This document shows, piece after piece, positions 1 to 64,000 of a stretch of DNA of 64,000 nucleotides (positions within the stretch are counted from its first letter, which is position 1; each line of letters begins with the position of its first letter). The notes under the pieces were generated by a model. It saw nothing but the letters and a program-made list of their open reading frames with translations. It ran no database searches and was not told the origin of the DNA. This stretch comes from Bacillota bacterium (GTDB lineage Bacteria; Bacillota; Sulfobacillia; JACIYH01). Location of the stretch: contig JASEFA010000004.1 of the NCBI GenBank assembly GCA_030019365.1, forward strand, positions 35,262 to 99,261. The letters are read 5' to 3'. Position numbers and translations under genes: made by a program.

Positions 1-288
1 GCGTGGGAGACGCTGGAGTGGCTCAGGAGCGCGATTAACGCCGCCTGGGAGAGGAGACACGAGCTGTCACCGGCCTGCCCGGACCGGCGGGCACCTGGCG
101 CCCTGGAGGTGTGGAGGCTGCTGCCGCGCACCAACTGCCGGCGGTGCGGGGAGCTTACCTGCATGGCGTTCGCCGCGAGGCTGGTCATGGGGGAGCAGCG
201 GCTCTCGGGCTGCCCCGCCCTGGGGGAGGCCGGGTACGCCTCCGCCCGGGAGGCCCTGGAGGAACTGGTGGGTGAGGGTGCGTGGTGA
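1..288 (+). CDS. 3' end of a gene (partial at window edge) encoding a putative Fe-S cluster domain protein (PF04060-like CxxCGxxxC motif)
   Basis: Frame-3 translation reads ...RLLPRTNCRRCGELTCMAFAARLVMGEQRLSGCPALGE... and ends at TGA 286-288. This is clearly paralogous to the LLPRSNCGRCGEPACLAFAAKVASGERGARDCPVL segment of ORF 10892..11842. The motif resembles the N-terminal 4Fe-4S domain of corrinoid Fe-S protein / RnfB-type proteins (established knowledge, not searched). Confidence 0.45.
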   Translation, partial: AWETLEWLRSAINAAWERRHELSPACPDRRAPGALEVWRLLPRTNCRRCGELTCMAFAARLVMGEQRLSGCPALGEAGYASAREALEELVGEGAW

Positions 289-1075
289 AGGGGCCCGGGG
301 GAGGAGGGCCGTGGGGACCATGCCGCGAGCCGGATCCCGGGGGGCGGGAGCCTGGCGCCGGGTCGAGGAGATGCTGGCCGGGGACGGACCGGTGGTCGTG
401 AGCCTGGCCCCCTCTTACGTGGCGGCGTTCGAGGCCTCTCCCGGGCAGGTGGTGGCGGCGCTGCGGTCGCTGGGTTTCCGGGTGGTGGAAGAGACCGCCT
501 CGGTGCTGGGGGAGATGATCAGGCGGCGGGAGGAGATGGCGCGGGAGGCGGTCCCGGTCCTTTCGGGTTCGTGCCCGGTGGTAAGGCGCCTGATCGCCGG
601 GGAGTTCCCGTGGCTGCTTCCCCGGGTCGAGCCGGCTTCCGCCATGGGGCTTCACCTCGCCCGGCTCAGGTACCGGTACCCGGGTGCGCGTGCGGTCTTC
701 CTGGGGCCGTGCGAGGCCAAGCGCCTGCTGCCCGAGCCCGTGCAGCCGGACGCGGTGCTCACCTTCCGGGAAGTGGCGTCCTGGTGGTACGCCAGGGGAA
801 TCGACCCCGGGCGGTGCGAGCCCTCGGTGCCCGACCGCACGGCGGACGCCCTGGCCCGTATCTCGGTGGCCGTGGTTCACGCAAGTGGGCTGGAGGAATG
901 CCGCCGGATGCTTTCCCGGGTCAGCGCCGGTCCCTGGGAGGGACTGCCCTACCTGGAGATCACCGCCTGCCCCGGCGGGTGCCTGAACGGGCCGGGGATG
1001 CCGCCGGCGGACGCAGGGGAGCGCCGGCAGAAGGCAGTGCAGTACGCCATGGAGGCGGAGTTGTGCCTCCGCTAA
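272..1075 (+). CDS. [FeFe]-hydrogenase large-subunit C-terminal (H-cluster-like) domain protein; more likely start is ATG at about 320
   Basis: ORF-track protein contains FLGPCEAKRLL (like the MPCxxKxxE L2 motif) and EITACPGGCLNGPGMP (like the ExMACxGGCxxGGGQP L3 motif), plus a degenerate L1 (SGSCPVV). It overlaps the upstream Fe-S-domain gene by 17 nt in another frame, so the two may be one gene broken by a frameshift. Confidence 0.55.
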   Translation: MRVRGEGARGRRAVGTMPRAGSRGAGAWRRVEEMLAGDGPVVVSLAPSYVAAFEASPGQVVAALRSLGFRVVEETASVLGEMIRRREEMAREAVPVLSGSCPVVRRLIAGEFPWLLPRVEPASAMGLHLARLRYRYPGARAVFLGPCEAKRLLPEPVQPDAVLTFREVASWWYARGIDPGRCEPSVPDRTADALARISVAVVHASGLEECRRMLSRVSAGPWEGLPYLEITACPGGCLNGPGMPPADAGERRQKAVQYAMEAELCLR

Positions 1076-1093
1076 GCCGGCGGGAGGTGTGAG

Positions 1094-1372
1094 GTGTTGG
1101 CGGTAGCAAGGCTCAATGTCGAGCTGGGAGGGGGCCTCGGGCGGCTGGTGGGCAAGGAGAGCGTGGAAGTGGAGCTGGACCTTCCCGCGCGCAGGGAGGA
1201 GGTGATCTCCGCCCTGGCGGAGCAGGTACCGGAGTTGTCGCGCCTGCTGGGCACGGGGGAAGCGGCGAGGTCCCTGGTGGCCGTGAGCGTGGGGGGCGTG
1301 GTGCTGCGCGAAGGGCAGGAGGTCGGCCCCGGGGACTCCGTGTCGGTGTTCATGGCCTTTGCCGGAGGGTGA
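1094..1372 (+). CDS. MoaD/ThiS-family small sulfur-carrier protein
   Basis: 92-aa protein ending ...VFMAFAGG followed directly by a stop. The C-terminal Gly-Gly is the hallmark of MoaD/ThiS beta-grasp carriers. Its stop overlaps the next gene by 4 nt. Confidence 0.55.
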   Translation: MLAVARLNVELGGGLGRLVGKESVEVELDLPARREEVISALAEQVPELSRLLGTGEAARSLVAVSVGGVVLREGQEVGPGDSVSVFMAFAGG

Positions 1373-1878
1373 GGGGGGAGAGCGTGATACCGGGAGTGCG
1401 CCTGGTGGTGGTGGGGGGCGTGGAGGTGGGCCTCATCGGCCTGGACGAGGCCTTCGCGGAGCTCGAGGCGGCCGGGATCGTTGACCCCGAGGGACGCAAG
1501 GCTTTCCTGCTCTCCCGCGTCAAGGAGAAGAACTACGTGCCTGGGCGCAGGGAGGTGGCCTACGCGGAGGCGCTGCTCGAGGAGTACCTGGTGTGGAAGG
1601 GGGAGCGGCCGCCGCGGAAGAGTGCGGTCCCCAAGGTGAAGGTGCTGGGGCCGGGATGCCCCAACTGCCAGGCGCTGGAGCGCCTGGTGCTGGACGTCCT
1701 GGGCGAGCTGGGGGTGGGGGTTGACTTCGAGCACGTGCGCGACCCGCGGGAGATAGGGCGGTTCGGGGTGTTCGCCTCGCCCGCGCTGGCGGTGGGGGAC
1801 CGCCTGCTCGTGTCGGGGCGGGTGCCGCGCCGGGAGGAACTGAAGAGGATGCTGCAGGAGGCCCTGGAGTCGCGCTGA
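1369..1878 (+). CDS. Two-domain protein with C-terminal thioredoxin-fold redox-active disulfide domain (CPNC; TM0996/MTH895-like); N-terminal domain unassigned
   Basis: C-terminal ~80 aa KVKVLGPGCPNCQALERLV...FASPALAVGDRLLVSGRVP aligns with the stand-alone thioredoxin-like ORF 6499..6735 (MKIEVLGPGCQKCQALLKNV...). Likely start is GTG ~1384 after GAGGGGGGAGAG. It is translationally coupled to the MoaD-like gene. Confidence 0.5.
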   Translation: MRGESVIPGVRLVVVGGVEVGLIGLDEAFAELEAAGIVDPEGRKAFLLSRVKEKNYVPGRREVAYAEALLEEYLVWKGERPPRKSAVPKVKVLGPGCPNCQALERLVLDVLGELGVGVDFEHVRDPREIGRFGVFASPALAVGDRLLVSGRVPRREELKRMLQEALESR

Positions 1879-2008
1879 GGGATCCTAACCCGGCACGTCC
1901 CGCAGCTACCGCGGCCCGGTACTGGCCTGTCTCTGGCGTCACACCTGACGGCGAAGGGTTCAGGGTACTACCGGCGCATCACCCGATGACACGGGCATCG
2001 GCAGAAGG

Positions 2009-2901
2009 TCAGCGCAGCGCCTCCAGCACCAGCCCGGTGGCCACCGCTACCAGGAAGACGGTGAGGGCGAAGGTCGCTACTGTTCTTTTCTTGAAGAGGG
2101 AACCCAGCAGGGCGAGCTCGGGGATGCTGGCCCCCGCCCCCCGATGAGCAGGGCGACCACAGCCCCCAGGCTCATGCCCTTGGAGGCGAGCACCGCCCCG
2201 ATGGGGATGATAGTCTCGGCGCGGATGTACATGGGGACTCCGAGAGCAGCCGCCACCAGTATGGCGAAGGGATTGTGCGGTCCGGCCAGCCTGACGACGA
2301 GCTCCTGGGGCACGAATCCGTAGATGAACGCTCCGACCGCAGCGCCGACGAGGAGGTAGGGGAGCACCTGGCGGAACAGGCTCAGCGCGAACGCCAGGGC
2401 GGCGGCCAGGGCGCCGGGGGCAGGGCGCGACCCGGTCCCCTGCTCGTCGTCCCTCACGACCCTCACCCGCTTGACGTCGGCGGCGAGCCCCGCACGTTCC
2501 CAGAGGCGGCCCGAGATTACGCTGAGGGGGAAGACGAGGGCGGTGTAGGCGGCCGCGGTGGCCGGGCCCAGAATGGTGGCCATCATGGTGAGGATGACCG
2601 GGTTGAGGAGGGGTGAGGCGATGAGGAAGGCGCTGGCGGCGCCGAAGGGGACGCCCGCCCCCAGCATGCCCGCCAGGATGGGGATGGTGGAGCAGGAGCA
2701 GAAAGGCGTGACGGCTCCGAACGCCGCCGTGAGCACCGTGGCCACCCAGGCGTTCCTCCTGCCCAGGACGCTCTGGACCCTCTCGGGGGGAAGGAAGTGT
2801 GTGACGAGGCCCACCAGGAAGGTGACGGCGAGGAACAGTACCACCAGTTCGCCGGTGATGACGAGAAACCACCGGCCTGCCGCTGCCAGCGTGGATGTCA
2901 T
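2009..2901 (-). CDS. DUF318/PF03773-family permease (ArsP-like, CSCSTIP motif) with an apparent frameshift near 2130 in a C/G homopolymer run
   Basis: ORF 2077..2901 carries the permease body (TPFCSCSTIPILAGML, multiple TM segments) but ends ...LIGGRGPASPSSPCWVPSSRKEQ. The overlapping frame (ORF 2009..2872) supplies a plausible hydrophobic C-terminus ...ASIPELALLGSLFKKRTVATFALTVFLVAVATGLVLEALR. The switch falls in ctggcccccgccccccgatgag (~2125-2146). It is a paralog of ORF 6818..7999. Confidence 0.6.
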
Positions 2902-2928
2902 TTGTCGGGGCCCCCCGTCAGCGGAGTC

Positions 2929-3114
2929 TCAGCTGTCCTTCTCCTTCGGGTCGTCGGCCTGTCCGGCGCGCCCGGCGCCGGAGTCCTTCTGCTCCTTTGG
3001 CGCCTCCTCGGGTTCCTCGACGATGCGGACTCCGCAGCAGCAGGACCCGCCGCCGCCCAGGAGGCGCCGCCACAATCCTTGGTTACCCTTTGACTTCCCG
3101 GGCAAATCCGGCAT
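2929..3114 (-). CDS. Small Gly/Cys-rich protein with consecutive CCC triplet (GGGGSCCCG), unknown function
   Basis: 61-aa ORF with an excellent RBS (GGAGGTG, 7 nt, ATG). Its stop lies 26 nt before the permease start, and it sits exactly between padR and the permease on the same strand. It shares the Gly-flanked CCC motif with ORF 12410..12601. Confidence 0.45.
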   Translation of the reverse strand: MPDLPGKSKGNQGLWRRLLGGGGSCCCGVRIVEEPEEAPKEQKDSGAGRAGQADDPKEKDS

Positions 3115-3547
3115 CCACTTTCACCTCCACCGTCTCCCGTTCACCCTCGAGCGCCCGCTGCACGAGGGGTACCACCTCCGCCCAGGCCTGTGCCGCCGCC
3201 CGGTACGCCTGCTCCCCCCGCGGGGTGAGGCGGTACACCCGCCGCCGGCGCGCCCCGGTGAAGTCGGGCCGGCTTTCCAGGTAACCCTCCCGCTCCATCT
3301 CGTCCAGGAGGGGGTAGACCGTGGCCAGGGTGGGGGTGCAGCAACCGGAGGTCAGGGTGCTGAGCTCCCGTACCGCCGCGTAGGCGTGGCGGGGGGCGCG
3401 GTGGAGCACCATGAGGAGGAAGAACCGGGACAGGCCCAGGTTTATCTGGTGTTTCCAAAACTCCTTGCTGGTGAGCTCCGGCACCACAGCTTGCCCCCCG
3501 ATATATAGGTATCCTACGCATCCCTTATACCACCGGCGACAGGGCAT
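3083..3547 (-). CDS. PadR-family transcriptional regulator with Cys-containing N-terminal extension
   Basis: Winged-helix core ...LSRFFLLMVLHRAPRHAYAAVRELSTLTSGCCTPTLATVYPLLDEMEREGYLESRPDFTGARRRRVYRLTPRGEQ is typical PadR. The ~35-aa N-terminal extension MPCRRWYKGC... suggests the start may differ. Confidence 0.7.
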   Translation of the reverse strand: MPCRRWYKGCVGYLYIGGQAVVPELTSKEFWKHQINLGLSRFFLLMVLHRAPRHAYAAVRELSTLTSGCCTPTLATVYPLLDEMEREGYLESRPDFTGARRRRVYRLTPRGEQAYRAAAQAWAEVVPLVQRALEGERETVEVKVDAGFAREVKG

Positions 3548-3644
3548 GTCAAGGCGGCTGCACAGTAGATGTACAGTAGAGACCGTCGTTGAGAGTGCCT
3601 GCAGGGTGCCGGGCGGCGGGGTTCTGCATGACGGCCGACACCGG

Positions 3645-4334
3645 CTATGCTGACCAGGCGTAGTAAAGGCCGAAGCCGATGAGCACTAAGCCGGCCGCCT
3701 TTTCGAGCCATGAGGTCCAGCGGGAGATGAGGGGCACCTGTTTTAGGGCTGCGGTGAAGGTGGCGGCCAGTGTGAGGGGCGCGCCCCTGCCCAATCCGTA
3801 GGCGAATAGCAGGCCGGTACCGAAGGCCAGCTTGCCCTGGGCCATGACAAGGGTGAGGATGGCTAGCAGGACCGGCGTTGCGCACTGGGAGCCGGCCACG
3901 CCGAGCACGAGGCCGAGGAAGAAAGCTCCCGCGAGGCCGCCGGCGGGGAAGCGCCTGAGCGAGCGCAATCCGACCGACGGCAGGGACACCTGCACTAGGC
4001 CGGCGAGGTGCAGGCCGGCGAGGATGCTGACGGCAGCCGCCAGGTAGTAGAGGACGGTTCGGGAAAAGCCCAGCAGGCCGCCCAGGGTGGCTGCGGCAAC
4101 CCCCATCATGGTGAAAGTGACCGACGTGCCCAGGGTGAAGGAAACGCCCAGCCAGAACCCCTTCCACCCCGCCGCTTCGCGCTGCCCCGTGGTATACGCC
4201 ACGAGGAGAGGGATGATGGAGAGGTTGCATGGACCCAGGCTGGTGACGAGGCCGCCGAAGAACGCGAGGGCGAAAGCAACGGCCGCATGGCCGCCGGTGA
4301 GGTGGGCAAGGTGGCGGGCCAGGGTGGCCTCCAT
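3645..4334 (-). CDS. ccdA: Cytochrome c-type biogenesis protein CcdA (DsbD-like transmembrane thiol-disulfide transporter)
   Basis: Polytopic membrane protein with the two conserved Cys in TM helices (LGPCNLSIIPLL and GSQCATPVLL). It has the size and hydropathy of CcdA. Confidence 0.75.
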   Translation of the reverse strand: MEATLARHLAHLTGGHAAVAFALAFFGGLVTSLGPCNLSIIPLLVAYTTGQREAAGWKGFWLGVSFTLGTSVTFTMMGVAAATLGGLLGFSRTVLYYLAAAVSILAGLHLAGLVQVSLPSVGLRSLRRFPAGGLAGAFFLGLVLGVAGSQCATPVLLAILTLVMAQGKLAFGTGLLFAYGLGRGAPLTLAATFTAALKQVPLISRWTSWLEKAAGLVLIGFGLYYAWSA

Positions 4335-4706
4335 CTAGCTGCCTCCCGCGAGTCGGGTCAGGGCAGCGCGCATCTCTTCAACAGGTATGACGCCGACAGC
4401 CCTGGCTACCACCTGTCCGGATTTATCGAGCAGGAACGTGGTGGGAATGAACTGAACGCCGTACTGCCGGACCAGATCCTCCTCCGTGCGGTCTTCCACG
4501 TTGACGGAGACGAACGCCACCCTGCCCTCGAACTCCGGGCGCAGGCGGTCAAACACTGCCTCCATCTCCTTGCACGGCTCGCAGTTGGAAGAGTGGAAGA
4601 GCAGCCATACCGGGAGGCCGCGCTGCCTGGCTGCGGCGAGCGCCGCCCGGGACGGACTGGATGGGCTTTCGGTTTCGCCCCGGTGAGCCAGCTGTTTTCC
4701 CACCAC
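4335..4706 (-). CDS. Thioredoxin-fold thiol:disulfide oxidoreductase (TlpA/ResA-like), possibly membrane-anchored
   Basis: WLLFHSSNCEPCKEMEAVF... contains a CxxC active site. The frame stays open upstream through a hydrophobic stretch (LLVPLALLLALTAIVV) without an obvious canonical start, so the N-terminus is uncertain. It is immediately downstream of ccdA, a classic pair. Confidence 0.6.
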   Translation of the reverse strand: MVGKQLAHRGETESPSSPSRAALAAARQRGLPVWLLFHSSNCEPCKEMEAVFDRLRPEFEGRVAFVSVNVEDRTEEDLVRQYGVQFIPTTFLLDKSGQVVARAVGVIPVEEMRAALTRLAGGS

Positions 4707-4853
4707 GATGGCGGTTAGGGCGAGGAGAAGGGCGAGCGGGACGAGGAGGCGTCCCGCTCTTGACCTGGCGAAGCTGCTGCCCGGCAGGTGGCATCACCCC
4801 TCTTACTTGGAAGCGGCTTCCCGGTGATCCCGGTGGGCACCCGAGGTGGCGCC

Positions 4854-5999
4854 TCACGAGCGCCACGCCGGGGTGACGTCCGGGCGGTAGTAGCGGCGGT
4901 GGAACGCGAGGGCCACGTTGACCAGCGCCAGCATCACCGGGACCTCTATGAGGGGACCGATGACGGCGGCGAAGGCCTGGCCGGAGTTGAGCCCGAACAC
5001 CGCCACCGCCACCGCGATGGCCAGCTCGAAGTTGTTGCTGGCGGCGGTGAAGGAGAGGCTGGTCGTCTGCGGGTAGTTCACCCCGAGGCGCATGCTGAGG
5101 AAGAAAGACGCCAGGAACATGACGACGAAATAGACGATGAGGGGTATGGCTATCCTGACCACATCCAGGGGCAGCCTGACGATGTATCCGCCCTTGAGGG
5201 AGAACATGACCACGATGGTGAAGAGGAGGGCTATGAGGGCCAAGGGGCTAATGCGGGGGACGAACCGCTCCTCGTACCATTTCTCGCCCTTGAGGGGTGC
5301 GAGGATGGTCCTGGTGAGGAAGCCGGCCACGAAGGGGATGCCCAGGTAAATGGCAACGCTCTTCGCCACCTCGCCGATGGTGACGTGCACCACGGCACCT
5401 TTCAGTCCGAAGACGGTGGGGAGGATGGTAATGAACACGTAGCTATAGACCGAGTAGAAGAACACCTGGAAAAGGGAGTTGAATGCCACCAGGGCGGCGG
5501 CGTACTCGCTATCGCCCCGCGCCAGGGCGTTCCACACGATGACCATGGCGATGCAGCGGGCCAGGCCGATGAGGATGAGCCCCACCATGTATTCGGGGTA
5601 GTTGCGCAAAAAAGTGATGGCCAGGATGAACATCAGGATGGGGCCGATGATCCAGTTCTGGACGAGAGACAGGGCGAGCACCCGGGTGTTGCGGAACACC
5701 TTGCCCAGTTCACCGTACCTGACCTTGGCCAGGGGAGGGTACATCATGACGATGAGGCCGACGGCGATGGGGATAGAGGTGGTGCCGACTGACAGCCTGT
5801 CAAGCAGGTCAGCCACCCCGGGGAACACGTACCCCAACGCCACCCCGGCGGCCATGGCCAGGAGTATCCACAAGGTGAGCAGGCGGTCGAGCAGAGAGAG
5901 CCCGATGGTACGGTTCTCGGCCAACGGAGCTGCCACTCCTTTCCGAGTGTGCTTCTCCCGCCGGTCTGGCGGGCTATCACTCATTGAGCATATCTTCAT
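4854..5999 (-). CDS. acr3: ACR3-family arsenite efflux transporter
   Basis: [34 protein letters not shown] (conserved ACR3 Cys) and [20 protein letters not shown] are diagnostic ACR3 motifs. It has ~10 TM segments. The start is probably a few codons inside the ORF (MSDSPPD...). Confidence 0.85.
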
Positions 6000-6008
6000 C
6001 CTCTTCCT

Positions 6009-6024
6009 GTGTCAAGTGCTTGAC
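6009..6024. promoter_or_regulatory. Near-perfect palindrome TGTCAAGTGCTTGACA in the acr3 / arsR divergent intergenic region; candidate ArsR/SmtB operator
   Basis: 7-bp inverted arms TGTCAAG / CTTGACA separated by 2 nt. It sits between divergently transcribed acr3 and arsR. Confidence 0.4.
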
Positions 6025-6046
6025 AGGTTCCTCTCAGTAGAGTATC

Positions 6047-6457
6047 TTGAAGCTAAGCATATATTCCAAGATGGTGGTGGCTTCTGTGACGGAGGGTTTA
6101 CTCGAGCAGATGGCGGCGGTGCTGAGAGCCCTGGGGCACCCGGCTAGGTTGCGGATCGTGGAGTTCCTGGTCGATGGCGACCTGTGCTCGGGGAGGGACT
6201 GCTCGGGGGAAAAGTGCGTCTGCGAGATCATCCCTGCCCTGGGCATGGAGCAATCGAGCGTGTCCAAGCACCTGGCCATCCTGCGGGACCGGGGTATCGT
6301 CAACTTCAGGCGGGAAGGGACGCGGACGTTTTACTCGCTTGCCGACCCCCGGGTGCTGGAGATACTCAGGCTGGCCCGGGAGGTGTGTATCGGCCACCTG
6401 AGCCGGGCGGAGAAGGTGCTTGCCGAGGCGCGGCGTGTTGACGGTAGCGGATTATGA
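6047..6457 (+). CDS. arsR: ArsR/SmtB-family metalloregulator (arsenite-type CVC site)
   Basis: LGHPARLRIVEFL...EKCVCEIIPALGMEQSSVSKHLAILRDRGIV is an ArsR helix-turn-helix with the ELCVCDL-type As(III)-binding CVC motif. Extra Cys are present (DLCSGRDCSG). A later start at ATG ~6070 is possible. Confidence 0.8.
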   Translation: MKLSIYSKMVVASVTEGLLEQMAAVLRALGHPARLRIVEFLVDGDLCSGRDCSGEKCVCEIIPALGMEQSSVSKHLAILRDRGIVNFRREGTRTFYSLADPRVLEILRLAREVCIGHLSRAEKVLAEARRVDGSGL

Positions 6458-6498
6458 TGATATATTCATAACGCTAATCAAGGACAGGAGGTGCGGCG

Positions 6499-6735
6499 GT
6501 GAAGATCGAGGTTCTGGGACCGGGCTGCCAGAAGTGCCAGGCGCTGCTGAAGAACGTGACGGAGGCCCTGGCCGAGAGCGGCCGGGAGGCGGAGGTCGTG
6601 AAGGTCGAGGACGTGTTCGAGATCATGCAGCGGGGCGTCAACCACACCCCGGCCATAATCATCGACGGCGAGCTGAAGCTCCAGGGCCGGGTGGCCACGG
6701 TGCGGGAGATCACAGGCTGGATTACAGGAAAGTAA
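6499..6735 (+). CDS. Small thioredoxin-family redox-active disulfide protein (TM0996/MTH895-like)
   Basis: 78 aa, MKIEVLGPGCQKCQALLKNV... has a CxxC active site. It starts at GTG after AGGAGGTG. This family is classically encoded beside DUF318 permeases. Confidence 0.7.
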   Translation: MKIEVLGPGCQKCQALLKNVTEALAESGREAEVVKVEDVFEIMQRGVNHTPAIIIDGELKLQGRVATVREITGWITGK

Positions 6736-6817
6736 GGAGGTAATGGCCACCTGCGGGTGGCCTTTTACCGGCCCGCGATTATGAACGGTTTCTCATAGGG
6801 GAAAGAGGGCGGAGATC

Positions 6818-7999
6818 GTGGCAGAGTTACGCAAGTTCTTCTGGCTGCTCGGGGCATTCCTTGCCGCCTACTTCGTGCCGTTCGGGCACCCGCGGGTGTC
6901 AGGGGCCATCCTGGAAGCCTTCCACATGCTGCAGGAGTACGCGCGCCAGCACGTGCTCCTGTGCCTGGTGCCGGCCCTGTTCATCGCCGGGGCGATCGCG
7001 AACTTCGTGTCGCAGGCTTCGGTGATCAAGTACTTCAGCGGGCAGGCCAAAAAGTGGCTTTCGTACTCGGTGGCCTCGGTCTCGGGGACCATCCTGGCGG
7101 TATGCTCGTGCACGGTGCTGCCCTTGTTTGCGGGGATATACCAGCGGGGGGCGGGGCTGGGTCCTGCCATAGCGTTCCTTTACTCGGGGCCGGCCATCAA
7201 CATCCTGGCCATCATCCTGACGGCCAGGGTGCTGGGGTGGAAGCTGGGGCTGGCGAGGGCGCTCGGTGCGGTGTTCTTTTCGGCGGTGATAGGGCTGATC
7301 ATGGCGTACATTTACCGCCACGAGGAGAAGCAGCGCACGGAGGCGGTGTCGCAGCGGGTAGCGGAAGCGATGAGGCAGAAAGAGGCCCGGAGCGGGGCGC
7401 AGAACCTTTTGTACTTCGCGGCCATGGTCGGTATCCTGGTGTTCGCCAACTGGGGGAAGCCGGCGCAGCCGGTGGGGTTCTGGAACGCGGTGTTCGAGGT
7501 CAAGTGGTACATTACGGGAGCGCTCTTGGTCCTCCTCGCCTATATGCTGGCCAGGTGGTTCCGCCGGGCCGAGCTTTCTTCCTGGGTGAGCGCCACCTGG
7601 GGTTTTGCCGGGCAGATCATACCGCTTCTTTTTGCGGGTGTGCTGGCCGCGGGGGTTCTCATGGGCCGGCCGGGCACGGATGCCGGGCTGATTCCGTCGC
7701 GGTGGATCGAGGCTGCGGTGGGCGGCAACTCCCTGCGGGCGAACCTGCTTGCTTCGGTGGCCGGGGCGCTGATGTACTTCGCCACGTTGACGGAGGTGCC
7801 CATCCTGCAGGGGCTGTTAGGGTCGGGGATGGGGCAGGGTCCCGCCCTGGCCTTGCTTCTGGCGGGCCCGGCTCTTAGCCTGCCCAACATGCTGGTGATC
7901 CGCAGCGTGATCGGCACGAAGAAGATGCTGACGTACGTGGGCCTGGTGGCGGTGATGGCCACGCTCACGGGGATGATCTTCGGGGCGATAGTGGGCTAG
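6818..7999 (+). CDS. DUF318/PF03773-family permease (ArsP-like)
   Basis: 393 aa, polytopic, with ILAVCSCTVLPLFAG (CSC motif) and GWKLGLARALGAV. It is a paralog of the permease at 2009..2901. Confidence 0.7.
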   Translation: MAELRKFFWLLGAFLAAYFVPFGHPRVSGAILEAFHMLQEYARQHVLLCLVPALFIAGAIANFVSQASVIKYFSGQAKKWLSYSVASVSGTILAVCSCTVLPLFAGIYQRGAGLGPAIAFLYSGPAINILAIILTARVLGWKLGLARALGAVFFSAVIGLIMAYIYRHEEKQRTEAVSQRVAEAMRQKEARSGAQNLLYFAAMVGILVFANWGKPAQPVGFWNAVFEVKWYITGALLVLLAYMLARWFRRAELSSWVSATWGFAGQIIPLLFAGVLAAGVLMGRPGTDAGLIPSRWIEAAVGGNSLRANLLASVAGALMYFATLTEVPILQGLLGSGMGQGPALALLLAGPALSLPNMLVIRSVIGTKKMLTYVGLVAVMATLTGMIFGAIVG

Positions 8000-8024
8000 C
8001 CCGGGTGAGCGGGAGGCGAGGCGG

Positions 8025-8504
8025 GTGGCGGAGATCGTGTACCTGGGCCTGGCCGGGGTGCTGCTTCTGGTTTCATGGAGGAAGGACCGGGGCACCACCC
8101 GGCGGGCACTGTCCATCACCCTGGCCACGTTCAAGAAGACCATGCCCTTCATCCTCCTCGTATTCGTGCTGATGGGCGTAGCTCAGGCTTACGTGCCACG
8201 TTCGGTCATCGCTGCCGTCCTGGGTGGTCACAGTGGACCCCTGGCCGTCCTCTACGGGGAGGCGGTGGGCTCGGTGGCCCTCATCCAGCCTTCTGCCGTT
8301 TTCCCCTTTGCCGGATATCTTCTGGCCAACGGGGCGAGCATAGGGGCCCTGGCGGGGTTCATCCTCACGGCCATACTGATCGGCGTCTCCACGCTGCCCA
8401 TCGAGGTGAGCATGCTGGGGTTGCGGTTCACGGTGGCGAGGAACGTGCTGACGTTTGTGGCGGTCTTCCTGGTGGCGCTGGCGATGGGGGCGATCCTGTC
8501 ATGA
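8025..8504 (+). CDS. Half-size permease-like membrane protein (split DUF318-type permease, first gene of pair)
   Basis: 159 aa, ~4-5 TM segments, ...MLGLRFTVARNVLTF... It is a paralog of ORF 12729..13208 and related to the C-terminal repeat of the fused permeases. Confidence 0.5.
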   Translation: MAEIVYLGLAGVLLLVSWRKDRGTTRRALSITLATFKKTMPFILLVFVLMGVAQAYVPRSVIAAVLGGHSGPLAVLYGEAVGSVALIQPSAVFPFAGYLLANGASIGALAGFILTAILIGVSTLPIEVSMLGLRFTVARNVLTFVAVFLVALAMGAILS

Positions 8505-9025
8505 AGAAGCTTGACTCTTCCCTGGCCAGTCTGGTGGCGGCGGGCGTGCTGGCGGGATCGGTCTGGCTGGTTTCGCCGGCACGGGGCGCGGTGGTGGTGC
8601 ATGTGGCCTGGAATGCTCTTGCCATCTCGTGGCTCATCATCCTGAGCGTGTTCGTTTACATCGGGCTCTTACAGGCCTGGGTGAAGCCGGCGGCCATGGC
8701 CAGGTGGCTGGGTAGGAGCTCGGGGGCGAAGGGATTTGCCCTGGCTTCCACGCTGGGCATATTCCTGGGCGGGTCGCTGGTGACGGTGTTCCCCCTGCTG
8801 GCAGCCTTGCGGCAGAAGGGGGCCAGGGTCGGTGTGCTGGCCGCGCTGGTGACGGCTTGGGGAGGGAAGGCTCCGCTGCTGCCGCTGGAAGGCCGGTTCC
8901 TGGGGTGGCAGTTCGCCCTGGTGCGCATGGTCATGGTGATGCTGATGGCAGCTCTTGTGGGGGTGGGAGTGGAAAGGCTTGTGGGAGAGCGGCAGGAAGG
9001 TGGCACCAGCAGCGTGCCCGGGTGA
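8501..9025 (+). CDS. Half-size permease-like membrane protein (split DUF318-type permease, second gene of pair)
   Basis: Starts at ATG 8501 overlapping the upstream stop (ATGA). Sequence VMKKLDSSLASLVAAGVLAG...EGRFLGWQFALVRMVMVML is a paralog of ORF 13205..13780. It lies inside the longer track ORF 8075..9025. Confidence 0.5.
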   Translation: MKKLDSSLASLVAAGVLAGSVWLVSPARGAVVVHVAWNALAISWLIILSVFVYIGLLQAWVKPAAMARWLGRSSGAKGFALASTLGIFLGGSLVTVFPLLAALRQKGARVGVLAALVTAWGGKAPLLPLEGRFLGWQFALVRMVMVMLMAALVGVGVERLVGERQEGGTSSVPG

Positions 9026-9109
9026 CGCGCGAGATGCAGTCACCCAAGGGCAGACGGCCGGCAGGGGGACAGAGAAAGCAGTAGTTCTCACAGGGGAGGA
9101 GATAAGGAA

Positions 9110-9586
9110 ATGACGCAGCCCATGGAATGGCAGCCCGGGATGGTCACGCACGAAAACGCGATCTTCGTGTGCTTCGGCGGCCTTTCGAACACGGGGTACA
9201 TCACCGCCCTGGCGGGGATGGAAGCGGTGCGGAGGGTGGGTCTCAAGAAGGCGGCCATCTTCTGCCTGGCGGGACTTCCGGTGGAAGTGAAGATGGTGCT
9301 GGCCAAGGCGAAGGCGGCGAAAAAGATCATCACGGTGGATGGCTGTGCCAACAACTGCGCGAAGAAGCTGGTCGAGGCGGCGGGCTTTCCCATCACGAGG
9401 TCAATCACCCTGGCCGTGGACCTGGGGGTGAAGAAAGTGCCGCTGCACAGGGATCTGGACGGCGAGCCCAAGGATGTGATGGAGTACATCTCCCAGGAGG
9501 ACGTGGCCAGGACGGTCGAGGCCATACTGGCAGCGATTGAAGGCGAGGAGCCTGCCGCGGCCTCCGCATCCGGGGGTGAAGCGTGA
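9110..9586 (+). CDS. DGC-domain protein (putative zinc-binding)
   Basis: ...KIITVDGCANNCAKKLVEAAG... matches the DGC motif/cysteine pattern of PF08859-like proteins. RBS is GGGGAGGAG. Confidence 0.55.
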   Translation: MTQPMEWQPGMVTHENAIFVCFGGLSNTGYITALAGMEAVRRVGLKKAAIFCLAGLPVEVKMVLAKAKAAKKIITVDGCANNCAKKLVEAAGFPITRSITLAVDLGVKKVPLHRDLDGEPKDVMEYISQEDVARTVEAILAAIEGEEPAAASASGGEA

Positions 9587-10404
9587 TGCTGGCTGGGCCT
9601 GCCGGTGAACGCGCAGAGTGCGGGGGCGTCCTGCGGGATCTGTACGGCCACGTCATGTCTTCCCTGCGGCCGAAGACCTTTCCCTTCGGGGTCAAGCTTT
9701 ACCGCAGCCTGGACGAGCGACCGCCTGGGCTTTTGTCCCCGCGGCACCCCATGAACGTGTGCCAGGTGACAGCTCTGGTCCGCTACTACGGGCGGTGCAT
9801 GTACGCCACCTGGCAGGACATGGCGTGTGTGGTCGGCGCGGTGGCCCTGGGCATGATGGAGCCGCCGGAAAACATGCGGTCGGGGAAGATCGCCGAGATG
9901 CTGCACGCGGACCTCGATTCCGCGCGCCGCTTCACGGAACTGGTTCCGCGCATTCCGGCGGGGACTGTCAAGGCTTTTGCCGCGGCGCCGCTCGACCGGT
10001 TGACGTTTGAACCCGATATGGTGGTGATGTACGCGAACACGGCCCAAGCGGTGAGGGTGGTACAGGCCTATCTTTACCGGCGGGGAGGACGGGCGGCCTT
10101 CAGCACGGGTGGCGAATACAGCCTGTGTGCGGACATCATCGCGGAGACGTACACCAAGCACGACTTCGCTCTCGCCATCCCCTGTTTCGGGGACCGCAAG
10201 ACGGCCCTGGCGCAGGACGAGGAGCTGACGGTGGCCTTCCCTGCCGACATGGCCCAGGAGATACTGGACGGCCTGGTGGGCACGGCGAAGACGGCTGCCT
10301 ACCCGACGCCCGTGGACATAGGCTTTCCCCAGATGCCCGATTACACCCTGACGGATTGGGCGGTAGCCTTCCGTCGGGGGAAGGTGGGTTCCGGGCCCGG
10401 TTAG
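9583..10404 (+). CDS. DUF169 (COG2043-like) family protein
   Basis: 273 aa with overall resemblance to DUF169/ArCR proteins (recalled, not searched). It overlaps the DGC gene by 4 nt. Confidence 0.45.
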   Translation: MMLAGPAGERAECGGVLRDLYGHVMSSLRPKTFPFGVKLYRSLDERPPGLLSPRHPMNVCQVTALVRYYGRCMYATWQDMACVVGAVALGMMEPPENMRSGKIAEMLHADLDSARRFTELVPRIPAGTVKAFAAAPLDRLTFEPDMVVMYANTAQAVRVVQAYLYRRGGRAAFSTGGEYSLCADIIAETYTKHDFALAIPCFGDRKTALAQDEELTVAFPADMAQEILDGLVGTAKTAAYPTPVDIGFPQMPDYTLTDWAVAFRRGKVGSGPG

Positions 10405-10455
10405 GGGGGAGGTTGCCGGGAGACCTCGGGGGGCAATCGGTCTTCAGTGGCGGGC

Positions 10456-10481
10456 GGGAGGCACGGCCAGTTGTGCCTCCC
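10456..10481 (+). terminator. Perfect 9-bp stem-loop GGGAGGCAC-N8-GTGCCTCCC without U-tract
   Basis: Seen directly between the DUF169 gene and the MvhD-like gene. GC-rich hairpin; no poly-T follows. Confidence 0.25.
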
Positions 10482-10529
10482 GGATCGCTATGGGGTCTGA
10501 GGTGCGCTGTGGCGGGAGGAGGCGATACC

Positions 10530-10892
10530 TTGCGGAGGCCGCGGGTCTTGCTGTGCGTGTGCCGGGGGTGTCCCGGTTTTGAGCGGGTCGATGCCTGGAC
10601 CCTGGTTAATCGCCTTCGAGACAACCCTGACGTGGAATTCGCGGTGGCGCACCCCCAGCTTTGCGGTGACGATGGGCTGCGTTTCCTGGCCGACCTGGTT
10701 CGGCCGGCCGTCACGTACCTCGTGGGAGCGTGCGATCCCGCCCTGCAGCGCAAGATGTTGAAGGAAACCTTTACCGCTGCCGGTGTGAGCTTTGACGGGC
10801 AGGTGGTGCCCCTCGACCTGCGCAACATGACGACCGAAGAAGCTGCGGAGAAAGTGGCCGAGGCGGTGAGGGCGCTCAGGGCCGGACAATAG
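10530..10892 (+). CDS. MvhD/FlpD-like Cys-rich small protein (methyl-viologen-reducing hydrogenase delta subunit family)
   Basis: Internal TTG start after GGAGGAGG gives MRRPRVLLCVCRGCPGFERVDAWTLVNRLRDNPDVEFAVAHPQLCGDDG...LVGACDP. The Cys spacing is PF02662-like. It lies inside track ORF 10125..10892. Confidence 0.4.
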   Translation: MRRPRVLLCVCRGCPGFERVDAWTLVNRLRDNPDVEFAVAHPQLCGDDGLRFLADLVRPAVTYLVGACDPALQRKMLKETFTAAGVSFDGQVVPLDLRNMTTEEAAEKVAEAVRALRAGQ

Positions 10893-11842
10893 TGGCGGAC
10901 CGGAAGGGGTACTGTGGACTGCTGGTTGAGGGGGGTACGTGCGGTGCTGGAGAAGTACTCGATCAGGATCGTCCTGCCGGAATGAATCCTGCCGCCCCCA
11001 CCGTGAACGCCATCTTCGACCTGGAAGAGGACATATCGGAGTTGTTGCCGTACCTGAATGCGACGCTTCAGGGGTGCTTCTATGAACCTACCGGGCCTTA
11101 TCTGAGGTTCATGAAGGAGGGCAAGGCTGTCACGCTGCATGCCCGGCAGGTTACCATCACGCGGCTGGAGGATGAAGAAGAAGCCCGGCGGGTCATGGAG
11201 TGGCTGGTGGAGGTTATCCGCAGCACGCATGCCAACCGTGACAGGATCCAGCCCAGCCACCGGCGGCGTGCTGAGTTGAAGGTGCTGGACGTTTACAGGC
11301 TGTTACCCCGGTCCAATTGCGGCCGCTGCGGCGAACCCGCCTGCCTGGCGTTTGCGGCGAAGGTGGCCTCAGGTGAGCGCGGGGCCCGTGACTGCCCGGT
11401 TCTCTGCGAGCCGGGAAATGAGGAAAGGCTTGCCCGGCTGGAAGAAGCGTTGGGCCAGGGGGAATGCTGGCCGGACCAAGGGGGAAAAGTGATGCATCCC
11501 GAGGAGTACAGGTACAGCAAGACGCACGAGTGGGCCAAGGTTGAGGGTGACCTGGTGCGGGTGGGCCGAGGCCCGGCTGGACTGGTCCGGGGCTGCCGGT
11601 CGCGACGGTGGAGCCTGAGGCGTGCCAGCAAACGGCGGAGCTGGCCCACAAAAGCGCCCGGGCTGGCCACGTGGTGCTTCGCGGGGTCGGGGGCGGGGTG
11701 GGGGCGTATGGCCATCACATCCCGCGTCGCGCCCGGCGTTCTGCATCGCTATACGCCCTGTGAGCTCGAGATCAACCGCGAGGCAGTGCACGTCATGGAT
11801 AATCACCATGAGGGTGATCTGACACTTACTGGCAAGTCATAG
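10892..11842 (+). CDS. Fe-S cluster domain protein (PF04060-like), with a C-terminal region that looks like a frameshifted glycine-cleavage H-protein-like remnant
   Basis: Residues ~130-180 YRLLPRSNCGRCGEPACLAFAAKVASGERGARDCPVLCEPGNEERLARLEEAL are paralogous to the window-start gene. From ATG ~11494 the sequence MHPEEYRYSKTHEWAKVEGDLVRVG matches the conserved GcvH N-terminus, then similarity is lost in all frames. Gene boundaries are uncertain. Confidence 0.4.
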   Translation: MADRKGYCGLLVEGGTCGAGEVLDQDRPAGMNPAAPTVNAIFDLEEDISELLPYLNATLQGCFYEPTGPYLRFMKEGKAVTLHARQVTITRLEDEEEARRVMEWLVEVIRSTHANRDRIQPSHRRRAELKVLDVYRLLPRSNCGRCGEPACLAFAAKVASGERGARDCPVLCEPGNEERLARLEEALGQGECWPDQGGKVMHPEEYRYSKTHEWAKVEGDLVRVGRGPAGLVRGCRSRRWSLRRASKRRSWPTKAPGLATWCFAGSGAGWGRMAITSRVAPGVLHRYTPCELEINREAVHVMDNHHEGDLTLTGKS

Positions 11843-11914
11843 GGTGGGACATGGTGCAGCGCTCCGGGGTGTTCCGCCGTAGTCACCGCGTCCTGGTGGG
11901 TTGCAGCAATGGTG

Positions 11915-11969
11915 TTGACGGCGGTGCCGGGACCGGGTATAATCGTGCTGATAAGTGTACATTGCACTT
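11915..11969 (+). promoter_or_regulatory. Consensus sigma-70-type promoter TTGACG-17 bp-TATAAT followed by imperfect palindrome AAGTGtacattgCACTT (candidate PadR operator) upstream of padR
   Basis: Hexamers at ~11915-11920 and ~11938-11943 with a 17-nt spacer. Palindrome at ~11953-11969. RBS GGAGGG and ATG 11987 follow. Confidence 0.45.
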
Positions 11970-11986
11970 AGGAGGGTGAGCCACTG

Positions 11987-12382
11987 ATGTGCGGCGAGCA
12001 TGGCCGCGGTTTCCGCGCGGGCGCCTGCGGCTGTCATGACCGGCGGGGGGAGAGGTTCCTGGAAGCGTGGCTGCTTCTGCTTTTGAAGAGTGGCCCGTCC
12101 CATGGTTACCAGCTGGTGGAACGCCTGGGCCAGGTGCTGGGCGGAAGTGGGTTTCCGGACCCCGGTACGGTGTACAGGAACCTGCGGCGAATGGAGGAGG
12201 AAGGGCTGGTGAGTTCGAGCTGGGACCTCCAGGACAGCGGCCCGCCGCGCCGTCTGTATCGGCTGACCGAGCAGGGCGAGGAGTTGCTCCACGTGTGGGC
12301 TGCGAACGTGGAACATTACCGGGCCCGGCTTGACCGGTTCCTCGGGATGTACCGCGAGCTTGCGGGCGATTCCCGGGGCTAG
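11987..12382 (+). CDS. PadR-family transcriptional regulator with Cys-rich N-terminal extension (MCGEHGRGFRAGACGCH)
   Basis: Core ...WLLLLLKSGPSHGYQLVERLGQVLGGSGFPDPGTVYRNLRRMEEEGLVSSSWDLQDSGPPRRLYRLTEQGEELL is typical PadR. The N-terminal extension resembles the N-terminus of the next small protein. Confidence 0.7.
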   Translation: MCGEHGRGFRAGACGCHDRRGERFLEAWLLLLLKSGPSHGYQLVERLGQVLGGSGFPDPGTVYRNLRRMEEEGLVSSSWDLQDSGPPRRLYRLTEQGEELLHVWAANVEHYRARLDRFLGMYRELAGDSRG

Positions 12383-12409
12383 GCCCGGTTCAAAAAGGAG
12401 GAGAGAGGT

Positions 12410-12601
12410 ATGTGTGGTAGCAGGCAGCACGGCTGGCACGAGTTCGCCGGCGCCGGAGGGTGTTGTTGTGGCGGTGGCATGCGCCGCCGGTTCTTCAGCA
12501 AGGAAGAGCGGTTGGCCAGGTTGCGCGACTACCTGGAAGAGCTGAAAGCGGAAGCCCAGCAGGTGGAAAAAGTGATCCGCGAACTCGAGTCCGAAAAGTG
12601 A
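12410..12601 (+). CDS. Small protein with Gly-flanked CCC triplet (AGAGGCCCGGG) and charged coiled-coil-like tail, unknown function
   Basis: 63 aa with a strong RBS (AAAAAGGAGGAGAGAGGT ATG). It lies between padR and the split permease pair. It shares the motif with ORF 2929..3114. Confidence 0.5.
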   Translation: MCGSRQHGWHEFAGAGGCCCGGGMRRRFFSKEERLARLRDYLEELKAEAQQVEKVIRELESEK

Positions 12602-12728
12602 AAACCGGCCTCGAACTCACCGGCGGCATCCGGGCGGTCCTGGCGGCCGCCCGGAGCTTAATGCCGTTGGGTGCCGGGGTTGCCGTATTGCCACGGCAGG
12701 TTGGCGGCGGAGGGAGTGGAGTGGTAGC

Positions 12729-13208
12729 GTGGCGTTCAACCTGGCGCTGTATGCTGTGTCGGCAGTGGTGGTCCTTGTTTCCGCGCTGCGGGACCGGGGT
12801 AAGACACGCCAGGCGCTGGCCGTTGCCTGGCGTTCGTTTTGCCGGGTTGCCCCTTCCATGCTGGGCATCATGGGGCTCATCGGGCTGGTGCTGACTCTGA
12901 CTCCGGCGAGCACGATAGTCACCCTGTTTAACAACCAGAACGTTTGGGGCATCTTGCTGGTTGCCGCCGTCGGGGCGGTGACGCTGATCCCCGGGATCAT
13001 CGCCTATCCCCTAGCGGGTTCCCTGGTGCGCCAGGGAGCGGGGGTGGTGCCGATCGCGGCGTTCATGACCACTCTCATGATGGTCGGCGTGGTAACCGCT
13101 CCCCTGGAGAGCCACTATTTCGGCCGGCGTTTCGCGCTCCTCCGTAACGGCCTCAGTTTCATTGCCGCGTTGGCCATAGCGGCCGCCATGGGGGTGGTGC
13201 TGGGGTGA
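12729..13208 (+). CDS. Half-size permease-like membrane protein (split DUF318-type permease, first gene of pair)
   Basis: Paralog of 8025..8504 (...HYFGRRFALLRNGLSFIAALAIAAAMGVVL). It starts at GTG with GGAGGGAGTGGAGTGG upstream. Confidence 0.5.
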   Translation: MAFNLALYAVSAVVVLVSALRDRGKTRQALAVAWRSFCRVAPSMLGIMGLIGLVLTLTPASTIVTLFNNQNVWGILLVAAVGAVTLIPGIIAYPLAGSLVRQGAGVVPIAAFMTTLMMVGVVTAPLESHYFGRRFALLRNGLSFIAALAIAAAMGVVLG

Positions 13209-13780
13209 GCCCTGGCGGTCGATTGGGGACGAAGCTGGCGAGGCTGCGGCCGTACGCCCTCCTCATTCTCACGCTTGTGGGCGATCTGGCCCTGGGTGTG
13301 GTGAGGCCCGGGCTGGGGTGGCAGGCCGTGCGGACGTCCGCTTCTTACCTGTTGGAAATGCTGCTGGTGCTGCCCCCCATCTTCGTGCTGATCGGCATGC
13401 TGGAGGTGTGGGTTCCCCGGCAGACCATCGTGCGCAACGTGGGCCCCGGGTCCGGACTGCGCGGGCTGGCACTCTCTGTTTTGACCGGGTCTGCTGCTGC
13501 CGGGCCGCTCTACGGGGCCTTTCCCGTGGCCGAGTCTTTGCTCAGGAAGGGTTGTTCGGTATTCAACGCGTGCGTGCTGCTCTGCACCTGGGCGGCGGTG
13601 AAAATCCCCATGATCATGATGGAGGTGAAGTTCCTGGGCTGGCGGTTTTCCCTGGCCCGGCTGGCCTTCACGCTGCCGGCCATCGTGCTCATAAGCTGGC
13701 TGGTGGATCGCTTCACGCCTCGCCTGGGTGGGTTGTGCGGAGAAGACCGGCCTGGGGTGGGTCGGGAGATGCCGCGGTGA
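13205..13780 (+). CDS. Half-size permease-like membrane protein (split DUF318-type permease, second gene of pair)
   Basis: 4-nt overlap with the upstream gene. ...KFLGWRFSLARLAFTLPAIVLISWL is a paralog of 8501..9025. Confidence 0.5.
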   Translation: MSPGGRLGTKLARLRPYALLILTLVGDLALGVVRPGLGWQAVRTSASYLLEMLLVLPPIFVLIGMLEVWVPRQTIVRNVGPGSGLRGLALSVLTGSAAAGPLYGAFPVAESLLRKGCSVFNACVLLCTWAAVKIPMIMMEVKFLGWRFSLARLAFTLPAIVLISWLVDRFTPRLGGLCGEDRPGVGREMPR

Positions 13781-13813
13781 CGTCCGGGGTGCGGGGTTAA
13801 GGAGGCAGGGGCA

Positions 13814-14128
13814 ATGCACGTTGCCGACATACTGGCGGAAAGGGAATTCTCACCTCAAGACAAGGTGCGCAAGGAGATCTACCGTTCCGGAGCCGCCAAG
13901 GTCCTTTTGATCTGCTTTGAGTCCGGTCAGGCACTGGAACCCTGCGTCATGGGTGCCGAGGTAGTGTTCTACGTGGTAGAGGGAACCGGTCGCATCAGGG
14001 TGGAATCGACCACAGTGGACGTGCGCCAGGGTTCCCTCGTGGTCGTTCCTGCCGGGCTGGAGCGCCAGATCGAGGCGTGCTCCCCCATGGTGGTGCTGGC
14101 CCTGCAGGCCCTTGGCCAGGGGGGATAG
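13814..14128 (+). CDS. Cupin-domain protein
   Basis: 104 aa with a two-motif cupin-like pattern (VLLICFESGQALEPCVMGAEVVFYVVEGTGRIRVE...LVVVPAGLE). Confidence 0.6.
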   Translation: MHVADILAEREFSPQDKVRKEIYRSGAAKVLLICFESGQALEPCVMGAEVVFYVVEGTGRIRVESTTVDVRQGSLVVVPAGLERQIEACSPMVVLALQALGQGG

Positions 14129-14339
14129 GCTCTTACGCTCCTGCGGTGCGGGAAGCCTTGCGTTTGTGCCTGTGGGACTTACAGCACCGAATGACTGGTG
14201 CTCCACATGGTTACGAGGGTGCGGATTTGACCGGTTCCGCCGGGGGAACGCGGGGAGTTGGTAGACGGGGCGGCCGCTTCATGCTATAATTCGCATAAGG
14301 GCATGACCTGGCACCTGCTGTCGGCTCATTGCGTGGGGC

Positions 14340-15896
14340 ATGGTGGGGTGGTCCGGCGTGTTCCGGCGAGGCGCCAGTGTGTGCCCGCAAGGACGGGGTG
14401 AAAGGGGATGGTGGGAGGTGGCGGTCGGAAGCGTGAGTTTGCGGGCCAAGCGGTATGCGGCCCGCCGGGCCATGGAGTGGCTGGTGGGGTACCTGCGGCG
14501 GGATCCGGAGCGGGCCGTCGACTCCATCCTCTCGTGGGGCAAGCGGCTGGCGGTGATGGAGGCGCACCGCCGCCAGGTAGAAGAGCTGGCGGTGACTTTG
14601 CGGGATAATCCCGCCATGATGCGGTTCGTGCGCCGGCTGGCGCTGGAGGTGCATCCCAACCAGCACCGGGGTGTGGTTTTCAACTGGTTCGTGAACAGCA
14701 TCCTGCTCGGCCTCCCGGTCCAGTACGCCCTGGCGGAGAGGCTGGGTCACGGGGTTCCGCACTTCATCCTGGTGGACCCCACGGAGGCGTGCAACCTGCG
14801 GTGCGTGGGGTGTTGGGCGGGCGAGTACGCGCAGTACCACACCATGCCGTTTGAACTCCTGGACAGGATCGTGACGGAGGCGAAGGAGCTGGGGATATAC
14901 TGGATAGTCCTGTCAGGCGGCGAACCGCTGCTGTACAAGCGTCTCTTCGAGCTGTTTGCCAGGCACCGCGATGTGGCCTTCATGGCTTTCACCAACGGCA
15001 CCCTCATCGACGACCGGACGGCTGATCGGATCCTTGAGGTGGGCAACTTCGTGCCCTGCATCAGCCTGGAGGGGTTCCGGGAGAGCACGGATGGGCGCCG
15101 GGGTCCGGGTGTGTTTGACCGCATATCGGCGGCCATGGATCGGCTCAAGGAGCGGAAGCTGATCTTCGGGACGTCGGTAACCATCACGCGGCACAACGTC
15201 GAGGAGATCACATCCGATGGCTTCATCGACTGGGTCATAGACAAAGGTGCGTTCTTCGGCTGGAGCTTCCACTACATCCCGGTGGGCCGCGATCCCGACG
15301 TGGAGCTCATGGTGACGCCGGAGCAGCGGGAGTATCTGGTCTATCGAGTGAGGGAAATCAGAACTTCCAAGCCGTACCTCTGGGCTGATTTCTGGAACGA
15401 CGGTTATCTCACGAACGGGTGCATTGCTGGTGGCCGCCGCTACTTCCACATTCTGGCCTCGGGGGAGGTTGAGCCCTGCGCTTTTGCCCACTTCTCGGTC
15501 GGGAACATAAAGGACCTGAGCCTGCGGGAAGTCCTGGCGAACCCCCTGTTCCGGGCCTACCAAAAGCGGCAGCCGTTCAACCCCAACCACCTGGCGCCCT
15601 GTCCCATAATTGACAACCCCCAGGCTCTGCGCGACATCGTGGCCGAATCGGGGGCGCGCCCGACGCACCCCGGTGCGGAGAGTGTGCTGCAGGGGCCGGT
15701 CGCTGCTTACCTCGACCGGCTGTCCCGGGAGTGGCGGGAGAGGGCCGAGGGGGTGCGGCGGCGCCTGGGGCTGGGTGATGTCCAGGTTGCGGCTTGCGAA
15801 CTAGCGGTGCCGGAATCTGCTCACGGCGGGGAGGCCGGGCAGGAGGAAGGCCCAGTTGTGGCCGCGGGGCACGGGGTGGAAGGACCGGGAAGCTGA
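14340..15896 (+). CDS. Radical SAM enzyme with C-terminal SPASM/twitch-like Cys-rich domain, substrate unknown; likely start ATG ~14472
   Basis: HFILVDPTEACNLRCVGCWAGEY holds the CxxxCxxC motif. The GGEPLL glycine motif is present. The C-terminal region has additional Cys (NGCIAGGRRYFHILASGEVEPCAFAHF...APCPII). Confidence 0.7.
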   Translation: MVGWSGVFRRGASVCPQGRGERGWWEVAVGSVSLRAKRYAARRAMEWLVGYLRRDPERAVDSILSWGKRLAVMEAHRRQVEELAVTLRDNPAMMRFVRRLALEVHPNQHRGVVFNWFVNSILLGLPVQYALAERLGHGVPHFILVDPTEACNLRCVGCWAGEYAQYHTMPFELLDRIVTEAKELGIYWIVLSGGEPLLYKRLFELFARHRDVAFMAFTNGTLIDDRTADRILEVGNFVPCISLEGFRESTDGRRGPGVFDRISAAMDRLKERKLIFGTSVTITRHNVEEITSDGFIDWVIDKGAFFGWSFHYIPVGRDPDVELMVTPEQREYLVYRVREIRTSKPYLWADFWNDGYLTNGCIAGGRRYFHILASGEVEPCAFAHFSVGNIKDLSLREVLANPLFRAYQKRQPFNPNHLAPCPIIDNPQALRDIVAESGARPTHPGAESVLQGPVAAYLDRLSREWRERAEGVRRRLGLGDVQVAACELAVPESAHGGEAGQEEGPVVAAGHGVEGPGS

Positions 15897-15953
15897 GCGC
15901 CCTGTCGTGCGCAAGGTGGGGAGGGTATCCCGGCGGGCGGGGGGTGGCCGTGG

Positions 15954-17039
15954 TTGGGCGGGGCGGGCCGGGTAGGGGTGGTCACCGATAGCTGCTCTGG
16001 TGTCTCTCCCGAGATGGCGCAGGCCCTGGGTATCGAGGTGGTTCCCCTCACGGTAATCTTCGGCGAGGAGGCCTTCCTGGACGGAGTGGATATCGATACT
16101 GCTGAGTTTTACGCGCGCATGGCGCGGGGGCCTGTGCTGCCGCGCACCTCGCAACCCTCGCCCGCCCGGTTCCTGGATGCCTTCTCGCGCCTAGCGGCTC
16201 AGGGGGCAAGCGGGGTGGTCGTGGTGACGGTGGCGGGTGCTCTGAGCGGTACTTACCAGTCGGCTTTGCGGGCAGCCGCGGACTTCTCCGGACTGCCGGT
16301 TGAGGTGGTGGATTCGGGCACCGCTTCGCTGGGGCAGATGTTCGCCGTGCTGGCGGCTGCCGAGGTTGCGCGCAAGGGGTCTGAAGTGGCGCAGGTGGTG
16401 CTCAGGGTGCGGGAAGTGGCGGGCAGGACTCGGCTGTATGGCGTGCTGGAAACCCTGGAGTACCTGCGGCTCGGGGGACGCATCGGTAGGGCCGCGGCGT
16501 GGACGGGCTCGCTCCTTCAGATCAAGCCCGTGCTGGCTCTTGGCAACGGGGACATCGTTCCGGTGGCCAGGCTGAGGACCAGGGCCCGGGCGGTGGAGTT
16601 CATGCTTTCCCGTGTGGAAGGGGACTTGCGTTCGGAGCCGGGTGGCACCTTGCGCATGGGTGTCGTGCACTCCGCCTGCCCTCGCGAGGCCGGTGAGCTG
16701 GCGGAAAAGGTAAGAGAGAGATTTGTGCCCGACGAACTGGTGGTATCGGAATTGACGCCGGTAATGGGTGCTCATGCCGGGCCGGGAGTGCTCGGGGTGG
16801 CCTTTTACCGCGACTGGTGCTGCGGGTCCGACTGGGAGTTACCGTCTGCCGGCGAGCGGCGGTGCCCTGCCGCGGTTCCCCAGGCGGGTGCCGGACGCGC
16901 CGTAACGCGGTGGCCCTGGGGCAGGCAGGAAAGTCCCTGTCGTTGGTCGAAGCAGTCGAATATAGGCATGGAAGCAACCGGGTCCGTTCGGGGCGTGGGT
17001 GCGGGGAGCTTGAGTAGGTGGCAGCGGGGGTGGGACTGA
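15954..17039 (+). CDS. DegV-family (fatty-acid-binding) protein; ORF reads ~75 codons past the expected DegV end
   Basis: VGVVTDSCSGVSPEMAQALGIEVVPLTVIF...GVAFYRD has DegV-like composition (established family features, recalled). The tail WCCGSDWELPSAGERRCPAA... is not DegV-like. Confidence 0.6.
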   Translation: MGGAGRVGVVTDSCSGVSPEMAQALGIEVVPLTVIFGEEAFLDGVDIDTAEFYARMARGPVLPRTSQPSPARFLDAFSRLAAQGASGVVVVTVAGALSGTYQSALRAAADFSGLPVEVVDSGTASLGQMFAVLAAAEVARKGSEVAQVVLRVREVAGRTRLYGVLETLEYLRLGGRIGRAAAWTGSLLQIKPVLALGNGDIVPVARLRTRARAVEFMLSRVEGDLRSEPGGTLRMGVVHSACPREAGELAEKVRERFVPDELVVSELTPVMGAHAGPGVLGVAFYRDWCCGSDWELPSAGERRCPAAVPQAGAGRAVTRWPWGRQESPCRWSKQSNIGMEATGSVRGVGAGSLSRWQRGWD

Positions 17040-17158
17040 AAATACGGCGCTGTGTTCGAAGGTGGGTGCAGAGGCCGTTTCCTGGTGAGAGTCGGCGGGC
17101 CGATTTGTGTCGGGAGGCGAACTGACCCGGAGACCTGCAAGTGCAAGGAGGTGCCAGG

Positions 17159-18916
17159 ATGCGCAAGCTGGTGAGGGTCAATATGACCCAGCGGACCGTG
17201 ACTCTGGAGGATTTGCCCGAGAAGTACCGGTTCATGGGTGGGCGCTGGCTGACGTCGGCCCTGGTGGCCGATGAGGTGCCTCCCACGTGCCATCCCCTGG
17301 GGCCCAATAACCGGCTGGTGGTGGCCCCCGGCATGGTGACGGGGACGGCGGCTCCCAGTTCGGGGCGTGTGTCGGTGGGAGGCAAGTCTCCGCTCACCGG
17401 CGGCGTCAAAGAGTCGAATGCGGGCACGCCCGTAGCGCAGAGCCTTTCCAGGCTGGGAATCGCGGCTGTGCTGGTAGAAGGACAGCCCCGGGAGAAGGGG
17501 GCATTGTTTGTCCTCAGGCTGGGCAAGGGCGGAGGGGTACTTGAGCCGGCGGGGGACCTGGCGGGCCTGGGCATGTACGAGTTTGCTTCGCGTGTGCGGC
17601 AACGGTTTGGGGAGGTGGGCTTCATCGCCACCGGGCCAGCGGGTGAAAAGGGTATGGCCATGGCGGGGGTATGCTTCAACGACACCGAGTTTCGGCCGTC
17701 CCGCTATGCGGGCCGGGGCGGGCTGGGTGCCGTCATGGCGGCAAGGGGCCTGAAGGCCATCCTGGTGGACGATCAAGGTGCGCCGGGCGTTTCGCTTGCT
17801 AACCCGGATCTGTTCCGCCAGGGCCAGAGGAAACTCGCCGACGCCCTGCGCGAGCACCCCATCACCCGCCCGGGCGGCACTCTCAACTCCTTCGGCACGG
17901 CTGCCCTCATCAACGTGCTGAACGAGGCAGGAGGTCTGCCCACCCGGAACTTCAGTTCCGGCCGGTTCGAAGGAGCTGGGAGAATTGCCGGTGAGACCAT
18001 CGCGGAAACGGTGAAGGCGCGGGGCGGGCAGGGCAGGATGGGGCACGGTTGCCACCCAGGGTGCGTGATCCAGTGCAGCAACATCTGGGCAAGGCCGGAC
18101 GGGTCGGAGCACGTTTCCTGCCTGGAGTACGAATCGGTGTGGGCGCTGGGCGCCGATTGTGGTATAGACGACCTGGACGCCATAGCCGAGCTCATCTGGA
18201 TCTGCAACGATAGCGGCCTTGACACCATCGAAGCGGGAGTCACGCTGGGGGTGGCCATGGAAGCGGGTCTGCTGCCTTTCGGCGATGCCAGGACGGCTGT
18301 GGAGTTACTGAAGGAATGCGGCCGGGGGACGCCGCTGGGGCGCATCCTGGGTAACGGAGCGGCCTTTGCGGGTCGGGGGTTCGGGGTCACCCGGGTGCCT
18401 GTGGTGAAGGGTCAGGGGATGCCGGCGTACGAACCCCGTGCGGTGAAGGGGATTGGCGTCACCTACATGACTTCCCCCATGGGCGCGGACCACACTGCCG
18501 GCTACACCGTGGCCCCTGAGATTCTCTCGGTGGGAGGCAAGGCAGACCCGCTGGCCGCCGGGGGCAAGGCCAAGCTTTCTGCCGATCTGCAGGCTGCCAC
18601 CGCGTTCATCGACAGTACCGGATACTGCCTCTTCATCGCCTTTGCCGTCATGGACATTCCCAGCGGGTTCGAGGGCATGGTGGAGACCTGCAACGGCGTC
18701 CTGGGTACAGAGTGGACTGTGGCAGATGTGGCGGCCATTGGTGCCCGGATAGTGGCCATGGAACGGCGCTTCAACGAGGCGGCAGGGATTACCCGGGCCC
18801 AGGATCGCCCGCCTGAGTTCATGCGCTATGAACCCCTCCCGCCTCATAACCAGGTGTTCGATGTCTCCGACGAAGAGTTGGACCAGGTGGGAGTTCTGCT
18901 CGGGCAGGACAGGTGA
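17159..18916 (+). CDS. aor: Aldehyde:ferredoxin oxidoreductase family (tungsten-containing AOR)
   Basis: 585-aa protein with characteristic AOR N-terminal (MRKLVRVNMTQRTVTLEDLPEKYRFMGGRWLTSALV) and central/C-terminal regions. ATG 17159 is preceded by AAGGAGGTG at 6 nt. Confidence 0.8.
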   Translation: MRKLVRVNMTQRTVTLEDLPEKYRFMGGRWLTSALVADEVPPTCHPLGPNNRLVVAPGMVTGTAAPSSGRVSVGGKSPLTGGVKESNAGTPVAQSLSRLGIAAVLVEGQPREKGALFVLRLGKGGGVLEPAGDLAGLGMYEFASRVRQRFGEVGFIATGPAGEKGMAMAGVCFNDTEFRPSRYAGRGGLGAVMAARGLKAILVDDQGAPGVSLANPDLFRQGQRKLADALREHPITRPGGTLNSFGTAALINVLNEAGGLPTRNFSSGRFEGAGRIAGETIAETVKARGGQGRMGHGCHPGCVIQCSNIWARPDGSEHVSCLEYESVWALGADCGIDDLDAIAELIWICNDSGLDTIEAGVTLGVAMEAGLLPFGDARTAVELLKECGRGTPLGRILGNGAAFAGRGFGVTRVPVVKGQGMPAYEPRAVKGIGVTYMTSPMGADHTAGYTVAPEILSVGGKADPLAAGGKAKLSADLQAATAFIDSTGYCLFIAFAVMDIPSGFEGMVETCNGVLGTEWTVADVAAIGARIVAMERRFNEAAGITRAQDRPPEFMRYEPLPPHNQVFDVSDEELDQVGVLLGQDR

Positions 18917-18960
18917 GCCGGTCGCCTGGTGGGGTACGCCGAACAGGATGAAGCGGGTGG

Positions 18961-18985
18961 GGGGTTGCCGCTTAAGCGCAACCCC
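18961..18985 (+). terminator. GC-rich hairpin GGGGTTGC-cgcttaagc-GCAACCCC downstream of aor (no U-tract)
   Basis: Perfect 8-bp inverted repeat seen 45 nt after the aor stop. The loop itself is palindromic (GCTTAAGC). Confidence 0.35.
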
Positions 18986-19005
18986 CCACCTCGGAGGGAT
19001 TGGCT

Positions 19006-19437
19006 ATGCCGCTGGTGAGGGTGCGGCTATATGCTTCCTTGAGGGAATACGCCCCGGAGGGTTTCCGGAGCGAGGGCTTCACCGTGCAGCTTCCCCCGGC
19101 GAGCACTGTGGCTGACCTTTACGCGCGGCTGGGCCTGCCTGAGGAACAGGTCAAGCAGGCGTTCGTGAACGGCAGGCGGGCGGAACCCGACAGGGTGCTG
19201 GAGGACGGGGATGAGGTGGGGGTGTTTCCACCCATCGCCGGGGGAAGCGGGGAGGAGCGGAGCTGGCGTGCTCGCCGAGCGGGTGTACAGGGAGGATATC
19301 GAAGGGGGAGTCCTGCTTCACCGCGCACGCCCGGATCTGCGCAGGCTGTACGTGGAGTTGACCAGCCGGTGCCGGGGCGGATGCGTAGCATGTGTGAGGA
19401 GATCGTGGGACGAGCCCGTGGGGGATATGTCCGTTGA
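19006..19437 (+). CDS. MoaD/ThiS-like sulfur carrier (AOR-associated) whose Gly-Gly is not followed by a stop
   Basis: MPLVRVRLYASLREYAPEGF...EDGDEVGVFPPIAGG is a MoaD-type beta-grasp ending in GG at ~19248, but the frame stays open to 19437. RBS GGAGGGA is 7 nt before ATG 19006. Confidence 0.5.
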   Translation: MPLVRVRLYASLREYAPEGFRSEGFTVQLPPASTVADLYARLGLPEEQVKQAFVNGRRAEPDRVLEDGDEVGVFPPIAGGSGEERSWRARRAGVQGGYRRGSPASPRTPGSAQAVRGVDQPVPGRMRSMCEEIVGRARGGYVR

Positions 19438-20410
19438 CCTGTTGCGCGAGGTCATTGCCGGGGCGGTCCGCGAGTCCCAGCTGGAACGGGTCCACTTCGG
19501 GGGCATCGGTGAGCCCTTCCTCCACCCGGGCGTCATGGAAGCCATTGCTCTCGTCAAAGGGGCAGGGTTGAAGGTCACCATCTCCACGAACGGATCTGAT
19601 CTCAGGACGCTGGCGGGAGAGCTCGTCGCCATGCAGGTGGACGAGCTGGTCGTGTCCTGCGACAGCCCGGACCCCGGCCGGTACGGAGAGATCCGCGGCT
19701 CCTCGTTAGCTGCCTTGGAAGAAGGACTGGAGGCGCTGGGCCGGGCCAAGGCGCGAGCCGGCAGTGTTCTTCCTCGCCTGGTGCTGGAGTTTGTGGCCAT
19801 GCGCGGCAACCTGGCGGACCTGCGTGACATGCCCCGCTTCGCGAGGCGCTGGGGAGCGGCGTCCCTGCTGGTGACCAACCTGCTTCCTTACACTCGTGCC
19901 ATGGCCGGCGAGATTCTCTACACCGGTCCGAACGCACCCATGCGCCCCGCGGAAAGCGGCAGTCTGCGGCCTGATGCCTCCGCCCTGGTGTGGGCGGCTG
20001 CGGCCAGAGAGTGGTTCACCTGGGGCACGGTCGACCTTCCCCGCATGGCGTGGGGCGCGGCCCGCCGCTGCCGTTTCGTGGGGACTCAGGCGGCGGTGGT
20101 GGGCTGGGATGGCAAGGTGAGCTCGTGCATTCCCCTCTCGCACAATTACACCTTTTTCATCTTCGGCCAGCCCAAGTGTGTGCGGCGTTACACCCTGGGG
20201 GAGCTCGGGAGTCAGGATCTCTTGGCCATCTGGATGTCGGAAGAGTATGTGAAGTTCAGAAGCAGGGTGCGCCGTTACGATTTCCCCTCGTGCGTTGACT
20301 GTGCGCTGGGCGAGACCTGCGACTACCGGTCGGAGAACAGGGACTGCTGGGGAGGAGACCCTTCCTGCGCCGATTGCCTTTGGGCGCAGGACATCATCCG
20401 CTGTCCCTGA
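19211..20410 (+). CDS. Radical SAM/SPASM enzyme of the kind found with tungsten AOR genes (putative tungsten-cofactor oxidoreductase maturase); true start probably GTG ~19268
   Basis: YVELTSRCRGGCVACV holds CxxxCxxC. The C-terminus has multiple CxxC-type clusters (CIPLSH, CVDCALGETCDY, CADCLW). The conserved AOR / MoaD / radical SAM neighbourhood is established knowledge. Confidence 0.6.
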   Translation: MRWGCFHPSPGEAGRSGAGVLAERVYREDIEGGVLLHRARPDLRRLYVELTSRCRGGCVACVRRSWDEPVGDMSVDLLREVIAGAVRESQLERVHFGGIGEPFLHPGVMEAIALVKGAGLKVTISTNGSDLRTLAGELVAMQVDELVVSCDSPDPGRYGEIRGSSLAALEEGLEALGRAKARAGSVLPRLVLEFVAMRGNLADLRDMPRFARRWGAASLLVTNLLPYTRAMAGEILYTGPNAPMRPAESGSLRPDASALVWAAAAREWFTWGTVDLPRMAWGAARRCRFVGTQAAVVGWDGKVSSCIPLSHNYTFFIFGQPKCVRRYTLGELGSQDLLAIWMSEEYVKFRSRVRRYDFPSCVDCALGETCDYRSENRDCWGGDPSCADCLWAQDIIRCP

Positions 20411-20491
20411 GCCCTGGCCTCGGCGCCCCACGGAGGCAGGACCACAGACCACAGGGCAGCGCAGGGGAGAGTTGGGGCGGGAGGGAAAGCA

Positions 20492-21262
20492 GTGCACCCC
20501 ATAGCGTTTCGCGTAGGCGGCTTCGAGGTGTACACGTGGGGGATCCTGTTCGCGGCGGGCGTGCTGATCGGGGTCCTGGTGGCGGAGCGCAACGCCCGGC
20601 GCTTTGGTATGGCCCCGTACCTCTACCTGGAAGGTATCCCTTATGTGATCGTGGGGGCGATGGTGGGGGCGCGGCTGCTTTATGTGGCGGCGGAGTGGTC
20701 GTGGTACGCTGCCGACCCGCGGCGGCTGCTGTATTTTCGGGAGGGCGGGCTTTCCCTGTATGGGGGGCTTGCCGGCGGAGTGCTGGCGGCCTGGCTCGTC
20801 GCGCGGGCCCGAAAGGTGGGTGTGGCCCCGTACCTGGATGGGGGGAGCCCGGGCATCGCGCTGGCGACGGCCGTCAGCCGGGTGGGGTGCTTTCTGAATG
20901 GCTGCTGCTGGGGGGTCCTGACGGGTGGGACGTGGGGTGCAAGGACCCGGTTTGCTCCCGGTCTTCGCCACCCCGCTCAGCTGTATGAGGCGGCGCTGGA
21001 CCTGGCCCTGTTCGCCGTGTTGTGGATGCTGGGGCCCCGGCTGGCGCGGCTGAAGGGCCATGTGTTCCTGGCGTATCTGGGTGGCTATTCGCTGATCCGC
21101 TTTGGAGTCGAGTTTGTCAGGGATGTGCCGCACATCGCGGGGTGGCTGACGGTGACGCAGCCGCTGGCGCTGGTTGTGGCCCTGGCGAGCTTTGGTCTGA
21201 TGTGGTGGGGGAGGAAGAGGCAGCTTGATAGTTGCTGCTGGAAGGAGCCCGGCTCTGGGTAG
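20492..21262 (+). CDS. lgt: Prolipoprotein diacylglyceryl transferase
   Basis: VHPIAFRVGGFEVYTWGILFA... and SRVGCFLNGCCWG match the Lgt signature region. ~7 TM segments. Paralog at 51424. Confidence 0.8.
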   Translation: MHPIAFRVGGFEVYTWGILFAAGVLIGVLVAERNARRFGMAPYLYLEGIPYVIVGAMVGARLLYVAAEWSWYAADPRRLLYFREGGLSLYGGLAGGVLAAWLVARARKVGVAPYLDGGSPGIALATAVSRVGCFLNGCCWGVLTGGTWGARTRFAPGLRHPAQLYEAALDLALFAVLWMLGPRLARLKGHVFLAYLGGYSLIRFGVEFVRDVPHIAGWLTVTQPLALVVALASFGLMWWGRKRQLDSCCWKEPGSG

Positions 21263-21306
21263 CGGTGGTTGCTGGGGGAGACGCCTTGAATGAGGGGGTT
21301 GCCAGG

Positions 21307-22266
21307 ATGTCCGGCCCGTGCCGACGTGACTTTGATCCCACCTCCCTGTTCCGGAGGTACGAGGGGAACCCCATTCTGACCCGGGAAGACTGGCCCTATC
21401 CGGCAAATGCGGTCTTCAACCCGGGTGCCGTGGAGTGTGGTGGCCAGACAGTCCTCCTGGCCCGGGTCGAAGACATGAGGGGCTATTCGCACCTCACCGT
21501 TGCCAGGAGCCCGGACGGGAGGTCTGGCTGGGAGGTGTCCTCGCGGCCGGCCCTTGAGCCGGACCCCTCCTGCCTGGAGGAGCGCTGGGGCATTGAGGAC
21601 CCGCGGATAGTGTGGGTGGAGGAGCTGGGGGAGTATGCGGTGACCTGCGTGACCTTCTCCAGGGGAGGTCCCGTGGTCTCGTTGTACACCACCAGGGACT
21701 TTGTGGAGTTCAGGCGCCACGGGCCGCTTCTGCCGCCGGAGGACAAGGATGCCTCCCTCTTCCCGAGGCGGGTTGGCGGCCGGTTTGTGCTGATGCACCG
21801 GCCCATCATCAGGGGCGAAGCCCACATCTGGATGGCGTTTTCTCCCGATCTCAAGCACTGGGGGGACCACAGGATGGTGATACCCGCCAGGCCGGGTTCC
21901 TGGGACAGCTCGAGGGTGGGCCTGGGACCTCCTCCCATAGAAACGCCCCAGGGCTGGCTCGTGATGTACCACGGGGTGCGGGTGACGGCATCAGGCAGCC
22001 TTTACCGGGTAGGTCTTGCCCTGCTGGATCTGGACGAGCCCTGGAGGGTCATCCGGAGGAGCGAGGAGTGGGTATTCGGCCCCCGTTACAGGTATGAGCA
22101 CGTGGGGGACGTGCCGGGCGTGACTTTCCCGACGGGGGCGATCGTTGACCAGAGCACGGGGGAACTGAGGATATATTACGGCGCGGCCGACACGGCCATA
22201 TGTCTGGCCTTTGCTCACAAAGACGAGGTGCTCGAGTACATGAGTAGGTGTCGGTCCCCCGAGTAG
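21307..22266 (+). CDS. GH130-family glycoside phosphorylase-like protein (DUF377)
   Basis: MSGPCRRDFDPTSLFRRYEGNPILTREDWPYPANAVFNPGAV...IEDPRIVW...YYGAADTAICLA resembles the beta-propeller GH130 pattern (recalled). Confidence 0.65.
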   Translation: MSGPCRRDFDPTSLFRRYEGNPILTREDWPYPANAVFNPGAVECGGQTVLLARVEDMRGYSHLTVARSPDGRSGWEVSSRPALEPDPSCLEERWGIEDPRIVWVEELGEYAVTCVTFSRGGPVVSLYTTRDFVEFRRHGPLLPPEDKDASLFPRRVGGRFVLMHRPIIRGEAHIWMAFSPDLKHWGDHRMVIPARPGSWDSSRVGLGPPPIETPQGWLVMYHGVRVTASGSLYRVGLALLDLDEPWRVIRRSEEWVFGPRYRYEHVGDVPGVTFPTGAIVDQSTGELRIYYGAADTAICLAFAHKDEVLEYMSRCRSPE

Positions 22267-22313
22267 ACGGAGCGGTCGGGCCAGCAGGCAGGGCCGAGCG
22301 AGGAGGTGGGGCC

Positions 22314-24632
22314 ATGACCAGAGTTCCCAGGGTGGCCATCGTGTCTACCTATCCCCCGCGTCAGTGCGGTCTGGCCGTGTTCTCCCAGAACCTGTTCAAC
22401 AGCCTGAGAGCCCTGGGCGAGTTCGGGGAGGACCGCGAGGCGAACAACGCGCGCTTACAGGTAGTAGCCATGGAGCCCGGCCAGTACCACGGGGACTACC
22501 CTCCGGAGGTGCGCCTCCAGATCAGAGCGCACCGGTGGACCGACTACCGCGAGGCGGCCGAGTTCCTGAACCTGTCTTCTGTGGATGTGGTTTCCCTCCA
22601 GCATGAGTATGGCATCTTCGGGGGGGAGGACGGAAACCTTGTCCTCCACCTTCTGAAAGGCATGAAGAAGCCGGTGGTGACCACCCTTCACACGGTGCTG
22701 GAGCGCCCCACCCCGGGCCAACGCGCCACCCTGAAAGCCGTGTGCGCCCTCTCCACTGCGGTGGTGGCGCAGGCCGGGAAGGCCGTCGACATGCTGGTGG
22801 ACGTGTTCGACGTGCCCAGAGGAAAGATCGTTATGATCCCCCACGGCGCCCCGGACGTACCGTTCCTGGACCCTGCCTTCTACAAGAAGTCCAGCGGAAC
22901 CGAAGGCCGGCGCGTCTTGCTCACCTTCGGGCTGATGAGCCCCAACAAGGGGATCGAGTATGCCATAGAGGCCGTGGCCCGCCTGGTTGAGGAGTTCCCC
23001 GATCTGCTCTACGTCGTGCTGGGGGTCACCCACCCTGAGGTCAAGAAGCGCCACGGCGAGAGCTACCGCCTTTCCCTCGAGCGGCTGGTAAAAGAGAGAG
23101 GTCTCCAGGACAACGTGATGTTCCACAATCGCTTTGTATCCGAGCAACAGCTCCTGGAGTTTTTGGTGTCTGCCGACATCCACCTTACTCCCTACCTGGC
23201 CGAGGAGCAGATCGTTTCGGGCACCCTGGCCTATGCGGTGGCCTGCGGGAAAGCCGTTGTCTCCACCCCTTACTGGTACGCCCGGGAGGTCCTGGCGGAG
23301 GGCCGGGGAGTGCTGGTCCCCTTTCGGGACTCCGCCGCCATGGCGGACGGTTTAAGGGCGCTCCTCGCGGACCAGGTGCTACGGGATGGCATGCGCAGCA
23401 ATGCCTACGCCTTCGGCCGCAGGATGACCTGGCCCGTCGTGGCCCGGTCGTACATGGAGGTGTTCGTGGACGCCTTCCGAGCATACGGCCCTCAGGCGGC
23501 CGAGGCCCGCCGGTGGGCGAAGGCGACGGATCACCCTGCCCTGCCCGAAGTGAACCTGGGACATCTGAGGACCCTCACCGACGACGTGGGTCTCTTACAG
23601 CACGCCTGCCACTCGACGCCCAACCGGTTCCACGGCTACTCCACGGACGACAATGCCCGGGCTTTGCTGGTGGCCTGCATGAACTGGCAACTTGTGGCCG
23701 ATGAGAGTATCTGGCCGCTCGTTCATACGTACATGGCCTTCGTGAACCACGCGGTCGACCCTGAGACGGGCAGGGTCAGGAACTTCATGTCGTATGACCG
23801 CAGGTGGCTGGAGGAGGCAGGTTCCGACGATTGCCACGGGCGGACCCTCTGGGCCCTGGGCTACTGCGTGAACTACCTGCGCGTGGAGCCTTTGTTCAGG
23901 CTGGCACTGGGGCTCTTCAACCGCGTTCGCTCACCCGCGGCTGCCATCAGGTCACCCCGGGCCTCGGCCTACGTCGTCCTCGGTTGCGTCGAATATCTCC
24001 GGCACTTCGCTGGCGACACCGAAACCTGGACCCTGGCGGCCCACCAGGCCTCGTGGCTGGCGCAGCTCCTGAGGGAGAACTCCACCGCCGACTGGATCTG
24101 GTTCGAGGACGTGGTAACGTACGACAACGGGCGTCTTCCCCAAGCGTTGATCGCGGCGGGTTCATACCTGAGGGACGATAGCCTGCTGACGGGCGGGCTC
24201 AGGGCGCTGGACTGGCTCCTGGACCTTCAGACGGACCCGGAGGACGGCCACATCTCCCTGGTGGGGACAGACGGATGGTACCGCAGGGGGCGGCAGCGTG
24301 CCCGGTTCGACCAGCAGCCTGTCGAGATACCTGCCCTGATGGACGCCTGCTACGAAGCTCTTAGGGCCACCGGGGAGAAGCGCTGGCTGGCGGCCATGGA
24401 GAGATGCTTCTCGTGGTTTCTGGGGAGCAACGACGTCCACAGTACCCTGTGTGATCTCAGCACGGGCGGTTGCTTTGATGGCATCCACCACATGGGGGTC
24501 AATCAGAACCAGGGAGGGGAAGCTGTCGTCTCGTGGCTGATGTCCCTTCACCGCATGCACCTTGCCTGCAACGAGCAGACTGTGAAGGCCCCGGCCGGCG
24601 GGGACGATGAAGCTGCCTCTACCACTCCCTGA
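22314..24632 (+). CDS. Two-domain glycosyltransferase: N-terminal GT4-family (GT-B) domain plus ~390-aa C-terminal alpha-helical domain of unknown function
   Basis: N-terminus VAIVSTYPPRQCGLAVFSQNL...GAPDVPF...RRVLLTFGLMSPNKGIEYAIEA...EQIVSGTLAYAVACGKAVVSTPYWYAREVL is GT4-like. The C-terminal half is conserved-looking but unassigned. GGAGG lies 7 nt before ATG 22314. Confidence 0.65.
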   Translation: MTRVPRVAIVSTYPPRQCGLAVFSQNLFNSLRALGEFGEDREANNARLQVVAMEPGQYHGDYPPEVRLQIRAHRWTDYREAAEFLNLSSVDVVSLQHEYGIFGGEDGNLVLHLLKGMKKPVVTTLHTVLERPTPGQRATLKAVCALSTAVVAQAGKAVDMLVDVFDVPRGKIVMIPHGAPDVPFLDPAFYKKSSGTEGRRVLLTFGLMSPNKGIEYAIEAVARLVEEFPDLLYVVLGVTHPEVKKRHGESYRLSLERLVKERGLQDNVMFHNRFVSEQQLLEFLVSADIHLTPYLAEEQIVSGTLAYAVACGKAVVSTPYWYAREVLAEGRGVLVPFRDSAAMADGLRALLADQVLRDGMRSNAYAFGRRMTWPVVARSYMEVFVDAFRAYGPQAAEARRWAKATDHPALPEVNLGHLRTLTDDVGLLQHACHSTPNRFHGYSTDDNARALLVACMNWQLVADESIWPLVHTYMAFVNHAVDPETGRVRNFMSYDRRWLEEAGSDDCHGRTLWALGYCVNYLRVEPLFRLALGLFNRVRSPAAAIRSPRASAYVVLGCVEYLRHFAGDTETWTLAAHQASWLAQLLRENSTADWIWFEDVVTYDNGRLPQALIAAGSYLRDDSLLTGGLRALDWLLDLQTDPEDGHISLVGTDGWYRRGRQRARFDQQPVEIPALMDACYEALRATGEKRWLAAMERCFSWFLGSNDVHSTLCDLSTGGCFDGIHHMGVNQNQGGEAVVSWLMSLHRMHLACNEQTVKAPAGGDDEAASTTP

Positions 24633-24732
24633 AGGATCGGGATTTCATGAACCTGTCGGGTTCCGCTGATCACCTCCTCCGGTCCCGCCCGGAGGGCTGA
24701 AGCCGCATGGCCAAGCCAGGAGTGGTTGGGGG

Positions 24733-25125
24733 GTGTCCCTGCCGGGCACGGCTTTATTGCCCGGGGAGCCGCACGCGCCGGCCTGTGACATGATCCGGGC
24801 GGGGGTGGCGGTGGCCCTGGCCACGGACTTCAACCCCGGCACCTGTCCCATCTCGTCCTTGCCTCTGGTCATGGGGCTGGCGTGTGCGGGGATGCGGATG
24901 GAGCCGGAGGAGGTTGTGGTGGCGGCGACTGTCAACGCCGCCCACGCGGCGGGTCGGGGTGAAGAGCTGGGCAGCCTGGAGGAGGGGAAGCAGGCGGACG
25001 TGGTGGTCTTTGCTGTGCCCGGCTACGGGCACGTTCCCTCCCGTATGGGAGGCGCCCCTGTCAGTCGGGTGGTGAAGCGGGGGAAGGTAGTGGTGGGGCG
25101 GGGCCGGCTGGTCGACGAGCGGTAA
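24733..25125 (+). pseudogene. 3' fragment of an amidohydrolase-family gene (imidazolonepropionase-like C-terminus)
   Basis: ...AVALATDFNPGTCPISS...GSLEEGKQADVVVFAV... is the C-terminal 130 aa of a ~400-aa metal-dependent amidohydrolase. The N-terminal ~270 aa are absent, and the glycosyltransferase gene ends 100 nt upstream. Confidence 0.5.
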
Positions 25126-25373
25126 GGTTTTGCCGGCCGAGGCCAAAGACGTAACTCGGCTTGACACGTGGACAGCCATCGCAGAACGGGGCGTTGATGG
25201 TACAATCGGTGCAAAGGTGCCGGTGCGGGAGGTCGGTGGTTCACTGGTGCCGTGAGCCCGAGGGTGGAGTCTGACCGGAGCGCCCCCTGGGAGGCACCGA
25301 CTGTGCCCGTGAGCACGCAAGGGAGAATCCAAGGGCTCCGGGGCGCTCCGCCGGCTCGAGGAGGGCGTTAGAG

Positions 25374-25600
25374 ATGGCAGTGATGTACGAACGGTGCGCG
25401 GGCCTGGATGTCCCAAGAAGATGATCACCGCATGCCTTATCGTACCTGGCCCGGCAAGCCGAACAAAGAGACGCGGACCTTGCGGACGATGACCGGGGAC
25501 ATCCTCATGCTTTCGGACTGGCTCTCCCGGGCCGGGTGCACTCACGTGGCCATGGAGAGCACGGGGGTGTACTGTTCCGCCGAAAATCGAGATCACCCGC
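25374..25600 (+). pseudogene. Frameshifted N-terminal remnant of an IS110-family transposase
   Basis: MAVMYERCAGLDV (frame a), KKMITACLIVPGP (frame b) and PNKETRTLRTMTGDILMLSDWLSRAGCTHVAMESTGVY (frame c) together match the IS110 DEDD-domain N-terminus. No intact ORF remains. Confidence 0.45.
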
Positions 25601-25692
25601 TCTTAGGCGGCAGCCTCCAGGTCCTTCAGTTCGACCTGATAGCCGAGCGATTCGAGCCGTTTCACCAGACGGCGGGAGACAGCATCGCGGTT

Positions 25693-25753
25693 TGTGTGCT
25701 GTCTCGCATTGATTTAGCCTGAAGGGGCTGGTTTGTCTCACATTGAGTTGGCC
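25693..25753 (+). repeat. Left terminal inverted repeat plus internal transposase-binding-site-like repeat of the element
   Basis: TGTCTCGCATTGA at ~25699-25711 and TGTCTCACATTGA at ~25734-25746, seen directly. Confidence 0.5.
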
Positions 25754-26498
25754 GAAGAGGAAAAACCTCTCGTTGAGGGGAATTGCCCCGCTGGGTTTCA
25801 CCGAACCCAGAAAAGGCATGGCCTCTTGCCGACACACCACCCACGCAAGAGGCCTGCCTGCACCTGGTGGAACCCAGTCTGCATTGATCATCGTAACGAA
25901 CCTGGGATCTGACGTCAACGAGTACATAAGTTGGTGGGAGCGGTACAGGGCCGGGGATGAGGAGGCCCGCCGGGCCCTGCCCAGAAAGTGCCCAAAGTGC
26001 AGGCACAGACTGCATAGCCACGGTTGGTACTGGCGCAAGATCGGCGTCCAGATCCACAGGCTACGCTGCCCCAGGTGCCGGAGAACCCACGCCGTGCTCC
26101 CGAGCTTCCTCGCTCCCCACCGGCCCTGCCTGATGGCCCTGGTCGACCGGGCATTCCGCCTCCGCCTGCAGCGATGCTCCTGGCGCCAGGTGGCCGACAA
26201 CATCACAGAGGTTTCCCTCCCCACCCTGCAGCGCTGGCTACGCCGCATCCGCGACCTCGCGGAAACCGCGGTGGCCATACTCTCCCGGGATGCCCGCCGG
26301 CTTGACCCCGAACTCGACCTGGACACCCTCCTGCGCCCCTTCACGGGGGACCAACTGAAGCTGCTTGACGCCGCCATCGCCGCCTTCTACCTCGCCTGCC
26401 AGCGCCCAAGCCCCCACCTGGCATTCCCTACCGGCCAGCCCCTCGAGTTTGCCAACGTGCACCTCATCAACGCCGAACCCATCGGCGTCTGGTTCTGA
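25743..26498 (+). CDS. Transposon-associated zinc-ribbon protein (CxxC...H...CxxC; DUF6431/TniQ-like accessory), likely start ATG ~25818
   Basis: PRKCPKCRHRLHSHGWYWRKIGVQIHRLRCPRCRRTHAVLPSFLAPH is a treble-clef-type zinc ribbon typical of transposition accessory proteins (recalled). Confidence 0.45.
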   Translation: MSWPKRKNLSLRGIAPLGFTEPRKGMASCRHTTHARGLPAPGGTQSALIIVTNLGSDVNEYISWWERYRAGDEEARRALPRKCPKCRHRLHSHGWYWRKIGVQIHRLRCPRCRRTHAVLPSFLAPHRPCLMALVDRAFRLRLQRCSWRQVADNITEVSLPTLQRWLRRIRDLAETAVAILSRDARRLDPELDLDTLLRPFTGDQLKLLDAAIAAFYLACQRPSPHLAFPTGQPLEFANVHLINAEPIGVWF

Positions 26499-26592
26499 CC
26501 ACCCCGGCAGGGGGAGCCCCGTCCCTTTCCCGCCCAGATGTTGCCGCCTGACCCAGTAAGCGGTTCGGACGGAAGACAGCGCCTGGGTCGGG

Positions 26593-28314
26593 GTGGTTCC
26601 CGTACCGGAACCAGGAAGACATTCGCCGTGCGGAAACCCCCCTTTGGGGCGCCCGTGTCCCACCAAACCTGAAGTTTTCGGCTACCGGCCCCCGGTGGTA
26701 GGCTCGGGACCGGGAGGCACCGGAGGGGTGGACGACGAGGAACGCAGGGTGGAAGTGGCCCTGTTCCGCTACGGTTGCATCGCGGAGCTCTTGCAGAGGA
26801 AGCTCCCCCGGGGCGAGCAGGCCCGCATCTTAGAGCGCCTGGCCGCCCAGGAGTGGGAGGGACCCGGCGGGGAGAAGGTGCGACTCTCCGTCTCCACGCT
26901 CAAATCCTGGCTGGCCCGCTACCGCAAGGGGGGCTTCGAGGCCTTGAAGCCCAAACCCCGGGAGGACCGGGGCAGGCCGCGGGCGCTGGACCCCGCCCTC
27001 ATCGAGCGGGCCGCAAAGCTCAAGCGGGAGCTCCCCGCCCGCTCCGTCACCCAGGTCATCCGCATGCTTGAGGCATCCGGGGTAGCCAAAGGGTCAGTCT
27101 CCCGGGCCACCCTGCACCGGCACCTGCGCGCCCTGGGCCTCACCCGCAGGCAGCCGGGGTCGCGCCGGGTCTACCAGCGCTTCGAGCGGGAGGAGCCCGG
27201 GGAACTGTGGCAGATCGACCAGGCCGACGGCATCTTCCTCCCCGACCCCAGGCGGCCGGGGAAGTTCCGCAAGACCGTGTTGTTCCTCGTCATCGACGAC
27301 CACAGCCGCTACTGCCCCCACGCCCAGTTCTACCCGGACGGCAAGATGCCGCGCCTTGAGCACTGCATGCGCCAGGCCCTGGCCAAGGCCGGCATCCCGC
27401 AGGCCATCTACGTGGACCGGGCCAGCATCCACGTCTCCCGGCACTTCCGCGCCGCCTGCGCCGCGCTGGGCATCCGGGTCATCCTGGGCCGCAGGAGGAA
27501 TCCGGCCGCGCGCGGGAAGGTCGAACGGTTCAACCAGACCGCGCAGAACGAGGTCTACCCGGAGCTGCGCCTTTTGGTGGCCCGGGAAGAGGTCAAGACG
27601 GTGGAGGAGGCCAACGCCTACTTTTGGGCGTGGCTGGAGGAGGACTACCACCGAAGGCCCCACTCGGAGACGGGCGAGCCTCCCCGGGACCGCTACTTCC
27701 GCAAGCCGCCCCGACTGCCCGACCCCGTGGCCCTGGCCAACCTCTTCCTCACGCGGGAGACGCGCACGGTGCGGAAGGACGCCACCATCCGCATCGGGGG
27801 CAACCGCTACCAGGTGGACCCCGAACTCAGAGACCGGAAAAAGGTCGAGGTGCGCTACGACCCCTTCGACCTCACCCGGGTGGAGGTGTGGGTGGACGGC
27901 CGCTTCTACCAGGTGGCGGTCCCCCTGGTCCTCAACAAAACCTCCCTTTCCCGCAGCACGGAGACCGCCCCGGCACCCACCCAGCTCAGCATGAGCTACC
28001 TCAAGCTCCTGCGCGCCCAGCACGACCGCCGCCTCGCCGAGGAAGTCGAGCGCCTGCGCTTTTCCGACTTGCCCAAAAACCCGCTTCCCGGGGGCACGGG
28101 CGGAGTGGCCCCGTTCCTTGCCCTGCTGCACCTGGGCCTGGGCCGCGACCTCACCGAGGCCGAAACCCACGAGGCCCGCGAGTTCTGGGCCACCTACGGC
28201 CCCCTGGACCTGAAGCTCTGCCGGGAGGCCCTGGAACGGGCCTGCCGCGACCTGGGCACCGGGCGGCACATCTCGAGCTACCTTGAGGAAATCAGGAAAC
28301 GGGCACGGAGGTGA
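26593..28314 (+). CDS. tniA: DDE transposase, Mu/TniA-like (rve integrase core plus Mu-transposase C-terminal-like region)
   Basis: N-terminal HTH region, then ...WQIDQADGIFLPD...LFLVIDDHSRYCP...IYVDRASIHVSRHF...GKVERFNQT has the D, D, E spacing of the retroviral-integrase fold. A C-terminal beta-rich region follows. The start may be internal (~26731). Confidence 0.8.
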   Translation: MVPVPEPGRHSPCGNPPLGRPCPTKPEVFGYRPPVVGSGPGGTGGVDDEERRVEVALFRYGCIAELLQRKLPRGEQARILERLAAQEWEGPGGEKVRLSVSTLKSWLARYRKGGFEALKPKPREDRGRPRALDPALIERAAKLKRELPARSVTQVIRMLEASGVAKGSVSRATLHRHLRALGLTRRQPGSRRVYQRFEREEPGELWQIDQADGIFLPDPRRPGKFRKTVLFLVIDDHSRYCPHAQFYPDGKMPRLEHCMRQALAKAGIPQAIYVDRASIHVSRHFRAACAALGIRVILGRRRNPAARGKVERFNQTAQNEVYPELRLLVAREEVKTVEEANAYFWAWLEEDYHRRPHSETGEPPRDRYFRKPPRLPDPVALANLFLTRETRTVRKDATIRIGGNRYQVDPELRDRKKVEVRYDPFDLTRVEVWVDGRFYQVAVPLVLNKTSLSRSTETAPAPTQLSMSYLKLLRAQHDRRLAEEVERLRFSDLPKNPLPGGTGGVAPFLALLHLGLGRDLTEAETHEAREFWATYGPLDLKLCREALERACRDLGTGRHISSYLEEIRKRARR

Positions 28315-29120
28315 GCACCGTGTACGAGAGCTTCTTCGGCTTCACCCGCACGCCATTTGGCCGGGACCTTCCCCCGGACCAGCTCTTTCCCTCCCAGGAC
28401 CACCTGGAGGCGCTCGCCCGGCTGAACTGGGCCGTCATGCAGCGTGGCATGGCCCTCCTCACCGGGGACGTGGGCTCGGGCAAGTCCACCTGCCTGCGGG
28501 CCCTGCGCGCCGCCCTGGACCCCATCAGGTCACGCTGGCTGTATCTGCCCAACCCCCTCCTTCCCGCCCGCGGGCTGTACCGCCAGCTCCTCCTGGCCCT
28601 GGGGGTAGAGCCCCGGTATCACAAGTCGGACACCGTCAACCAGCTCGCCGGGACCCTGTGGTCGGTGTTCGAGCAGGGCAAGACCCCGGTGGTGGTCATC
28701 GACGACGCCCACCTCCTCCCGGAGGCTACCCTGCAGGAACTCAGGCTGCTCACCAACTTCGACATGGACAGCGCCTGCCCCATGGCGCTCATCCTCGTCG
28801 GCCAGACCCCCCTGCGGGACAGGCTCCGGCTCTCCTGCTACGACCACATCACCCAGCGGCTCACCGTGCGGTACCACATGCGCGGGCTCACCGCCCCGGA
28901 GACCAGGGAGTACATCGCCCACCACCTAAAGGCCGCCGGGCGTACCTCGCCCCTCTTCACACCGGAGGCCATCGAGGAAATCTTCCAGTACGCCCGCGGC
29001 ATCCCCAGGCGGGTCAACCACGTGTGCGCCAATTCCCTGCTCGCCGCCTTCATCGAGCAGAAGGAGCTGGTCGACCAAAAGCTGGTACTACGGGTGATCC
29101 AGGACCTAAACGGCAACTGA
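28311..29120 (+). CDS. tniB: AAA+ ATPase transposition helper (TniB/ExeA-like, AAA_22)
   Basis: LLTGDVGSGKST (Walker A) and VVVIDDAHLL (Walker B). 4-nt overlap with the transposase. Confidence 0.75.
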   Translation: MSTVYESFFGFTRTPFGRDLPPDQLFPSQDHLEALARLNWAVMQRGMALLTGDVGSGKSTCLRALRAALDPIRSRWLYLPNPLLPARGLYRQLLLALGVEPRYHKSDTVNQLAGTLWSVFEQGKTPVVVIDDAHLLPEATLQELRLLTNFDMDSACPMALILVGQTPLRDRLRLSCYDHITQRLTVRYHMRGLTAPETREYIAHHLKAAGRTSPLFTPEAIEEIFQYARGIPRRVNHVCANSLLAAFIEQKELVDQKLVLRVIQDLNGN

Positions 29121-29162
29121 ACTCGGATCGGCAGCTGCCCTTCCCCTGGGGCAGCCTTCTTC

Positions 29163-30368
29163 GTGGCCCGAAAAAGTTATCTCAATCCGAGACAAGCCGG
29201 TCAAAACAATGTGAGACGGCACACCATGACCAGGGGGCCCGCTCTTACAGGAAAGAGCCTTCTGTCTGGCCTTTTGCGGTGCGCAAGGTGTGGCCGTAAG
29301 CTGCACGTCACCTATACGGGGGCCAATGGCAACGTGGTCCGCTATGCGTGCAACAGCGCATCAGTGAACCACGGTGCGGAACGGTGCATCTCCTTCGGGG
29401 GGCTAGCGGTTGACCGGGCCGTTGAACGTGAGTTACTGAAGGTGGTTGAACCTGCGGCGGTCCAGGCAGCCCTGGATGCGCTGGCCGAGCTCGAGGCCTC
29501 ACGCGACGAAAGGCGCGCTGCCCTGGAACTTGCCTTGCGGCAGCCCCGGTATGAGGCGGACCGGGCACGGCGGCAGTACGATGCGGTGGAGCCGGAGAAC
29601 CGCTTGGTGGCCTCAGAGCTTGAGCGACGCTGGAATGCGGCTCTTGAGGAAGTGAGGCGGCTCGAGGAAGAACTCTGCCGTCTGCTCCCATCGGATGCGA
29701 ACCTGAGTGAGGACGAGCGAGAGGAACTTCTTTCCCTCTCCGAGGACCTGCAGAGCGTTTGGAACAATCCTCTTACAGACATGCGTACGAAGAAGCGCCT
29801 GGTGCGGACGGTGATCGAGGAGATCATCGCTGACGTGGACGAGGAGAGGGCTGTGGTAGAGTTGGTGATCCGCTGGGCGGGCGGGTACCATACCCGGCTC
29901 CTCGTAAAGAAGAACCGCACCGGCGAGCACCGCTTCCGGACGGACCGGAAAGCGGTCGAGGTGGTGCGCGAGTTGGCCAAGGTGACCCGTGACCGGGACA
30001 TCGCGGCCATCCTGAACCGGCTGGGGATAAAAACGGGCAAGGGTAACACCTGGACCGAGGCCAGGGTGAGATCTCTCCGGAACGAGCACGGGATACCGGT
30101 GTTTACAGACGACGGAGAAAACCCAAAGTGGCTCACGATGAAGGATGCTGCCTCCCTCCTGGGGGTCAGCCCGACGTCAGTGCATCGGCTCATTCTGGAG
30201 GGAGTACTCCCCGCCAGGCAGGTAGTACCTTGCGCGCCCTGGATGATCGAAAAACACTCGTTGGAATCGGAAGCGGTTAGGCAGGCGGTGGCAGGCATCA
30301 AACAGGGCGGGAAACGTCCGCTACCACACCACCCCGATCAGCAAAAGCTAGATTTGAAGCCGATGTAG
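29163..30368 (+). pseudogene. C-terminal fragment of a large serine recombinase (zinc-ribbon and coiled-coil regions only; catalytic resolvase domain missing)
   Basis: LLRCARCGRKLHVTYTGANGNVVRYACNSA...GAERC is the recombinase zinc beta-ribbon, followed by a long coiled-coil and C-terminal region. The first ~20 codons of the ORF are read from the transposon right end. The recombinase-derived sequence begins at about 29226. Confidence 0.55.
29177..29226 (-). repeat. Right terminal inverted repeat plus internal repeat of the element
   Basis: The reverse complement contains GTCTCACATTG and GTCTCGGATTGAG. It pairs with the left end. Confidence 0.5.
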
Positions 30369-30380
30369 CGAGGTGGTGCA

Positions 30381-30776
30381 TCATGTCGTGGGATCGGTTG
30401 GGCCCACGATTATGACCCCCTGGTGAGCCCGGATCCAATTGCCCGTGGCCAGGCTCCGCATGACCGCGCGGTCAAGGCCGCGGGGCACCTGGTAGTCGAT
30501 GTCCTCCATGCACGCGGGCAGCCTCAGCTTGGCCGCCTTCAGCAACCTGGCCAGGCGCCGGTCCTGCCTGGAACTCCATTCGCGATCCACCAGCAGGCCG
30601 AAGCGCTCCTCGAAGGAAAGACCCTGCACGTCGGGTTCCTGTGCCTGGGCCAGGAAGGCCTCCGCCATCCCGTCAAGCCGCATCTCCCGCAGCCTGGCAA
30701 CCGTCTGCTGGTCAAGCATGCGATGACCCCTCCCCGCTGTAGTACGAGGGGCCCCGCAGGTTGGGGTGCTCCCCAA
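30381..30776 (-). pseudogene. istB: IS21-family IstB helper ATPase, N-terminal fragment truncated at the Walker A region
   Basis: [25 protein letters not shown]...LSFEERFGLLVDREWSSRQDRRLARLLKAAKL...LATGNWIRAHQGVIIVGPT then stop. The break coincides with the serine-recombinase fragment end. Confidence 0.6.
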
Positions 30777-31569
30777 CCGCCCGAGCCTCCGGCGGGGACT
30801 CGAGCGGTAACCTGTCCAGCTTGTTCTCCAGGATCGACTTCACACTCCGGTAAGAGATGGCGCCGGTGGCCAGGGCCCTTCTTGAGGCGGCCTCCAGCCG
30901 CTCCTCGCCGTAGCGCTTGCCCAACCGCATGATCCCCAGGCAGGACCGGTAGCCCTGCTCGGGGTGGGGCTTGGACTCCATGATCCTCCGCACCAGCCGC
31001 CCCGTGTTCTCGCCCGCCTTCTCAGCCCATCGGACAAGGCGATCCGGGGTCCACTCGAGATGCTCCCGGTGGGAATGCGGGCGGTGCTCGGGATCGGTCA
31101 CGAACTGCCCCTTGCGGTAGCTGCGCGGGTGGCTGGCCACGCGGCGCCCCTTGTGCAGGACCTCCACCGTGGTGGCCGTGTAGCGCACCTCCACCTGCTC
31201 CCTGATGAGCCCGTGAGGGACGCTGTAGTAATTGCCTTCCACCTCCACGTGGTAGTCGATGTTCACCCGGGCCTTCTTCCACTGGGCGAACTCGTACCTC
31301 TGCGGCGGCAGGGGTTTGAGGGCCGCCTTCTCCACCGTCTCGTACAGGGTGCGGCGGCTCCCCTCCATCTTCTGAAACGGCGCGTCGTTGAGCTTTTCGA
31401 GCAGTTCCCTGATCGCCTGGTTCACCTCCGCCAGGCTGAAGAAGGTGCGGTGGCGCAGGGCGGCCAGGATCCACCGCTCCACCACCTGCACCCCCGCCTC
31501 CACCTTGGCCCGGTCGCGGGGGTGCTTGGGCCGGGCGGGGATCACCACAGCCCCGTAGTGCTCCGCCAT
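30712..31569 (-). pseudogene. istA: IS21-family IstA transposase, C-terminal part only (N-terminal HTH and first catalytic residues missing)
   Basis: Begins within the catalytic core (...[22 protein letters not shown]...) and continues through the conserved IstA C-terminal region. The stop overlaps the istB start, as in IS21. Confidence 0.6.
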
Positions 31570-32633
31570 CTCAGCTTATCCCGACGTCAAGATAACAGGA
31601 GTTCGTCGAGTACTTTGGGTCGGACGTGGTGGTTGTGCCGCCGGGGGTGGTCGCCGAGACACTGGGGTCTTTCTTGGAGTGGTGGAACCTGCGGCTGCTC
31701 GAAGGGATGTCCGCTGAGGAGCGGCGGCGGGCCCTGGCGCAGGGGACTCGGCCCCGCACGAGGGTCCCGGAGGGATTGCTGGACTGCGAGACGGTGGGGA
31801 TCGTGATGGATCCTGAGGAGGGATTGAACTTTTACGCCGAGTTGGCAGGTTCCTTGAGGTATTCGCCAAGCCGGAATCGTTCAGCGCCCAAGAGCGGCGC
31901 GACGTGGTGATGCGGTACCTCTGGAGCAACAGCATCTCGCCGCTGCCCTTCCGCAAGGTGGTGGAGAGGTATCCGGAGAATGCCCGGCTGGTGTTCGGTG
32001 AGATTTTCGGGAAGGACGCCTGGGACAACGAAAAGGACCTGGCTTCCCTGATGCGCAAGTACAAGGGGGTCTTTCTGAAGCGGAAGCCGCTGCCCGGCTT
32101 CATTCCGGTTGCCGCTGATGCCGTCGGCGGTGTAGCGGCCAAGCGGGTTCCGCCGTCCAGGCCTCGTCGGCGGGCAGGACCGCGGAGATGAAGAGCCGCG
32201 GAGACAGTGTGGGACTACCCGGAGGCACGGAGGTCAGGGGCGTGAACCCGGTCCTGCGCGTCCTCATAGAGGTGGTGGCGGAGGCCCAGATTAGGCGGCG
32301 CGATCCGCCCGAGGCGGAGGAGATCCTGGTTTCGCTGCTGGGCCCCGGTGGGGGTGCGAATGCGGAGACGAGGCAGGTGGCAGGGAAACTGTTGGCCGAG
32401 ATCCGAAGCGGTACCACCGGCTAGTAATGTGATGACCCCGGGTGGGAGGGGTAAGCAGGGGAGGACCCCGAACTCTGGTGTGCCCGGGGTGGTGCCCTGT
32501 CTCCCGGGGGGAAGCTCCTGCGAAGAACCGCACTGTGCCAGGTAGGAGGCCATGGCAGCTCTCGGGCCGGCAGGTACTTGTTTGATGGGGCTCTCTTGAG
32601 CGCAGAAACCGGTGTGATACACTACGAGGTGAG

Positions 32634-32873
32634 GTGAGCCTTTTGAAGGCGAGGTTCAAGGTTCTGCTGGAATGGAACGAGGAAGGCGGAGGTTACACGG
32701 TAACGGTGCCAGCGTTGCCGGGGTGCTTGTCCGAGGGGGATACGGTTGAGGAAGCCCTTGGCAATATCCGGGAGGCGATTGAGGGGTATCTTGAAGCACT
32801 CAGGAAGCAGGGCAGAGCGGTACCTTCAGAAGACGTACGTCTCCTGATAGGCGAGGTGGAGGTTGCGGTATGA
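32634..32873 (+). CDS. hicB: HicB-family antitoxin (type II TA)
   Basis: WNEEGGGYTVTVPALPGCLSEGDTVEEALGNIREAIEGYLE has the HicB/UPF0150 fold signature. 4-nt overlap with hicA. Confidence 0.7.
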   Translation: MSLLKARFKVLLEWNEEGGGYTVTVPALPGCLSEGDTVEEALGNIREAIEGYLEALRKQGRAVPSEDVRLLIGEVEVAV

Positions 32874-33097
32874 CGAGGCTGCCCCGCGTCTCCGGCAAGG
32901 ACGTGGTGCGAGCGTTACAGCGGGGCGGGTTCAGACTGGTGCACGTTCGTGGCAGTCACCACTACCTTGAGCCTCCAGGCGGAGGTTTGCTGGTTACTGT
33001 GCCAGTCCACGGTAGTCGGGTGCTGAAGCCCAAGACCATGAAGAGCATTTTGGATCAAGCCGGGCTGACGGCAGACGAACTGGCGAGGCTGCTTTGA
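32870..33097 (+). CDS. hicA: HicA-family mRNA interferase toxin
   Basis: KDVVRALQRGGFRLVHVRGSHHYLEPPGGGLLVTVPVHGSRVLKPKTMKSILDQAGL has the YcfA/HicA motif with conserved His. Confidence 0.7.
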   Translation: MTRLPRVSGKDVVRALQRGGFRLVHVRGSHHYLEPPGGGLLVTVPVHGSRVLKPKTMKSILDQAGLTADELARLL

Positions 33098-33545
33098 GCG
33101 TTCATTTACCGACGTCCAGGGTGGTTGCGGCGTCGAGAATGAGCGGTCGGGCGGCCTGATAAGGCCATGACCTTGCGTCTGATAACGTTGCCGGCGTGTT
33201 CCCCTCCCTGGCGGGGAGGCTGGGGCGAGCCGGCTTCGAGCCGAGCGTTCTGGACAACTCCATGGCGGCACGCCCCTGCGCCTGCGGGGGCGTTCACTGT
33301 TGTTGGGGTGGAATACGGCCTCCGTGCGTGCAGATGCGCCACCGAAAGGAGGTGGGGCTGCACATTTGTACCACCGCGGGTAGGGATGTCCTTCAGCTCG
33401 GTCGCAGCAGGCGTGTCCATCGGGGTGTTGTCGCGCTGCGCTGTATTATGCAGGTTGGCTGAGGGCGGCGATTACCGCTCGATCGAGCGGTCCACGAAGA
33501 AATGAGGTAGGGTCGGTCAGCGCTGACTGGGGAGGGAATTGTTAC

Positions 33546-34211
33546 TTGGGAAGGACAGAAGTGAGCGAACGTGTAGCGGCAGCCGGAATCATAGCCGTGT
33601 TGCGCCGAATCCCTGAGGAGTGCTTGCCTTCGGTCATCGAGGCCTTGGCCCTGGGGGGAGTGCGCATGTGCGAGATAACATGGGACGACGATCGGGCTCC
33701 CCGCCTGCTGGAGAAGGCGCTGGAGATCTCAAGCGCGGACTTTCTCTGGGGGATGGGAACCGTGACTGCGGTCAAACAGGCTCGCCGCGCCGTGGAGACT
33801 GGCGCGTGCTTCATCGTTTCGCCTGTCTTCGTCCCGGAAGTGGTTCATGCCTGCCTGGACATGGGCGTTACGTCCATTCCCGGTGCCTTTTCGCCCAGCG
33901 AGGTTCATGCTGCCTGGAAAACTGGCGGGGATTTGATCAAGGTTTTCCCTGCTTGCGTGCTGGGCCCCCGTTATTTCCACGAACTGCAGGGGCCCATGCC
34001 CGGTATCCCTTTGGTTGCCGTGGGGGGCGTAGATGTTTCGAATGCGGCAGCGTTCTTGCAAGCTGGCGCCCGGGCTGTGGCAGCCGGGGGCAAGCTTATC
34101 CCCCAAGATGCGGTTCGGCAGGGGCAATGGGAACGCATCACGGATACTGCAAGGCGGTTCGTCGCCGCCGTCCGGGAGGGAAAGGCTCTTGCTTGCAGTG
34201 GTGAGGGATAA
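33546..34211 (+). CDS. eda: KHG/KDPG aldolase (2-dehydro-3-deoxyphosphogluconate / 4-hydroxy-2-oxoglutarate aldolase)
   Basis: AAAGIIAVLRRIP...ALALGGVRMCEITWDDD...GMGTVT...CFIVSPVF...IPGAFSPSEVHAAWKTGGDLIKVFPA...VAVGGV is the Eda TIM-barrel pattern. Confidence 0.75.
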   Translation: MGRTEVSERVAAAGIIAVLRRIPEECLPSVIEALALGGVRMCEITWDDDRAPRLLEKALEISSADFLWGMGTVTAVKQARRAVETGACFIVSPVFVPEVVHACLDMGVTSIPGAFSPSEVHAAWKTGGDLIKVFPACVLGPRYFHELQGPMPGIPLVAVGGVDVSNAAAFLQAGARAVAAGGKLIPQDAVRQGQWERITDTARRFVAAVREGKALACSGEG

Positions 34212-34326
34212 AGCCCGTTGCATGATCTGCCGGAGATGGTCGGCCGTGACCCGAAGCGCACGCCTGCGAGGCGAACCGGACCGGGTAGGCCAGGAGCGGC
34301 GAGACCTTGGCGTGCAGCCGGGCCAA

Positions 34327-35496
34327 TTATATGACCGCTTCTTCCACGATCAGTCTCCCGGTGGTGAACCTGGCCGGGCTCAGTTCGGAAAGGTCGACCG
34401 TGCGGTATTCACCCCATATGATTAGTTCGGCGAGACCCCTGCCGGCCGCCGGTCCCTGCATCAATCCGTGGCCGGAGAACCCGTTTATCAAGTAAAGCCC
34501 GGGTAGCTCCGGATGGCAGCCGATGATGGCGTTGTGGTCGATGGGGTTTTCGTCGTAAAGGCCGGCCCATCCGTTTTCCAGGCGGAGCGTATCGAAGCAC
34601 GGCACCCTCGTGGCCAGGGCGGGCCATATCTCGTCCACGAATGCGGAGCGATCCCATGTCGCGTCGAAAGTCACGGTGTCGCTCGAAGTGGCGCCTCCGA
34701 CGACGATGAGCCCTCCCGTCTCGCTGCGGAAGTGCACGCCTGTCATGTCCACCACCATGGGGAACTCACGCCCGGCGGCGGCCGGCACTCGACAAACGTA
34801 CACCTGGCGGCGCCACGGCCGGACAGGCAGCTCCACCCCCGCCAGGCGAGCCAGTTCTCCCGCCCAAGCACCTGCTGCATTTACCACGGTGCGGGTGGCA
34901 ATGGTGCGCACCGTCGTCCGCACTGACTTTGCGCCTGCCGCATCCCGCTCGATGGCGACCGCTTCCTCATATATGCACTCCGCGCCGAGGTGCCGTGCTT
35001 TTGCCTCGAACCCCTGGAGGACGGCGTAGGGGTCCAGGTATCCGTCTCGCGGGCAGAATGCGGCCCCCACCACTCCTTCGAGGTCCAGTTCGGGCACCAG
35101 TTCCTTTGCCTGTTGGGGAGTGAGCAGCGTGGCCTCTACGCCGAGGCGGGCCTGCAGTTCGTGACGCCGCAGGAATGCCGGCCAGGTCTTTTCGCTCGCG
35201 AGGAAAAGATATCCCCTCTGGCGGAGGCAGATGTCCGGCCGGCCGTCGGGCGTCTCCATGAGTTCAGCGAAGCTCTCGTAGAACGAGACCGAGTGGCGGA
35301 CGATGCGGATGTTGATTTCGGTACCGAATTGCTGGCGAAAACCCCCTAACGCCAGGCAGGTAGAGGCGTGGCGGCGCAGGTGGTCCCGCTCCATGACCAC
35401 CACGCGGCCCCGTAATCCGCCCACCAGCAGGTTGTAGGCGGTGCACCAGCCCATGATGCCGCCGCCCACGATTACGACGTCCGCAGTTTCCACCAT
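34327..35496 (-). CDS. FAD-dependent oxidoreductase (DAO family; glycine/D-amino-acid oxidase-like)
   Basis: N-terminal ADVVIVGGGIMGWCTAYNL dinucleotide-binding motif. The C-terminal HPELPGLYLINGFSGHGLMQGPAAGRGLAELI is a typical DAO end. Confidence 0.7.
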   Translation of the reverse strand: MVETADVVIVGGGIMGWCTAYNLLVGGLRGRVVVMERDHLRRHASTCLALGGFRQQFGTEINIRIVRHSVSFYESFAELMETPDGRPDICLRQRGYLFLASEKTWPAFLRRHELQARLGVEATLLTPQQAKELVPELDLEGVVGAAFCPRDGYLDPYAVLQGFEAKARHLGAECIYEEAVAIERDAAGAKSVRTTVRTIATRTVVNAAGAWAGELARLAGVELPVRPWRRQVYVCRVPAAAGREFPMVVDMTGVHFRSETGGLIVVGGATSSDTVTFDATWDRSAFVDEIWPALATRVPCFDTLRLENGWAGLYDENPIDHNAIIGCHPELPGLYLINGFSGHGLMQGPAAGRGLAELIIWGEYRTVDLSELSPARFTTGRLIVEEAVI

Positions 35497-35772
35497 AGCC
35501 CACTCCCTTCCCGGCTGCCCGCCCGGGGGTGAACGGCGGGTCGCATTTTCGCGTGACCGCGGATACCGGCCTGCAGGTTGGTTCGACAGCAGGTTCGTAC
35601 GGTTCCTGCCGGCCTTCCCGGCAGCATGAGGTTCAATTGTGATGCAAGGTTATCCCTTGGCGCACCGCAGCATGCGCGCCCTGGTGCAAATCACTGGTTC
35701 TGCTTGGCGAAACGAGAGTGCCAGAGGTACAATGCTTACGCACCCTGCGGGGGACCGTCAAAGGGGGTTTGT

Positions 35773-36756
35773 TTGGTGGTTGTGGTCACGGGTGCCACGG
35801 GTCACATCGGCAACACGCTGGTGCGGGCTTTGCTGGCCAGGGGGGAGGAGGTGCGGTGTCTGGTCCTGCCCGGTGAGGACCTGCGCTCCCTGGAGGGATT
35901 GGACGTGGAGTTGAGCGAGGGGGATGTGCGGCACCGGGAGGTGTTGGACCGTGTTTTCCGCGGGGCCCGGGTCGTGTACCACCTGGCCTCGGTCATTGCC
36001 CTTCTGCCCCGATACGCCCGTGTCCTGTATGAGGTCAACGTGCGGGGCACGTGCAACGTCGTGCAAGCATGTCTGGCGTGCGGAGTGGAGCGGCTGGTCT
36101 ACACCAGCTCCATACATGCCCTGGCGGAACCGCCCGAGGGGGTGACCATCGACGAGAGCGCGCCGCCTGATCCGGACCGGATACCTTCGCATTACGGGAA
36201 GTCGAAGGCCCTGGCCACACGGGAAGTCCTGGAGGGGATCAAGAGGGGCCTGGATGCCGTGGTGGTGAGTCCCACGGGTGTCATCGGGCCGTACGATTTC
36301 CGGCCTTCGGATATGGGCCGGCTGATCCTCGACTTCATGAGACGGCGACTGTGGGCGTACGTGGAGGGTGCCTATGACTTCGTAGACGTACGGGACGTGG
36401 CCGAGGGCCACCTGGCAGCCTGCGCGCAGGGGGGCCGGGGAGAGAACTACATCCTCTCGGGGGAGCGCATCACGGTGCGGCAGATGATGGAGTGGCTGGC
36501 GGAGATAACGGGGGTACCGGCGCCGCGGCTGTGTCTTCCAACCTGGGGCGCCCGAGTGGTGGCGGACGTTTCTTCCCTGTGGGCGGCGGTGATAGGAGGA
36601 GGGCTGCGGATCACCCGGGAGTCGCTCTACGTGTTGAGCAGTAACTCTCACGTCTCGCACGCCAAGGCCACGCGGGAGTTGGGGTACCGCCCGCGTCCGC
36701 TCCGGGAGAGCCTGGCTGACACGGTGGACTGGTTTCGCGAGGCAGGACGGGCGTAG
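35773..36756 (+). CDS. NAD(P)-dependent epimerase/dehydratase (extended SDR) family protein
   Basis: VVVVTGATGHIGNTLVRALL (Rossmann GxxGxxG) and the catalytic SHYGKSK (YxxxK). The start is TTG/GTG ~35773 inside the longer track ORF 35578..36756. Confidence 0.7.
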   Translation: MVVVVTGATGHIGNTLVRALLARGEEVRCLVLPGEDLRSLEGLDVELSEGDVRHREVLDRVFRGARVVYHLASVIALLPRYARVLYEVNVRGTCNVVQACLACGVERLVYTSSIHALAEPPEGVTIDESAPPDPDRIPSHYGKSKALATREVLEGIKRGLDAVVVSPTGVIGPYDFRPSDMGRLILDFMRRRLWAYVEGAYDFVDVRDVAEGHLAACAQGGRGENYILSGERITVRQMMEWLAEITGVPAPRLCLPTWGARVVADVSSLWAAVIGGGLRITRESLYVLSSNSHVSHAKATRELGYRPRPLRESLADTVDWFREAGRA

Positions 36757-36949
36757 ACAGCATCACCCCGAGACCGGCCCGAGAGATTGGGTACGGGGCG
36801 GGCTTTCCAAACGGGGGTTCCCGGTGTGCAGCACTGGGCGCGGTGTGGGCAGGGGCGGTGTGGGCTGGTTGCGGGGGCCGGGCGGATGTGCTATACTGCC
36901 AGTGGTGTAGTGCGGTCGCCTGGGCGCCGATGGATCTCCGGGCGCTGCT

Positions 36950-36975
36950 GAGTGGGTTTCACGACCCACTCTTTG
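36950..36975 (+). terminator. Hairpin GAGTGGGT-ttcacg-ACCCACTC followed by TTTG
   Basis: Perfect 8-bp stem seen ~200 nt downstream of the SDR gene and ~90 nt upstream of rimP. A weak T-tract follows. Confidence 0.3.
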
Positions 36976-37063
36976 CGCGTATCGGCGCAGGTGCCCAAAG
37001 CGGGTAGGTCGGGGGTCGGCCGCTCCTGCGGCAGGCCCAGTTTTTTGGGGGGCCTGAGCGGAG

Positions 37064-37534
37064 GTGAGCGGCGTGAAGCGAGGGGAGCTGGAGGCTGAGG
37101 TGGCAGGCATGGCCCGCCAGGTCGCGGCCCCCATGGGGCTGTCCGTGGTGGATGTGGAGTTTTCCCCGCGGGGGAGACGGTCGCTGCTGCGGGTGATCCT
37201 GGATAGGCCCGGGGGTATCCTGCTCGACGAGTGCGCGCGGGTGAGCGAGGAGCTGAGCCACATGCTGGACGCGGCCGACCTCATCCCGGGGACCTACGTC
37301 CTCGAGGTGTCTTCGCCCGGGCTGGACCGGGTGCTGCGCCGGGATGAGGAGTTCGCCATCTTCCGGGGGCGCCGGGTGGCCGTGCACACCTACGCACCGG
37401 TGCAGGGGCAGAAGCGCCTGGAAGGCACGCTCCTGGGCCTGGAGGAAGACGGGGTTCATCTGGAAATGGACGGACAGGAGGTGCTGGTCCCCCGCCAGCA
37501 GGTAGCCAGGGTGCACCTGGTGGCAGAGATCTGA
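37064..37534 (+). CDS. rimP: Ribosome maturation factor RimP
   Basis: Typical RimP (LSVVDVEF...RRSLLRVILDRPGGILLDECARVSEELS...LEVSSPGLDR) located directly upstream of nusA. Confidence 0.8.
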   Translation: MSGVKRGELEAEVAGMARQVAAPMGLSVVDVEFSPRGRRSLLRVILDRPGGILLDECARVSEELSHMLDAADLIPGTYVLEVSSPGLDRVLRRDEEFAIFRGRRVAVHTYAPVQGQKRLEGTLLGLEEDGVHLEMDGQEVLVPRQQVARVHLVAEI

Positions 37535-37546
37535 GGAGGGCCCGAT

Positions 37547-38593
37547 GTGAACGGTGAACTGGTGACTGCGCTTGAGCAACTCGAGAGAGAACGTGGGGTT
37601 CCCAAGGAAAAGCTGACCGAGGCCATAGAGGCGGCTCTCATCTCCGCTTACCGGCGGAACTTCGGCGCCGGGCAAAACGTAAGGGTGGAAGTGGATCCCC
37701 GTACCGGGGCTATCAGGGTTTTTGCCCGCCGTCAGGTGGTGGAAGACGTGGCCGACCCCCGCCAGGAAGTAGCCCTGGAGGAGGCTCGCGCCAGCGATCC
37801 CGCCTACGGGGTGGGCGACGTCATTGAGCACGAGGTGACTCCCCGCGAGTTCGGCCGCATCGCTGCCCAGACCGCCAAGCAGGTGGTGCTGCAGAAGATC
37901 AGAGAGGCGGAGCGGGGGCTGATTTACGAGGAGTTTGCCAGCCGCGAGGGCGACATCGTGACGGGCATCGTGCACCGGCACGAGTACCGCAACGTGATGA
38001 TCGACCTCGGGCGTACCGAGGGCATGTTGCCCCCTTCGGAGCAGATACCGGGAGAGGTTTACCGCCAGGGCGACCGGCTCAAGTGCTACGTACTGGAAGT
38101 GCGCAAGACCACCAGGGGGCCCCAGATCATCCTTTCCCGCACCCACCCCGGTCTGCTGAAGAGGTTGTTCGAGCTGGAGGTTCCCGAGATCCACGACGGC
38201 ATCGTGGACATCAAGGGAATGGCGCGGGAGCCCGGCTCCCGCTCCAAGGTGGCCGTGTACACCCGTGACCCGGACGTCGACGCCATCGGTGCCTGCGTGG
38301 GGCCCAAGGGCATGCGGGTGCAGGCCATCGTCAATGAGCTGAAGGGGGAGAAGCTGGACATCATCCGCTGGGACGTGGACCCGGAGATTTACGTGGCCAA
38401 TGCCCTCAGCCCGGCCCGGGCCATCCGGGTGTACTGCGATGAAGAGACGCGGGTGGCGCGCGTCATCGTCCCCGACTTCCAGCTTTCCCTTGCCATCGGC
38501 CGCGAGGGGCAGAACGCCCGCCTGGCCGCCAAGCTCACCGGGTGGAAGGTGGACATCAAGGGCGAGTCCCAGGCTCAGGGGGTGAGCGAGTGA
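37547..38593 (+). CDS. nusA: Transcription termination/antitermination factor NusA
   Basis: N-terminal domain, S1 and two KH regions recognisable ([12 protein letters not shown]..., [41 protein letters not shown]...). Confidence 0.9.
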
Positions 38594-38886
38594 AGCGCCG
38601 CCACGTCCCCATGCGCATGTGCGTGGGTTGCCAGGAGATGAAGCCGAAGCGGGATATGGTGCGCATAGTACGCACCCCCGAAGGCGAGGTGCTGGTGGAT
38701 CCCACGGGCAAGAAGTCGGGGCGGGGGGTGTACGTCTGCCCCGACCACGGGTGTGTGGAGAAGGCGGTGAAGACCAGGAGGTTGGAGAAGGCCCTGGGCA
38801 GAGAGATGTCCCCGGAGGTGCTGGAGACCGTGCGCCTGAAGGTGCGCGAGAGCCCCGGTGCCGCTTCAGGATGCCTGCCCCATTGA
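38590..38886 (+). CDS. ylxR: YlxR-family (DUF448) RNA-binding protein
   Basis: [55 protein letters not shown]; GTG start overlapping the nusA stop. The classic nusA-ylxR-infB order holds, with no L7Ae gene between. Confidence 0.7.
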
Positions 38887-38902
38887 TTTCGGAGGTGTGT
38901 GG

Positions 38903-42076
<3,174 letters not shown>

Positions 42077-42097
42077 CCGGCGCGGGGGTGAGGGGTT

Positions 42098-42376
42098 GTG
42101 GTGGTGGGAGTGGTCCGCCTGGAGTTGGCCCTGCCCGGGAACGGCTGCCTGAAGGACAAGCGCCGGGTTATTAAGAGCCTGGTGGACCGGCTGCGACACC
42201 GCTTCAACGTCTCGGTGGCCGAGGTCGACCACCAGGATGCCCATCGGCGGGCCACGGTGGCCGTGGCCTGCGTTTCCGGAGACCGCACCGTGTGCGGTCA
42301 GATCCTGGATGCCGTGGTGCGGTTCGCGGACGCCTCGGGTGCCCTGGTGCAGGACTACGAGGTGGAATTCTACTAG
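42098..42376 (+). CDS. ylxP: DUF503-family protein (YlxP-like)
   Basis: 92 aa between infB and rbfA, as in Bacillus. VVRLELALPGNGCLKDKRRVIKSLVDRLRHRFNVSVAEVDHQD. Confidence 0.65.
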   Translation: MVVGVVRLELALPGNGCLKDKRRVIKSLVDRLRHRFNVSVAEVDHQDAHRRATVAVACVSGDRTVCGQILDAVVRFADASGALVQDYEVEFY

Positions 42377-42392
42377 ACGGAGGGTCGCAGGG

Positions 42393-42776
42393 GTGGGCGG
42401 TACGCGGCAGGAAAGGGTGGCTGAAGCCCTGCGGGAGGAAATCTCCTCGCTCCTTTCCGAGCTGAAGGATCCCCGGGTGGGGTTTGCTTCCATTACCCGC
42501 GTGGAGGTCTCCAGCGACCTCCGCCATGCCCGCGTCTATGTCTCCGTTCTGGGGGACGAGGCAGGGAAGAAGGCGACCATGGAGGGACTGCACAGTGCCA
42601 CCGGGTTCATCCGCTCGGAGGTGGGACGCCGGGTGAGACTGTTCCGGACTCCGGAGATTTCCTTCCACCTGGACGAGTCCCTGGAGAAGGGGGCCCGGGT
42701 GCTGAAGCTTATCGCCGAGGTGGAGCGGTCCCGCTCCGGAGACGCAACCGGCGGCGGGGCGCGAGAGCATGGCTAG
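42393..42776 (+). CDS. rbfA: Ribosome-binding factor A
   Basis: GTG start after GACGGAGGG. RQERVAEALREEISSLLSELKDPRVGFASITRVEVSSDLRHARVYVSVLGDE is a canonical RbfA. It lies inside track ORF 42237..42776. Confidence 0.8.
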   Translation: MGGTRQERVAEALREEISSLLSELKDPRVGFASITRVEVSSDLRHARVYVSVLGDEAGKKATMEGLHSATGFIRSEVGRRVRLFRTPEISFHLDESLEKGARVLKLIAEVERSRSGDATGGGAREHG

Positions 42777-43740
42777 GGTGGGAGCCGCCTCCGAGGCGGC
42801 GCGGGCCCTGACTGCGGGGCGGCGTTTTCTCCTGCCCCTGCATCTGGCTCCGGACGGAGACAGCGCGGGATCGGTGCTGGCGCTGGCCCTCATCCTGGAT
42901 CGCCTGGGCGCCGAGGCGGTGGTGACGTGGGAGCGCGACCCCCTTCCTCGCCCGTACGCTTTCCTGCCCGGGTCCGACCGGGTGATCCCCTTCGACAGGG
43001 TGCAGGGGGATTTCTCGGCGGCGGTGTTCCTGGACATGACTGACTCCGGGCGGGCGGGAGAGAAGACCTGCGGCTTCGTGCGAGATCTGCTCCTGGTGAA
43101 CGTGGATCACCATCCCACCAATACCGGGTTCGGCGCGGTGCGTTTTCTCGATCCGGAGGCGCCCGCGGTGGGGGAGATGATCATTGCCGTCGCCGACTGC
43201 CTGGGGGTACCCCTCGACGGGGAGATAGCCACCTGCCTCTACGTGGCCCTGATGACCGATACCGGATCCTTCCAGTACGACAATGCCACCCCGCGGGCCT
43301 TCCGGGCGGCCGCCCGTCTGGTGGAGGCGGGGGCCATCCCCGCGGAAACCGCCCGGCGCGTGTACGAGAGCCGGTCTCGGGCCTCCCTGCAGATCCTTCA
43401 CCTGGCCCTGGGGACGCTGGCCGTGGAATCCGGGGGCAGGGTCGCCCACGTCACCCTCACCCGCGATATGATGGAGCGCGCCGGTGCCGCGGTGGCCGAC
43501 ACCGACGGCCTCATCAACTACCCCCGTTCCCTGGAAGGGGTGGAGGTGGCCATCCTCTTCCGCGAGGAGGAAGATGGGCGGGTCAAGGTGGGTTTCCGTT
43601 CCCGCCATGTGGATGTGGGGGAGCTGGCGGCCTCCCTGGGCGGAGGCGGCCACGCCCGGGCGTCCGGCTGCCTGCTGGAGGGTCCCGTGGAAGCGGCCCG
43701 CGACCGGGTGCTCTCCCGGCTGAGGAGCGTGCTGGGATGA
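42769..43740 (+). CDS. nrnA: DHH-family phosphoesterase (NrnA-like bifunctional oligoribonuclease/pAp phosphatase)
   Basis: HLAPDGDSAGS, DHHP and GGGH motifs of DHH/DHHA1 are present. Confidence 0.75.
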   Translation: MARVGAASEAARALTAGRRFLLPLHLAPDGDSAGSVLALALILDRLGAEAVVTWERDPLPRPYAFLPGSDRVIPFDRVQGDFSAAVFLDMTDSGRAGEKTCGFVRDLLLVNVDHHPTNTGFGAVRFLDPEAPAVGEMIIAVADCLGVPLDGEIATCLYVALMTDTGSFQYDNATPRAFRAAARLVEAGAIPAETARRVYESRSRASLQILHLALGTLAVESGGRVAHVTLTRDMMERAGAAVADTDGLINYPRSLEGVEVAILFREEEDGRVKVGFRSRHVDVGELAASLGGGGHARASGCLLEGPVEAARDRVLSRLRSVLG

Positions 43741-44543
43741 GCCGACCCCACGGGCAGGCAGCGGCTGGCCAGGGAGAGGCAACAGCCCGCCGGGGGGAAC
43801 CGCCGGCCGGCGTCATCAACGTGCTCAAGCCTCCGGGGATGACCTCCCACGACGTGGTGGCCTGCCTGCGCCGCTGGCTGGGGGTGAAGGCCGGCCACGG
43901 GGGGACGCTGGATCCCGGAGCGGCGGGAGTCCTGGTGGTGGCTCTGGGAAGAGCCACCAGGCTGCTGCGCTTTCTCCTGGAGGGGACCAAGGAATACCGG
44001 GCCGAGGTGATCCTCGGTGCCCGTACCGCCACCGGGGATGCGGCCGCTCCCGAGGAGGAGGGCGGGGATGCCTCCTGCCTCACCCGGGAGCGGGTGGAGG
44101 AGGCGGTGCAGGCTCTCACCGGGGAGCTGGAGCAGGTCCCCCCCATGACCTCCGCCCTGAAGCACGCGGGTGAGCCGCTGTACCGGCTGGCCCGCCGGGG
44201 CGAGGAAGTCCCCCGCAGGGCGCGCCCGGTGACGGTGTTTTCCGCCCGGGTGGTGGAGTTCCACCCGGCGCGACGGGCCCGCCTTCTGGTGGACCTGGTC
44301 TGCTCTCACGGAACCTACGTGCGCACCTGGGCTCAGGACCTGGGCAATGCCCTCGGTGTGGGCGGCTACGTGGGATTCCTGGTGCGCACGCGGGTCGGCC
44401 CGTTTCGCCTTGAGGGTGCCCGCACGCTGGAGGAGATCCGCGCCCGGCCTGAGGAGGCAATCGAGCCCATGGCGCGGGTGGTGGAACACGTCGGAGCCGA
44501 CCGGGGGAGCGGGGCAGGCGCGTCAGGAGGGACTGGCGGGTGA
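43737..44543 (+). CDS. truB: tRNA pseudouridine(55) synthase
   Basis: GVINVLKPPGMTSHDVVACLRR...GHGGTLDPGAAGVLVVALG (catalytic Asp motif), then the TruB C-terminal region. Confidence 0.85.
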   Translation: MSRPHGQAAAGQGEATARRGEPPAGVINVLKPPGMTSHDVVACLRRWLGVKAGHGGTLDPGAAGVLVVALGRATRLLRFLLEGTKEYRAEVILGARTATGDAAAPEEEGGDASCLTRERVEEAVQALTGELEQVPPMTSALKHAGEPLYRLARRGEEVPRRARPVTVFSARVVEFHPARRARLLVDLVCSHGTYVRTWAQDLGNALGVGGYVGFLVRTRVGPFRLEGARTLEEIRARPEEAIEPMARVVEHVGADRGSGAGASGGTGG

Positions 44544-44588
44544 AGTTGGGCGGCTGGGGGCGCGAAGGCGCCAAGGGGTGGTCCGGGC

Positions 44589-45632
44589 GTGGAGCGGCGT
44601 GAGTTCTCTCTGGCCGACCCCCTGTGCGGGCGGGGGGAGCTGGCGGTGGCGGTGGGCACCTTCGACGGGGTGCACCTGGGGCATCAGCGGTTGATTCGCC
44701 GGCTGGTGGAGGAGGCGGGGCAGCGGGGGCTGCCCGCGGCGGTCCTCACCTTCGAGCCGCACCCTCTCGAGGTGCTGCGGCCCGGGAACGGGCCCGGGCG
44801 GTTGACCCTACCCGAAGAGAAGGCCGCCCTTCTCGCCACCCTGGGAGTGGACATACTCCTGGTGATGAGGTTTGATGGGGCTCTCGCCGGGATGGAACCG
44901 GCAGAGTTCTGCCGCCGGGTGCTGGAGGGCATGTTGCAGGCCCGCCGGGTGTGGGTGGGATTCAGCTTCACCTTCGGGCGGGAAGGCAGGGGTAATCCCG
45001 CCGGCCTGCGGCGTTGGGGGGAGGAGCGGGGGGTGGAGGTCGGGGTCCTGCCCCCCGTGCGGGTGGGCGGCCGGACGGTCTCTTCCACCGCCATCCGCGA
45101 GGCGGTGACCCGCGGGGCGGTGGGCCGGGCCCGCCTGATGCTGGGACGCCCTTACCAGGTGGCGGGGGTGGTGGTGCCGGGCGAGGGACGGGGGCGGGTG
45201 CTGGGGTATCCCACCGCCAACGTGGAATGCCATCCCGGTAAGGTGATGCCCGCCCCGGGCGTGTACGCTGCGCGCGTCCGCTGCCCGAAAGGTTCCCCAG
45301 CCGGGCTGGCCGGGTACCTGCCCGGGGTGGCCAACTTCGGTTGCCGTCCCACCTTCGGGGGCGGGGAACCGCGCCTTGAGGTGCACCTGCCCGGGGCCGG
45401 TGGGGACCTGTACGGCAGCCCCATCGAGGTGGCCTTCTGGCGGCGCCTGCGGGGAGAAAAGCGCTTCCCCGACGGGGCTGCCCTGGCCCGTCAGCTGGAG
45501 GCGGACACCCGGCGGGCCCTGGCCATGCTGGGTGAGTCGACGCCGCGCGGCGCGGGCTGCGTTGACCGGCGCGGGACGGCGGATGCGTGCGTTTACACCG
45601 GTGGGACGGTGTGCTACAATCGACGCGGTTGA
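44589..45632 (+). CDS. ribF: Bifunctional riboflavin kinase / FMN adenylyltransferase
   Basis: [17 protein letters not shown] (nucleotidyltransferase motif), the riboflavin-kinase part LGYPTANVE, and GxY...E. The C-terminal tail is likely over-extended. Confidence 0.8.
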
Positions 45633-45705
45633 ACCCGCACGCGGCGGCGCGCTCCTCCGGCGGCCGGCTGGGTGCGGGGGATCGGCGGGGAAGGAGGAAG
45701 GTACG

Positions 45706-45975
45706 GTGGCCCTGGCGCGGGAGAAGAAGCAGTCCATAATATCGGAGTACCGCCGGCACGACAAGGACACGGGCTCTCCGGAAGTGCAGATCGCCCTGCT
45801 CACCAAACGTATTTCGGAGCTTACCGAACACCTCAGGCAGCACCGGCACGACTATCACAGCCGGCGCGGCCTGCTCAAGATGGTGGGGCACAGGCGCAAC
45901 CTGCTCAGGTACCTGAGGGAAATGGACATCGAACGATACCGGGCCCTGGTGGAAAGACTGGGGATCCGTGGTTGA
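45706..45975 (+). CDS. rpsO: 30S ribosomal protein S15
   Basis: GTG start after [81 protein letters not shown]. Confidence 0.9.
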
Positions 45976-46048
45976 AGGTGCGGGCGGGAGGCCCGCCCTT
46001 CGTTTGCAGTGCCCCCGGAGGGAGACTCCGGGGAAGGGAGGAATCGTA

Positions 46049-48322
46049 TTGAGCGAAGCTGCCGTTGAGCACACAGACACGAGGTGGGAGCCGGAGGGCT
46101 TCCGCTGTTTTGAGATGGAGTTCGGCGGCCGTCTCCTGCACCTGGAAGTGGGGAAGATGGCCAGGCAGGCGGGGGGCGCCTGCCTGGTGCGGTACGGGGA
46201 TACCGCCGTGCTGGTGACCGCCACCGCCTCCGCCGAGCCGCGGGAAGGGGTGGATTTCCTGCCCCTCACCGTGGACTACGAGGAGCGCCTCTACGCGGTG
46301 GGGCGCATCCCGGGCAGCTGGCACCGCCGGGAGGGGCGTCCCAGCACGCGGGCCATCCTGAGCGGGCGCCTCATCGACCGTCCCATCCGGCCCTTGTTCC
46401 CGGAGGGGTTGCGCCACGACGTGCAGGTAATCGTCACCGTGCTGTCCGTGGATCACGATCACTCGCCGGAAGTCTGCGGCCTGCTGGGTGCCTCGGCCGC
46501 CCTCACGGTTTCGGACATCCCCTGGAACGGCCCGGTAGGCGGCTGTGAGGTGGGGCTGGCCGAAGGGCGGGTGGTAATAAACCCCAATCAGGACCAGCAT
46601 GCCGCTTCTCCGCTGGGTCTGGTGGTGGCCGGCACCGAGGAAGCGGTGATCATGGTGGAGGCGGGTGCGCGCGAGGTGCCCGAAGAGGACATCCTGCGCG
46701 CCATCGCCGCCGGCCATGAGGAGTGCCGGAAGGTGTGCCGCTTCATCGCCGATCTGGCCCGGAAGGTGGGCAAACCCAAGCGGGAGTTTCCCCTGTTCCT
46801 CCCCGATCCCGAGCTCGAGCGCAAGGTCAGGGAGTTCGCCACCCCCCTGGTGAGGGAGCTCCTGGGGTATGCCGACAAGACCGAACGCGAGCAGGCCAGC
46901 GCCGAGCTGGAGGCGCGGGTGGTGGAGCACTTCCTGCCCGAGTATCCGGAAGGCGCTCCCCAGATCGCCGTCGTCCTCAAGAAGATCCTGAAGGAAGAGA
47001 TGCGTCGCCAGGTGATCGAGCACGGGATCAGGCCCGACGGCCGTCATCCCGACGAGATCAGGCCCGTGTGGTGTCAGGTGGGGTTGCTGCCCCGGGCGCA
47101 CGGCTCCGGGCTGTTCACGCGGGGGCAGACCCAGGTGCTCACCGTTGCCACCCTGGGGGCGGTAGGGGACGTGCAGCTCCTGGATGACACCGGCGAGGAA
47201 GAAGAAAAGCGCTACATGCACCATTACAACTTCCCGCCTTACTCCACCGGCGAAACCCGCCCCTTGCGCGGCCCTGGCCGGCGGGAAATCGGGCACGGCG
47301 CCCTGGCAGAGAGGGCGCTGGAGGGGGTCATCCCCTCGGAAGAGGCGTTCCCCTATACCCTGCGCGTGGTGTCGGAGGTGCTGGAATCCAACGGATCTAC
47401 CTCCATGGCTTCCGTGTGCGGCAGCACCCTGGCCCTCATGGATGCCGGGGTGCCCATTTCCGCCCCGGTGAGCGGGGTGGCCATGGGTCTGGTCAAGGAA
47501 GGCGACCGGGTGGTAGTCCTGAGCGACATCCAGGGCATGGAGGATGCCCTGGGGGATATGGACTTCAAGGTGGCGGGGACCACGAAGGGGATCACCGCCC
47601 TGCAGATGGACATCAAGATCGCCGGGGTGACCGTCGACATCCTGCGCCGCGCCCTGGGGCAGGCCCGGCAGGGGCGTCTGCACATCCTGGACCGCATGCT
47701 GCAGGTGCTGCCTGCGCCCCGTCCGGAGCTGAGTCGCTGGGCGCCGCGCATCCTGAGCATCACCATCCATCCCGACCACATCCGGGACGTGATCGGGCCG
47801 GGCGGCAAGACCATCAACCGCATCATCACGGAGACGGGAACCAAGATCGACGTGGAATCGGACGGCCGGGTGTTCATCGCCGGTCCGTCCGAGGGTGCGG
47901 AGAAAGCGCTGGAGATCATCCGGGGTCTGACCGCCGAACCGGAGGTGGGGCACATCTACCGGGGCAAGGTCACCCGCATCATGAACTTCGGTGCCTTCGT
48001 GGAAATCCTGCCCGGCAGGGAGGGGCTGGTGCACATCTCCGAGCTCTCCGACCGGCGGGTGAACCGGGTGGAAGACGTCGTGAATGTGGGCGACGAGGTC
48101 GAGGTGAAGCTGACCGAGATCGACCGCATGGGGCGCCTCAACCTCTCCCGCCGCCAGGTGCTGCTGGCGGAGCAGGCCCGGCCCGGGGGCAACGAGCGTC
48201 GCGAGGGGCCTCCCGATCACCACCGGGGAGGCGCCGGGCGTCCGGGCCCGCACCGGGGAGGTGCGCAGGGGGCGGGAGCCGCTGCCCGGGGACGCGATGG
48301 ACCCGACCGGGAGAGGCGGTGA
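46049..48322 (+). CDS. pnp: Polynucleotide phosphorylase
   Basis: Two RNase PH domains, KH and S1 domains recognisable ([15 protein letters not shown]..., [33 protein letters not shown]). TTG start ~46049 after GGGAAGGGAGG. Low-complexity basic tail. Confidence 0.9.
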
Positions 48323-48328
48323 GACCCG

Positions 48329-49204
48329 GTGCCCGTGCGCCTGGGAGCCCACCTCTCCATCGCGGGAGGCTGGCATCAGCTCATCGCCGATGCCGTCTCC
48401 CTCGGGTGCGAAACGGTGCAGGTGTTCTCCCGCAGTCCCCGGGGGGGCAAGGCCCGGCCCCTGGGGGAGGCGGAGGTGGCCGTGCTGAGGGAGGGGCTGG
48501 CGGGGGCGACCATCGCCCCCCTCATCGTACATACTCCGTATCTGGTGAACATAGGGGCGGCGGATGAATCCAGGTGGGAATACGCGATCCAGGTGCTGGC
48601 CGAGGACCTGGAGCGGGCGGCCCTGCTGGGGGCGCCCTGGGTGGTGGTACACATGGGCCACGCCCGCGAGCTGTCCCCGGAGGAGGGCCTGCGGCGGTGT
48701 GCCCGGGCTCTCGATCGGGCCCGGGAACGGGCCGGGGAGGCCGGCGCCGGGGTCACGGTGCTGCTGGAGAACACGGCCGGTGGGCTGGGCGAGAGCGTGG
48801 AGGGTCTGGCCTGGGTCATATCCCACTCGGAGCACCCCGATGGCCTGGGGCTGTGCCTGGACACCTGCCACGCCTTTGCGGCCGGGTACGACCTGCGTGC
48901 TGCCGCCGGCCAGGAGGTGTTCCTCGGGAAAGTGCGCGAGCTGGTGCGGTCCGAGCGGGTGAAGGCGTGGCACTTCAACGATTCCGCAGGCGCGTGCGGG
49001 TCTCACCTCGACCGGCACCAGCACCTGGGCGAGGGGCAGCTGGGGCGGGAGGCATTCGCGTTACTGCTTGGGCAGCAGGAGGTAAGGGGGCGGCCGGTCA
49101 TCCTGGAGACCCCCGTCAAGACTCCGGAAGGGTACCGGCCCGACCTCGCCGTGCTGCGGGAATTGCGGGATCGGGCGGCGGGCGAAGCTCCCGCGCCCGC
49201 GTGA
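48329..49204 (+). CDS. nfo: Endonuclease IV (AP endonuclease, xylose-isomerase-like TIM barrel)
   Basis: LGAHLSIAGG at the N-terminus, then metal-binding His/Glu/Asp positions (HTPYLVN, VVHMGH, LLENTAG, WHFNDS). Confidence 0.8.
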   Translation: MPVRLGAHLSIAGGWHQLIADAVSLGCETVQVFSRSPRGGKARPLGEAEVAVLREGLAGATIAPLIVHTPYLVNIGAADESRWEYAIQVLAEDLERAALLGAPWVVVHMGHARELSPEEGLRRCARALDRARERAGEAGAGVTVLLENTAGGLGESVEGLAWVISHSEHPDGLGLCLDTCHAFAAGYDLRAAAGQEVFLGKVRELVRSERVKAWHFNDSAGACGSHLDRHQHLGEGQLGREAFALLLGQQEVRGRPVILETPVKTPEGYRPDLAVLRELRDRAAGEAPAPA

Positions 49205-49210
49205 TGGTGT

Positions 49211-49672
49211 TTGGGGCCGGTGGGGAGCGTGGGGCGCCGCTTCGAGATTGTTTCCGCATACCGGACCCGGGGGGTGGAGTTGCCCCGGCGGAGCACGCCC
49301 GGGTCGGCCGGATATGACCTGGCGGCGGCCGAGGATACCGTAGTGCCCCCGGGAGGGGTGGCCCTGGTGCCCACCGGGGTGAAGGTGTACCTGCCCCCGG
49401 GCGAGTTCCTGGCCCTGTACATAAGGTCCAGCCTGGCGGTGCAGCGGGGGTTGAGCCTGGCCAATGGGGTGGCAGTCATCGACGCCGATTACGCCGACAA
49501 CCCCGCCAACGAGGGACACATCCTGCTTGCCCTGTGCAACCGCGGCCCGGAGCCGGTCACGGTGCGCAGGGGGGAGCGGGTGGCCCAGGGCATCTTCCAG
49601 CCTTACGGCCTCACGGACGACGACCGGCCGGGACCGCCCCGGCAGGGAGGGTTGGGCAGCACGGGCCGCTAG
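49211..49672 (+). CDS. dut: dUTP diphosphatase (trimeric dUTPase)
   Basis: PGSAGYDLAAAEDTVVPPGG..., GVAVIDADYADNPANEGHI and QGIFQP motifs. Confidence 0.8.
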   Translation: MGPVGSVGRRFEIVSAYRTRGVELPRRSTPGSAGYDLAAAEDTVVPPGGVALVPTGVKVYLPPGEFLALYIRSSLAVQRGLSLANGVAVIDADYADNPANEGHILLALCNRGPEPVTVRRGERVAQGIFQPYGLTDDDRPGPPRQGGLGSTGR

Positions 49673-49868
49673 GCGCGTCTGGCGGCACCGCCCCGCGCCG
49701 GCAACGGCAGCAGCAGGCCCGGCCCGGCGCCGGTGCCGGGAGGCCGGCGTGGCCTGTCGAAATCTCGGGTTACGTGTCGACAAGTTTCTGAGCAGAATCC
49801 GCTGGTTCCCGCTATAATGGGGGTAATCAGACATCCCCTGCCCGGTCCCCACTGCAGGGGGAGAGTAG

Positions 49869-50060
49869 TTGCCGGGGGAAAAGAGCGAAGAAGACCTGCT
49901 GCGCGAGCTAGAGGAGTTGCGGCGGGAACTGTACCGGGTGACCGGAGGCACGCCCGGGCTTGAGGAAGAGGACCGCGAGCTGGCCGAGCGGATCAGTACC
50001 AGGCTGGATCGTCTGGTGGTCGAGGTGGTCAGGCGGCGCAAGACAGGGGGGCAACCCTGA
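49869..50060 (+). CDS. Small helical protein, possibly Spo0E-like aspartyl-phosphate phosphatase family
   Basis: 63 aa. LLRELEELRRELYRV...EDRELAERISTRLDRLVVEV loosely fits the Spo0E helical-hairpin pattern. TTG start. Weak call. Confidence 0.3.
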   Translation: MPGEKSEEDLLRELEELRRELYRVTGGTPGLEEEDRELAERISTRLDRLVVEVVRRRKTGGQP

Positions 50061-50151
50061 ACAAACCACGGGGACCGGGCCGGGGATATTGTATCGCCCG
50101 GGCGGCATAAGCGTTTGTGGTGAGAGCATATACAGTTAACCGGGGACAGGT

Positions 50152-50478
50152 TTGGACTGGTATCTCGTGGCAGTGGGGAGCACCGGCCTGCTGGTGCTCC
50201 TCTCCATCGCTCACAGGGTGAGGTTGATCCGCATGGCCCGCCAGCAGGAAGAGGCGGTGCCGCCGGTAAGTTCCCCGGTGGCGGAGGCGGTCAAGCAACT
50301 GGTGGGGGTGGCCGGGGGAGTGTACGTGGCCCTGGTGAGCCTGGCCGCCTTTCTGCGCCTGCCCGCCCAGCAGACGGTGGAGCTGTTCGGCATTACCTTC
50401 GATCCCGTCGCCCTGGCTGCCCTGATCATCGCCATCCTGCAGCCTTTCTTTGTACCCGGCGTCTCGCCTCGCCCGTAG
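50152..50478 (+). CDS. Small hypothetical membrane protein (2-3 predicted TM segments)
   Basis: Hydrophobic stretches LVAVGSTGLLVLLSIA and VAGGVYVALVSLAAFL...ALAALIIAILQPFFV. No family assigned. Confidence 0.3.
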   Translation: MDWYLVAVGSTGLLVLLSIAHRVRLIRMARQQEEAVPPVSSPVAEAVKQLVGVAGGVYVALVSLAAFLRLPAQQTVELFGITFDPVALAALIIAILQPFFVPGVSPRP

Positions 50479-50651
50479 GCGGCGCAAGACCCCGTCGTGC
50501 CGGCGGCGTCGCGCCCGCAGGGCCCGGTCGCCGCTGCGGCGTTACGCCTGCGGGCGTGCGTAAGACCGGGTGGCCGATGCGGCATACTACCATCTGCAGC
50601 GGGGCAGGCCGGTGGCCTGCGCCGGATGGCAGAAAGGGGGTAGGAAGCGGC

Positions 50652-51122
50652 ATGGCCAAGACGGTGATCGGGGTATTCCGGAACCGGCCCGATGCCGACC
50701 GGGCGGTGGAAGAGCTCCGCCAGAAGGGATTTGGGCGCGAGATTTCGGTGATCACCCGGGGCGAAGGGCAGCGGGGTGCCGGTGAGGGCACGGTGGCCGA
50801 GGGGGTGGTCACGGGCGGGACCCTGGGGGGTCTGGCCGGGCTGCTGGCCGGGGCAGGAGCCCTGGCCATCCCGGGAGTGGGACCCATCCTGGCGGCGGGA
50901 CCCATCGCCGGGGCCCTCACGGGGGCAGCCACGGGAGGTCTGGCCGGGGGCCTGATCGACTGGGGCATCCCCGAGGAGCGAGGGCGGTTCTACGAGCAGA
51001 AGGTACGGGAAGGCAACCTGGTGGCCATGGTGAAGAGCTCCGATCAGAAGGTGAACGAGGCCGCCGACATCATGCGGCGCCACGGCGCCCAGGACGTGGA
51101 GACCCACGTGGCCAGGGGCTGA
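50652..51122 (+). CDS. General-stress-protein-like (YflT/GsiB-type N-terminal domain plus glycine-zipper region)
   Basis: MAKTVIGVFRNRPDADRAVEELRQKGFGREISVI, then the Gly-rich GGTLGGLAGLLAGAGALAIPGVGPILAAGPIAGALTGAATGGLAGGLI. Confidence 0.5.
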   Translation: MAKTVIGVFRNRPDADRAVEELRQKGFGREISVITRGEGQRGAGEGTVAEGVVTGGTLGGLAGLLAGAGALAIPGVGPILAAGPIAGALTGAATGGLAGGLIDWGIPEERGRFYEQKVREGNLVAMVKSSDQKVNEAADIMRRHGAQDVETHVARG

Positions 51123-51423
51123 CCCGCGGGTCGCGCCCTGCGACGGGCACCCGGGCACGGCGATCTGCACGGGGTGCCCGGGCAGGCGGTCTCGCGCGAC
51201 GAGCCATGCCGGGGGCGCTCCGCGACGGGCGGGGGAGGGGATATCCTTCCCCCGCCCGTCCTTGACCTTGCCCCGCTCATCCCTTCCCTGCCCCGGCTGC
51301 TCTGACCCAAAGCGGGCCTCGCCGCAGCAGGACCGGGCGCGGGCGGCGGGAGGCACCGCCGCAGCAGGACTGGCGGGGCAAAAGGCGAATACCGGGGGGT
51401 AGCCGTGGGAAAGGGGGAAGCGT

Positions 51424-52215
51424 GTGCATCCCATCGCTTTCAGCATCCGGGGATTTGAGATTCACATCTGGGGCGTTCTGTTCGCCCTGGGGTTCGGGCT
51501 GGCCATCTTAGTCGGCGAGTTGAACGCGCGCCGCGTGGGGCTACCCCCCTGGCTGTATGTGGAGTCCTCCCTGTACATCGCGGTGGCGGCCATCCTGGGC
51601 GCCCGGCTCCTCTACGTCGCCCTGGAGTGGGGGCACTACGCCGGGCAGCCCTGGCGCATGCTGAATACGCGCGAGGGTGGACTCTCCCTCTACGGAGGTC
51701 TGACAGGCGGGGTGCTGGCCGTCTGGTTGTTCACCCGCCTGCGCCGGATTCCCACCGGCCGCTTTCTGGACGGGGGTGCCCCCGCCATTGCCCTGGGCAC
51801 GGCCATCACCCGCGTGGGGTGCTTCCTGGAGGGGTGCTGCTGGGGGGTCCCCACCGGGGGAGCCTGGGGGTTCCTCACCCGCTTCGCGCCCGGGCTGCGC
51901 CATCCCGCCCAGCTTTACGAGATGGTGCTGGACCTGGTGCTGTTCGCCGTGCTGTGGTACCTGGCCCCCCGTCTCGTCCGCCTGCCCGGCCAGCTCTTCC
52001 TGTTGTATGTGGCCGGTTACTCGGCCATCCGGTTCGGGGTCGAGTTCTTGAGGGATGTACCTCACCTGTGGGGCTGGGTAACGGTGACCCAGCCTGCTGC
52101 TCTGCTGGCGGTAGCGGGGAGTCTGGGGCTGGCGTGGTACCGCCGGCGGCGCTGGCGTCCCGGTTCACCCGACACCGGGGTCGGCGGGGTCACGGGAGGC
52201 GGGGGAGTCACATAA
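51424..52215 (+). CDS. lgt: Prolipoprotein diacylglyceryl transferase (second copy)
   Basis: VHPIAFSIRGFEIHIWGVLFA...TRVGCFLEGCCWG. Closely similar along its whole length to the copy at 20492. Confidence 0.8.
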   Translation: MHPIAFSIRGFEIHIWGVLFALGFGLAILVGELNARRVGLPPWLYVESSLYIAVAAILGARLLYVALEWGHYAGQPWRMLNTREGGLSLYGGLTGGVLAVWLFTRLRRIPTGRFLDGGAPAIALGTAITRVGCFLEGCCWGVPTGGAWGFLTRFAPGLRHPAQLYEMVLDLVLFAVLWYLAPRLVRLPGQLFLLYVAGYSAIRFGVEFLRDVPHLWGWVTVTQPAALLAVAGSLGLAWYRRRRWRPGSPDTGVGGVTGGGGVT

Positions 52216-52247
52216 CCTGTAGTGAGTATATCGGCCACCAGCAGGGG

Positions 52248-53153
52248 ATGAGCGTGGTGCGGGGAGTGCAGGTGGCAGTGCTGGGCGGGGATCGCCGGGA
52301 GGCAGAGGCAGCCCGCCATCTGGCCGCGCGGGGGGCCCGGGTGCGCGTGTGGGGGCAACCTTCCGGCCGCCCGGCAGGGGATGTCCAGGCGGTGGCGCGG
52401 GCCGAGGAGGCCCTGGCGGGGGCGCGGGTGGTGGTGGGACCGGTGCGGGGAACTGACGGCCACGGCCGCATCTGGTCGGAAGCCGGCCCCCTGGAGCTGG
52501 ACGAGACAGCCTGGGGGGCGCTGGACCCGGAAACCCTGTTTCTGATCGGGGTGGGCGATGCCACCCTGCGGGAGCGGGTTGCCTCCCGGGGGGCCCGCCT
52601 GGAGGAGTACCGGGAGCGCGACGACTTCGCCATCTGGAACTCGGTACCCACGGCGGAAGGAGCCCTGTTCATGGCGCTGAAGGAGCTGGACGTCACCCTG
52701 CACGGCTCTTCCTGCCTGGTGCTGGGACTGGGGCGCACGGGGACCACCCTGGCCCGGCTGCTGTGCGCCCTGGGGGCGCGGGTAACGGTGGTGGCGAGGA
52801 GGTCCGCCCAGCTGGCCCGGGCCGAGGAGATGGGGTGCGGCGGCGTGCCGCTGGGAGCCCTGGAAGAGGCGGTGGCGGACGCCGATGTGGTTTTCAACAC
52901 CATACCCGCTCCCGTGCTCCACGCCGGCGTCCTGCGGCGGGCGCCGGCCGGGTGCGTGATCATCGACCTGGCCTCTGCCCCCGGGGGCACGGACTTCGCC
53001 TGCGCGGCTGCTCGGGGCCTGCGGGCCACCCTGGCACCGGGCCTGCCGGGCGTCAAGGCTCCGGTTACCGCCGGGCGCATCCTGGGGCGGGTGGTGGAGG
53101 AGGTCTGGCGGGAGGCCCGGGAAGCACCGGGAAACACCGCCCACGGGGGGTGA
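52248..53153 (+). CDS. dpaA: Dipicolinate synthase subunit A
   Basis: MSVVRGVQVAVLGGDRRE..., NAD-binding LVLGLGRTGTTLARLL, and position directly upstream of dpaB-asd-dapG-dapA as in the Bacillus spoVF operon. Confidence 0.75.
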   Translation: MSVVRGVQVAVLGGDRREAEAARHLAARGARVRVWGQPSGRPAGDVQAVARAEEALAGARVVVGPVRGTDGHGRIWSEAGPLELDETAWGALDPETLFLIGVGDATLRERVASRGARLEEYRERDDFAIWNSVPTAEGALFMALKELDVTLHGSSCLVLGLGRTGTTLARLLCALGARVTVVARRSAQLARAEEMGCGGVPLGALEEAVADADVVFNTIPAPVLHAGVLRRAPAGCVIIDLASAPGGTDFACAAARGLRATLAPGLPGVKAPVTAGRILGRVVEEVWREAREAPGNTAHGG

Positions 53154-53157
53154 TGAG

Positions 53158-53790
53158 GTGACGCTGACTGGTAAACGGGTGGGATGGGGAATCACGGGTT
53201 CCCTCTGCAACCTCCACCGCGTCTGGCCCCAGTTCGAAAAGCTGGTGGCAGCGGGGGCGGAAGTGGTGCCCGTGGTTTCCCGGGTGGTGCAGACGACCGA
53301 CAGCCGGTTCGGCGCGGCGGCCGAAATCATGGACCGCATTCGGGCCATCGCCGGGCGGGAGCCCATCCGGACCATCGCCGAGGCGGAAACTCTGGGTCCG
53401 GCTCAGCCCGTCGACATCATGGTGGTGGTGCCCTGCACCGGCAACACCATGGCCCGCATCGCAAATGCCATCACGGACGGACCGGTCACCATGGCGGTCA
53501 AGGCCACCCTGCGTAACGGGAGGCCGGTCCTGCTGGCCATCAGCACCAACGATGCCCTGGGGCTCAATGCCCGCAACCTGGGCACTCTGCTCGCGGCGCG
53601 GGGCATCTTTTTCGTTCCCTTCGGTCAGGACAATCCCTGGGGAAAGCCCACCTCGCTGGACGCCGATCTGGAACTCCTGCTGCCAGCGATGGAGGAGGCC
53701 CTGCAGGGCAGGCAGATCCAGCCCCTGCTGGTGACCCGTCACAGGGGCGGCCCCCCGGGGGCGGTGCCATATGCCAGGGAGGGGGAGTAG
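53158..53790 (+). CDS. dpaB: Dipicolinate synthase subunit B (flavoprotein)
   Basis: VGWGITGSLCNL...VVPVVS...MVVVPCTGNTMARIANAITD is the SpoVFB/flavoprotein pattern. Confidence 0.8.
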   Translation: MTLTGKRVGWGITGSLCNLHRVWPQFEKLVAAGAEVVPVVSRVVQTTDSRFGAAAEIMDRIRAIAGREPIRTIAEAETLGPAQPVDIMVVVPCTGNTMARIANAITDGPVTMAVKATLRNGRPVLLAISTNDALGLNARNLGTLLAARGIFFVPFGQDNPWGKPTSLDADLELLLPAMEEALQGRQIQPLLVTRHRGGPPGAVPYAREGE

Positions 53791-53795
53791 ACGAG

Positions 53796-54812
53796 TTGGG
53801 TTGGCGTGTGGGCGTACTGGGAGCGACTGGTGCGGTGGGGCGGGAGGTGGTGCGCCTGCTGGAGAAGCGCCGCTTCCCCGTCGATGGGCTGCGGCTGTGG
53901 GCCAGTCACCGCTCGGCCGGCGAGCATCTGGTGTTCCGGGGTGAGAAGGTGGGGGTGGAGGACCTGGCTACTTCCCCGGTGGAGGATGTGGATTTCCTTT
54001 TCTCCGCAGTGGGGGACCAGGTGGCCCGGGAAATGGTGCCGGCGGCCCGGCGGGCGGGGGCGGTGGTGATCGACAAGTCGGCCGCCTTCCGCCTGAACCC
54101 GGAGGTCCCCCTGGTGGTGCCCGAGGTCAACCCGGGTGATTTGGAGGATCACCGGGGAATCGTGGCCAGCCCCAACTGTTCGACCATCCAGCTGGTGGTG
54201 GCCCTGGCCCCGCTGGAGAGGGAGGTAGGACTGGAAAAGGTGGTGGTGAGCACCTACCAGTCGGTGTCGGGCACGGGACGGGAGGCGGTGGAGGAGCTGC
54301 GGGAGCAGGCCCGGGTGGTGCTGGAGGGGGGTACCCCCCAGCCCCGCATCTATCCCCTCCCCATCGCTTTCAACCTCTTGCCTCACATCGACGCCTTCGA
54401 CGATTCGGGTTACTGCCGGGAGGAGTTGAAGCTGGTCCGGGAGACCAGGAAGATACTGCACCTGCCCGGCCTGGCCCTCACCGCCACGGTGGCGCGGGTT
54501 CCCGTGGTGGTGGGTCACGCTGAGGCGGTGTGGGTGCGCACCGCCAGGCCGTTGGAGGCGGGCCGGGTGCGCGAGATCCTGGCCGCGGCTCCGGGTGTGA
54601 TCGTGAGGGACGAGCCGGCCCGCTGCGTGTACCCCACCCCCCGCGATGCCGCGGGGCAGGATGCGGTTATGGTGGGGCGCATCCGGGCGGACCTGGATGA
54701 CCCTCACGGCATATGGATGTGGGTGGTGGCCGACAATCTGCGCAAGGGGGCGGCCACCAACGCCGTGCAGATAGCTGAGTTGCTGGCGGGGTCGGGGTCG
54801 GGGACCCCCTGA
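53796..54812 (+). CDS. asd: Aspartate-semialdehyde dehydrogenase
   Basis: VGVLGATGAVGREV NAD(P)-binding motif. Catalytic SNCSTI. Dimerisation domain present. Confidence 0.85.
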   Translation: MGWRVGVLGATGAVGREVVRLLEKRRFPVDGLRLWASHRSAGEHLVFRGEKVGVEDLATSPVEDVDFLFSAVGDQVAREMVPAARRAGAVVIDKSAAFRLNPEVPLVVPEVNPGDLEDHRGIVASPNCSTIQLVVALAPLEREVGLEKVVVSTYQSVSGTGREAVEELREQARVVLEGGTPQPRIYPLPIAFNLLPHIDAFDDSGYCREELKLVRETRKILHLPGLALTATVARVPVVVGHAEAVWVRTARPLEAGRVREILAAAPGVIVRDEPARCVYPTPRDAAGQDAVMVGRIRADLDDPHGIWMWVVADNLRKGAATNAVQIAELLAGSGSGTP

Positions 54813-54834
54813 GTCCTGACTCCGCCCCGCGCTG

Positions 54835-56070
54835 GTGGAGGCATGGGTGGCGGTGCGTATCCTGGTGCAGAAGTTCGGAGGGACCTCGGTGGCCACGCCC
54901 GCGGGCCGGGAGCGGGTGGGTGAGCACGTGCAGCGGGCCCTGGAGGGCGGGTTCAGCCCCTGCGTGGTGGTCTCCGCCCTGGGGCGCTATCCGGAGCCCT
55001 ACGCCACCGATTCCCTGATCCAGCTGGCCACGTCGGCGGGCGGGCGGGTCTCCCCCCGGGACATGGACCTCATCATGTCCTGCGGGGAGACCATCGCCAC
55101 CGTGGTGGTCACCGCCTGCCTGGCCGCGCGGGGGATCGATGCCTGCGCCCTCAGCGGCGCCCAGGCCGGCATCGTCACCGACGGCGCCTTCGGCCAGGCG
55201 GAAGTGGTGCGGGTGGAGCCCATGCGTATCCTGCGGCTCCTGCAGGAGCGGCGGGTGCCGGTGGTGGCGGGGTTCCAGGGGGTCACCGAGGCGGGAGAGA
55301 TCACCACCCTGGGACGTGGGGGCTCCGACACCACCGCCGCCGTGCTGGGCGCCGCCCTGCAGGCGGAGGCGGTGGAGATATACACGGACGTGGACGGGGT
55401 GAAAACCGCCGATCCCCGCCTGGTGCCGGGGGCGCGCACCCTGGGCGTGGTGACCTACGACGAGGTGGCCCAGATGGGCCACGAAGGAGCGAAGGTGGTG
55501 CATCCCCGCGCGGTGGAGATCGCCATGCGGTCAGGGGTGCCCATGCGCATCCGGGACACTTTCTCCGATTCACCCGGCACCCTGGTGACCTTCACCTTCG
55601 CGCGCCAGGGGTGGTCCCAGGTGCGGGACGGCCGGGTGATCACCGCCGTCACCCACATCCCGGCGGTGGCCCGGCTGCGGGTTCCCAACCCGCCGCCCGG
55701 GCCCGATGGCGCGGTGCAGGTATTCCGGTCCCTGGCCCGGGAAGGCATCAGCGTGGACATGATCCAGGTGGGGCCGGGCCACTGCGCCTTCATTGTGGGG
55801 GAAGAGGTGGCGGAGCGAGCGGCCCGCATACTGAGAGATCAGGAGCTGGAAGTCGAGATACGGGAGGGGTGTGCCAAGGTATCGGTGGTGGGGTCGCGCA
55901 TGCGCGGCCTGCCCGGGGTGATGGCCAACGTGGCCGAAGCCCTGTGCGGGGCAGGAGTGGAGATCCTGCAGACGGCGGACTCGCATGTGACCATTTCCTG
56001 CCTGATCCGGCAGGAGGACCTGGAGAAGGCCGTGCGCGCTCTTCACCACCAGTTCGGGCTGGACGGCTAG
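54835..56070 (+). CDS. dapG: Aspartate kinase (with C-terminal ACT domains)
   Basis: VQKFGGTSVA, VVVSALG, and C-terminal ACT-like regulatory repeats. Position matches Bacillus dapG. Confidence 0.8.
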   Translation: MEAWVAVRILVQKFGGTSVATPAGRERVGEHVQRALEGGFSPCVVVSALGRYPEPYATDSLIQLATSAGGRVSPRDMDLIMSCGETIATVVVTACLAARGIDACALSGAQAGIVTDGAFGQAEVVRVEPMRILRLLQERRVPVVAGFQGVTEAGEITTLGRGGSDTTAAVLGAALQAEAVEIYTDVDGVKTADPRLVPGARTLGVVTYDEVAQMGHEGAKVVHPRAVEIAMRSGVPMRIRDTFSDSPGTLVTFTFARQGWSQVRDGRVITAVTHIPAVARLRVPNPPPGPDGAVQVFRSLAREGISVDMIQVGPGHCAFIVGEEVAERAARILRDQELEVEIREGCAKVSVVGSRMRGLPGVMANVAEALCGAGVEILQTADSHVTISCLIRQEDLEKAVRALHHQFGLDG

Positions 56071-56169
56071 CCCGCGCCCTTGCGGTCGCGGAGGCCCGGC
56101 CCGCTTCCGTCGGTCCGGGTGACCCGGCGCGCGGGCGCGAGAGCCGGACCCGTAGGAGGTGCACACCTG

Positions 56170-57063
56170 ATGAGGGAGCCTGTGTTCGGGCGGGTGGTCA
56201 GCGCCATGGTGACGCCTTTCACCCGGCAGTGGGAGTTGGATGCCCCGCGGGCGGCGGAACTGGCCCGGCGCCTGGTGGATATGGGGTCCGACGGCCTGGT
56301 GGTGACGGGCACCACCGGGGAGTCCCCGGTGCTGGCCACAGAGGAGAAGGTGAAGCTCTGGGAGGCGGTGGTGGAGGCGGTGGGCGACCGTGTCCCGGTG
56401 GTGGCGGGCACGGGGACCAACTGCACGCGGGACTCCATGCGCCTGACCCGGCTGGCCGAGAAAGCCGGGGTGAAGGGGGTGATGCTGGTCACCCCGTACT
56501 ACAACAAGCCTCCCGCCGAGGGATTGTACCACCATTTCCGGGCCGTGGCCGAGTCTACCTCCCTGCCCATCATCCTCTACAACGTGCCCGGCCGCACCGG
56601 GGTGAACATGACTCCCGGCACGGCGGCCCGCCTGGCCGAGATCCCCAACATCGTCGCCCTCAAGGAGGCCTCGGGCAATCTGGACCAGGTGACCGAGATC
56701 CTGCGCGTGGTCCCCCCGGGGTTTGCCGTGTACAGCGGAGACGATTCGCTCACCCTGCCCATGCTGGCGGTGGGGGCGGTGGGAGTGGTGAGCGTGGCCT
56801 CCCACCTGGTGGCGGGCGAGATCCGCAGCATGATCGGGGCCTGGCGGGAGGGCCGGGTGGAGGAGGCGGCGCGGATTCACAGGCGGCTTTTCCCGCTCTT
56901 CCGGGCCATGTTCATCACCACCAACCCGGTGCCCGTCAAGGCCGCCCTGCGGCTGGCCGGGTTCGACGTGGGGCCGGTGCGGCCGCCCCTGTGCGACGCC
57001 AGCGCCGGAGAAGAAGCCAGTCTGGCCGAGGTCATGCGGCAGCTGGAGTTGCTTGCGTCATGA
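56170..57063 (+). CDS. dapA: 4-hydroxy-tetrahydrodipicolinate synthase
   Basis: [23 protein letters not shown], catalytic YNVPGRTG...K motif (ALKEASG). Confidence 0.85.
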
Positions 57064-57231
57064 GCACGGCGCGGATATAATAGGGACGGCGAGAGAAAGG
57101 TTCCGGTTCGGCACGGCCGGACCGTTTTTGTGGGATTTTGGGAATGTCGACCGGGCGTGGCCGGGCGCACGGCGGGCCCATGGTGGGGTTTTGCAGTTTT
57201 TCAAAGGGGCATCTGGAGGTGGTACTTTTTC

Positions 57232-58902
57232 ATGGTGAGGAAAGCAGCCCGCCCCACCCTGCGCATCGTCCCCCTGGGAGGCCTGGGGGAAATCGGAAAG
57301 AACATGACCGTGATCGAATGCGGCGATGACATGTTGGTCATCGACTGCGGGCTGGCGTTCCCCGAGGAGGAGATGCTGGGGGTGGACATCGTCATCCCCG
57401 ACATCTCCTACCTGCAGGAAAACGTGGACCGGGTGCGGGCGGTGGTGCTCACCCATGGTCACGAGGACCACGTGGGGGCCATCCCCTACCTGCTCCCCCA
57501 CCTGGCCGTCCCCTTCTACGGTACTCCCCTCACCCTGGGGCTGGTGCGGGGGAAGCTGGTGGAGACGGGCATGGCCGAGCGGTTCGACGGCCGGGCCCTG
57601 CAGGCCGGGGAGAAAGCGGAGATCGGCTGCTTCGAGGTGGAGTTCTTCCGCGTCACCCACTCCGTTCCCGACGCGGTGGGGCTGGCCATCCGTACCCCTG
57701 CCGGGCTGGTGGTGCACACCAGCGACTTCAAGTTCGATCAGACGCCCGTGGACGGGCGGGTCTCCGACATCGGGCGCCTGGGGGAGCTGGGCCAGGAGGG
57801 GGTGCTGGTCCTGCTGAGCGACTCGACGGGGGGGGAGCGCCCCGGCTTCACCCCTTCGGAGAAGTCGGTGGGCAGGACCCTGCAGGAGATCCTCCGGGGT
57901 ACCCGCTCCCGGGTGCTGGTGGCCTCCTTCGCCACCCACCTGCACCGCATCCAGCAGGTGATCACCGCCTCCTACCAGCAGGGCCGCTACGTGGGCGTGA
58001 TCGGACGCAGCATGGAGGATACCGTCCAGGTGGCCATGACCCTGGGGTACCTGGACGTGCCCGAGGGCATGATGCTGGACATCGAAGAGCTGGAGGGCCT
58101 GCCCCCCGAGAAGGTGACCATCCTCACCACCGGGAGCCAGGGCGAGCCCATGTCGGCCCTCACCCGTATGGCGGTGGGGGAGCACAAGCGGGTGAACATC
58201 AACCCCGGCGACACGGTGATCATCGCCGCTTCCCCCGTGCCCGGCAACGAGAAGATGGTGGCCCGCACCATCGACAACCTCTACCGCCGGGGGGCGCGAG
58301 TGATATACGGGCCGGACGCGGGGGTGCACGTCTCCGGGCACGGCAGCCAGGAGGAGCTCAAGATCATGCTCAACCTGCTGCGGCCCCGCTTCTTCGTGCC
58401 CGTGCACGGCGAATACCGGCACCTGGTTCATCACGCCGCCCTGGCCGAATCGGTGGGTATCCCCCGCCGGAACATCCTGGTGGGCGACAACGGGTCTGTG
58501 TTCGAGTTCAGCCGGGACGTAGCCGCCATCACCGGGCGGGTCGACTCCGGCATCCTGATGGTGGACGGCCTGGGAGTGGGCGACGTCGGCAGCGTGGTGC
58601 TCAAGGACCGCAGGCAGCTGGCCGAAGATGGCATCGTGGTGGTGGTCATCGCCGTGGACCAGGAGAGCGGGGACCTGGCCTCCGGCCCCGAGGTGGTGAC
58701 CCGCGGATTCGTGTACGTGCGGGAGTCCGAGGCTTTGCTCGACGAGGTGCGCGCCATCGCGCGGGATGCCCTGGCCCGGCGCAGCAACCATCGCCCGGAC
58801 TGGCCCGTGCTCAAGAACACCATCCGCGAGACCCTCTCCAGGGAGCTGTTCGAGCGCACCGGCCGCCGTCCCATGATTCTCCCCATCGTCATGGAAGTCT
58901 GA
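57232..58902 (+). CDS. rnj: Ribonuclease J (metallo-beta-lactamase / beta-CASP RNase)
   Basis: LRIVPLGGLGEIGKNMTVIECGD, HGHEDHVGA, beta-CASP and C-terminal domains. It follows dapA as rnjB does in Bacillus. Confidence 0.85.
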   Translation: MVRKAARPTLRIVPLGGLGEIGKNMTVIECGDDMLVIDCGLAFPEEEMLGVDIVIPDISYLQENVDRVRAVVLTHGHEDHVGAIPYLLPHLAVPFYGTPLTLGLVRGKLVETGMAERFDGRALQAGEKAEIGCFEVEFFRVTHSVPDAVGLAIRTPAGLVVHTSDFKFDQTPVDGRVSDIGRLGELGQEGVLVLLSDSTGGERPGFTPSEKSVGRTLQEILRGTRSRVLVASFATHLHRIQQVITASYQQGRYVGVIGRSMEDTVQVAMTLGYLDVPEGMMLDIEELEGLPPEKVTILTTGSQGEPMSALTRMAVGEHKRVNINPGDTVIIAASPVPGNEKMVARTIDNLYRRGARVIYGPDAGVHVSGHGSQEELKIMLNLLRPRFFVPVHGEYRHLVHHAALAESVGIPRRNILVGDNGSVFEFSRDVAAITGRVDSGILMVDGLGVGDVGSVVLKDRRQLAEDGIVVVVIAVDQESGDLASGPEVVTRGFVYVRESEALLDEVRAIARDALARRSNHRPDWPVLKNTIRETLSRELFERTGRRPMILPIVMEV

Positions 58903-58962
58903 CCTCGCCGCGGTAGGATTCTGGAGGCGTTGTAGCAATAAGATGGGAGGGGTGAGCCCGGC

Positions 58963-59160
58963 GTGCTGATCGTGGACCGCTTCGAAGGCGAGTGGGCCGT
59001 GCTGGAGTGGGCGGGGCAGACCTTCTCCGTGCCGCGCGGCCTGCTGCCTCACAGCGCCAGAGAAGGTGACTCCCTGCGCTGGCGCATGGAGGTGGACCGG
59101 GAGGCGACGGCCGGGAGGCGCCGGCGCATAAGGAGCCTGCTGGATCGGCTTGAGCGGTAG
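58963..59160 (+). CDS. DUF3006-family small protein
   Basis: MLIVDRFEGEWAVLEWAGQTFSVPRGLLPHSAREGDSL fits the DUF3006 pattern (recalled). It is commonly paired with ComEC-like MBL proteins. Confidence 0.55.
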   Translation: MLIVDRFEGEWAVLEWAGQTFSVPRGLLPHSAREGDSLRWRMEVDREATAGRRRRIRSLLDRLER

Positions 59161-59187
59161 GGCTGATCGCAGCGAGCCAGGAGGCGG

Positions 59188-60183
59188 TTGGTGTCGATCA
59201 AGGGGCACGCGCGGCTGAACATGCGGCTACAGGCCCGGGCTGCCTTGCTTGCCGTCCTGCTCCTGGCGCTCCTCGGGGGGGCGGTCGGGTGCCGGCACGA
59301 ACCGGCCGGCCCGAGCGCGACTCCCGGTCCCGGACAGGGTGGCGCGGGAGCGGGCGAGGCGGCGTGGCGACCGGGATGGACGGCCGTGCACTTCATCGAT
59401 GTGGGGCAGGGAGACAGCATCCTCGTCCAGTTTCCTTCCGGGTTCACCATGCTCATCGACGGAGGCAGCCGCGAGGCCGGTCCCCGCGTGGTGGCTTACA
59501 TACGGTCCCAGGGTGTGGAGCGCCTCGACGCCCTGGTGGTGACCCACGGGCACGAAGATCACGTGGGGGGACTGCGCGCCGTGGTCGGTTCTTTCCCCGT
59601 GGGGCGGGCGTACCTTTATCCGGGGGAACACACCACCGCCTCCTTCGAGTCACTGCTGCGGGCTCTCCTCCGGGAGAAAGTCCCGGCGACCAGGGCCCGG
59701 GCGGGTGTGGTGATCCGGGACGAAGGCGGAGAGGCCGATCTACCGGCGGGTAGCGGGCGTGAGGCGGTGCCCGCCCGCGCGGTGGCGGTGGGCCCGGTGA
59801 AGGAGTACGAGGGGGAAAACGATGCCTCCCTGGTGGTGAGGCAGGAGGTGGGCAGGGTGGCCTTCCTCTTCACCGGGGATGCCGGTGGCCAGGCAGAGAA
59901 GGACATGCTGGCTGCCAGGGCGGAGGTCGGTGCCGACGTGCTCAAGGTGGCGCACCACGGCAGTGCCTCGTCGACGGGGGAGGCTTTCCTGCGGGCGGTG
60001 CGGCCGCGCTGGGCCGTCATCAGCGTGGGGGCGCAGAATCCCTTCGGGCATCCGGCCTCCTCGGTGCTGCACAGGCTCTCCCGGGCCGGCGTGACGGTTT
60101 ACCGCACGGACCGCGAGGGTACGGTGGTGTTTTTCACCGACGGCCGTCAGACCTGGATAACCAGCGAGCGCAGCGGCCCCTGA
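59188..60183 (+). CDS. MBL-fold metallo-hydrolase lipoprotein (ComEC C-terminal-domain-like)
   Basis: Signal/lipobox-like LLALLGGAVGC. HFIDVGQGDSILV and VVTHGHEDHVGG motifs. The likely start is ATG ~59221. Confidence 0.65.
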   Translation: MVSIKGHARLNMRLQARAALLAVLLLALLGGAVGCRHEPAGPSATPGPGQGGAGAGEAAWRPGWTAVHFIDVGQGDSILVQFPSGFTMLIDGGSREAGPRVVAYIRSQGVERLDALVVTHGHEDHVGGLRAVVGSFPVGRAYLYPGEHTTASFESLLRALLREKVPATRARAGVVIRDEGGEADLPAGSGREAVPARAVAVGPVKEYEGENDASLVVRQEVGRVAFLFTGDAGGQAEKDMLAARAEVGADVLKVAHHGSASSTGEAFLRAVRPRWAVISVGAQNPFGHPASSVLHRLSRAGVTVYRTDREGTVVFFTDGRQTWITSERSGP

Positions 60184-60642
60184 TTTCACTGGCGCTAAGT
60201 CTTCCCCGGGAAGCCGCGCAGGGCGCGAGTGGCGGGCCGGGGCGACAGCGCAAGCTCTTGTTAATACAAGTACAAGGAAATTGCAATGGGCTGGTAATAA
60301 CGCGGCAAGCAGGAGTGGGGGAGGCGATGTCGAATACTTAGTGTAGGCGAACAGAGTCTCTGCATAGAGATGGTCGCCTTGTATTGGGGAGGATTTGTGA
60401 AGCGGTTCACGAGAGAAGGAAGGAGGTGAAGGCGCACAGCGGGTGGCACGTCGCGCAGCTGGTAACTCGTGTCTCTCGGAGAACTGGGAGGAGGTGGGAC
60501 ACGGAGACCGGAATACCGGTTCCGGGCGGCAGACGGGCAGCAGCTGGAAAGGCAGGTATGGAGGGAAAGAGACATTCCGGGCGGGGGGAATGAATCGCTC
60601 TCGCCGGAGGCATGGTAGCCGGGTTCGGAAAGGGGGAGGAAA

Positions 60643-62100
60643 ATGTCGGCGACAACAAAGAGGCCCTCGCTGGTCAAGACGGAAGACTGGTGGGCAGTAT
60701 GGTTGGGCCTCTTCATCTTCGTGCTCGGACTCCTAAAGATCGGCGGCGCCGACGTCATCGGCTGGGCTGTCAAGACCAATATTTGGCTGGACATCTCCAA
60801 GGCCCTGTCGCCTGTCTCCGCGGCGTACAAGGGCTTGCCCGGCGTGGTGTCGCTGCTCCTCACGTACGTGTTCCTCCTGGTGATTACGAGCATCGGTGTG
60901 GCCGTCATGGGTGGCAAGGTGGGGAAGTATGCCGTTGGCTTCACCATCATCTTCTGGATCACCTACCTGTGCTGGATGCTCGGTAGCTACGCTTATATTG
61001 CGGCTACCCCGGACCAGCTGGCCAAGTTGAAAATCCCCTGGTCCCTGCATCTAACGGGTGAGTCCGGTTTCATCATCGCCCTGGCTGCTGGGTTGATCCT
61101 GGGCAACTTTGCCCCCGGGTTCACCAGGTTCGTCCAGGAAGCCGTGAAGCCGGAGTGGTTTATCAAGACAGCTATCGTGATCCTGGGCGCGACCATTGGG
61201 CTGAAGGCCCTGCAGTCCACGGGGCTGGCCGGGCAGGTGGTGTTCCGGGGGTTCTGCGCCATCATCGAGGCATACCTGATCTACTGGCCCCTGGTGTACC
61301 TGGTGGCCCGGAAGTACTTCAAGTTCACGCCGGAATGGGCGGCGCCCCTGGCCTCCGGTATCTCCATCTGTGGTGTGTCGGCGGCCATCGCCACCGGCGG
61401 GGCCATCAAGGCCAGGCCGGTGGTCCCCATCATCGTGTCCTCGCTGGTCATCATCTTCGCGGTGATAGAGCTGATCATTCTGCCGTTCGCGGCCCAGGCG
61501 TGGCTGTATCACCAGCCCATGGTATCGGGTGCCTGGATGGGCCTGGCGGTCAAGACCGACGGTGCCGCTGCGGCCAGCGGTGCCATGGTGGACGCGCTGA
61601 TCAGGGGTAAGGCGGCCACGGCCCTCGGGGTGCAGTGGCAGGAGGGCTGGATGCTGATGGCCGCCACCACGGTGAAGGTGTTCATCGACATCTTCATAGC
61701 GATCTGGGCGTTCATCCTGGCGATCATCTGGGCTTACAAGATCGATCGGCGGCCGGGGGAAAGGGTGAGCGCGTCTATCATCTGGGAGCGCTTCCCCAAG
61801 TTCGTTCTGGGGTACGCTGGCACCTTCCTGGCCGTGTTGCTCATCGGACAGGGGCTCACGGGCGGTGCCGTGAAGGCGCTCGGCGCCGGCGTCGGGCAGG
61901 CGGACGCTTTCCGGGGCATCTTCTTCTGCCTCACCTTCTTTACCATCGGGCTGGTCTCCAACTTCAGGAAACTCAGGGAAGAGGGTATGGGCAGGCTGGC
62001 ACTGGTATACCTGATCTGCCTGTTCGGGTTCATCATCTGGATCGGGCTGGGCATCTCCTTCATCTTCTTCCACGGCATCACCCCGCCGGTCATCAAATAG
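60643..62100 (+). CDS. YeiH/UPF0324-family membrane transporter (putative sulfate-exporter family) with ~130-aa N-terminal extension
   Basis: Polytopic. LASGISICGVSAAIATGGAI resembles the ICGxSA signature of the UPF0324 family (recalled). Confidence 0.5.
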   Translation: MSATTKRPSLVKTEDWWAVWLGLFIFVLGLLKIGGADVIGWAVKTNIWLDISKALSPVSAAYKGLPGVVSLLLTYVFLLVITSIGVAVMGGKVGKYAVGFTIIFWITYLCWMLGSYAYIAATPDQLAKLKIPWSLHLTGESGFIIALAAGLILGNFAPGFTRFVQEAVKPEWFIKTAIVILGATIGLKALQSTGLAGQVVFRGFCAIIEAYLIYWPLVYLVARKYFKFTPEWAAPLASGISICGVSAAIATGGAIKARPVVPIIVSSLVIIFAVIELIILPFAAQAWLYHQPMVSGAWMGLAVKTDGAAAASGAMVDALIRGKAATALGVQWQEGWMLMAATTVKVFIDIFIAIWAFILAIIWAYKIDRRPGERVSASIIWERFPKFVLGYAGTFLAVLLIGQGLTGGAVKALGAGVGQADAFRGIFFCLTFFTIGLVSNFRKLREEGMGRLALVYLICLFGFIIWIGLGISFIFFHGITPPVIK

Positions 62101-62457
62101 CGGTGGCTGCTGTGAGAAGGGAGGTCATCAGGCATGACATCTGAACAAAAGGGCGGAAGCGGACCCCAGGCCGGGGTGCCGGAGCAGGAAGAGTGGTTCG
62201 ACCTGCTGCCGGTGGAGAAGAAGCTGATCGCCTGGAGTCTGGGCCTGGGTGCGGCGCTGCTGGCGCTGTTGGTCTGGATGAGCTACTGTGTGATCCCGGT
62301 GCCTCACTAGACGGTAGAGGTTGCTGGCTCACGGACGGGTGGGCGTACGGACGCCGGGGTTTCCTGGGTCCTGTCGCCCACCCGGACCTGTTGAAATGAC
62401 GCAGGAAATGATCAAGCCGGTCGCGAATACTTAGCGGGAGCGAATGCCGGCCGGCTG

Positions 62458-62730
62458 GTGAGCGCTTTCGCTAAGCGAGCCCCCGATGGGGTGCGGACTG
62501 GGTTCGGGCCGGGGGAGCAGGGAAGGGAAGTGGTGACGGCAGTGTACCTGGTCAACGTGGACAAGGACAAGTGCGAGGGATGCGGCCAGTGCGTGGAAGT
62601 GTGCCCGGCCTTGATTCTGGTGTTGGAGGATGGTAAAGTCGGGGTCACGGGGAACCCTGACGATTGCCTGGGTTGCCGTTCCTGCGAGGCGGTCTGCGAG
62701 CAGGCGGCCATCGTGGTGCAGGAGCTCTGA
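62458..62730 (+). CDS. 2x[4Fe-4S] ferredoxin
   Basis: CEGCGQCVEVCP and CLGCRSCEAVCE, two CxxCxxCxxxC(P/E) clusters in 90 aa. Confidence 0.7.
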   Translation: MSAFAKRAPDGVRTGFGPGEQGREVVTAVYLVNVDKDKCEGCGQCVEVCPALILVLEDGKVGVTGNPDDCLGCRSCEAVCEQAAIVVQEL

Positions 62731-62817
62731 GCAGGGTGCTGCGGCGCTTCGGGCCGCAGCCGCCGGTCTCCCCGTCGGCCCGCGCCCGGGTCGGATAAGT
62801 GAATGGAGGTGTGAGGA

Positions 62818-63135
62818 GTGCCGGAGATCCAGTACAAAGACAAGAAGATCGAGGTAGACGAGGACGGGTTCATCCAGGACCCCGACCTGTGGAACCAGGA
62901 TCTGGCTGGCTTCCTGGCGCAGGTGGAAGGCATAGAGAACATGACGGAGGACCACTGGAAGGTGGTCAACTTCCTGCGCGACTACTACCTGGAGTTCGGC
63001 ATCGCTCCCATGATACGCAAGCTGTGCAAGGAGACGGGGTTCACGCTCAAGTACATTTACGAGCTGTTCCCCAGCGGACCGGCCAAGGGGGCGTGCAAGA
63101 TCGCCGGCCTGCCCAAGCCTACCGGCTGCGTGTGA
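62818..63135 (+). CDS. dsrC: DsrC/TusE-family protein with both C-terminal cysteines (true DsrC type)
   Basis: The C-terminus ...GPAKGACKIAGLPKPTGCV has the penultimate Cys and the Cys eleven residues upstream, which is diagnostic of DsrC. Confidence 0.8.
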   Translation: MPEIQYKDKKIEVDEDGFIQDPDLWNQDLAGFLAQVEGIENMTEDHWKVVNFLRDYYLEFGIAPMIRKLCKETGFTLKYIYELFPSGPAKGACKIAGLPKPTGCV

Positions 63136-63144
63136 CGGGCGGGG

Positions 63145-63777
63145 GTGGATATAGGGTTGCTTTCCATCGTGGAGAACGAAGTGCAGATCGTGGCCCTGAC
63201 CCTGTTCGCGCTGCTGTACGCGCTCAAGCTGCGGTGGCTGCTTTCCCGTCCCACGGTGCGAGATTTCGCCCATCCCAAAGGCAGCGAAGGACCCGGGGTG
63301 GCGGCCGCCTTCTCCATCATGTTTCGTCCCTGGGCGATGCCCAGCACCCGCCAGCACTGGCTGCGCTGGCTGGAGTTCGGCCTCCTGCACCTGGGGGTGG
63401 GGACGGCCATCGGGTACAGCTTCCTGATCCCCTACGTGGACGGCATACTGCAATGGCCGGGCACCCGGGTCGCCGTAGTGGCGGTGGCCGCCGGTTTCGG
63501 GGCCGGTGTGGTCCGGCTGGCAAGGAGGGTGTCGCGAGCCGACGTGCGGGTGATAAGCTCGCCGGACGACTACTTCTCCCTGGCGGTGGTGGATCTGTTC
63601 CTCCTGCTGGGGGTACTTGCCCTCCTGGACCTGTATTGGGGGCGGTTGCTCTTCTTCAGCCTCACCGCCCTGTTGCTGGTGTATGTCCCCACCAGCAAGA
63701 TTTCTCACTACCTGTACTGGCCCTTCGCCCGCGTATTCTACGGGGCTTACTTCGGTCGCCGGGCCGTGGTGCAGTAG
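63145..63777 (+). CDS. dsrM: NarI-family membrane b-type cytochrome (DsrM/HdrE-like)
   Basis: Five hydrophobic helices and a C-terminal ...PTSKISHYLYWPF motif typical of the NarI/DsrM family. The conserved His are in TM helices. Confidence 0.6.
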   Translation: MDIGLLSIVENEVQIVALTLFALLYALKLRWLLSRPTVRDFAHPKGSEGPGVAAAFSIMFRPWAMPSTRQHWLRWLEFGLLHLGVGTAIGYSFLIPYVDGILQWPGTRVAVVAVAAGFGAGVVRLARRVSRADVRVISSPDDYFSLAVVDLFLLLGVLALLDLYWGRLLFFSLTALLLVYVPTSKISHYLYWPFARVFYGAYFGRRAVVQ

Positions 63778-63793
63778 GGAAGGGAGATGCCGG

Positions 63794-64000
63794 TTGAGCG
63801 GTCGCTTGAGCGAAGCCGCGCCCCCTGCGGTGGTGAGCCCGGAAGGCGCGGCCGGCGGCGGGCTGGATCTGGCCCGCGCCCGGGAGCTGTTCGAAAAGAA
63901 GATCACCAGGCAGCTGGTCACCTACTTCCACGCCTGCGCCCACTGCGGGTTGTGCAATGACACCTGCCACTACTACCTGGCCACCGGGGACCCCCGCATG
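63794..64000 (+). CDS. dsrK: 5' end of dsrK/hdrD-like Fe-S subunit gene (partial, continues past window end)
   Basis: The frame from TTG ~63794 (after AGGGAG) reads ...ARELFEKKITRQLVTYFHACAHCGLCNDTCHYYLATGDPRM. The CxxCGxCxxxC ferredoxin-like N-terminus of HdrD/DsrK directly follows dsrM. Confidence 0.55.
   Translation, partial: MSGRLSEAAPPAVVSPEGAAGGGLDLARARELFEKKITRQLVTYFHACAHCGLCNDTCHYYLATGDPRM

Follow-up and report, generated by a model that had tools for sequence, protein, structure and literature searches.

Two paralogous pairs of half-size PF03773 permease genes predicted to encode antiparallel heterodimers in a Bacillota gene cluster

We analyzed a 64,000-nucleotide stretch of DNA from a Bacillota bacterium (the window) and found two paralogous pairs of half-size permease genes of the Pfam family PF03773, A1/A2 and B1/B2. 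In our reading, to which we assign a probability of roughly 0.7, the genes of each pair are operonic and their products form an antiparallel heterodimer mirroring the inverted repeat of the fused permeases. An earlier note on this DNA had read the region as an internally duplicated transporter split into two half-genes, and Pfam matches, conservation and profile comparisons supported this reading. The half-genes and the two fused permease genes of the window, F1 and F2, were located as follows.

8025 to 8504, forward strand: A1, type-1 half-permease, 159 aa, with a GTG start and GGAGG upstream.
8501 to 9025, forward strand: A2, type-2 half-permease, 174 aa, its start overlapping the A1 stop.
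12729 to 13208, forward strand: B1, type-1 half-permease, paralogue of A1, 159 aa.
13205 to 13780, forward strand: B2, type-2 half-permease, paralogue of A2, 191 aa, its start overlapping the B1 stop.
6818 to 7999, forward strand: F1, fused two-repeat PF03773 permease, 393 aa (E 4e-76), 25 nt upstream of A1.
2009 to 2901, reverse strand: F2, short fused PF03773 permease with a CSC motif (E 5e-44) and a 1-nt frameshift at about 2137-2142.

All four half-gene open reading frames were present where the earlier note had placed them, and the fused permeases it had named at 6818 and 2009 were real. The stop of A1 and the start of A2 shared ATGA (8501-8504), and those of B1 and B2 shared GTGA (13205-13208), each an overlap of 4 bp; the ATGA overlap claimed for both pairs was thus correct for A1/A2 and required a minor correction for B1/B2. 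Among the pairs tabulated from all loci, the 4-bp overlap was found in 12 of 20, and the spacing of the others ranged from -19 to +70 nt. These mostly 4-bp overlaps suggest translational coupling of the two half-genes and synthesis of their products in a 1:1 ratio.

The homology of the halves to the repeat unit of PF03773 (ArsP_1/DUF318/UPF0718; profile of 294 positions, gathering threshold of 32.3 bits) was examined with Pfam. A1 (E 2.4e-8, 33.9 bits), A2 (E 5.3e-9, 36.1 bits) and B2 (E 1.2e-14, 54.6 bits) matched the family; B1 by itself stayed under the gathering threshold (E 5.7e-4, 19.6 bits), but its family profile aligned with that of A1 at 100% probability. Each half covered approximately positions 3-141 of the profile within proteins of 159-191 aa, that is, a single repeat, and two homologous repeats in one polypeptide (4+4 or 4+N+4 TMS) were found in none of A1, A2, B1 and B2. 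The NCBIfam models of the ArsP/SO_0444/SaoE type, whose cut-offs are 300 and 325 bits, gave 15-29 bits for A1, A2 and B2 and no match for B1. The likeness to the repeat unit of fused permeases was also borne out by the junction motif LG-x-[RK]-F-x3-R, which the four halves all shared with the F1 N-repeat. The halves further kept a Pro/Gly-rich hairpin tip and an invariant P-x-E within the broken helix; type-2 halves had a conserved Lys at the helix break, and the A1 family had an invariant Glu in hairpin helix a.

Database searches with A1, A2 and B1 returned 161, 70 and 290 half-size homologous protein clusters, respectively, far beyond chance. The homologues were labelled "permease" or "YraQ (UPF0718 family)", and nearly all were half-size, with type 1 at approximately 160 aa (A1 homologues almost all 159-161 aa) and type 2 at 167-185 aa (A2 homologues mostly 167-174 aa). 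Several A1 and A2 homologues lay on shared contigs. Adjacent A-type pairs were found on one 194-kb contig, in a Dehalococcoidia MAG and in Bipolaricaulaceae MAGs, and B-type pairs in Natronincola peptidivorans, which is cultured, and in one MAG each of Ignavibacteriales and Spirochaetaceae. When GTDB genomes were scanned, further pairs turned up in MAGs labelled as Deltaproteobacteria, in one MAG labelled as Thermotogae, in Bacterium UASB270, and in Desulfobacterales, Spirochaetia and Halanaerobiales. The pairs are thus distributed over Chloroflexota, Bipolaricaulota, Desulfobacterota, Spirochaetota, Ignavibacteriales, a Thermotogae-labelled MAG and Bacillota including the cultured Natronincola, and adjacent half-genes with constant subunit lengths occurred in at least 17 independent loci of several phyla. 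The order was reversed, with type 2 preceding type 1, in the A-type pairs of L021 (5388-6465, Spirochaetia MAG) and L023 (5349-6420, Halanaerobiales MAG). In addition, L021 had a B-type pair as well as a fused permease and thereby matched the set found in the window.

One could in principle take the halves for pseudogene fragments left by a frameshift in a single fused permease gene, given that the open reading frames abut with a 4-bp overlap and that F2, another permease of the window, is truly frameshifted. However, the split and the subunit lengths were kept in the at least 17 loci mentioned above, the two halves have separate starts, their order is reversed in L021 and L023, and none of the 521 homologous clusters listed in the A1, A2 and B1 searches was of fused length. 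Each half also has its own extra N-terminal helix, which for A1 was also seen in an AlphaFold2 model. The half families showed approximately 50% identity with invariant positions, indicating purifying conservation. Conserved lengths, own start codons, reversed order and purifying conservation together exclude a single frameshifted gene, to which we leave a virtually negligible probability, and confirm the doubt that the earlier note had expressed about it.

The frameshift of F2 lay in a G-run (a C-run on the forward strand), and joining the two frames restored the C-terminus of the family. One frame stopped at 2077 (…LIGGRGPASPSS…), and the other reached 2009 with a normal family C-terminus (…GAGASIPELALLGSLFKK…). 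This 1-nt homopolymer frameshift explains the F2 end at 2009 in the earlier note, and points to an error of the assembly or else to a gene that became a pseudogene recently.

To compare the half types with each other and with the fused repeats, family HMMs were built and aligned profile to profile (hhalign). The A1 family scored 253 against the B1 family and the A2 family 198 against the B2 family, and type 1 scored 112-133 against type 2. Any half scored 67-86 against the N-repeat and 27-65 against the C-repeat of F1-type fused proteins, within which the N-repeat and C-repeat scored 86 against each other. For the F2-type short fused proteins, the N-repeat scored approximately 60-64 against all halves, and the C-repeat 47-48 against type 1 and 16-39 against type 2. 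BLASTP gave 35% identity between B1 and A1 (E 6e-31) and 31% between B2 and A2 (E 2e-23). The first halves, A1 and B1, formed one clade and the second halves, A2 and B2, another, indicating that A and B are truly paralogous pairs, as had been claimed. From the scores among the half families, the duplication separating type 1 from type 2 is older than that separating A from B, and the four half families were mutually closer than to any repeat of a fused protein.

The earlier note had seen in the pairs either a pre-fusion or a post-fission state. A direct fission of an F1- or F2-like permease, in which each type would descend from one repeat, appears rather unlikely to us. Such an origin would fit the similarity of A1 to the C-repeat of the corrected F2 (32% identity, BLASTP E 7e-19), which exceeded that of A1 to A2, and the scores against C repeats, which were 38-65 for type-1 profiles and 16-39 for type-2 profiles; the charge orientation of type 2 is also that of the fused N unit. 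A mild hint may be taken from the sequences that type 1 is "C-like" and type 2 "N-like". On the other hand, the scores between type 1 and type 2 were far above those of any half against a fused repeat (at most 86), the N repeats matched all four halves about equally (60-86), and the usual gene order, with type 1 first, would be a permutation of the N-C order. The profile scores thus disfavour the fission of F1 or F2, and we favour an origin in which a half-size gene was duplicated in tandem as an independent event. Most likely, a half-size gene would have been duplicated in tandem, opposite topologies would have been fixed in the two copies, and the whole pair would then have been duplicated to give A and B.

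Confident AlphaFold2 models using family alignments were obtained for A1 (pLDDT 90.1, pTM 0.76) and F1 (pLDDT 93.0, pTM 0.89). The A1 model consisted of helices at residues 2-20, 22-56, 59-66 (short), 72-82, 89-101, 106-118, 121-131 and 133-158, which formed, in order, TM0, TM1, a short helix, a helical hairpin, a broken TM and TM4. The 4-5 TM helices per half counted in the earlier note are therefore better described as four membrane-spanning helices and one re-entrant hairpin. The F1 model contained the A1 pattern twice, joined by a charged helix (167-187) and a hydrophobic linker helix (193-210), and the CSC motif of F1 (96-98) lay within the break that separates the first short helix from the second.

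When the PDB was searched by sequence, using phmmer for F1 and the family profile for A1, no chain reached E ≤0.05. The best structural matches of the models were ArsB, members of DASS/SLC13 (VcINDY, LaINDY, NaS1 and Pho90), AbgT and TRAP DctM, and the Foldseek values were marginal (NaS1, E 9e-3; TM-score 0.34-0.39). Each repeat of ArsB opens with scaffold helices that terminate in a horizontal helix; a hairpin, a discontinuous helix and a final TM follow, and the repeats are arranged in inverted fashion (PMC13381914). A1 appears to have this element order, with one scaffold helix fewer. More generally, our models appear to show the order of elements per repeat and the inverted repeat of elevator carriers of the ion-transporter superfamily, but those carriers are single chains with no detectable sequence homology to the halves, which have one scaffold helix fewer per repeat. 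The models suggest, with moderate confidence, that PF03773 permeases have an ion-transporter-like fold. A TCDB analysis placed ArsP, as a 4+4 TMS protein, in the TOG superfamily (PMC7176098); the repeat unit predicted here was not a 4-TMS bundle, a topology in which the two repeats would lie in the same orientation. More tentatively, and at slightly less than even odds, we propose that PF03773 would represent a minimal ion-transporter/DASS-like elevator fold and not a 4+4 TOG fold, and that the pairs would be antiparallel heterodimeric carriers with one repeat per polypeptide, duplicated independently of the fused ArsP-type permeases.

To predict membrane orientation, the K+R bias was determined by counting both faces of each family member with the topology TM0, TM1, non-crossing hairpin, broken TM and TM4. 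With this hairpin topology derived from the AlphaFold2 model, the bias was positive in 254 of 254 type-1 sequences (A1 family, +6.0 ± 1.1; B1 family, +7.8 ± 1.8) and negative in 82 of 82 type-2 sequences (A2 family, -6.5 ± 1.1; B2 family, -7.2 ± 1.6). The sign was therefore opposite between the types with no exception in 336 sequences, a result that depends on the hairpin topology of the model. The window proteins themselves had biases of +8 (A1), +8 (B1), -7 (A2) and -7 (B2). In the fused family, the N unit had a bias of -6.25, with the same sign as type 2, and the C unit was ambiguous. A plain five-TM topology was also tried; it gave small and inconsistent biases (-0.9 to +2.4) and was rejected as incoherent.

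Adjacent homologous genes with opposite charge bias and fused inverted-repeat relatives are an accepted signature of antiparallel heterodimers (reviewed in PMC3962082). The opposite charge bias of the adjacent halves thus predicts an antiparallel heterodimer, with A1 and B1 predicted to be N-out/C-out and A2 and B2 to be N-in/C-in. The parity of membrane crossings in the fused proteins fits this pairing: F1 has four crossings per unit and one linker TM, the shorter F2 type has three crossings per unit, and either arrangement inverts the second repeat. Each pair is predicted to assemble into the equivalent of one fused protomer. Each polypeptide would supply one repeat of the fused permease, in which two long helices and a short one are followed by a re-entrant hairpin, a discontinuous helix and a last helix, and the type-1 and type-2 subunits, being N-out/C-out and N-in/C-in, would together form an inverted-repeat architecture. 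In mid-membrane, the hairpin tips and helix breaks of the two subunits would come together and may form the substrate site, as in ArsB/DASS-like elevator carriers.

A different arrangement, a TOG-style parallel heterodimer of two 4- or 5-TM bundles as in semiSWEET-type dimers, is unlikely in our assessment; it would agree with the TCDB topology analysis (PMC7176098) and with hydropathy, which alone is readable as five TMs per half, and the weak Foldseek scores leave the fold assignment loose. We consider it very unlikely that A1 and A2, and likewise B1 and B2, are independent homodimeric transporters that became neighbours through tandem duplication. The halves are indeed homologous, small dual-topology proteins can homodimerise (PMC3962082), and L022 contains an unpaired A1-like gene. 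However, types 1 and 2 were adjacent in all examined A-type loci but L022, usually with overlapping stop and start; the charge bias of each type was fixed, strong and opposite, whereas dual-topology homodimers are expected to be near zero; and a homodimer of fixed topology would be parallel, contrary to the architecture inferred for the fused relatives. In L022 (95-2528), a pair (95-655/652-1161) was followed by the extra A1-like gene (1485-2048), which had no A2-like neighbour and was followed by a DGC gene; this extra gene may be an orphan subunit or a shared partner. For the A1/A2 and B1/B2 pairs, the antiparallel heterodimer remains the reading that we adopt.

ArsP/SO_0444/SaoE permeases (PF03773, TCDB 2.A.119) are homologous in sequence to the halves and share their repeat unit, including the P-x-x-E ... 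LG-x-[RK]-F-x3-R junction motif; they also occur in the same ArsR/thioredoxin contexts and, in the window, in the same operon. They are, however, single polypeptides of two repeats with a CSC motif, whereas the halves are single repeats without it. The Cys-Ser-Cys (or Sec-Ser-Cys) of the first ArsP-type repeat is regarded as a metal or metalloid site (bioRxiv 10.1101/2022.07.06.499078). F1 (AVCSCTVLP, residues 96-98) and F2 (PFCSCSTIP) both had this motif. In the sequences of the four halves and in the inspected family consensus, the CSC tripeptide was absent; A1 and A2 had no cysteine at all, and B1 and B2 had some, none of them as CSC. The absence of this soft-metal motif makes a thiol-bound metal or metalloid an improbable substrate for the halves.

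The genes surrounding the pairs were as follows.

6047 to 6457, forward strand: ArsR-family regulator (PF01022, E 1.8e-14), upstream of the A-pair operon.
6499 to 6735, forward strand: Thioredoxin_3-like CxxC protein of 78 aa (GPGCQKCQ), between ArsR and F1.
9110 to 9586, forward strand: DGC-domain protein (PF08859, E 3e-18), directly downstream of A2.
9583 to 10404, forward strand: DUF169 protein (PF02596, E 1.5e-55).
11987 to 12382, forward strand: PadR regulator (PF03551, E 2e-20), upstream of the B pair.

The A pair lay in a putative operon of the Thioredoxin_3-like gene, F1, A1, A2, DGC and DUF169, which was preceded by a promoter-like site (6438-6466) and followed by an unannotated gene and a PF04060 Fe-S protein gene. 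This operon adjoined ArsR, near which lay a promoter-like site at 6020-6048, and a divergent block of ACR3, thioredoxin, CcdA, PadR and F2. Another promoter-like site (11915-11943, 11 of 12 matches) preceded PadR, B1, B2 and a cupin gene; PadR likewise preceded a B-type pair in L010. Sigma-70-like promoter matches numbered 5 against 0.9 expected (5987-6048, 6438-6466, 11915-11943 and 14262-14290). They were located in the ArsR/ACR3 divergent region and before the Thioredoxin_3-F1, PadR-B1 and radical SAM/SPASM genes, and fit the proposed operon boundaries. A small cluster adjoining F2 (272-1878, forward strand) encoded a protein resembling the C-terminal part of the Fe-hydrogenase large subunit, another that was ThiS/MoaD-like, and one of 169 aa with Thioredoxin_3 as its C-terminal domain.

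Similar neighbours accompanied split pairs elsewhere: Thioredoxin_3 in 8 loci (phmmer), DGC in 7, ArsR in 7, PF04060 in 3 and DUF169 in 2, and other loci had fused ArsP-like permeases, ACR3, LMW phosphatase/ArsC-like proteins or DsbD/CcdA near the pairs. The DGC, DUF169, PF04060 "FeS" and unannotated (approximately 10400-10892) proteins, encoded in the window at 9110-11842 on the forward strand, recurred beside pairs in several phyla (L001, L003, L006, L015, L016, L018, L020-L022 and L024), and this group looks like a conserved module of cysteine-rich proteins. Gene context points weakly to the function of the pairs: the solute that they carry is probably small and connected with thiol, redox or metalloid homeostasis, and would not be bound through a cysteine pair.

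In the literature searched on PF03773, DUF318, UPF0718, 2.A.119, SaoE and ArsP, paired half-size members were undescribed, the sole mention being a table footnote on "4"-TMS ArsP-family members (PMC7176098); conserved pairing, two half-types, opposite charge bias and an ion-transporter-like fold were likewise not found for the PF03773 family. ScfAB of S. mutans (SMU.746/SMU.747; YcgR/YcgQ in B. subtilis), described as a permease with eight TM segments and a partner with two predicted TM segments (PMC5584981), resembles the pairs in that a PF03773-family-like permease is described as working with an adjacently encoded membrane partner. As a precedent it was rejected: it combines a full-length permease with a different small partner, whereas here both partners are PF03773 half repeats. 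The SMR (YdgE/YdgF), Fluc/CrcB and DUF606 pairs are, like the halves, adjacent homologous genes with opposite K+R bias and fused relatives; these unrelated families are simple 3-5 TM bundles, in contrast to the re-entrant hairpin and broken helix predicted for the halves. The pathway of duplication, divergence and fusion of pairs derived from dual-topology proteins has been reviewed (PMC3962082).

Half-size genes are considered to be the origin of inverted-repeat transporters, with antiparallel heterodimers as an intermediate stage, and the well-documented living examples of this stage are mostly very small bundles (SMR, Fluc and DUF606). The pairs would be a new family-level instance of this known evolutionary state, and in that sense ordinary in principle. 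Two points are unusual: the repeat appears to combine a hairpin with a broken helix, and one operon encodes fused as well as split forms. A family of this repeat type appears within one gene cluster both fused and as two conserved heterodimeric pairs. The findings suggest that the fold and superfamily to which the ArsP family has been assigned in the literature deserve another look. In annotation, half-size "permease" genes of this kind should be treated as obligate pairs, neither fragments nor ArsP orthologues. If our reading is true, the pairs would provide a compact system in which the assembly, topology determination and repeat specialisation of hairpin-containing inverted-repeat transporters could be tested.

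Follow-up and report, generated by a model that had tools for sequence, protein, structure and literature searches.

A family of Cys/His-headed microproteins encoded next to PadR and ArsR regulators, with a putative role in metal sensing

To our knowledge, bacterial metal sensing is usually credited to a few families of one-protein regulators, and PadR is not among them. A small metal carrier can, however, be encoded beside its regulator, as in the CopY/CopZ system, where the winged-helix repressor has a CxCxxxxCxC motif and the carrier and its target have look-alike metal sites. In Streptomyces griseus, the ArsR/SmtB protein SrnR and its small nickel-binding partner SrnQ form a complex and act as a nickel-responsive repressor pair (PMC7055735). 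As for PadR, a two-protein signalling role has been proposed for a HAAS-PadR dyad, in which HAAS (PF22564/DUF1700) is a helical module thought to pass the signal from a fused sensor to the PadR wHTH (bioRxiv 10.1101/2020.09.24.301986). On the transport side, a Cys-Ser-Cys motif defines the thiol-dependent efflux permeases ArsP, SaoE and SO_0444 (bioRxiv 10.1101/2022.07.06.499078).

Here, we describe two units, A and B, in a window of 64,000 nucleotides (the whole stretch of a Bacillota contig that was analysed), each consisting of a padR gene, a small Cys-containing ORF and PF03773 (DUF318) permease genes (Table 1). In unit B, every element that the initial annotation had placed at 11915-13780 is present, namely the promoter, the palindrome, the PadR gene, the 63-aa protein (with exactly the sequence given there) and two half-size permease genes; the palindrome is only slightly longer than the 11953-11969 reported. 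Shuffled sequences gave an expectation of 0.2 promoter sites as good as that of unit B. Both arms of the candidate operator are kept in locus L002, with two spacer bases changed. Distant members of the PadR-B subfamily carry CTATAGG-N7-CCTATAG (L021, L022 and L029) or CTATATG-N7-CATATAG (L015) at the equivalent promoter position, so that a 7-nt spacer between the arms and the location in the promoter are common to the repeats of this subfamily. No terminator was found between permease subunit 2 and the small cupin gene, which is possibly the last gene of the operon. A cupin gene likewise lies 3′ of an ArsR, microprotein and ABC unit in locus L027.

Table 1 Features of units B and A, with their positions in the window
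Feature	Position	Strand	Remarks
Sigma-70-type promoter of the padR-B operon, TTGACG-17-TATAAT	11915..11943	+	11/12 positions match
Candidate PadR operator, inverted repeat TAAGTG-N7-CACTTA	11952..11970		Past the -10 hexamer, ahead of the ribosome-binding site
PadR-family repressor B, 131 aa	11987..12382	+	PF03551, 73 bits, E 2e-20
N-terminal Cys/His extension of PadR B			MCGEHGRGFRAGACGCH
Microprotein B, 63 aa	12410..12601	+	AAGGAGG ribosome-binding site 5′ of the ORF
Half-size DUF318-like permease subunit 1 (B1), 159 aa	12729..13208	+	PF03773, 19.6 bits
Half-size DUF318-like permease subunit 2 (B2), 191 aa	13205..13780	+	PF03773, 54.6 bits
Small Cupin_2 gene	13814..14128	+	Own AAGGAGG site; 34 nt past permease subunit 2
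PadR-family regulator A, ~131 aa, vicinal Cys pair SGCCTP	3083..3478	-	PF03551, 58 bits (cut-off 27)
Microprotein A, 61 aa, LWRRLLGGGGSCCCG then acidic tail; GGGGSCCCG	2929..3114	-	Overlaps the padR-A 3′ end by 32 nt
Full-length PF03773 permease A, TPFCSCS motif	2009..2901	-	151 bits
Possible unit A promoter TTGACA-17-TATAAG, then TAGG-ATA-CCTA	3520..3551	-	Read from the sequence

The small ORFs had been taken for genuine genes, and their conservation and constraint agree with this. Compared with its counterpart in locus L006, microprotein B showed a pN of 0.15 and a pS of 0.58 (0.16 and 0.72 for the N-terminal 23 codons alone), and the indels keep the frame; for residues 1-33 of microprotein A, the comparison with locus L030 gave a pN of 0.12 and a pS of 0.66. 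These substitution patterns indicate that both small ORFs are under purifying selection. At the protein level, the C-terminal 40 residues are the most conserved stretch of microprotein B. Its Cys/His/Gly-rich head contains C2, H7, H10 and GGCCCGG at positions 16-22; the AlphaFold2 model predicted a single confident helix (residues 31-61) and a disordered head. When compared with solved structures, the helix scored like a generic coiled coil, and PDB sequence searches returned generic coiled coils only. In a six-frame translation of the window (~128,000 codons), the CCC triplet occurs only six times. Two of these occurrences, both Gly-flanked, lie exactly between a padR and a PF03773 gene; because CCC is that rare in the window and two of the six fall in such gaps, the pattern is not a chance one.

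Look-ups in Pfam and NCBIfam gave nothing useful for either small protein, with no match for microprotein B; thus neither is covered by a curated family, and every database homologue carries the label hypothetical. A precomputed Pfam domain was found in none of the 120 database homologues listed. Literature searches on PadR with DUF318, on DUF5320 and on PadR with metallothionein returned no description of a PadR-microprotein pairing, and so the earlier statement that no small-protein family of this kind has been described still stands as regards curated models and the literature found. An exhaustive scan (E<=1e-3) showed that the family of microprotein B is spread over several phyla, with 321 or more clusters at 50% identity; 437 further family clusters were also found, all labelled hypothetical. 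A word-indexed homologue search yielded only close relatives for microprotein B and near-identical copies for microprotein A, and a profile scan of genome contigs with an alignment of close relatives gave no match. The alignment of 78 family sequences was too diverse for pattern extraction, and a sub-alignment around LRAEAQAVE was usable.

The members of this family share one architecture, that is, a variable Cys/His-rich head followed by a conserved helix with the pattern RRF-x-S/T-KEE...L-x-x-YL...VEE. The head has a median length of 34 aa with medians of five Cys and five His, and some heads contain up to 14 Cys; about half of the members (51%) start with MC. A CCC, CC or CxC cluster was located at most 14 residues from the RRF motif in 87% of the members, and at most one Cys was present in the called head of ~7%, in some cases owing to truncated gene calls. 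The CCC triplet is the commonest form (53%), yet it is not conserved, since 28% of the members have CC only and 12% CxC only. In the helix, positions R26, E33, Y41 and E48 are invariant, and this invariance of polar and aromatic residues suggests a specific interface. One member, P0104, is a natural fusion of an ArsR/SmtB HTH, a Cys/His head and the helix.

The gene neighbourhoods of the family were compared in a small, non-random sample of 17 non-redundant informative loci. The gene directly upstream of the microprotein encodes a PadR protein in 10 of these 17 contexts and an ArsR protein in four; in the other three it is neither, two of them having VKOR or FeS genes in this position and one having no upstream regulator. 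For the loci taken from databases, the immediate upstream neighbour is PadR in L021, L022, L029 and L006, and ArsR in L014, L027, L035-38 and L039. The stop codon of the regulator gene and the start codon of the microprotein gene often overlap in these contexts; in L006, the microprotein gene has its own promoter, 200 nt past padR. Among 11 loci found by the helix peptide pattern alone, six have a PadR gene of the same subfamily directly upstream (E 1e-26 to 1e-34), and three of the remaining five begin too near the contig end for judgement. The expected linkage to PadR is therefore strongly conserved. By contrast, the idea that the microprotein is the partner of the DUF318 permease did not hold up: among the 17 informative contexts, a PF03773 gene lies somewhere in the fetched locus in six, and directly 3′ of a B-type microprotein only in the present lineage. 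Elsewhere, the cargo consists of MFS and ChrA proteins, ABC exporters (including ABC-2), methyltransferases, an MBL-fold protein or an LTXXQ protein. Judged from this gene order, the dyad of PadR or ArsR and microprotein, not the permease, is the evolutionary unit, and it recurs in Bacillota, Myxococcota, Acidobacteriota, Chloroflexota and Bipolaricaulota. Because the family is nearly always encoded just past a Cys-bearing PadR or ArsR, microprotein B looks like a partner of the regulator in metal sensing or handling and not like a permease accessory. The neighbourhoods are also rich in genes for DsbD_TM, thioredoxins, VKOR, TauE, a rhodanese-fused pyridine-nucleotide oxidoreductase and ThiS-like proteins.

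The regulators share a Cys motif as well. PadR B belongs to PF03551 (73 bits against a Pfam cut-off of 27), and its nearest NCBIfam model is PhaQ (TIGR02719), where its score of 87.7 bits lies below the equivalog cut-off of 139.35. C2 and C14 of PadR B are invariant, and an N-terminal MC-x(5-12)-C-x-C motif is common to the partner PadRs across phyla. The style of this motif co-varies with the microprotein head, PadRs with CxCxCxC being found with CxC-rich heads, and those with C-x-C with GGCCCG heads.

The permease genes of unit B had been regarded as a split permease; instead, they represent a distinct two-subunit subfamily, of which a second pair (C1 and C2) is encoded at 8025-9025 in the window. 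Subunits B1 and B2 are 30% identical and their genes overlap by 4 nt (GTGA). Subunit B1 is 35% identical to the paralogue at 8025-8504, which itself scores 33.9 bits against PF03773, and B2 is 31% identical to the protein at 8501-9025. With respect to the PF03773 cut-off of 32.3 bits, B2 lies above and B1 below, the match of B1 spanning profile positions 17-133. The start of B1 and the non-coding nature of the spacer upstream of it are supported by frame-breaking indels between strains; a 202-aa reading of B1, as called in L003-L005, was rejected, since the upstream stretch has 1- and 2-nt strain indels. At the site of the CSC motif (TPFCSCS), none of B1, B2, C1 and C2 has a Cys, so the substrate of the unit B cargo need not be a soft metal. 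This motif is present in permease A and, as AVCSCTV, in the protein encoded at 6818-7999; the latter coordinates fall within a unit reported at 6047-7999 as a classical one, for which ArsR, Thioredoxin_3 and ArsP_1 were confirmed. In the test for ArsP/SaoE/SO_0444-type permeases, the NCBIfam equivalog scores were 82.6 and 77.6 bits, compared with cut-offs of 300 and 325.

Unit A had been described as a copy of the same module, at 2009-3547 on the opposite strand. Its padR gene, 61-aa ORF and permease gene are indeed there, but the PadR gene starts near 3478 and the permease gene is frameshifted. The ATG at 3547 was rejected as the start of PadR A because it falls within the putative -35 hexamer and because the gene in L009 begins further downstream, which supports a GTG start near 3478. 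The possible promoter was not accepted by the consensus scan because the last base of its -10 hexamer is G, and it is missing from L009. A 1-nt deletion in a G-run near 2140 shifts the frame of permease A before the last helix, and the last 38 profile positions are therefore in another frame; this deletion is also present in L007 and L008, whereas L009 is intact there and carries another 1-nt deletion, close to the 5′ end of the gene. A metagenome scan with PadR A gave L030 as the sole informative relative, in which the order PadR, microprotein and permease and the GCC pair of PadR A are kept; the four remaining matches are distant PadR-ABC units that lack a CCC ORF. Units A and B are not copies of a single module, given that their PadRs are 32% identical, their small proteins share only G-x-CCC-G and their permease architectures differ. 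Homology between the small proteins beyond an 8-residue motif was rejected, the family HMM giving 3.5-7 bits and microprotein A sharing no more than GxGCCCG with the B family. Unit A, with a GCC-containing PadR, a CCC microprotein and a CSC-type permease, thus has the same logic built from non-homologous parts.

On this basis, we give about even credence to the view that unit B is an autoregulated operon built on a repressor-microprotein dyad, which would sense a thiophilic metal or metalloid and control exporters. The mechanism that we infer from composition, gene order and the single fusion would be as follows. The repressor would occupy the TAAGTG-N7-CACTTA repeat downstream of the -10 hexamer. 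Microprotein B, presumably cytosolic, with a flexible MC...H..H...GGCCCGG head and a conserved amphipathic helix, would use its head to capture a thiophilic metal or metalloid; the ligand might also be a thiol-reactive species. The ligand would be shared with or handed to the look-alike Cys motif at the N-terminus of the repressor, or else the helix would dock on the regulator. The release of the repressor would then lead to the production of more microprotein, as buffer or chaperone, and of the exporter, which in this genome would be a heterodimer of the two half-size DUF318-like subunits. Both the regulator of the dyad (PadR or ArsR) and the export or detoxification cargo would be interchangeable. 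A more specific version, which we put forward only tentatively, is that of a metalloregulator split into two proteins, with the microprotein as its detachable subunit for sensing or delivering metal. The helix of the microprotein would dock on PadR or ArsR and its head would be copied by the N-terminal MC...CxC tail of the regulator, with one metal ion shared or exchanged between them.

However, the helix could simply oligomerise a metallothionein-like buffer. The microprotein would then be just the first cargo gene of a metal-responsive repressor, sequestering surplus thiophilic metal as an oligomer joined through the helix and making no signalling contact with the regulator, a reading that we consider doubtful. 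Like bacterial metallothioneins, the heads are Cys/His-rich, apparently disordered, variable in length and sometimes very rich in Cys; the helix resembles generic coiled coils, a partner PadR with its own Cys motif could sense metal unaided, and the separate promoter in L006 would suit an independent cargo gene. Nevertheless, a buffer has no need for a strict position just past the regulator, often with overlapping codons and with two regulator families, it leaves the fusion to an ArsR HTH unexplained, and the invariant helix residues suggest a specific interface. In the initial annotation, the Gly-flanked CCC was seen as a means of S3 coordination of As(III), Sb(III) or Hg that serves the DUF318 permease where a thioredoxin-like partner is usual, with PadR replacing ArsR. 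This reading, which we now regard as unlikely, accounts for the location of both CCC microproteins of the window between padR and PF03773 genes, for the classical ArsR, Thioredoxin_3 and ArsP_1 unit nearby, for the PF03773 genes in about a third of the contexts (6/17), for the TPFCSCS thiol motif of permease A and for the unit A order conserved in L030. But it fits poorly with the restriction of the direct PF03773 linkage to this lineage, the CC or CxC found instead of CCC in ~40% of members, the half-permeases lacking a CSC motif and the frameshift of permease A, disrupted independently in L009. Of the ligand idea, the thiophilic part stays plausible; because His is as frequent as Cys, the heads seem more suited to Zn, Ni, Co, Cd or Cu than to As(III) in an S3 site.

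It is also quite unlikely that we are dealing with a redox or reactive-sulfur sensor, in which the vicinal Cys of microprotein and regulator would form di- or polysulfide links in response to persulfide, polysulfide, sulfite or oxidants instead of binding a metal, and the operon would export sulfur or oxyanion species. Cys-pair persulfide sensors occur in the ArsR and CsoR families (BigR, SqrR and CstR) and offer a precedent, thiol-disulfide and sulfur genes abound in the neighbourhoods, and anion exporters (ChrA and TauE) are among the cargo. Yet the heads have many conserved His and often begin with MC, which points to metal chelation, and sulfur-oxidation genes are nowhere consistently adjacent. 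Highly improbable, finally, is that the ORF makes no functional protein and is a Cys-codon leader peptide or attenuator acting on the permease genes, or else encodes a RiPP precursor that nearby radical SAM/SPASM enzymes would modify. Three consecutive Cys codons do lie 5′ of transporter genes, and radical SAM/SPASM genes are located at 14340-15896 and 19211-20410; against this, the last 40 residues show conservation at the protein level. We rejected a riboswitch or attenuator because the Rfam search was empty and folding of the 127-nt spacer, which has no terminator, was not significant (z -0.74). A RiPP precursor was likewise rejected, no maturase adjoining the microprotein in any of the 17 contexts and no radical SAM gene being adjacent in the close relatives L002-L005.

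Overall, hundreds of unannotated microprotein clusters from several phyla show one architecture of Cys/His head and helix, and these results correct the natural view that ties the CCC peptide to the permease. If the regulator and microprotein work as a unit, the pair would provide a testable case of a two-protein, chaperone-like metalloregulator, an annotation rule for these microproteins and a handle on the substrates of half-size DUF318 permeases, MFS+ChrA and ABC-2 systems. If, furthermore, the split-metalloregulator reading is true, PadR would join the metalloregulator families, and a widespread two-protein sensing principle would exist in anaerobes of at least five phyla, in proteins that are now annotated as hypothetical.

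With regard to known systems, DUF5320 (PF17253) proteins are similar in being small, with a Gly-rich N-terminal part that contains Cys and a coiled-coil helix at the C-terminus. The DUF5320 profile matched 10 of 78 family members at E<=0.01 (best 2e-5), but microprotein B had no match at E<=1 and P0065 reached 17.2 bits against a cut-off of 27; membership would in any case explain nothing, because DUF5320 itself has no known function. The ArsR, Thioredoxin_3 and ArsP_1 unit has the same order of regulator, small Cys protein and PF03773 permease, and permease A shares its CSC motif; however, the small protein is not thioredoxin-like, the unit B permease is a two-subunit one without CSC, and the family is not tied to PF03773 elsewhere. 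The N-terminus of PadR mirrors the microprotein head, as in CopY/CopZ, although CopZ presents an MxCxxC site on a ferredoxin-like fold rather than a disordered head joined to one helix, and CopY, which is not a PadR, has its cluster at the C-terminus. SrnR/SrnQ, by description, is likewise a winged-helix regulator with a domain-less metal-binding small partner, comparable to L014, L027, L035-39 and P0104, but SrnQ is not described as Cys-rich; we know of no PadR version of this pair. In the HAAS-PadR dyad, a stand-alone PadR wHTH has an obligate partner in the neighbouring gene for a helical module, and cargo and sensor parts vary; in our family, a PadR gene is the direct upstream neighbour in 10 of the 17 contexts. 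The HAAS profile gave weak matches over the helix in three of 10 family members (E 0.014-0.06, 14-16 bits against a cut-off of 27) and no match in microprotein B. The HAAS domain comprises three helices, the third being kinked and bearing GxP, and it is mostly found fused to membrane or Toastrack sensors, whereas microprotein B is predicted to be soluble, with a Cys/His head and one helix without GxP; moreover, unlike HAAS, the microprotein family is paired with ArsR as well as with PadR regulators.

Both small open reading frames (ORFs) are genes. Counting all six frames, the window contains only six CCC triplets, two of which are in microprotein A (small A) and microprotein B (small B). Among close relatives of small B, the reading frame is kept despite a 15-nt deletion and a 9-nt insertion, with synonymous changes at Cys and Gly codons; comparison with the 69%-identical copy in L006, a related locus from another genome, gave a pN of 0.15 and a pS of 0.58, with the N-terminal 23 codons under constraint equal to that of the remainder. 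Small A is identical to the NCBI entry QME70_08050 ('MAG: hypothetical protein [Bacillota bacterium]') and is kept in L030, a locus whose PadR is 80% identical to PadR A. Over its N-terminal 33 residues, including LW(R/K)RLLGGxGSCCCG, pN was 0.12 and pS 0.66, while the acidic tail has drifted with its frame preserved. These ORFs are real, conserved and undescribed microproteins, as the initial annotation had proposed.

Every element named in that annotation for copy B is present in the window, whose GC content is 63-72%.

Features of the window and gene order in related loci
Feature	Position	Strand	Remark
Fe-hydrogenase-like gene	272-1075		
ThiS-like gene	1094-1372		
Thioredoxin_3 fusion	1369-1878		169 aa
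permease A	2009-2901	minus	PF03773
small A, 61-aa ORF	2929-3114	minus	overlaps padR A 3' end
padR A	3083-3478	minus	start is GTG near 3478, matching L009
DsbD_TM gene	3645-4334	minus	
thioredoxin gene	4335-4706	minus	
SBF/ACR3-like transporter gene	4854-5999	minus	
C1, C2	8025-8504, 8501-9025	plus	half-permeases, 159 and 174 aa
DGC gene	9110-9586		after C1/C2
DUF169 gene	9583-10404		
PF04060 FeS-domain gene	10892-11842		
unit B promoter	11915-11943		TTGACG-17-TATAAT, 11/12 positions match
unit B inverted repeat	11952-11970		TAAGTG-N7-CACTTA
padR B	11987-12382		PF03551, E 2e-20
small B, 63-aa ORF	12410-12601		strong AAGGAGG site in front
B1, B2	12729-13208, 13205-13780		half-permeases, overlap GTGA
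radical SAM/SPASM gene	14340-15896	plus	
DegV gene	15954-17039		
aldehyde:ferredoxin oxidoreductase gene	17141-18916		
radical SAM/SPASM gene	19211-20410	plus	
L006			PadR, small, LTXXQ/Metal_resist
L006 region with the promoter-like site of the microprotein gene	1440-1600 of L006		
L006 LTXXQ/Metal_resist gene	2359-2958 of L006		
L021, L022			PadR, small, MFS, ChrA
L021 two-gene permease	7163-8130 of L021		DUF318
L023/24			VKOR, small
L025/26			ArsR, ArsP_1, Thioredoxin_3, VKOR, FeS, small
L027/28, L035-38			ArsR, small, ABC ATPase, ABC-2 permease
L029			PadR, small
L039			ArsR, small

The two units are not copies of one module: PadR A and PadR B share 32% identity, the similarity of small A to the profile of the small B family is confined to GxGCCCG (3.5-7 bits), and the permeases are of different kinds. 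Permease A is full-length with a CSC motif but has lost 1 nt from a G-run near 2140 (minus strand), a deletion shared by L007 and L008, which were assembled independently; in the diverged strain L009 this site is intact and another 1-nt deletion lies near the permease 5' end (near L009 1800). These two independent frameshifts suggest that the permease A copy may be decaying or being lost. Thiol and redox genes surround unit A within the first 6,000 positions.

Nor is the 'split permease' of copy B a broken gene. B1 and B2 are paralogous halves (30% identity) that both align to the first half of the Pfam model, and the window holds a second such pair, C1 and C2 (B1 to C1 35%, B2 to C2 31% identity). 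The Cys-Ser-Cys motif, which marks ArsP, SaoE and SO_0444 (bioRxiv 10.1101/2022.07.06.499078), was found in none of these four half-subunits. The two-gene permease of L021 differs from these Cys-less pairs in being a true split: one half aligns to the N-terminal part and the other to the C-terminal part of a full-length ArsP-type protein, and TPFCSCS is retained. The translationally coupled C1/C2 pair, half-size and DUF318-like, lies directly 3' of the full-length ArsP_1 gene of an ArsR operon, and is missing from the close relative L002.

An exhaustive profile search placed 321 cluster representatives in the small B family at E<=1e-3, and a further search, run with an alignment of 78 sequences as the query, added 437 clusters, all labelled hypothetical and none with a Pfam domain. 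Members consist of a variable Cys/His/Gly-rich head followed by a helix, [F/H]RRRF-x-[S/T]-K-E-E-x-I-x-x-L-E-x-Y-L-x-x-L-x-x-E-x-x-x-V-E-E-x-I-x-E-L, in which R26, E33, L38, Y41, L45, E48 and V52 are almost invariant; the AlphaFold2 model of small B likewise has a disordered head and a single confident helix (31-61). The motif could be recognised in 217 members, whose heads have median values of 34 aa, 5 Cys and 5 His; 51% of these members start with MC. The CCC triplet is not invariant: it occurs in 53% of the 217, the others having CC only (28%), CxC only (12%) or at most one Cys (7%). In a 220-aa database protein, P0104, an ArsR/SmtB HTH domain (NF033788, E 7e-22) is naturally fused to the family's Cys/His head and conserved helix (...SVCCCHHWHGGRRFLSREEMIAQLEEYL...). 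A leader peptide or RiPP precursor was also considered for small B and rejected.

The helix peptide pattern L[RKQ][AS]EAQAVE alone recovered 11 genome loci from Myxococcales, Acidobacteria, Chloroflexota, Anaerolineae, Bipolaricaulota and Anaeromyxobacter. At six of them a PadR of the PadR B subfamily (E 1e-26 to 1e-34) ends a few bases from the small gene; one has ArsR upstream, one has no regulator upstream, and three are too near a contig end to tell. Look-ups of database homologues added the related loci tabulated above. After near-identical loci were collapsed to one, 17 informative contexts were obtained, in which the gene directly upstream was PadR in 10 and ArsR in four; the small gene lay inside an ArsR-led operon in one, and a regulator was absent in two. 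The PadR linkage is confirmed. A PF03773 gene, on the other hand, stands directly 3' of the small gene in the window's own lineage only, and anywhere within the fetched locus in 6/17 contexts, which speaks against a permease partnership. Linkage of the two radical SAM/SPASM genes to the microprotein was absent in relatives. In L006 the microprotein gene lies about 200 nt from padR and carries a promoter-like site of its own (TTGACA-17-TTATACT), so that the two genes are not cotranscribed in every case; the LTXXQ/Metal_resist periplasmic protein 3' of this pair ends in a tail, GFGCGRHGWGGFGGCRG, similar to the head of microprotein B, CGSRQHGWHEFAGAGGCCCG. Some members (L023, L025/L026, L028) lie among the [NiFe]-hydrogenase maturation or structural genes hypC, hypD, hypE, hypF and HoxH.

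In every phylum the partner PadRs have an extended N-terminus, MC-x(5-12)-C-x-C (often CxCxCxC), with invariant C2 and C14 and an R-x-F end just ahead of the first PadR helix. The microprotein head follows the same order: MC, Cys cluster, RRF, helix. Qualitatively and in a small sample, the Cys style co-varies by lineage, GCGC or GCHC PadRs accompanying GGCCCG heads in Bacillota-type loci and CGCRCGC PadRs accompanying CxC-rich heads in Myxococcales and Acidobacteria. Co-varying look-alike Cys motifs are the pattern of metallochaperone-target pairs. Furthermore, inverted repeats with a 7-nt spacer follow the -10 hexamer and precede the ribosome-binding site in the window, L002, L021, L022, L029 and L015 (arms conserved and spacer altered between L002 and the window), and this shared promoter position supports autoregulation.

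Overall, the conserved unit is most likely a repressor-microprotein dyad. It would respond to a thiophilic metal or metalloid, which the microprotein head may bind as a buffer or carrier and share with the look-alike tail of the repressor, unless the helix instead docks on the regulator; derepression would then yield more microprotein and a lineage-specific exporter. The analysis establishes that the genes are real, how far the family extends, its architecture, the regulator linkage and the fusion, whereas we infer ligand binding, protein contact and the direction of the signal. Rival explanations take the microprotein as a buffer only, as a reactive-sulfur sensor or, as in the initial annotation, as a permease accessory offering an S3 site to As(III), Sb(III) or Hg. 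The observations behind this last model hold, as do its microproteins and PadR linkage; its permease partnership, CCC invariance and As(III)-specific reading are not supported. Given the high His content and N-terminal Cys of the heads, the dyad's ligand seems more likely to be Zn, Ni, Co, Cd or Cu than As(III) at an S3 site. The hyp and NiFe-hydrogenase neighbours, together with the MC start in half of the members, give a weak hint of nickel handling.

Among described families, the HAAS model gave weak matches in 3/10 members, and the microprotein fails the HAAS sequence and fold tests. DUF5320, itself of no known function, matched 10/78 members (best E 2e-5; one tested member reached 17 bits, below the cut-off of 27) and is a peripheral relative at best; the family is therefore placed outside every curated family. 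An NCBIfam search found nothing, and PDB searches returned generic coiled coils only. The family is large, unannotated and spread across phyla, and it hints at a unit in which PadR takes part in sensing metals or thiols. By analogy, the dyad probably resembles the HAAS-PadR pair (bioRxiv 10.1101/2020.09.24.301986) and SrnR/SrnQ (PMC7055735) in its working mode, that of a regulator with a small partner.

Follow-up and report, generated by a model that had tools for sequence, protein, structure and literature searches.

An AOR-linked MoaD-like gene without a stop codon after its Gly-Gly, overlapping the adjacent radical SAM gene, in a member of the Bacillota

Some carriers of the MoaD/ThiS type are processed after their Gly-Gly, as in the QbsE/QbsD system, where the protease is of the JAMM type. 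Fused MoaD-MoaE proteins such as MoaX of M. tuberculosis also require cleavage after Gly-Gly (PMC4326299), and the MoaD-MoaE protein of D. radiodurans is cleaved by DRJAMM (PMC8832034). MoaD genes linked to AOR have been described earlier (Iyer, Burroughs & Aravind 2006, PMC1779556). In Thermococcus kodakarensis, UblC TK1065 is located between the AOR gene tk1066 and the radical SAM gene tk1064, and deletion of the AOR-linked Ubl lowers both AOR and FOR activity; about 54% of the AOR activity is left after UblC deletion, the Ubl carriers being partly redundant (PMC11323500).

The AOR, MoaD-like and radical SAM genes

Positions 17159-20410 of the window, the whole 64-kb stretch of DNA that was analysed, hold an AOR gene, a MoaD/ThiS-like gene and a radical SAM/SPASM gene, which make up the known tungsten-AOR neighbourhood. 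This had been recognized in a preliminary description of the sequence and is borne out by a TIGR04317 match, the gene order and the literature; the identical order is also found in the relatives L006, L007, L020, L036 and L066. The features are as follows.

17159-18916, + strand: tungsten-type aldehyde:ferredoxin oxidoreductase (AOR), 585 aa (Pfam AFOR_N, AFOR_C)
18954-18993, + strand: strong GC-rich hairpin in the AOR-MoaD spacer (RNA fold)
19006-19245, + strand: MoaD/ThiS-like beta-grasp domain, 80 aa, ending in FPPIAGG (Pfam ThiS, Ub-Mut7C; NCBIfam moaD_arch below its cutoff)
19246-19437, + strand: read-through tail of the MoaD-like ORF, 63 codons and a TGA, covering the spacer and the 5' part of the radical SAM gene, both read in the -1 frame of that gene
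19249-19257, + strand: Shine-Dalgarno-like GGGGAGGAG for the radical SAM gene, read from the sequence, inside the region coding for the MoaD tail
19268-20410, + strand: radical SAM/SPASM "tungsten cofactor oxidoreductase maturase" homolog, 380 aa (TIGR04317)

The AOR ORF opens at GTG 17141, with ATG 17159 as its likely start. Both family domains are present (AFOR_N, E 9.6e-58; AFOR_C, E 1.2e-78), and the AOR of relative L002 is likewise 585 aa long. The MoaD-like gene (start 19006) lies directly 3' of the AOR gene (end 18916) on the common strand; among 57 related loci, AOR is directly upstream of the MoaD-like gene (same strand, within 600 nt) in 18 and no more than 4 kb from it in 40. The spacer region (18917-19010) folds at -51.5 kcal/mol (z = -3.7 vs shuffles), and the 3' arm of its hairpin abuts the MoaD Shine-Dalgarno sequence. 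The hairpin has no T-run and is thus not a canonical terminator, and scanning the window against Rfam (e.g. for a Moco riboswitch) gave no matches at the gathering threshold.

The MoaD-like ORF opens at TTG 19000, but translation probably begins at ATG 19006, 7 nt after GGAGGG 18993-18998, so that the gene including its read-through spans 19006-19437 and has a 143-aa product. Its Gly-Gly (...GVFPPIAGG) is encoded at 19240-19245, as residues 79-80 of the 143, and the matches to Pfam ThiS (E 6.3e-11) and Ub-Mut7C (E 6.6e-12) both stop there. Residues 1-78 are confidently modelled by AlphaFold (pLDDT 87-98), and the family profile matches solved MoaD/SAMP structures; in every solved homolog the Gly-Gly is the last residue. 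Here it is not the C-terminus of the primary translation product: as the preliminary description had pointed out, no stop follows it, a TGA being reached only at 19435-19437. The domain retains all family-invariant residues, and its Gly-Gly is strictly conserved although internal. Against relatives that bear post-GG sequence, dN/dS for the domain is 0.23-0.27, indicating purifying selection; these values are rough because dS between the relatives is near saturation, and they cannot date selection relative to the loss of the stop.

The start of the radical SAM gene is, judging from the sequence, most likely GTG 19268 and not ATG 19211. GGGGAGGAG lies 10 nt upstream of this GTG, the closest orthologs can be aligned with the N-terminus MLAERVYREDIEGG...PDLRRLYVE from the first Met onwards, and gene calling on assembly L065 gave exactly this product (P0032, 380 aa, 100% identical). 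With that start, the MoaD-radical SAM overlap is 19268-19437, or 170 nt; an overlap had been described from the beginning, and it stands, while the coordinates first given for it, 19211-19437, were built on the probably wrong ORF start at 19211. The protein matches TIGR04317 from profile position 2 to 349 of 349 (E 1.9e-105), its 352.8 bits being close to but under the curated cutoff of 380. This near full-length match, though below the cutoff, agrees with the proposed AOR-associated radical SAM subfamily, as does the location of the gene on the AOR strand, 352 nt beyond the end of AOR. The protein also matches Pfam Radical_SAM and SPASM, and invariant columns hold the CxxxCxxC cysteines (C35/C39/C42) and the SPASM cysteines (C268, C287, C342, C345, C351, C360, C367, C370 and C379). 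By its sequence, the gene is intact. Decay had been suspected from 10 non-synonymous vs 12 synonymous changes relative to assembly L001, including a Cys>Arg, and was rejected because the changed Cys lies in a variable column and all of the invariant cysteines are present.

The read-through tail

Two other public assemblies contain the same junction. L065 (SRR23186780) is 100% identical over 2369 nt, junction included, while L001 (ERR14373512), a diverged strain, is 98.3% identical, with 33 differences over 1.9 kb, and has the same read-through and the same 143-aa product. No substitutions at all separate the window from L001 over 18970-19335 (366 nt; scan-statistic P ~0.03). A comparable substitution-free run, of 355 nt, occurs elsewhere in the comparison with L001.

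The stop is genuinely absent, and the length of the read-through is as expected by chance. The tail, first put at about 60 codons past FPPIAGG, has 63 (19246-19434) before the TGA. When 33 window genes are read in the same off-frame, stops make up 1.0% of codons and the probability of a run of at least 56 codons is 0.40; the length of the tail is thus accounted for by the rarity of off-frame stops in a genome of 67% GC. At 63 aa it is three times as long as the longest non-domain tail (21 aa) among the 57 species representatives.

In the MoaD frame, the codon-position GC of the tail is.75/.70/.55, which is non-coding-like, while the radical SAM frame is coding-like; the coding signal shifts from the one frame to the other at about 19240-19270. 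Substitutions relative to L001 in the overlap are 3/3 synonymous for the radical SAM protein and 3/3 non-synonymous for the tail, a frame test that rests on three substitutions only. The tail is Arg/Gly/Pro-rich and predicted to be disordered (pLDDT 38-56), and no homologs outside its own lineage were found among 1.84 billion representative proteins. The idea that it might be a conserved domain, or a RiPP-like substrate of the SPASM enzyme, was dropped, given this orphan status and the unrelated tails of the relatives. Separately, a spurious 1844-codon antisense ORF was seen over nusA/infB, which shows how easily stop-free frames arise in this genome.

Among MoaD-like orthologs from 57 species, 38 have a stop directly after the Gly-Gly, 16 have tails of 1-21 aa, and 3 are joined N-terminally to MoeA or rhodanese, fusions that also bury the Gly-Gly. 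The tails share neither length nor sequence, and tails or fusions are commoner at a GC content of 0.60 or more (13/23 vs 6/34, p = 9e-4). With a third of the family bearing tails or fusions, post-GG sequence appears to be tolerated, mostly in GC-rich genomes. The canonical trios have GG-TAA/TGA and then 20-45 nt to the radical SAM start. In all of the nearest relatives the protein continues beyond the Gly-Gly, by 9 aa in L003-L005, by 2 aa in L066 and with a second MoaD domain in L002. Comparison with orthologs had been proposed as a way to recognize a sequencing error; the stop is indeed there in two-thirds of them, but an error does not follow, since the tails of the rest point to a lineage-specific absence of the stop. 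The window's own species was absent from the GTDB representatives scanned, and a metagenome scan for intermediate relatives gave matches at 37-39% identity only.

Explanations for the missing stop

The probable explanation is that this lineage lost the post-GG stop, leaving a disordered, unselected read-through tail, with the radical SAM protein translated separately; among the three possibilities raised in the preliminary description, stop-codon loss fits best. Ribosomes translating the AOR-linked MoaD-like gene, finding no stop after the Gly-Gly, would cross the 22-nt spacer, enter the radical SAM gene in the -1 frame and translate 170 nt of it, up to the first off-frame stop (19435-19437). 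The predicted product is the 80-aa beta-grasp domain followed by a 63-aa disordered tail that appears not to be under selection, an unselected by-product, in all probability, and not a new functional module, while radical SAM translation would start independently from its own putative Shine-Dalgarno sequence at GTG 19268. The beta-grasp domain may well still serve the neighbouring AOR as its tungsten-pterin sulfur carrier. As to the tail, a protease encoded at another locus might remove it after Gly80, by analogy with MoaX or the D. radiodurans MoaD-MoaE, or it might simply be tolerated because housekeeping MoaD copies are redundant.

Another possibility, which we consider unlikely, is a decaying or inactive carrier: having no free Gly-Gly carboxylate, the protein could be neither adenylated nor thiocarboxylated and would be a dead remnant, with a housekeeping MoaD supplying the molybdopterin sulfur. 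The terminal position of the Gly-Gly in the solved homologs fits with this, as do the lack of a processing protease encoded nearby (by motif search), the partial redundancy of the T. kodakarensis Ubl carriers, with ~54% of AOR activity after UblC deletion (PMC11323500), and the way that tails track GC content, as neutral loss of the stop predicts. A dead remnant, however, is hard to reconcile with the retention of every invariant beta-grasp residue, the lack of substitutions relative to L001 over 18970-19335 and the dN/dS of ~0.25 among relatives that all have post-GG sequence; the third of the family with tails or fusions also conserves FPPIAGG, an argument that a tail does not preclude function.

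It is quite unlikely, though worth considering, that the AOR-linked MoaD-like subfamily assists the insertion of the tungsten cofactor into AOR non-covalently, in the role of a chaperone or scaffold, or is matured by a non-JAMM Gly-Gly protease. About a third of its members have tails or fusions and the motif search turned up no JAMM gene nearby, so the subfamily may not use a free C-terminal thiocarboxylate. If either idea were true, the 63-aa tail would be an extreme case that makes it testable.

The chances are slim that the tail is a selected pro-peptide, a C-terminal mask that a dedicated JAMM/MPN+ protease would have to take off, in the manner of QbsE/QbsD or MoaX, with activation of the carrier regulated in this way. 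There are precedents for processing after Gly-Gly (PMC4326299; PMC8832034), the Gly-Gly is strictly conserved though internal, and the MoeA and rhodanese fusions bury it too, but the tail has no coding signature in its own frame, all of its changes relative to L001 are non-synonymous, it has no homolog beyond its own lineage among the 1.84 billion representatives, and the tails of the relatives differ in both length and sequence. A look for a JAMM/MPN protease gene nearby had been suggested at the outset. The motif HxH-x(6-14)-S/T-xx-D is absent from the coding-like ORFs of the 64-kb window, save for a chance match in PNPase, and a motif test of 64 related loci also detected none; nor did the literature yield a match for MoaD-like or JAMM combined with AOR. 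The early suggestion of an extended carrier that needs proteolytic unmasking therefore stands as to the extension and could still apply, while the tail lacks the signature of a selected peptide and the JAMM/MPN motif is missing.

A programmed +1 ribosomal frameshift after the Gly-Gly, giving a MoaD-radical SAM fusion protein, is extremely improbable. In its favour, the radical SAM gene is read in the +1 frame with respect to MoaD, and the Shine-Dalgarno-like GGGGAGGAG follows the Gly-Gly. Against it, an in-frame stop and a known slippery site are both lacking, a ThiS/MoaD domain is absent from all of the 120 best radical SAM homologs, and free-standing orthologs align with the N-terminus of the radical SAM protein from its own start codon onwards. 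There is likewise hardly any chance that a sequencing or assembly error removed a stop or introduced a frameshift, as had been suggested, in spite of the homopolymer-rich, GC-rich CCGGGGGAAGCGGGGAGG at the junction; the junction recurs in L065 and in the diverged L001, and the nearest relatives likewise have no stop after the Gly-Gly.

Loss of the stop, the reading preferred here, also carries a lesson for annotation: in GC-rich genomes a lost stop can give rise to long C-terminal extensions that are reproducible but without meaning, and to extensive overlaps between genes. Gene callers are misled by them, as in the L001 annotation, where the radical SAM protein was truncated to 327 aa and its CxxxCxxC motif lost. 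More generally, the AOR-linked MoaD-like family unusually often tolerates sequence after its conserved Gly-Gly, and it may be asked how the C-terminus is exposed in tungsten-cofactor maturation, if it is exposed at all.

Comparison with known systems

Like the AOR-linked MoaD family and UblC TK1065, the locus has a small MoaD/ThiS beta-grasp gene with AOR just upstream and a radical SAM gene downstream, keeps the FPPIAGG-type motif, and is presumably involved in providing AOR with tungsten pterin; it differs in that the Gly-Gly is internal, with 63 residues after it, and in that no E1 (MoeB/ThiF), MoaE or MoeA gene was found among the annotated window ORFs. With MoaX, the D. radiodurans MoaD-MoaE and QbsE/QbsD it shares a MoaD-type beta-grasp followed by post-GG sequence, whose removal would be needed for thiocarboxylate chemistry. 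What follows the Gly-Gly in those systems is either a functional domain that is conserved or a defined short peptide, with the protease or the cleavage demonstrated, whereas the predicted tail here is an orphan, the next gene translated out of frame. The radical SAM protein resembles the TIGR04317 maturases in its near full-length match, its full set of cysteines and its adjacency to AOR, and homologs so named are 45-57% identical to it. It is without the AbrB-like N-terminal extension of many Chloroflexota and Deltaproteobacteria homologs, and a second reading frame, that of the gene upstream, runs through the first 170 nt of its gene.

The AOR, MoaD-like and radical SAM genes

Pfam and TIGR04317 matches, with the reading of the ORFs, confirm the preliminary description of a tungsten-type aldehyde:ferredoxin oxidoreductase (AOR), a MoaD-like protein and a radical SAM/SPASM enzyme, with no stop after the MoaD-like Gly-Gly. 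The three genes lie on the plus strand in the same orientation, the first two separated by an 89-nt spacer.

First two genes of the trio
17159-18916, +: AOR; likely start ATG 17159 (ORF opens at GTG 17141); Pfam AFOR_N E 9.6e-58, AFOR_C E 1.2e-78
19006-19437, +: MoaD-like ORF; likely start ATG 19006, 7 nt past GGAGGG 18993-18998

Residues 1-80 of the MoaD-like protein match Pfam ThiS (E 6e-11) and Ub-Mut7C, while the match to NCBIfam moaD_arch/SAMP1 is below cutoff. The domain ends in ...GVFPPIAGG, and its Gly-Gly (19240-19245) is followed by 63 further codons (19246-19434) before a TGA at 19435-19437. The radical SAM/SPASM protein matches positions 2-349 of 349 of TIGR04317 ('tungsten cofactor oxidoreductase radical SAM maturase'; E 1.9e-105), its 352.8 bits falling slightly short of the curated 380-bit cutoff. 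A GC-rich, almost perfect hairpin, GGTGGGGGGTTGC...GCAACCCCCCACC (18954-18993, +), separates the AOR stop from the Shine-Dalgarno of the MoaD-like gene; the spacer (94 nt folded) gives -51.5 kcal/mol, z = -3.7. Having no T-run, the hairpin was rejected as a canonical terminator; it could have a role in the AOR:MoaD expression ratio or in the stability of the AOR mRNA 3' end.

By Pfam, the upstream neighbours are DUF169, an FeS-domain protein, a cupin, a second radical SAM/SPASM and DegV, and the downstream ones Lgt, GH130 and a glycosyltransferase, with an IS-rich region farther on; no E1 (MoeB/ThiF-type), MoaE, MoeA or protease was annotated among them. The AOR neighbourhood of the related locus L002 lacks the second radical SAM/SPASM and DegV genes.

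Other features of the window
14340-15896, +: second, unrelated radical SAM/SPASM; best NCBIfam matches NirJ2/AhbD-like, far below cutoff
15954-17039, +: DegV-family gene; with the preceding gene, directly upstream of AOR
20492-21262, +: Lgt (prolipoprotein diacylglyceryl transferase), directly 3' of the radical SAM gene; Pfam-confirmed
24670-25122: amidohydrolase C-terminal fragment
26560-28311: Mu-type transposase
28287-29117: TniB-like AAA ATPase
29121-30365: recombinase zinc-ribbon/HTH protein
30384-30839, -: truncated IstB
30715-31575, -: Mu-transposase C-terminal fragment
51403-52215, +: second putative Lgt, by eye from translation only
62815-63132, +: DsrC-like protein; Pfam E 8.6e-40

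Two Lgt paralogs thus appear within the 64-kb window, and 24670-31575 is a mobile-element-scarred region. Read by eye from translations, 2080-8501 (an ACR3-type efflux pump, ArsR, small thioredoxin-like and CcdA-like proteins, 'CSCS'-motif permeases) looks like an arsenic/thiol-redox cluster. The DsrC-like gene, preceded by a small ORF that is ferredoxin-like by eye and followed by a membrane protein without a Pfam match, hints with its neighbours at sulfur or sulfite metabolism in the organism.

The sequence past Gly-Gly

The mechanical radical SAM ORF opens at ATG 19211, though the TIGR04317 match starts only at its residue 42. The closest orthologs begin MIRESVYKEEIEGA... and MNQRLAYKEETEGA... 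and line up position by position with MLAERVYREDIEGG... as translated from GTG 19268; the same 380-aa product (P0032) was called on the identical public contig, and GGGGAGGAG at 19249-19257 provides a Shine-Dalgarno for this GTG. The true overlap of the two genes is therefore 19268-19437 (170 nt), with a 22-nt spacer from Gly-Gly to the radical SAM start. A MoaD-radical SAM frameshift fusion is unlikely. The 327-aa radical SAM called in the related locus L001 (759-1742), which begins past the stop of the MoaD tail and lacks CxxxCxxC, is an annotation artefact of the overlap.

Sequencing error, one option raised in the preliminary description, is an improbable source of the missing stop: a Logan assembly (L065, SRR23186780) shares window 19151-21519, including the junction, at 100% identity, and the same 143-aa product is encoded by the diverged strain L001 (ERR14373512; 98.3% identity, 33 differences in 1.9 kb). 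The anomaly is genuine and reproducible. Window and L001 show no differences over 366 nt (18970-19335; 1.7% divergence overall), a stretch that covers the hairpin 3' arm, the entire MoaD domain and the junction; its scan-statistic P is ~0.03, and a comparable 355-nt run occurs at 20249-20603.

The tail is not a peptide under selection but a by-product. GC by codon position is.73/.46/.79 in the MoaD domain and similar in AOR (.68/.52/.78), as against.75/.70/.55 for the tail in the MoaD frame and.70/.49/.77 for the same DNA in the radical SAM frame, the signal changing frame at ~19240-19270. All three overlap substitutions relative to L001 (19336, 19363, 19381) are third-position synonymous for radical SAM and non-synonymous for the tail. 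An exhaustive phmmer search of 1.84 billion representative proteins with the 63 aa found only P0001, from the same lineage, and AlphaFold2 with the family alignment gave pLDDT 87-98 for the beta-grasp (residues 1-78) and a low-confidence 38-56 for the tail; a dedicated pro-peptide is unlikely. Nor does the length need explanation, since in the tail-type off-frame (codon position 3 of the preceding codon plus positions 1-2) of 33 well-behaved window genes stops occur at only 1.0% per codon, stop-free runs have a median length of 42 codons, and P(run >= 56) = 0.40. The 1844-codon antisense ORF at 36959-42493 (-), opposite nusA (37547-38593) and infB (38858-42076) and without a Pfam match, is a spurious open frame of the kind usual in this GC-rich genome.

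The account that we favour, and consider probable, is a lineage-specific lack of the stop after Gly-Gly, with read-through running on into the radical SAM gene in its -1 frame.

Integrity of the carrier and its partner

The main rival is that the MoaD-like carrier is inactive. Its domain retains every family position that is invariant or nearly so and shows zero substitutions relative to L001; dN/dS against the tail-bearing L003, L002 and L066 is 0.23-0.27 (Nei-Gojobori), rough values with dS near saturation. The radical SAM protein is intact, its CxxxCxxC and nine SPASM-region cysteines all occupying invariant columns; a Cys>Arg difference in L001 is at a variable column. Residue 286 (20123-20125) is Ser in the window (...GKVSSCIPL) at a family near-invariant Pro (...GGVSPCYAL), which L001 has. 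Many ~395-aa TIGR04317 homologs of Chloroflexota and Deltaproteobacteria (e.g. P0038, P0043, P0058, P0064, P0072) carry an extra ~25-aa N-terminal stretch resembling the AbrB/SpoVT swapped hairpin (PF04014 flagged on P0058 and P0064), which the window protein and its Bacillota relatives lack.

Gly-Gly ends in related loci and known systems

A stop directly after Gly-Gly is found in 38 of 57 species-representative loci, but in none of the window's nearest relatives: L003-L005 have a 9-aa tail, L066 (66% GC, same trio) reads GG-DA-stop, and L002 (9112-9756, P0002) has a second, tandem MoaD-like domain past the first Gly-Gly. Moorellaceae and other Clostridia with the same gene order (L006, L007, L020, L036) end GG-TAA/TGA, and their radical SAM genes start 20-45 nt farther on, with a Shine-Dalgarno in that spacer. 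For all solved homologs the family profile match stops at the final residue of the chain, so Gly-Gly is terminal there. Unconserved tails of 1-21 aa occur in 16/57 loci and fusions in three, with an N-terminal MoaD part joined to full MoeA (L026 4001-5497, L038 4001-5500) or rhodanese (L024 4001-4669; also P0027); the first Gly-Gly is internal in these and in L002. Tails and fusions are commoner in GC-rich loci (13/23 at GC >= 0.60 vs 6/34 below; Mann-Whitney p = 9e-4).

The JAMM/MPN protease that had been suggested as a nearby unmasking enzyme did not turn up, the signature having a single chance match, inside PNPase, among coding-like window ORFs and none in 64 related loci. The absent stop is an ordinary annotation oddity driven by GC content. 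Only the family-wide tolerance of post-GG sequence, MoeA and rhodanese fusions included, is of mild interest, and it raises the question of what frees the C-terminus, if it has to be freed at all. Processing of this sort has precedents: in MoaX, a fused MoaD-MoaE, cleavage past GG is needed for activity (PMC4326299), and DrMoaD-MoaE is cut by DRJAMM (PMC8832034).

The trio is a further case of a known gene neighbourhood: Iyer, Burroughs and Aravind described AOR-linked MoaD genes as a mobile cluster that supplies the tungsten cofactor (PMC1779556), and Thermococcus kodakarensis has the same three genes (AOR tk1066, UblC tk1065, radical SAM tk1064), where ublC deletion in sulfur-poor medium left ~54% of AOR activity and undetectable FOR activity, its three Ubls being partly redundant (PMC11323500). 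Such redundancy would explain a relaxed pressure for a clean GG-stop.

Follow-up and report, generated by a model that had tools for sequence, protein, structure and literature searches.

A relic of a small serine-integrase element, probably inserted in the P-loop codons of istB, within a nested stack of mobile elements

Tn4451 and Tn4453 are small elements which are moved by a large serine recombinase (TnpX) via a circular intermediate. In their circles, as in those of IS911, IS30 and tandem IS21, the joined ends create a promoter for the expression of the recombinase or transposase. The large serine integrases of PhiC31, Bxb1, Listeria A118 (LI integrase) and SPbeta (SprA) consist of resolvase, recombinase, zinc-ribbon and coiled-coil domains (structures 4KIS, 9RAD). 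The elements and prophages that use such enzymes recombine conservatively at short attP and attB sites, without target duplication; the integrase gene lies beside one att site and insertion occurs inside a gene. The elements described below share these features of the serine-integrase systems. They also resemble the IS607 family in being minimal mobile elements with a serine recombinase instead of a DDE enzyme, but IS607 enzymes are small, bind DNA through a domain that precedes the catalytic one, and choose their targets with minimal specificity (PMC4058570).

In the TIGER survey, Mageeney et al. (NAR 2020, PMC7192596) listed small islands inside the Pfam domain IstB_IS21, at about position 56-57 of the 178 of the profile (e.g., Nmu1.4.Tnp_21.1 and Mva2.4.Tnp_21_2). 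These islands appear as rows of a supplementary table and in one sentence of the Discussion, which names them as possible cases of regulated gene integrity. Recombinase type, ends, Walker A target, DUF5372 gene and sister clades are not described there. The islands very probably belong to the same family as the istB-inserting elements described here. This family is widespread and barely described, the prior art consisting of that sentence and those table rows.

The window, i.e. the whole 64-kb stretch of DNA that was analysed, contains the following features.

24733..25125, plus strand: 3' third of hutI (imidazolonepropionase); TIGR01224 positions 261-377 of 377 (E 2.7e-34), C-terminal part of Amidohydro_1
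25383..25575, plus strand: N-terminal ~65 codons of an IS110-family transposase, read in three frames with two frameshifts
25606..25694, minus strand: C-terminal tail (~30 codons and stop) of a second IS110-family transposase, NRDAVSRRLVKRLESLGYQVELKDLEAAA followed by a stop
25695..29223, plus strand: apparently intact transposon of 3.5 kb, termini TGTGCTGTC...GACGGCACA, ends set by related copies
25743-26498, plus strand: DUF6431 protein gene of the transposon; Pfam and NCBIfam matches
26728-28314, plus strand: DDE transposase gene (Mu/IS481-like); PF00665 (E 5e-11), PF09299 (E 1e-14)
28311-29120, plus strand: AAA ATPase gene of the transposon; AAA_22 (E 4e-23), TniB (E 4e-5)
29224..30368, plus strand: 3' part (381 codons) of a large serine recombinase gene; PF13408, PF12728, alignment to full-length homologs
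30369..30401, plus strand: right end of the recombinase element (putative attR); nhmmer match to an end conserved in 40 loci, alignment, consensus
30396..30719, minus strand: N-terminal half of the IS21 helper ATPase IstB; PF01695 positions 2-101 of 238, NF038214 positions 1-99 of 232
30712..31569, minus strand: C-terminal 285 codons of the IS21 transposase IstA; NF033546 positions 208-294, Mu-transpos_C_2
31596..32107, plus strand: pseudogene, residues 203-373 of a hypothetical protein family of ~400 aa; tblastn coordinates
32634..33097, plus strand: intact hicB-hicA pair; PF15919 and PF07927

We read this region as a nested stack of mobile elements, in which the recombinase/IstB junction comes from a serine-integrase element inserted in the P-loop of istB and which was shaped by the stepwise history given below; we assign this reading a probability of roughly 0.78.

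The stop codon of the recombinase (30366-30368) is directly followed by attR, which holds a conserved arm, TAGCGAGGTGGTGCATCATGTCGTGGGATC; the window agrees with the element end at 30369-30395. The Shine-Dalgarno sequence GAGGTGG (30370-30376) and the ATG (30383-30385) of a split DUF5372 gene lie within it. The next 6 bp, GGTTGG (30396-30401), form an overlap zone which is common to attR and istB. The IstB fragment, which matches the N-terminal half of the HMM at 30399-30692, breaks off within Walker A ('VGPT', then 'DPTT' and a stop), its first residues GPT being kept. No C-terminal half of IstB was found anywhere in the window by HMM search. The IstA fragment starts at position 208 of the 294 positions of NF033546, hence its N-terminus is gone. 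The two genes have the order of an IS21-type operon on the minus strand and overlap at 30712-30719; both are truncated, and both ends of this IS21 copy have been deleted or displaced. The abutment of recombinase and IstB appears to be a site-specific integration junction (attR) and not an accident, because the same Walker A codons and the same orientation recur beside very different IstB proteins, on dozens of contigs and plasmids that are unrelated to each other. Since the left junction of the element is gone, it is attR alone that points to integration in the window.

The recombinase homology begins at 29224, the first base past the transposon end. The fragment lacks ~318 N-terminal residues, with the 617-aa P0005 as reference; the PF00239 catalytic domain and the PF07508 recombinase domain are both gone, while the zinc ribbon (PF13408, E 4e-9), a coiled coil, an extra domain and an Xis-like C-terminal HTH are retained. 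The N-terminal part is absent from the whole 64-kb window, and this copy is a dead relic. The full-length relatives have 687-709 aa, with PF00239 ('VYVRQS') and PF07508 present. An AF2 model of the fragment (pLDDT 86) has strands at 17-58 and long helices at 76-152. Foldseek matched it to serine-integrase/att complexes (9y66_A, PhiC31 integrase, 4kis_C), those of the PhiC31 and LI integrases among them, and to HTH proteins of the Xis/RacA type; at the sequence level the recombinase matches no PDB chain. Unlike the PhiC31-type integrases, these recombinases have an extra C-terminal region of ~130 residues, which includes the Xis-like HTH. A serine transposon of the IS607 type was considered and rejected, the relatives being ~690 aa long with an N-terminal catalytic domain. 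They are large serine recombinases with strict, clade-specific targets.

The census comprises 83 loci with homologous recombinases. In at least 36 of them the recombinase is part of a two-gene element of 2.55-2.69 kb, inserted antisense in the Walker A (P-loop) codons of istB, and the IstB halves beside it break at one and the same residue. These loci lie on metagenome contigs, on two large contigs and in the window; named plasmids were checked apart. On a 6-Mb contig and a 1.4-Mb contig, homologs 48-54% identical are followed by a truncated IstB and by IstA, both encoded on the opposite strand. In roughly half of the 83 loci no IstB flanks could be detected; many of those loci are members of sister clades that have other targets, and 26 were classed as "other". 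Both ends of the element are present in 28 loci, with lengths of 2552-2688 bp. Among the loci examined, none showed an excised circle, an attP junction or an empty-site read.

The DUF5372 gene and the gene of the ~690-aa recombinase are the only genes of the element. The ribosome binding site, the ATG and the first four codons of the former are at the right end, and the remainder is at the left end. An ORF of 129-173 aa spans the rebuilt attP in 28/28 elements, a count which partly reflects inherited geometry, as the elements are not 28 independent trials; this ORF matches DUF5372 with E values down to 1e-8. In 24 of the 28 elements, its stop and a start codon of the recombinase frame overlap by 4 nt; in some of these, the annotated recombinase Met is a few codons further downstream. 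As its ribosome binding site and ATG are contributed by the opposite element end, the DUF5372 gene, and with it the two-gene operon, would be complete only in the excised circle. We infer from this layout that expression may depend on the circle, and that DUF5372 may have a role in it; such an operon should raise the synthesis of the recombinase exactly when re-integration is needed. Unlike in Tn4451 and the IS circles, the joint would supply not a promoter but the ribosome binding site, ATG and four codons of a translationally coupled upstream gene. The element also differs from Tn4451 and Tn4453 by its highly specific target and its lack of resistance cargo. It differs from serine-integrase prophages by its size (~2.6 kb, two genes, no cargo), by the location of attP within the 5' codons of its first gene, and by its target, a stretch coding for a catalytic motif in a gene of another mobile element. 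The element ends are imperfect inverted repeats (ACATAATGCCC) located 8-9 bp from the crossover, and are taken to be putative binding arms for the recombinase.

In istB, the target is strongly conserved coding DNA (G-P-P/T-G-x-G-K-T/S). The sister clades have fixed motifs as targets too: HxLRH of tyrosine recombinases, 'RVDTTV' of an IS5-like transposase, and two sites in DruA-like proteins. The family occurs on 323 plasmids, with cases of multiple copies per plasmid. The element is mobile between unrelated flanks: the copies in L022 and L023 are 98.4% identical over 2685 bp, and their 300-bp flanks are unrelated. Many copies are decayed, by a frameshift in L006 and by truncation in L007 and in the window. 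An unlikely alternative is that the element is a domesticated switch, whose integration silences IS21 transposition and whose excision restores istB. Excision would indeed restore istB exactly, as the insertion is conservative, and the IstB_IS21 islands are listed as candidates for such regulated gene integrity (PMC7192596). However, the targets of the sister clades, the multiple copies per plasmid, the movement between unrelated IS21 copies and the decay of many copies fit a selfish element better than a switch kept by the host.

It is still less probable that the region is an unspecific graveyard, an insertion hotspot where random deletions joined the 3' end of the recombinase to an IstB truncated at Walker A. 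The loss of the hutI 5' end, the head-to-head truncations of istA and the hypothetical gene, and the unmatched flanks of the transposon do look like plain deletions. But the abutment recurs at the same codons and in the same orientation, which is constant across the IstB insertions. It comes each time with an element end of 30 bp that is conserved, and stands beside N-halves of IstB whose median identity is 27%. Named rhizobial-type plasmids, checked separately, repeat the recombinase-in-istB arrangement, and attL, attR and both IstB halves are present in Azospirillum oryzae NZ_CP054622.1. Besides, nothing links hicBA to these events.

When the flanks of the element are joined, the GxxGxGK[ST] reading frame is restored in 20 of the 28 loci. 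The contig of L006 contains an uninterrupted istB paralog, 93-97% identical to the interrupted copy; CGGGCGG (7-bp overlap) is common to attB, attL and attR, and nothing is gained or lost. In some loci (e.g., L022 and L051) the overlap differs between attL and attR. The insertion of the element appears to be conservative, with a 7-bp overlap, and of the attP x attB type. A single ancient fusion, in which a block made of the recombinase and half of IstB arose once and spread as a unit, would explain the recurrence by descent, the homology of all the elements and their invariable orientation. This is very improbable, in view of the two IstB halves that rejoin into an open P-loop frame, the intact paralog in the same contig, the nearly identical elements with unrelated flanks, and the divergence of the IstB flanks, which exceeds what a recognisable dead passenger pseudogene could have reached.

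Chimeric joins of repeats during assembly or binning are hardly credible: the source is indeed a MAG contig and the region is rich in repeat families, but the Logan assembly of SRR23186780, which is independent, shows 100% identity over 25539-30468, across both transposon junctions and the recombinase/IstB junction. The sequence of the latter junction also agrees with a motif that numerous other assemblies conserve. Sequencing or assembly error therefore does not account for the junctions.

The nested-stack reading also includes the transposon upstream of the recombinase fragment. Its ends were defined from related copies with other flanks (L001-L004, 82-92%), and a pair of TGTCTCRCATTGA-like repeats is found internal to each end (25700 and 25734; 29182 and 29206). 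A 7-bp target duplication (CCTTGAG) flanks the relative L002, the one intact insertion seen. The window copy has no such duplication and its flanks do not match (CGGTTTG vs CCATGAC), which suggests that the left partner was lost in a later rearrangement. The transposon shares the rve DDE core, the Mu-transposase C-terminal domain and an AAA_22/TniB-like ATPase with IS21 IstAB, Tn552, Tn5053/Tn402 TniAB and Mu AB. Like other elements with a DDE enzyme and an AAA+ helper, it has TG...CA termini and repeated internal, putative binding sites; unlike TniAB-type elements, it has a DUF6431 zinc-ribbon gene in place of TniQ or a resolvase, and the 7-bp duplication beside L002 is a further difference. 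The transposase scores below the cut-off of all NCBIfam IS-family models (IS481, 199.9 vs 224; ISNCY_2, 117.8 vs 250). Its exact sequence was found on one contig only, and similar gene pairs occur on plasmids of Thermobacillus, Streptomyces and Mycobacterium.

On the left side, the hutI fragment lacks the first ~260 codons according to the TIGR01224 profile alignment, and scores 118.6 bits where 298 are required of a full-length protein. A glycosyltransferase gene upstream of it ends at 24632. The repaired IS110 N-terminal peptide has homologs at most 74% identical, nearly all with PF01548, and a full-length IS110 transposase of L006 aligns with it (tblastn, E 4e-8); its direct Pfam score for this DEDD domain is weak (E 0.09). 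The second IS110 tail resembles the C-termini of the IS110-type proteins P0199, P0166 and P0187. With ~30 residues it is shorter than the Pfam model Transposase_20 can score, and it is severed by the left end of the transposon. On the right side, the pseudogene stands head-to-head with the truncated istA. It is 87% identical to P0241, has one frameshift near 31841-31847 and lacks its 5' half; it has no match in the Pfam copy searched.

The original prediction had named five remnants, all of which are present: an amidohydrolase gene without its 5' two-thirds (hutI), an IS110-like N-terminus spread over three frames, a recombinase without catalytic domain that resumes exactly at the right end of the transposon (29223/29224), an IstB cut at Walker A where the recombinase fragment ends, and an IstA without N-terminus. 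The 27 bp between the recombinase stop and the IstB homology are sequence of the recombinase element. The alignment to full-length homologs which it had asked for maps the breakpoints where it had placed them, and the region has indeed been shaped by a succession of insertions and deletions. Its list omitted the second IS110 tail and the pseudogene. The idea of an insertion hotspot flanked by hicBA is not supported: the hicBA pair lies on the right side only, 500 bp beyond the pseudogene, and is a neighbour of the remnants, not a member, with no tie to the insertions and deletions. Nor are the abutments all one kind of accident, as the recombinase/IstB junction corresponds to attR and the transposon/recombinase junction is a true transposon end.

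The stack would have been built by elements inserting into other elements. An IS21-family element (istA-istB, minus strand) would have been present first. A small integrative element would then have entered the Walker A codons of istB, antisense, by attP x attB recombination, with 30369-30401 as its attR. The DUF6431/DDE/AAA transposon would have landed in the recombinase gene at codon ~318, after which a rearrangement beside it may have deleted the 5' half of the recombinase gene, the DUF5372 gene, attL and the C-terminal half of istB. This would have left the left end of the transposon against the IS110 tail, abutting the frameshifted IS110 fragment downstream of the truncated hutI. A separate deletion probably took the 5' parts of istA and of the hypothetical gene beside it. 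Both the order of the deletions and the way in which they arose are proposals.

With their anatomy, recurrence, precise and oriented insertion, mobility and junction-spanning reading frame, we lean towards regarding these elements, of which the window holds a relic, as a family, essentially uncharacterised so far, of "hyperparasitic" serine-integrase elements of ~2.6 kb and two genes, in which each clade would home to conserved-motif codons of another mobile or defence-type gene and the operon would be assembled only in the circle. If this is true, the elements would inactivate their host elements, and the family would offer a natural collection of compact integrases whose attP/attB pairs are known.

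The region 24733-31569 was originally predicted to be a nested graveyard of mobile elements, with five remnants at an insertion hotspot flanked by hicBA. The observation of the remnants is confirmed: the ORF listing and profile searches show that all five remnants are real, and they are joined by two others, a minus-strand IS110 tail and a fragment of a hypothetical gene.

Features of the region (window positions, strand, basis)
22248-24632, plus: glycosyltransferase gene, intact (ORF listing, profile searches)
24733-25125, plus: last third of hutI (TIGR01224 positions 261-377 of 377)
25383-25575, plus: N-terminus of an IS110-type transposase, readable across two frameshifts
25606-25694, minus: IS110-type C-terminal tail; RRLVKRLESLGYQVELKDLEAAA, followed by the stop, aligns with the ends of IS110-type proteins, for example the database protein P0199
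25695-29223, plus: 3.5-kb transposon, ends set by four related copies
29224-30368, plus: large serine recombinase gene, last 381 codons (alignment with full-length homologs)
30396-30719, minus: N-terminal half of IstB (profile searches)
30712-31569, minus: C-terminal 285 codons of IstA (profile searches)
31596-32107, plus: hypothetical protein gene (~400 aa), 5'-truncated and frameshifted (87% identity to the database protein P0241, residues 203-373)
32634-33097, plus: hicBA, intact pair (ORF listing, profile searches)

The amidohydrolase gene that was said to lack its 5' two-thirds is thus hutI. The idea that full-length genes would reappear once sequencing errors are corrected is removed for the central junctions, because the Logan assembly of SRR23186780 is identical to the window across 25539-30468. 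Neither tRNA genes nor Rfam families that could serve as integration targets were found in the window, and a promoter and terminator scan gave no signal above chance. On its own the region is a case of ordinary decay, and the interesting part is the junction between the recombinase and IstB fragments.

This is where the hotspot interpretation holds only in part: hicBA is a bystander, and the abutment of recombinase and IstB reads as a recurrent integration scar, not as decay. The cut of IstB at its Walker A beside the recombinase end is as described, the window reading VGPT/DPTT-stop (the slash marks the junction). Two homologs on large contigs have the same arrangement, a recombinase followed on the opposite strand by an incomplete IstB, of 114 aa in one and 137 aa in the other, and by IstA. 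All the IstB fragments end in the first Walker A residues, the comparison loci L007 and L006 reading LGPP/DPAS-stop and LGPP/DPVT..., respectively. In L006 the missing C-terminal half of IstB, starting with PPGVGKT, is present beyond the recombinase gene, on its far side. L006 also holds an uninterrupted istB paralog, 93-97% identical to the interrupted copy; CGGGCGG is common to the uninterrupted target (attB) and to the left and right junctions (attL and attR), with zero bases gained or lost.

A metagenome scan added 80 loci from at least 586 matches, which brings the set analysed to 83 loci. According to tblastn, HMMs and classification, IstB halves split at the same residue surround the recombinase in at least 36 of them, always on the opposite strand. 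A conserved right end (..TAGCGAGGTGGGCATTATGTCGCTGGATC/GGGCGG..) is seen in 40/83 loci, a conserved left end (..GGGCGG/AACAGTCACATACTGCAC..) in 37/83, and both in 28/83, where they delimit an element of 2552-2688 bp. Its two ends repeat each other imperfectly in inverted orientation (ACATAATGCCC), which is how the arms of a serine-integrase attP should look. When the element and the 6-bp overlap are taken out, an open G-x-x-G-x-G-K-T/S frame is back in 20 of the 28 loci. Positions 30365-30395 of the window (TAGCGAGGTGGTGCATCATGTCGTGGGATC) agree with the right-end consensus and are followed by GGTTGGGCC, the antisense of G-P-T. The window copy keeps attR, and the C-terminal half of IstB is absent throughout the 64 kb.

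Several comparisons indicate that the IstB insertions are independent and recent events, not one inherited block. The flanking IstB N-terminal halves have a median identity of just 27%, and the elements of two loci, L022 and L023, are 98.4% identical across 2685 bp while their 300-bp flanks have no similarity. In PLSDB, the recombinase family occurs on 323 plasmids (591 places), for the most part from rhizobia and their relatives. The Azospirillum oryzae KACC 14407 plasmid unnamed7 (NZ_CP054622.1) carries attL, attR, both IstB halves and istA around a gene annotated "recombinase family protein"; an intact recombinase lies there at about 101,100-103,700, and the loci L009 and L022 have intact ones as well. 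Plasmid 2 of Nitrobacter hamburgensis X14 carries attR and the IstB N-terminal half.

Other loci from the same scan, which are sister clades within the recombinase family, have the same kind of right end and different flanks, with the cut at fixed motif positions. Tyrosine recombinase genes are cut at about positions 133-137 of 172 of the Phage_integrase profile, in the H-x-L-R-H region (L042, L016, L054, L082), and DUF772-type (IS5-like) transposase genes after RVDTTV (L062, L065, L079). DruA/DUF4338-like genes have two cut sites, one following N-x-R-F-L-I-L-P (at ~142 of 297 in the profile) and the other following Y-H-Y-L-G-Y-x-Q-P-V (L020, L078, L046, L050, L053; L045, L070, L074, L059). 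In a neighbour-joining tree of the C-terminal parts of the recombinases, the clade predicts the target class, and the window recombinase groups with the IstB-targeting L006, L071 and L018. In the locus L084 (from ~3267 on), the element ends against WDCKYHVVFVPN, in an antisense reading SHSRWDCKYHVVFVPN; it resembles an IS200-type motif, such as that at the N-terminus of IS200/IS605 Y1 transposases, and L084 may represent another target class.

The geometry of the element points to a way of controlling the recombinase. A Shine-Dalgarno sequence (GAGGTG) lies in the conserved right end, as does an ATG placed 13 nt ahead of the boundary. When the circle is simulated by joining right end, overlap and left end in silico (attP joint of the type ...GCATTATGTCGCTGGATCGGGCGGAACAGTCACATACTGC...), an ORF of 129-173 aa is formed in 28/28 elements, a count that is strong evidence, not proof, as inherited geometry accounts for part of it. 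The conserved N-terminal domain of this ORF (M-S-x-D-R...Y-Y-x-W-H-P-L-x-G-Q...L-P-D-G-T...W-M) matches Pfam DUF5372 with E-values down to 1e-8. In 24 of the 28 elements, the stop of the ORF and a start codon in the recombinase frame share 4 nt (ATGA, GTGA or TTGA). In the reconstructed sequences, integration separates the DUF5372 gene from its start signals, while the circle completes a two-gene operon. Expression of the recombinase would then depend on the circle and be translationally coupled to the DUF5372 gene. Completing the first gene in the circle alone would be a neat form of regulation, whose logic is analogous to that of IS circles and Tn4451, in which the joint creates a junction promoter. 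Among the loci examined, neither circle junctions nor tandem copies were found. The window keeps the start of the DUF5372 gene alone (ATG at 30383-30385, MSWD). On the Nitrobacter plasmid (locus L090, 1894-2580), the gene in the DUF5372 position, upstream of the recombinase, is annotated as a "LuxR family transcriptional regulator" (228 aa), and its end overlaps the start of the recombinase. The attL motif was not detected there, so that the upstream gene of this copy may be another one or a fusion.

The recombinase fragment lacks its catalytic part and restarts at the right end of the transposon, as originally predicted. The first base after the transposon corresponds to about residue 318, at a conserved M-TRG before the zinc ribbon, when aligned with full-length homologs (687-709 aa; the reference P0005 has 617 aa). 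The N-terminal part was looked for across the whole window and not found. An AlphaFold model of the fragment (34 homologs, pLDDT 86) has helix-turn-helix units at its C-terminus, besides the zinc ribbon, a long coiled coil and a small beta domain. The PDB gave no sequence matches, whether queried with the fragment or with a profile, and the fold search alone succeeded: the top Foldseek matches are serine-integrase/att complexes (9y66_A, PhiC31 integrase, LI integrase 4KIS), and the C-terminal HTH resembles Pukovnik Xis, RacA and BldC. Of 120 database homologs, about 16 begin with MKGLM.RGA or MTRGA. A recurrent breakpoint at this position was considered and rejected, since the short gene call of L006 is the first ATG past a frameshift and most of these starts are probably gene-calling effects. 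A second, unrelated truncation, at 7977 of L007 beside an IS1595-type fragment, lies within ~7 codons of the window break at 29224; this agreement (n=2) could be a coincidence or mean that the sequence immediately before the zinc ribbon is fragile or targeted.

The transposon encodes, according to profile searches, a DUF6431 zinc-ribbon protein, a DDE transposase and an AAA_22/TniB-like ATPase. The transposase has rve and Mu-transposase C-terminal domains, and its IS481 and ISNCY scores are under cut-off. Four copies that come from two MAGs, one of the Fermentithermobacillaceae and the other likewise of the Bacillota, are 82-92% identical and fix the ends at 25695 and 29223. The terminal sequences are TGTGCTGTC...GACGGCACA, and each end has two TGTCTCRCATTGA-like repeats on its inner side. 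More distantly related gene pairs of this design are found on plasmids of Thermobacillus, Streptomyces and Mycobacterium, annotated only as "DDE-type integrase" and "AAA family ATPase". The transposon may still be active, because all three ORFs are open. Homing of the transposon to serine-recombinase genes was rejected: the four related copies are flanked otherwise, and the copy in the locus L002 is nested in another transposon of the same type, with a 7-bp duplication (CCTTGAG) around it. In L002, which belongs to the Fermentithermobacillaceae MAG, the copy lies between a CRISPR-like repeat array, with repeated translations FSPLYIGVLAAT/SVPSTSGFSLQ, and genes that may be of the type III CRISPR kind (Cas10-like); the positions concerned are 3300-4900 and 12058-15077.

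In the window, the flanks of the transposon differ, with CGGTTTG on the left (IS110) and CCATGAC on the right (recombinase). The right junction thus dates from the time the transposon entered the recombinase gene, and the left side was altered afterwards. Recombination between two copies could have removed the left side. The exact transposase is found on only one contig, which spans both ends, so that no second identical copy is evident and we infer that a transposon-adjacent deletion is the more likely cause.

The following order of events can be proposed. An IS21-type element would have been in place first, the serine-integrase element would then have entered istB, and the transposon would have entered the recombinase gene. 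Everything to the left of the transposon would later have been lost, up to an IS110 tail adjoining another, frameshifted IS110 fragment ~257 bp downstream of the hutI stop. On the other side, istA (at 31569) and the hypothetical gene (at 31596) are truncated head to head, for which a single deletion would be enough.

Both window fragments are assigned to IS110 because homologs match them; the repaired N-terminal peptide has homologs up to 74% identical, nearly all with PF01548, and also matches the complete IS110 transposase of L006. L006 has a complete IS110-family element at 9480-10733, which separates the stop region of the recombinase from the IstB N-terminal half and thus lies within the serine-integrase element, close to the right end of the latter. 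This adds a layer of nesting; the pile in the window is likewise accompanied by IS110 remnants. IS110 elements encode a guide (bridge) RNA in their left end, and such an end could make up the 257 bp that separate the hutI stop from the start codon of the IS110 fragment (25126-25382, without Rfam match). The database proteins P0166, P0187 and P0199 are short IS110-type proteins (93-153 aa) in which ~65 N-terminal residues run straight into the C-terminal tail. They are derivatives with an internal deletion, known from several independent examples. P0244, a relative of the hypothetical gene of the window, sits in an unrelated context. Past that fragment, the open stretch 32119-32421 (plus strand) is 55% identical to P0253 (TPR, DUF1841 and SEC-C motif) along a quarter of the query length and may be one more gene fragment, located before hicB.

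Mageeney et al. 2020 (PMC7192596) proposed in one sentence of their Discussion that islands disrupting IstB_IS21 are candidates for regulated gene integrity, and their supplementary table has about ten such rows (e.g., Nmu1.4.Tnp_21.1); small islands in istB have therefore already been catalogued. Durrant et al. 2022 (PMC10083194) mention IstB and IS21 neither in the text nor in the supplements covered here. In the literature available without subscription, a serine recombinase and an istB target are linked in the study of Mageeney et al. alone; the element anatomy, the Walker A target, the DUF5372 gene and the sister clades are not described, DUF5372 appears in no paper, and DUF6431 in passing at most.

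For this genome the region is functionally unimportant, as it holds dead copies and one possibly live transposon. The attR relic nevertheless points, from sequence comparison, to a widespread and little-characterised class of minimal elements with a serine integrase, whose targets are the codons of conserved motifs in the genes of other mobile elements. The junction reveals a family of very small elements parasitising other mobile elements: the target lies in the most conserved codons of the host-element genes, so that a site is present wherever IS21-type elements exist (or, for the sister clades, integrases and transposases), and insertion turns the host element off. If this is true, a truncated IstB next to a recombinase should be annotated as a single event, not as decay, and element-on-element parasitism would add an extra layer of control over IS21 activity. 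The family would also be a source of compact integrases whose attP and attB are legible from sequence and whose targets are clade-specific.
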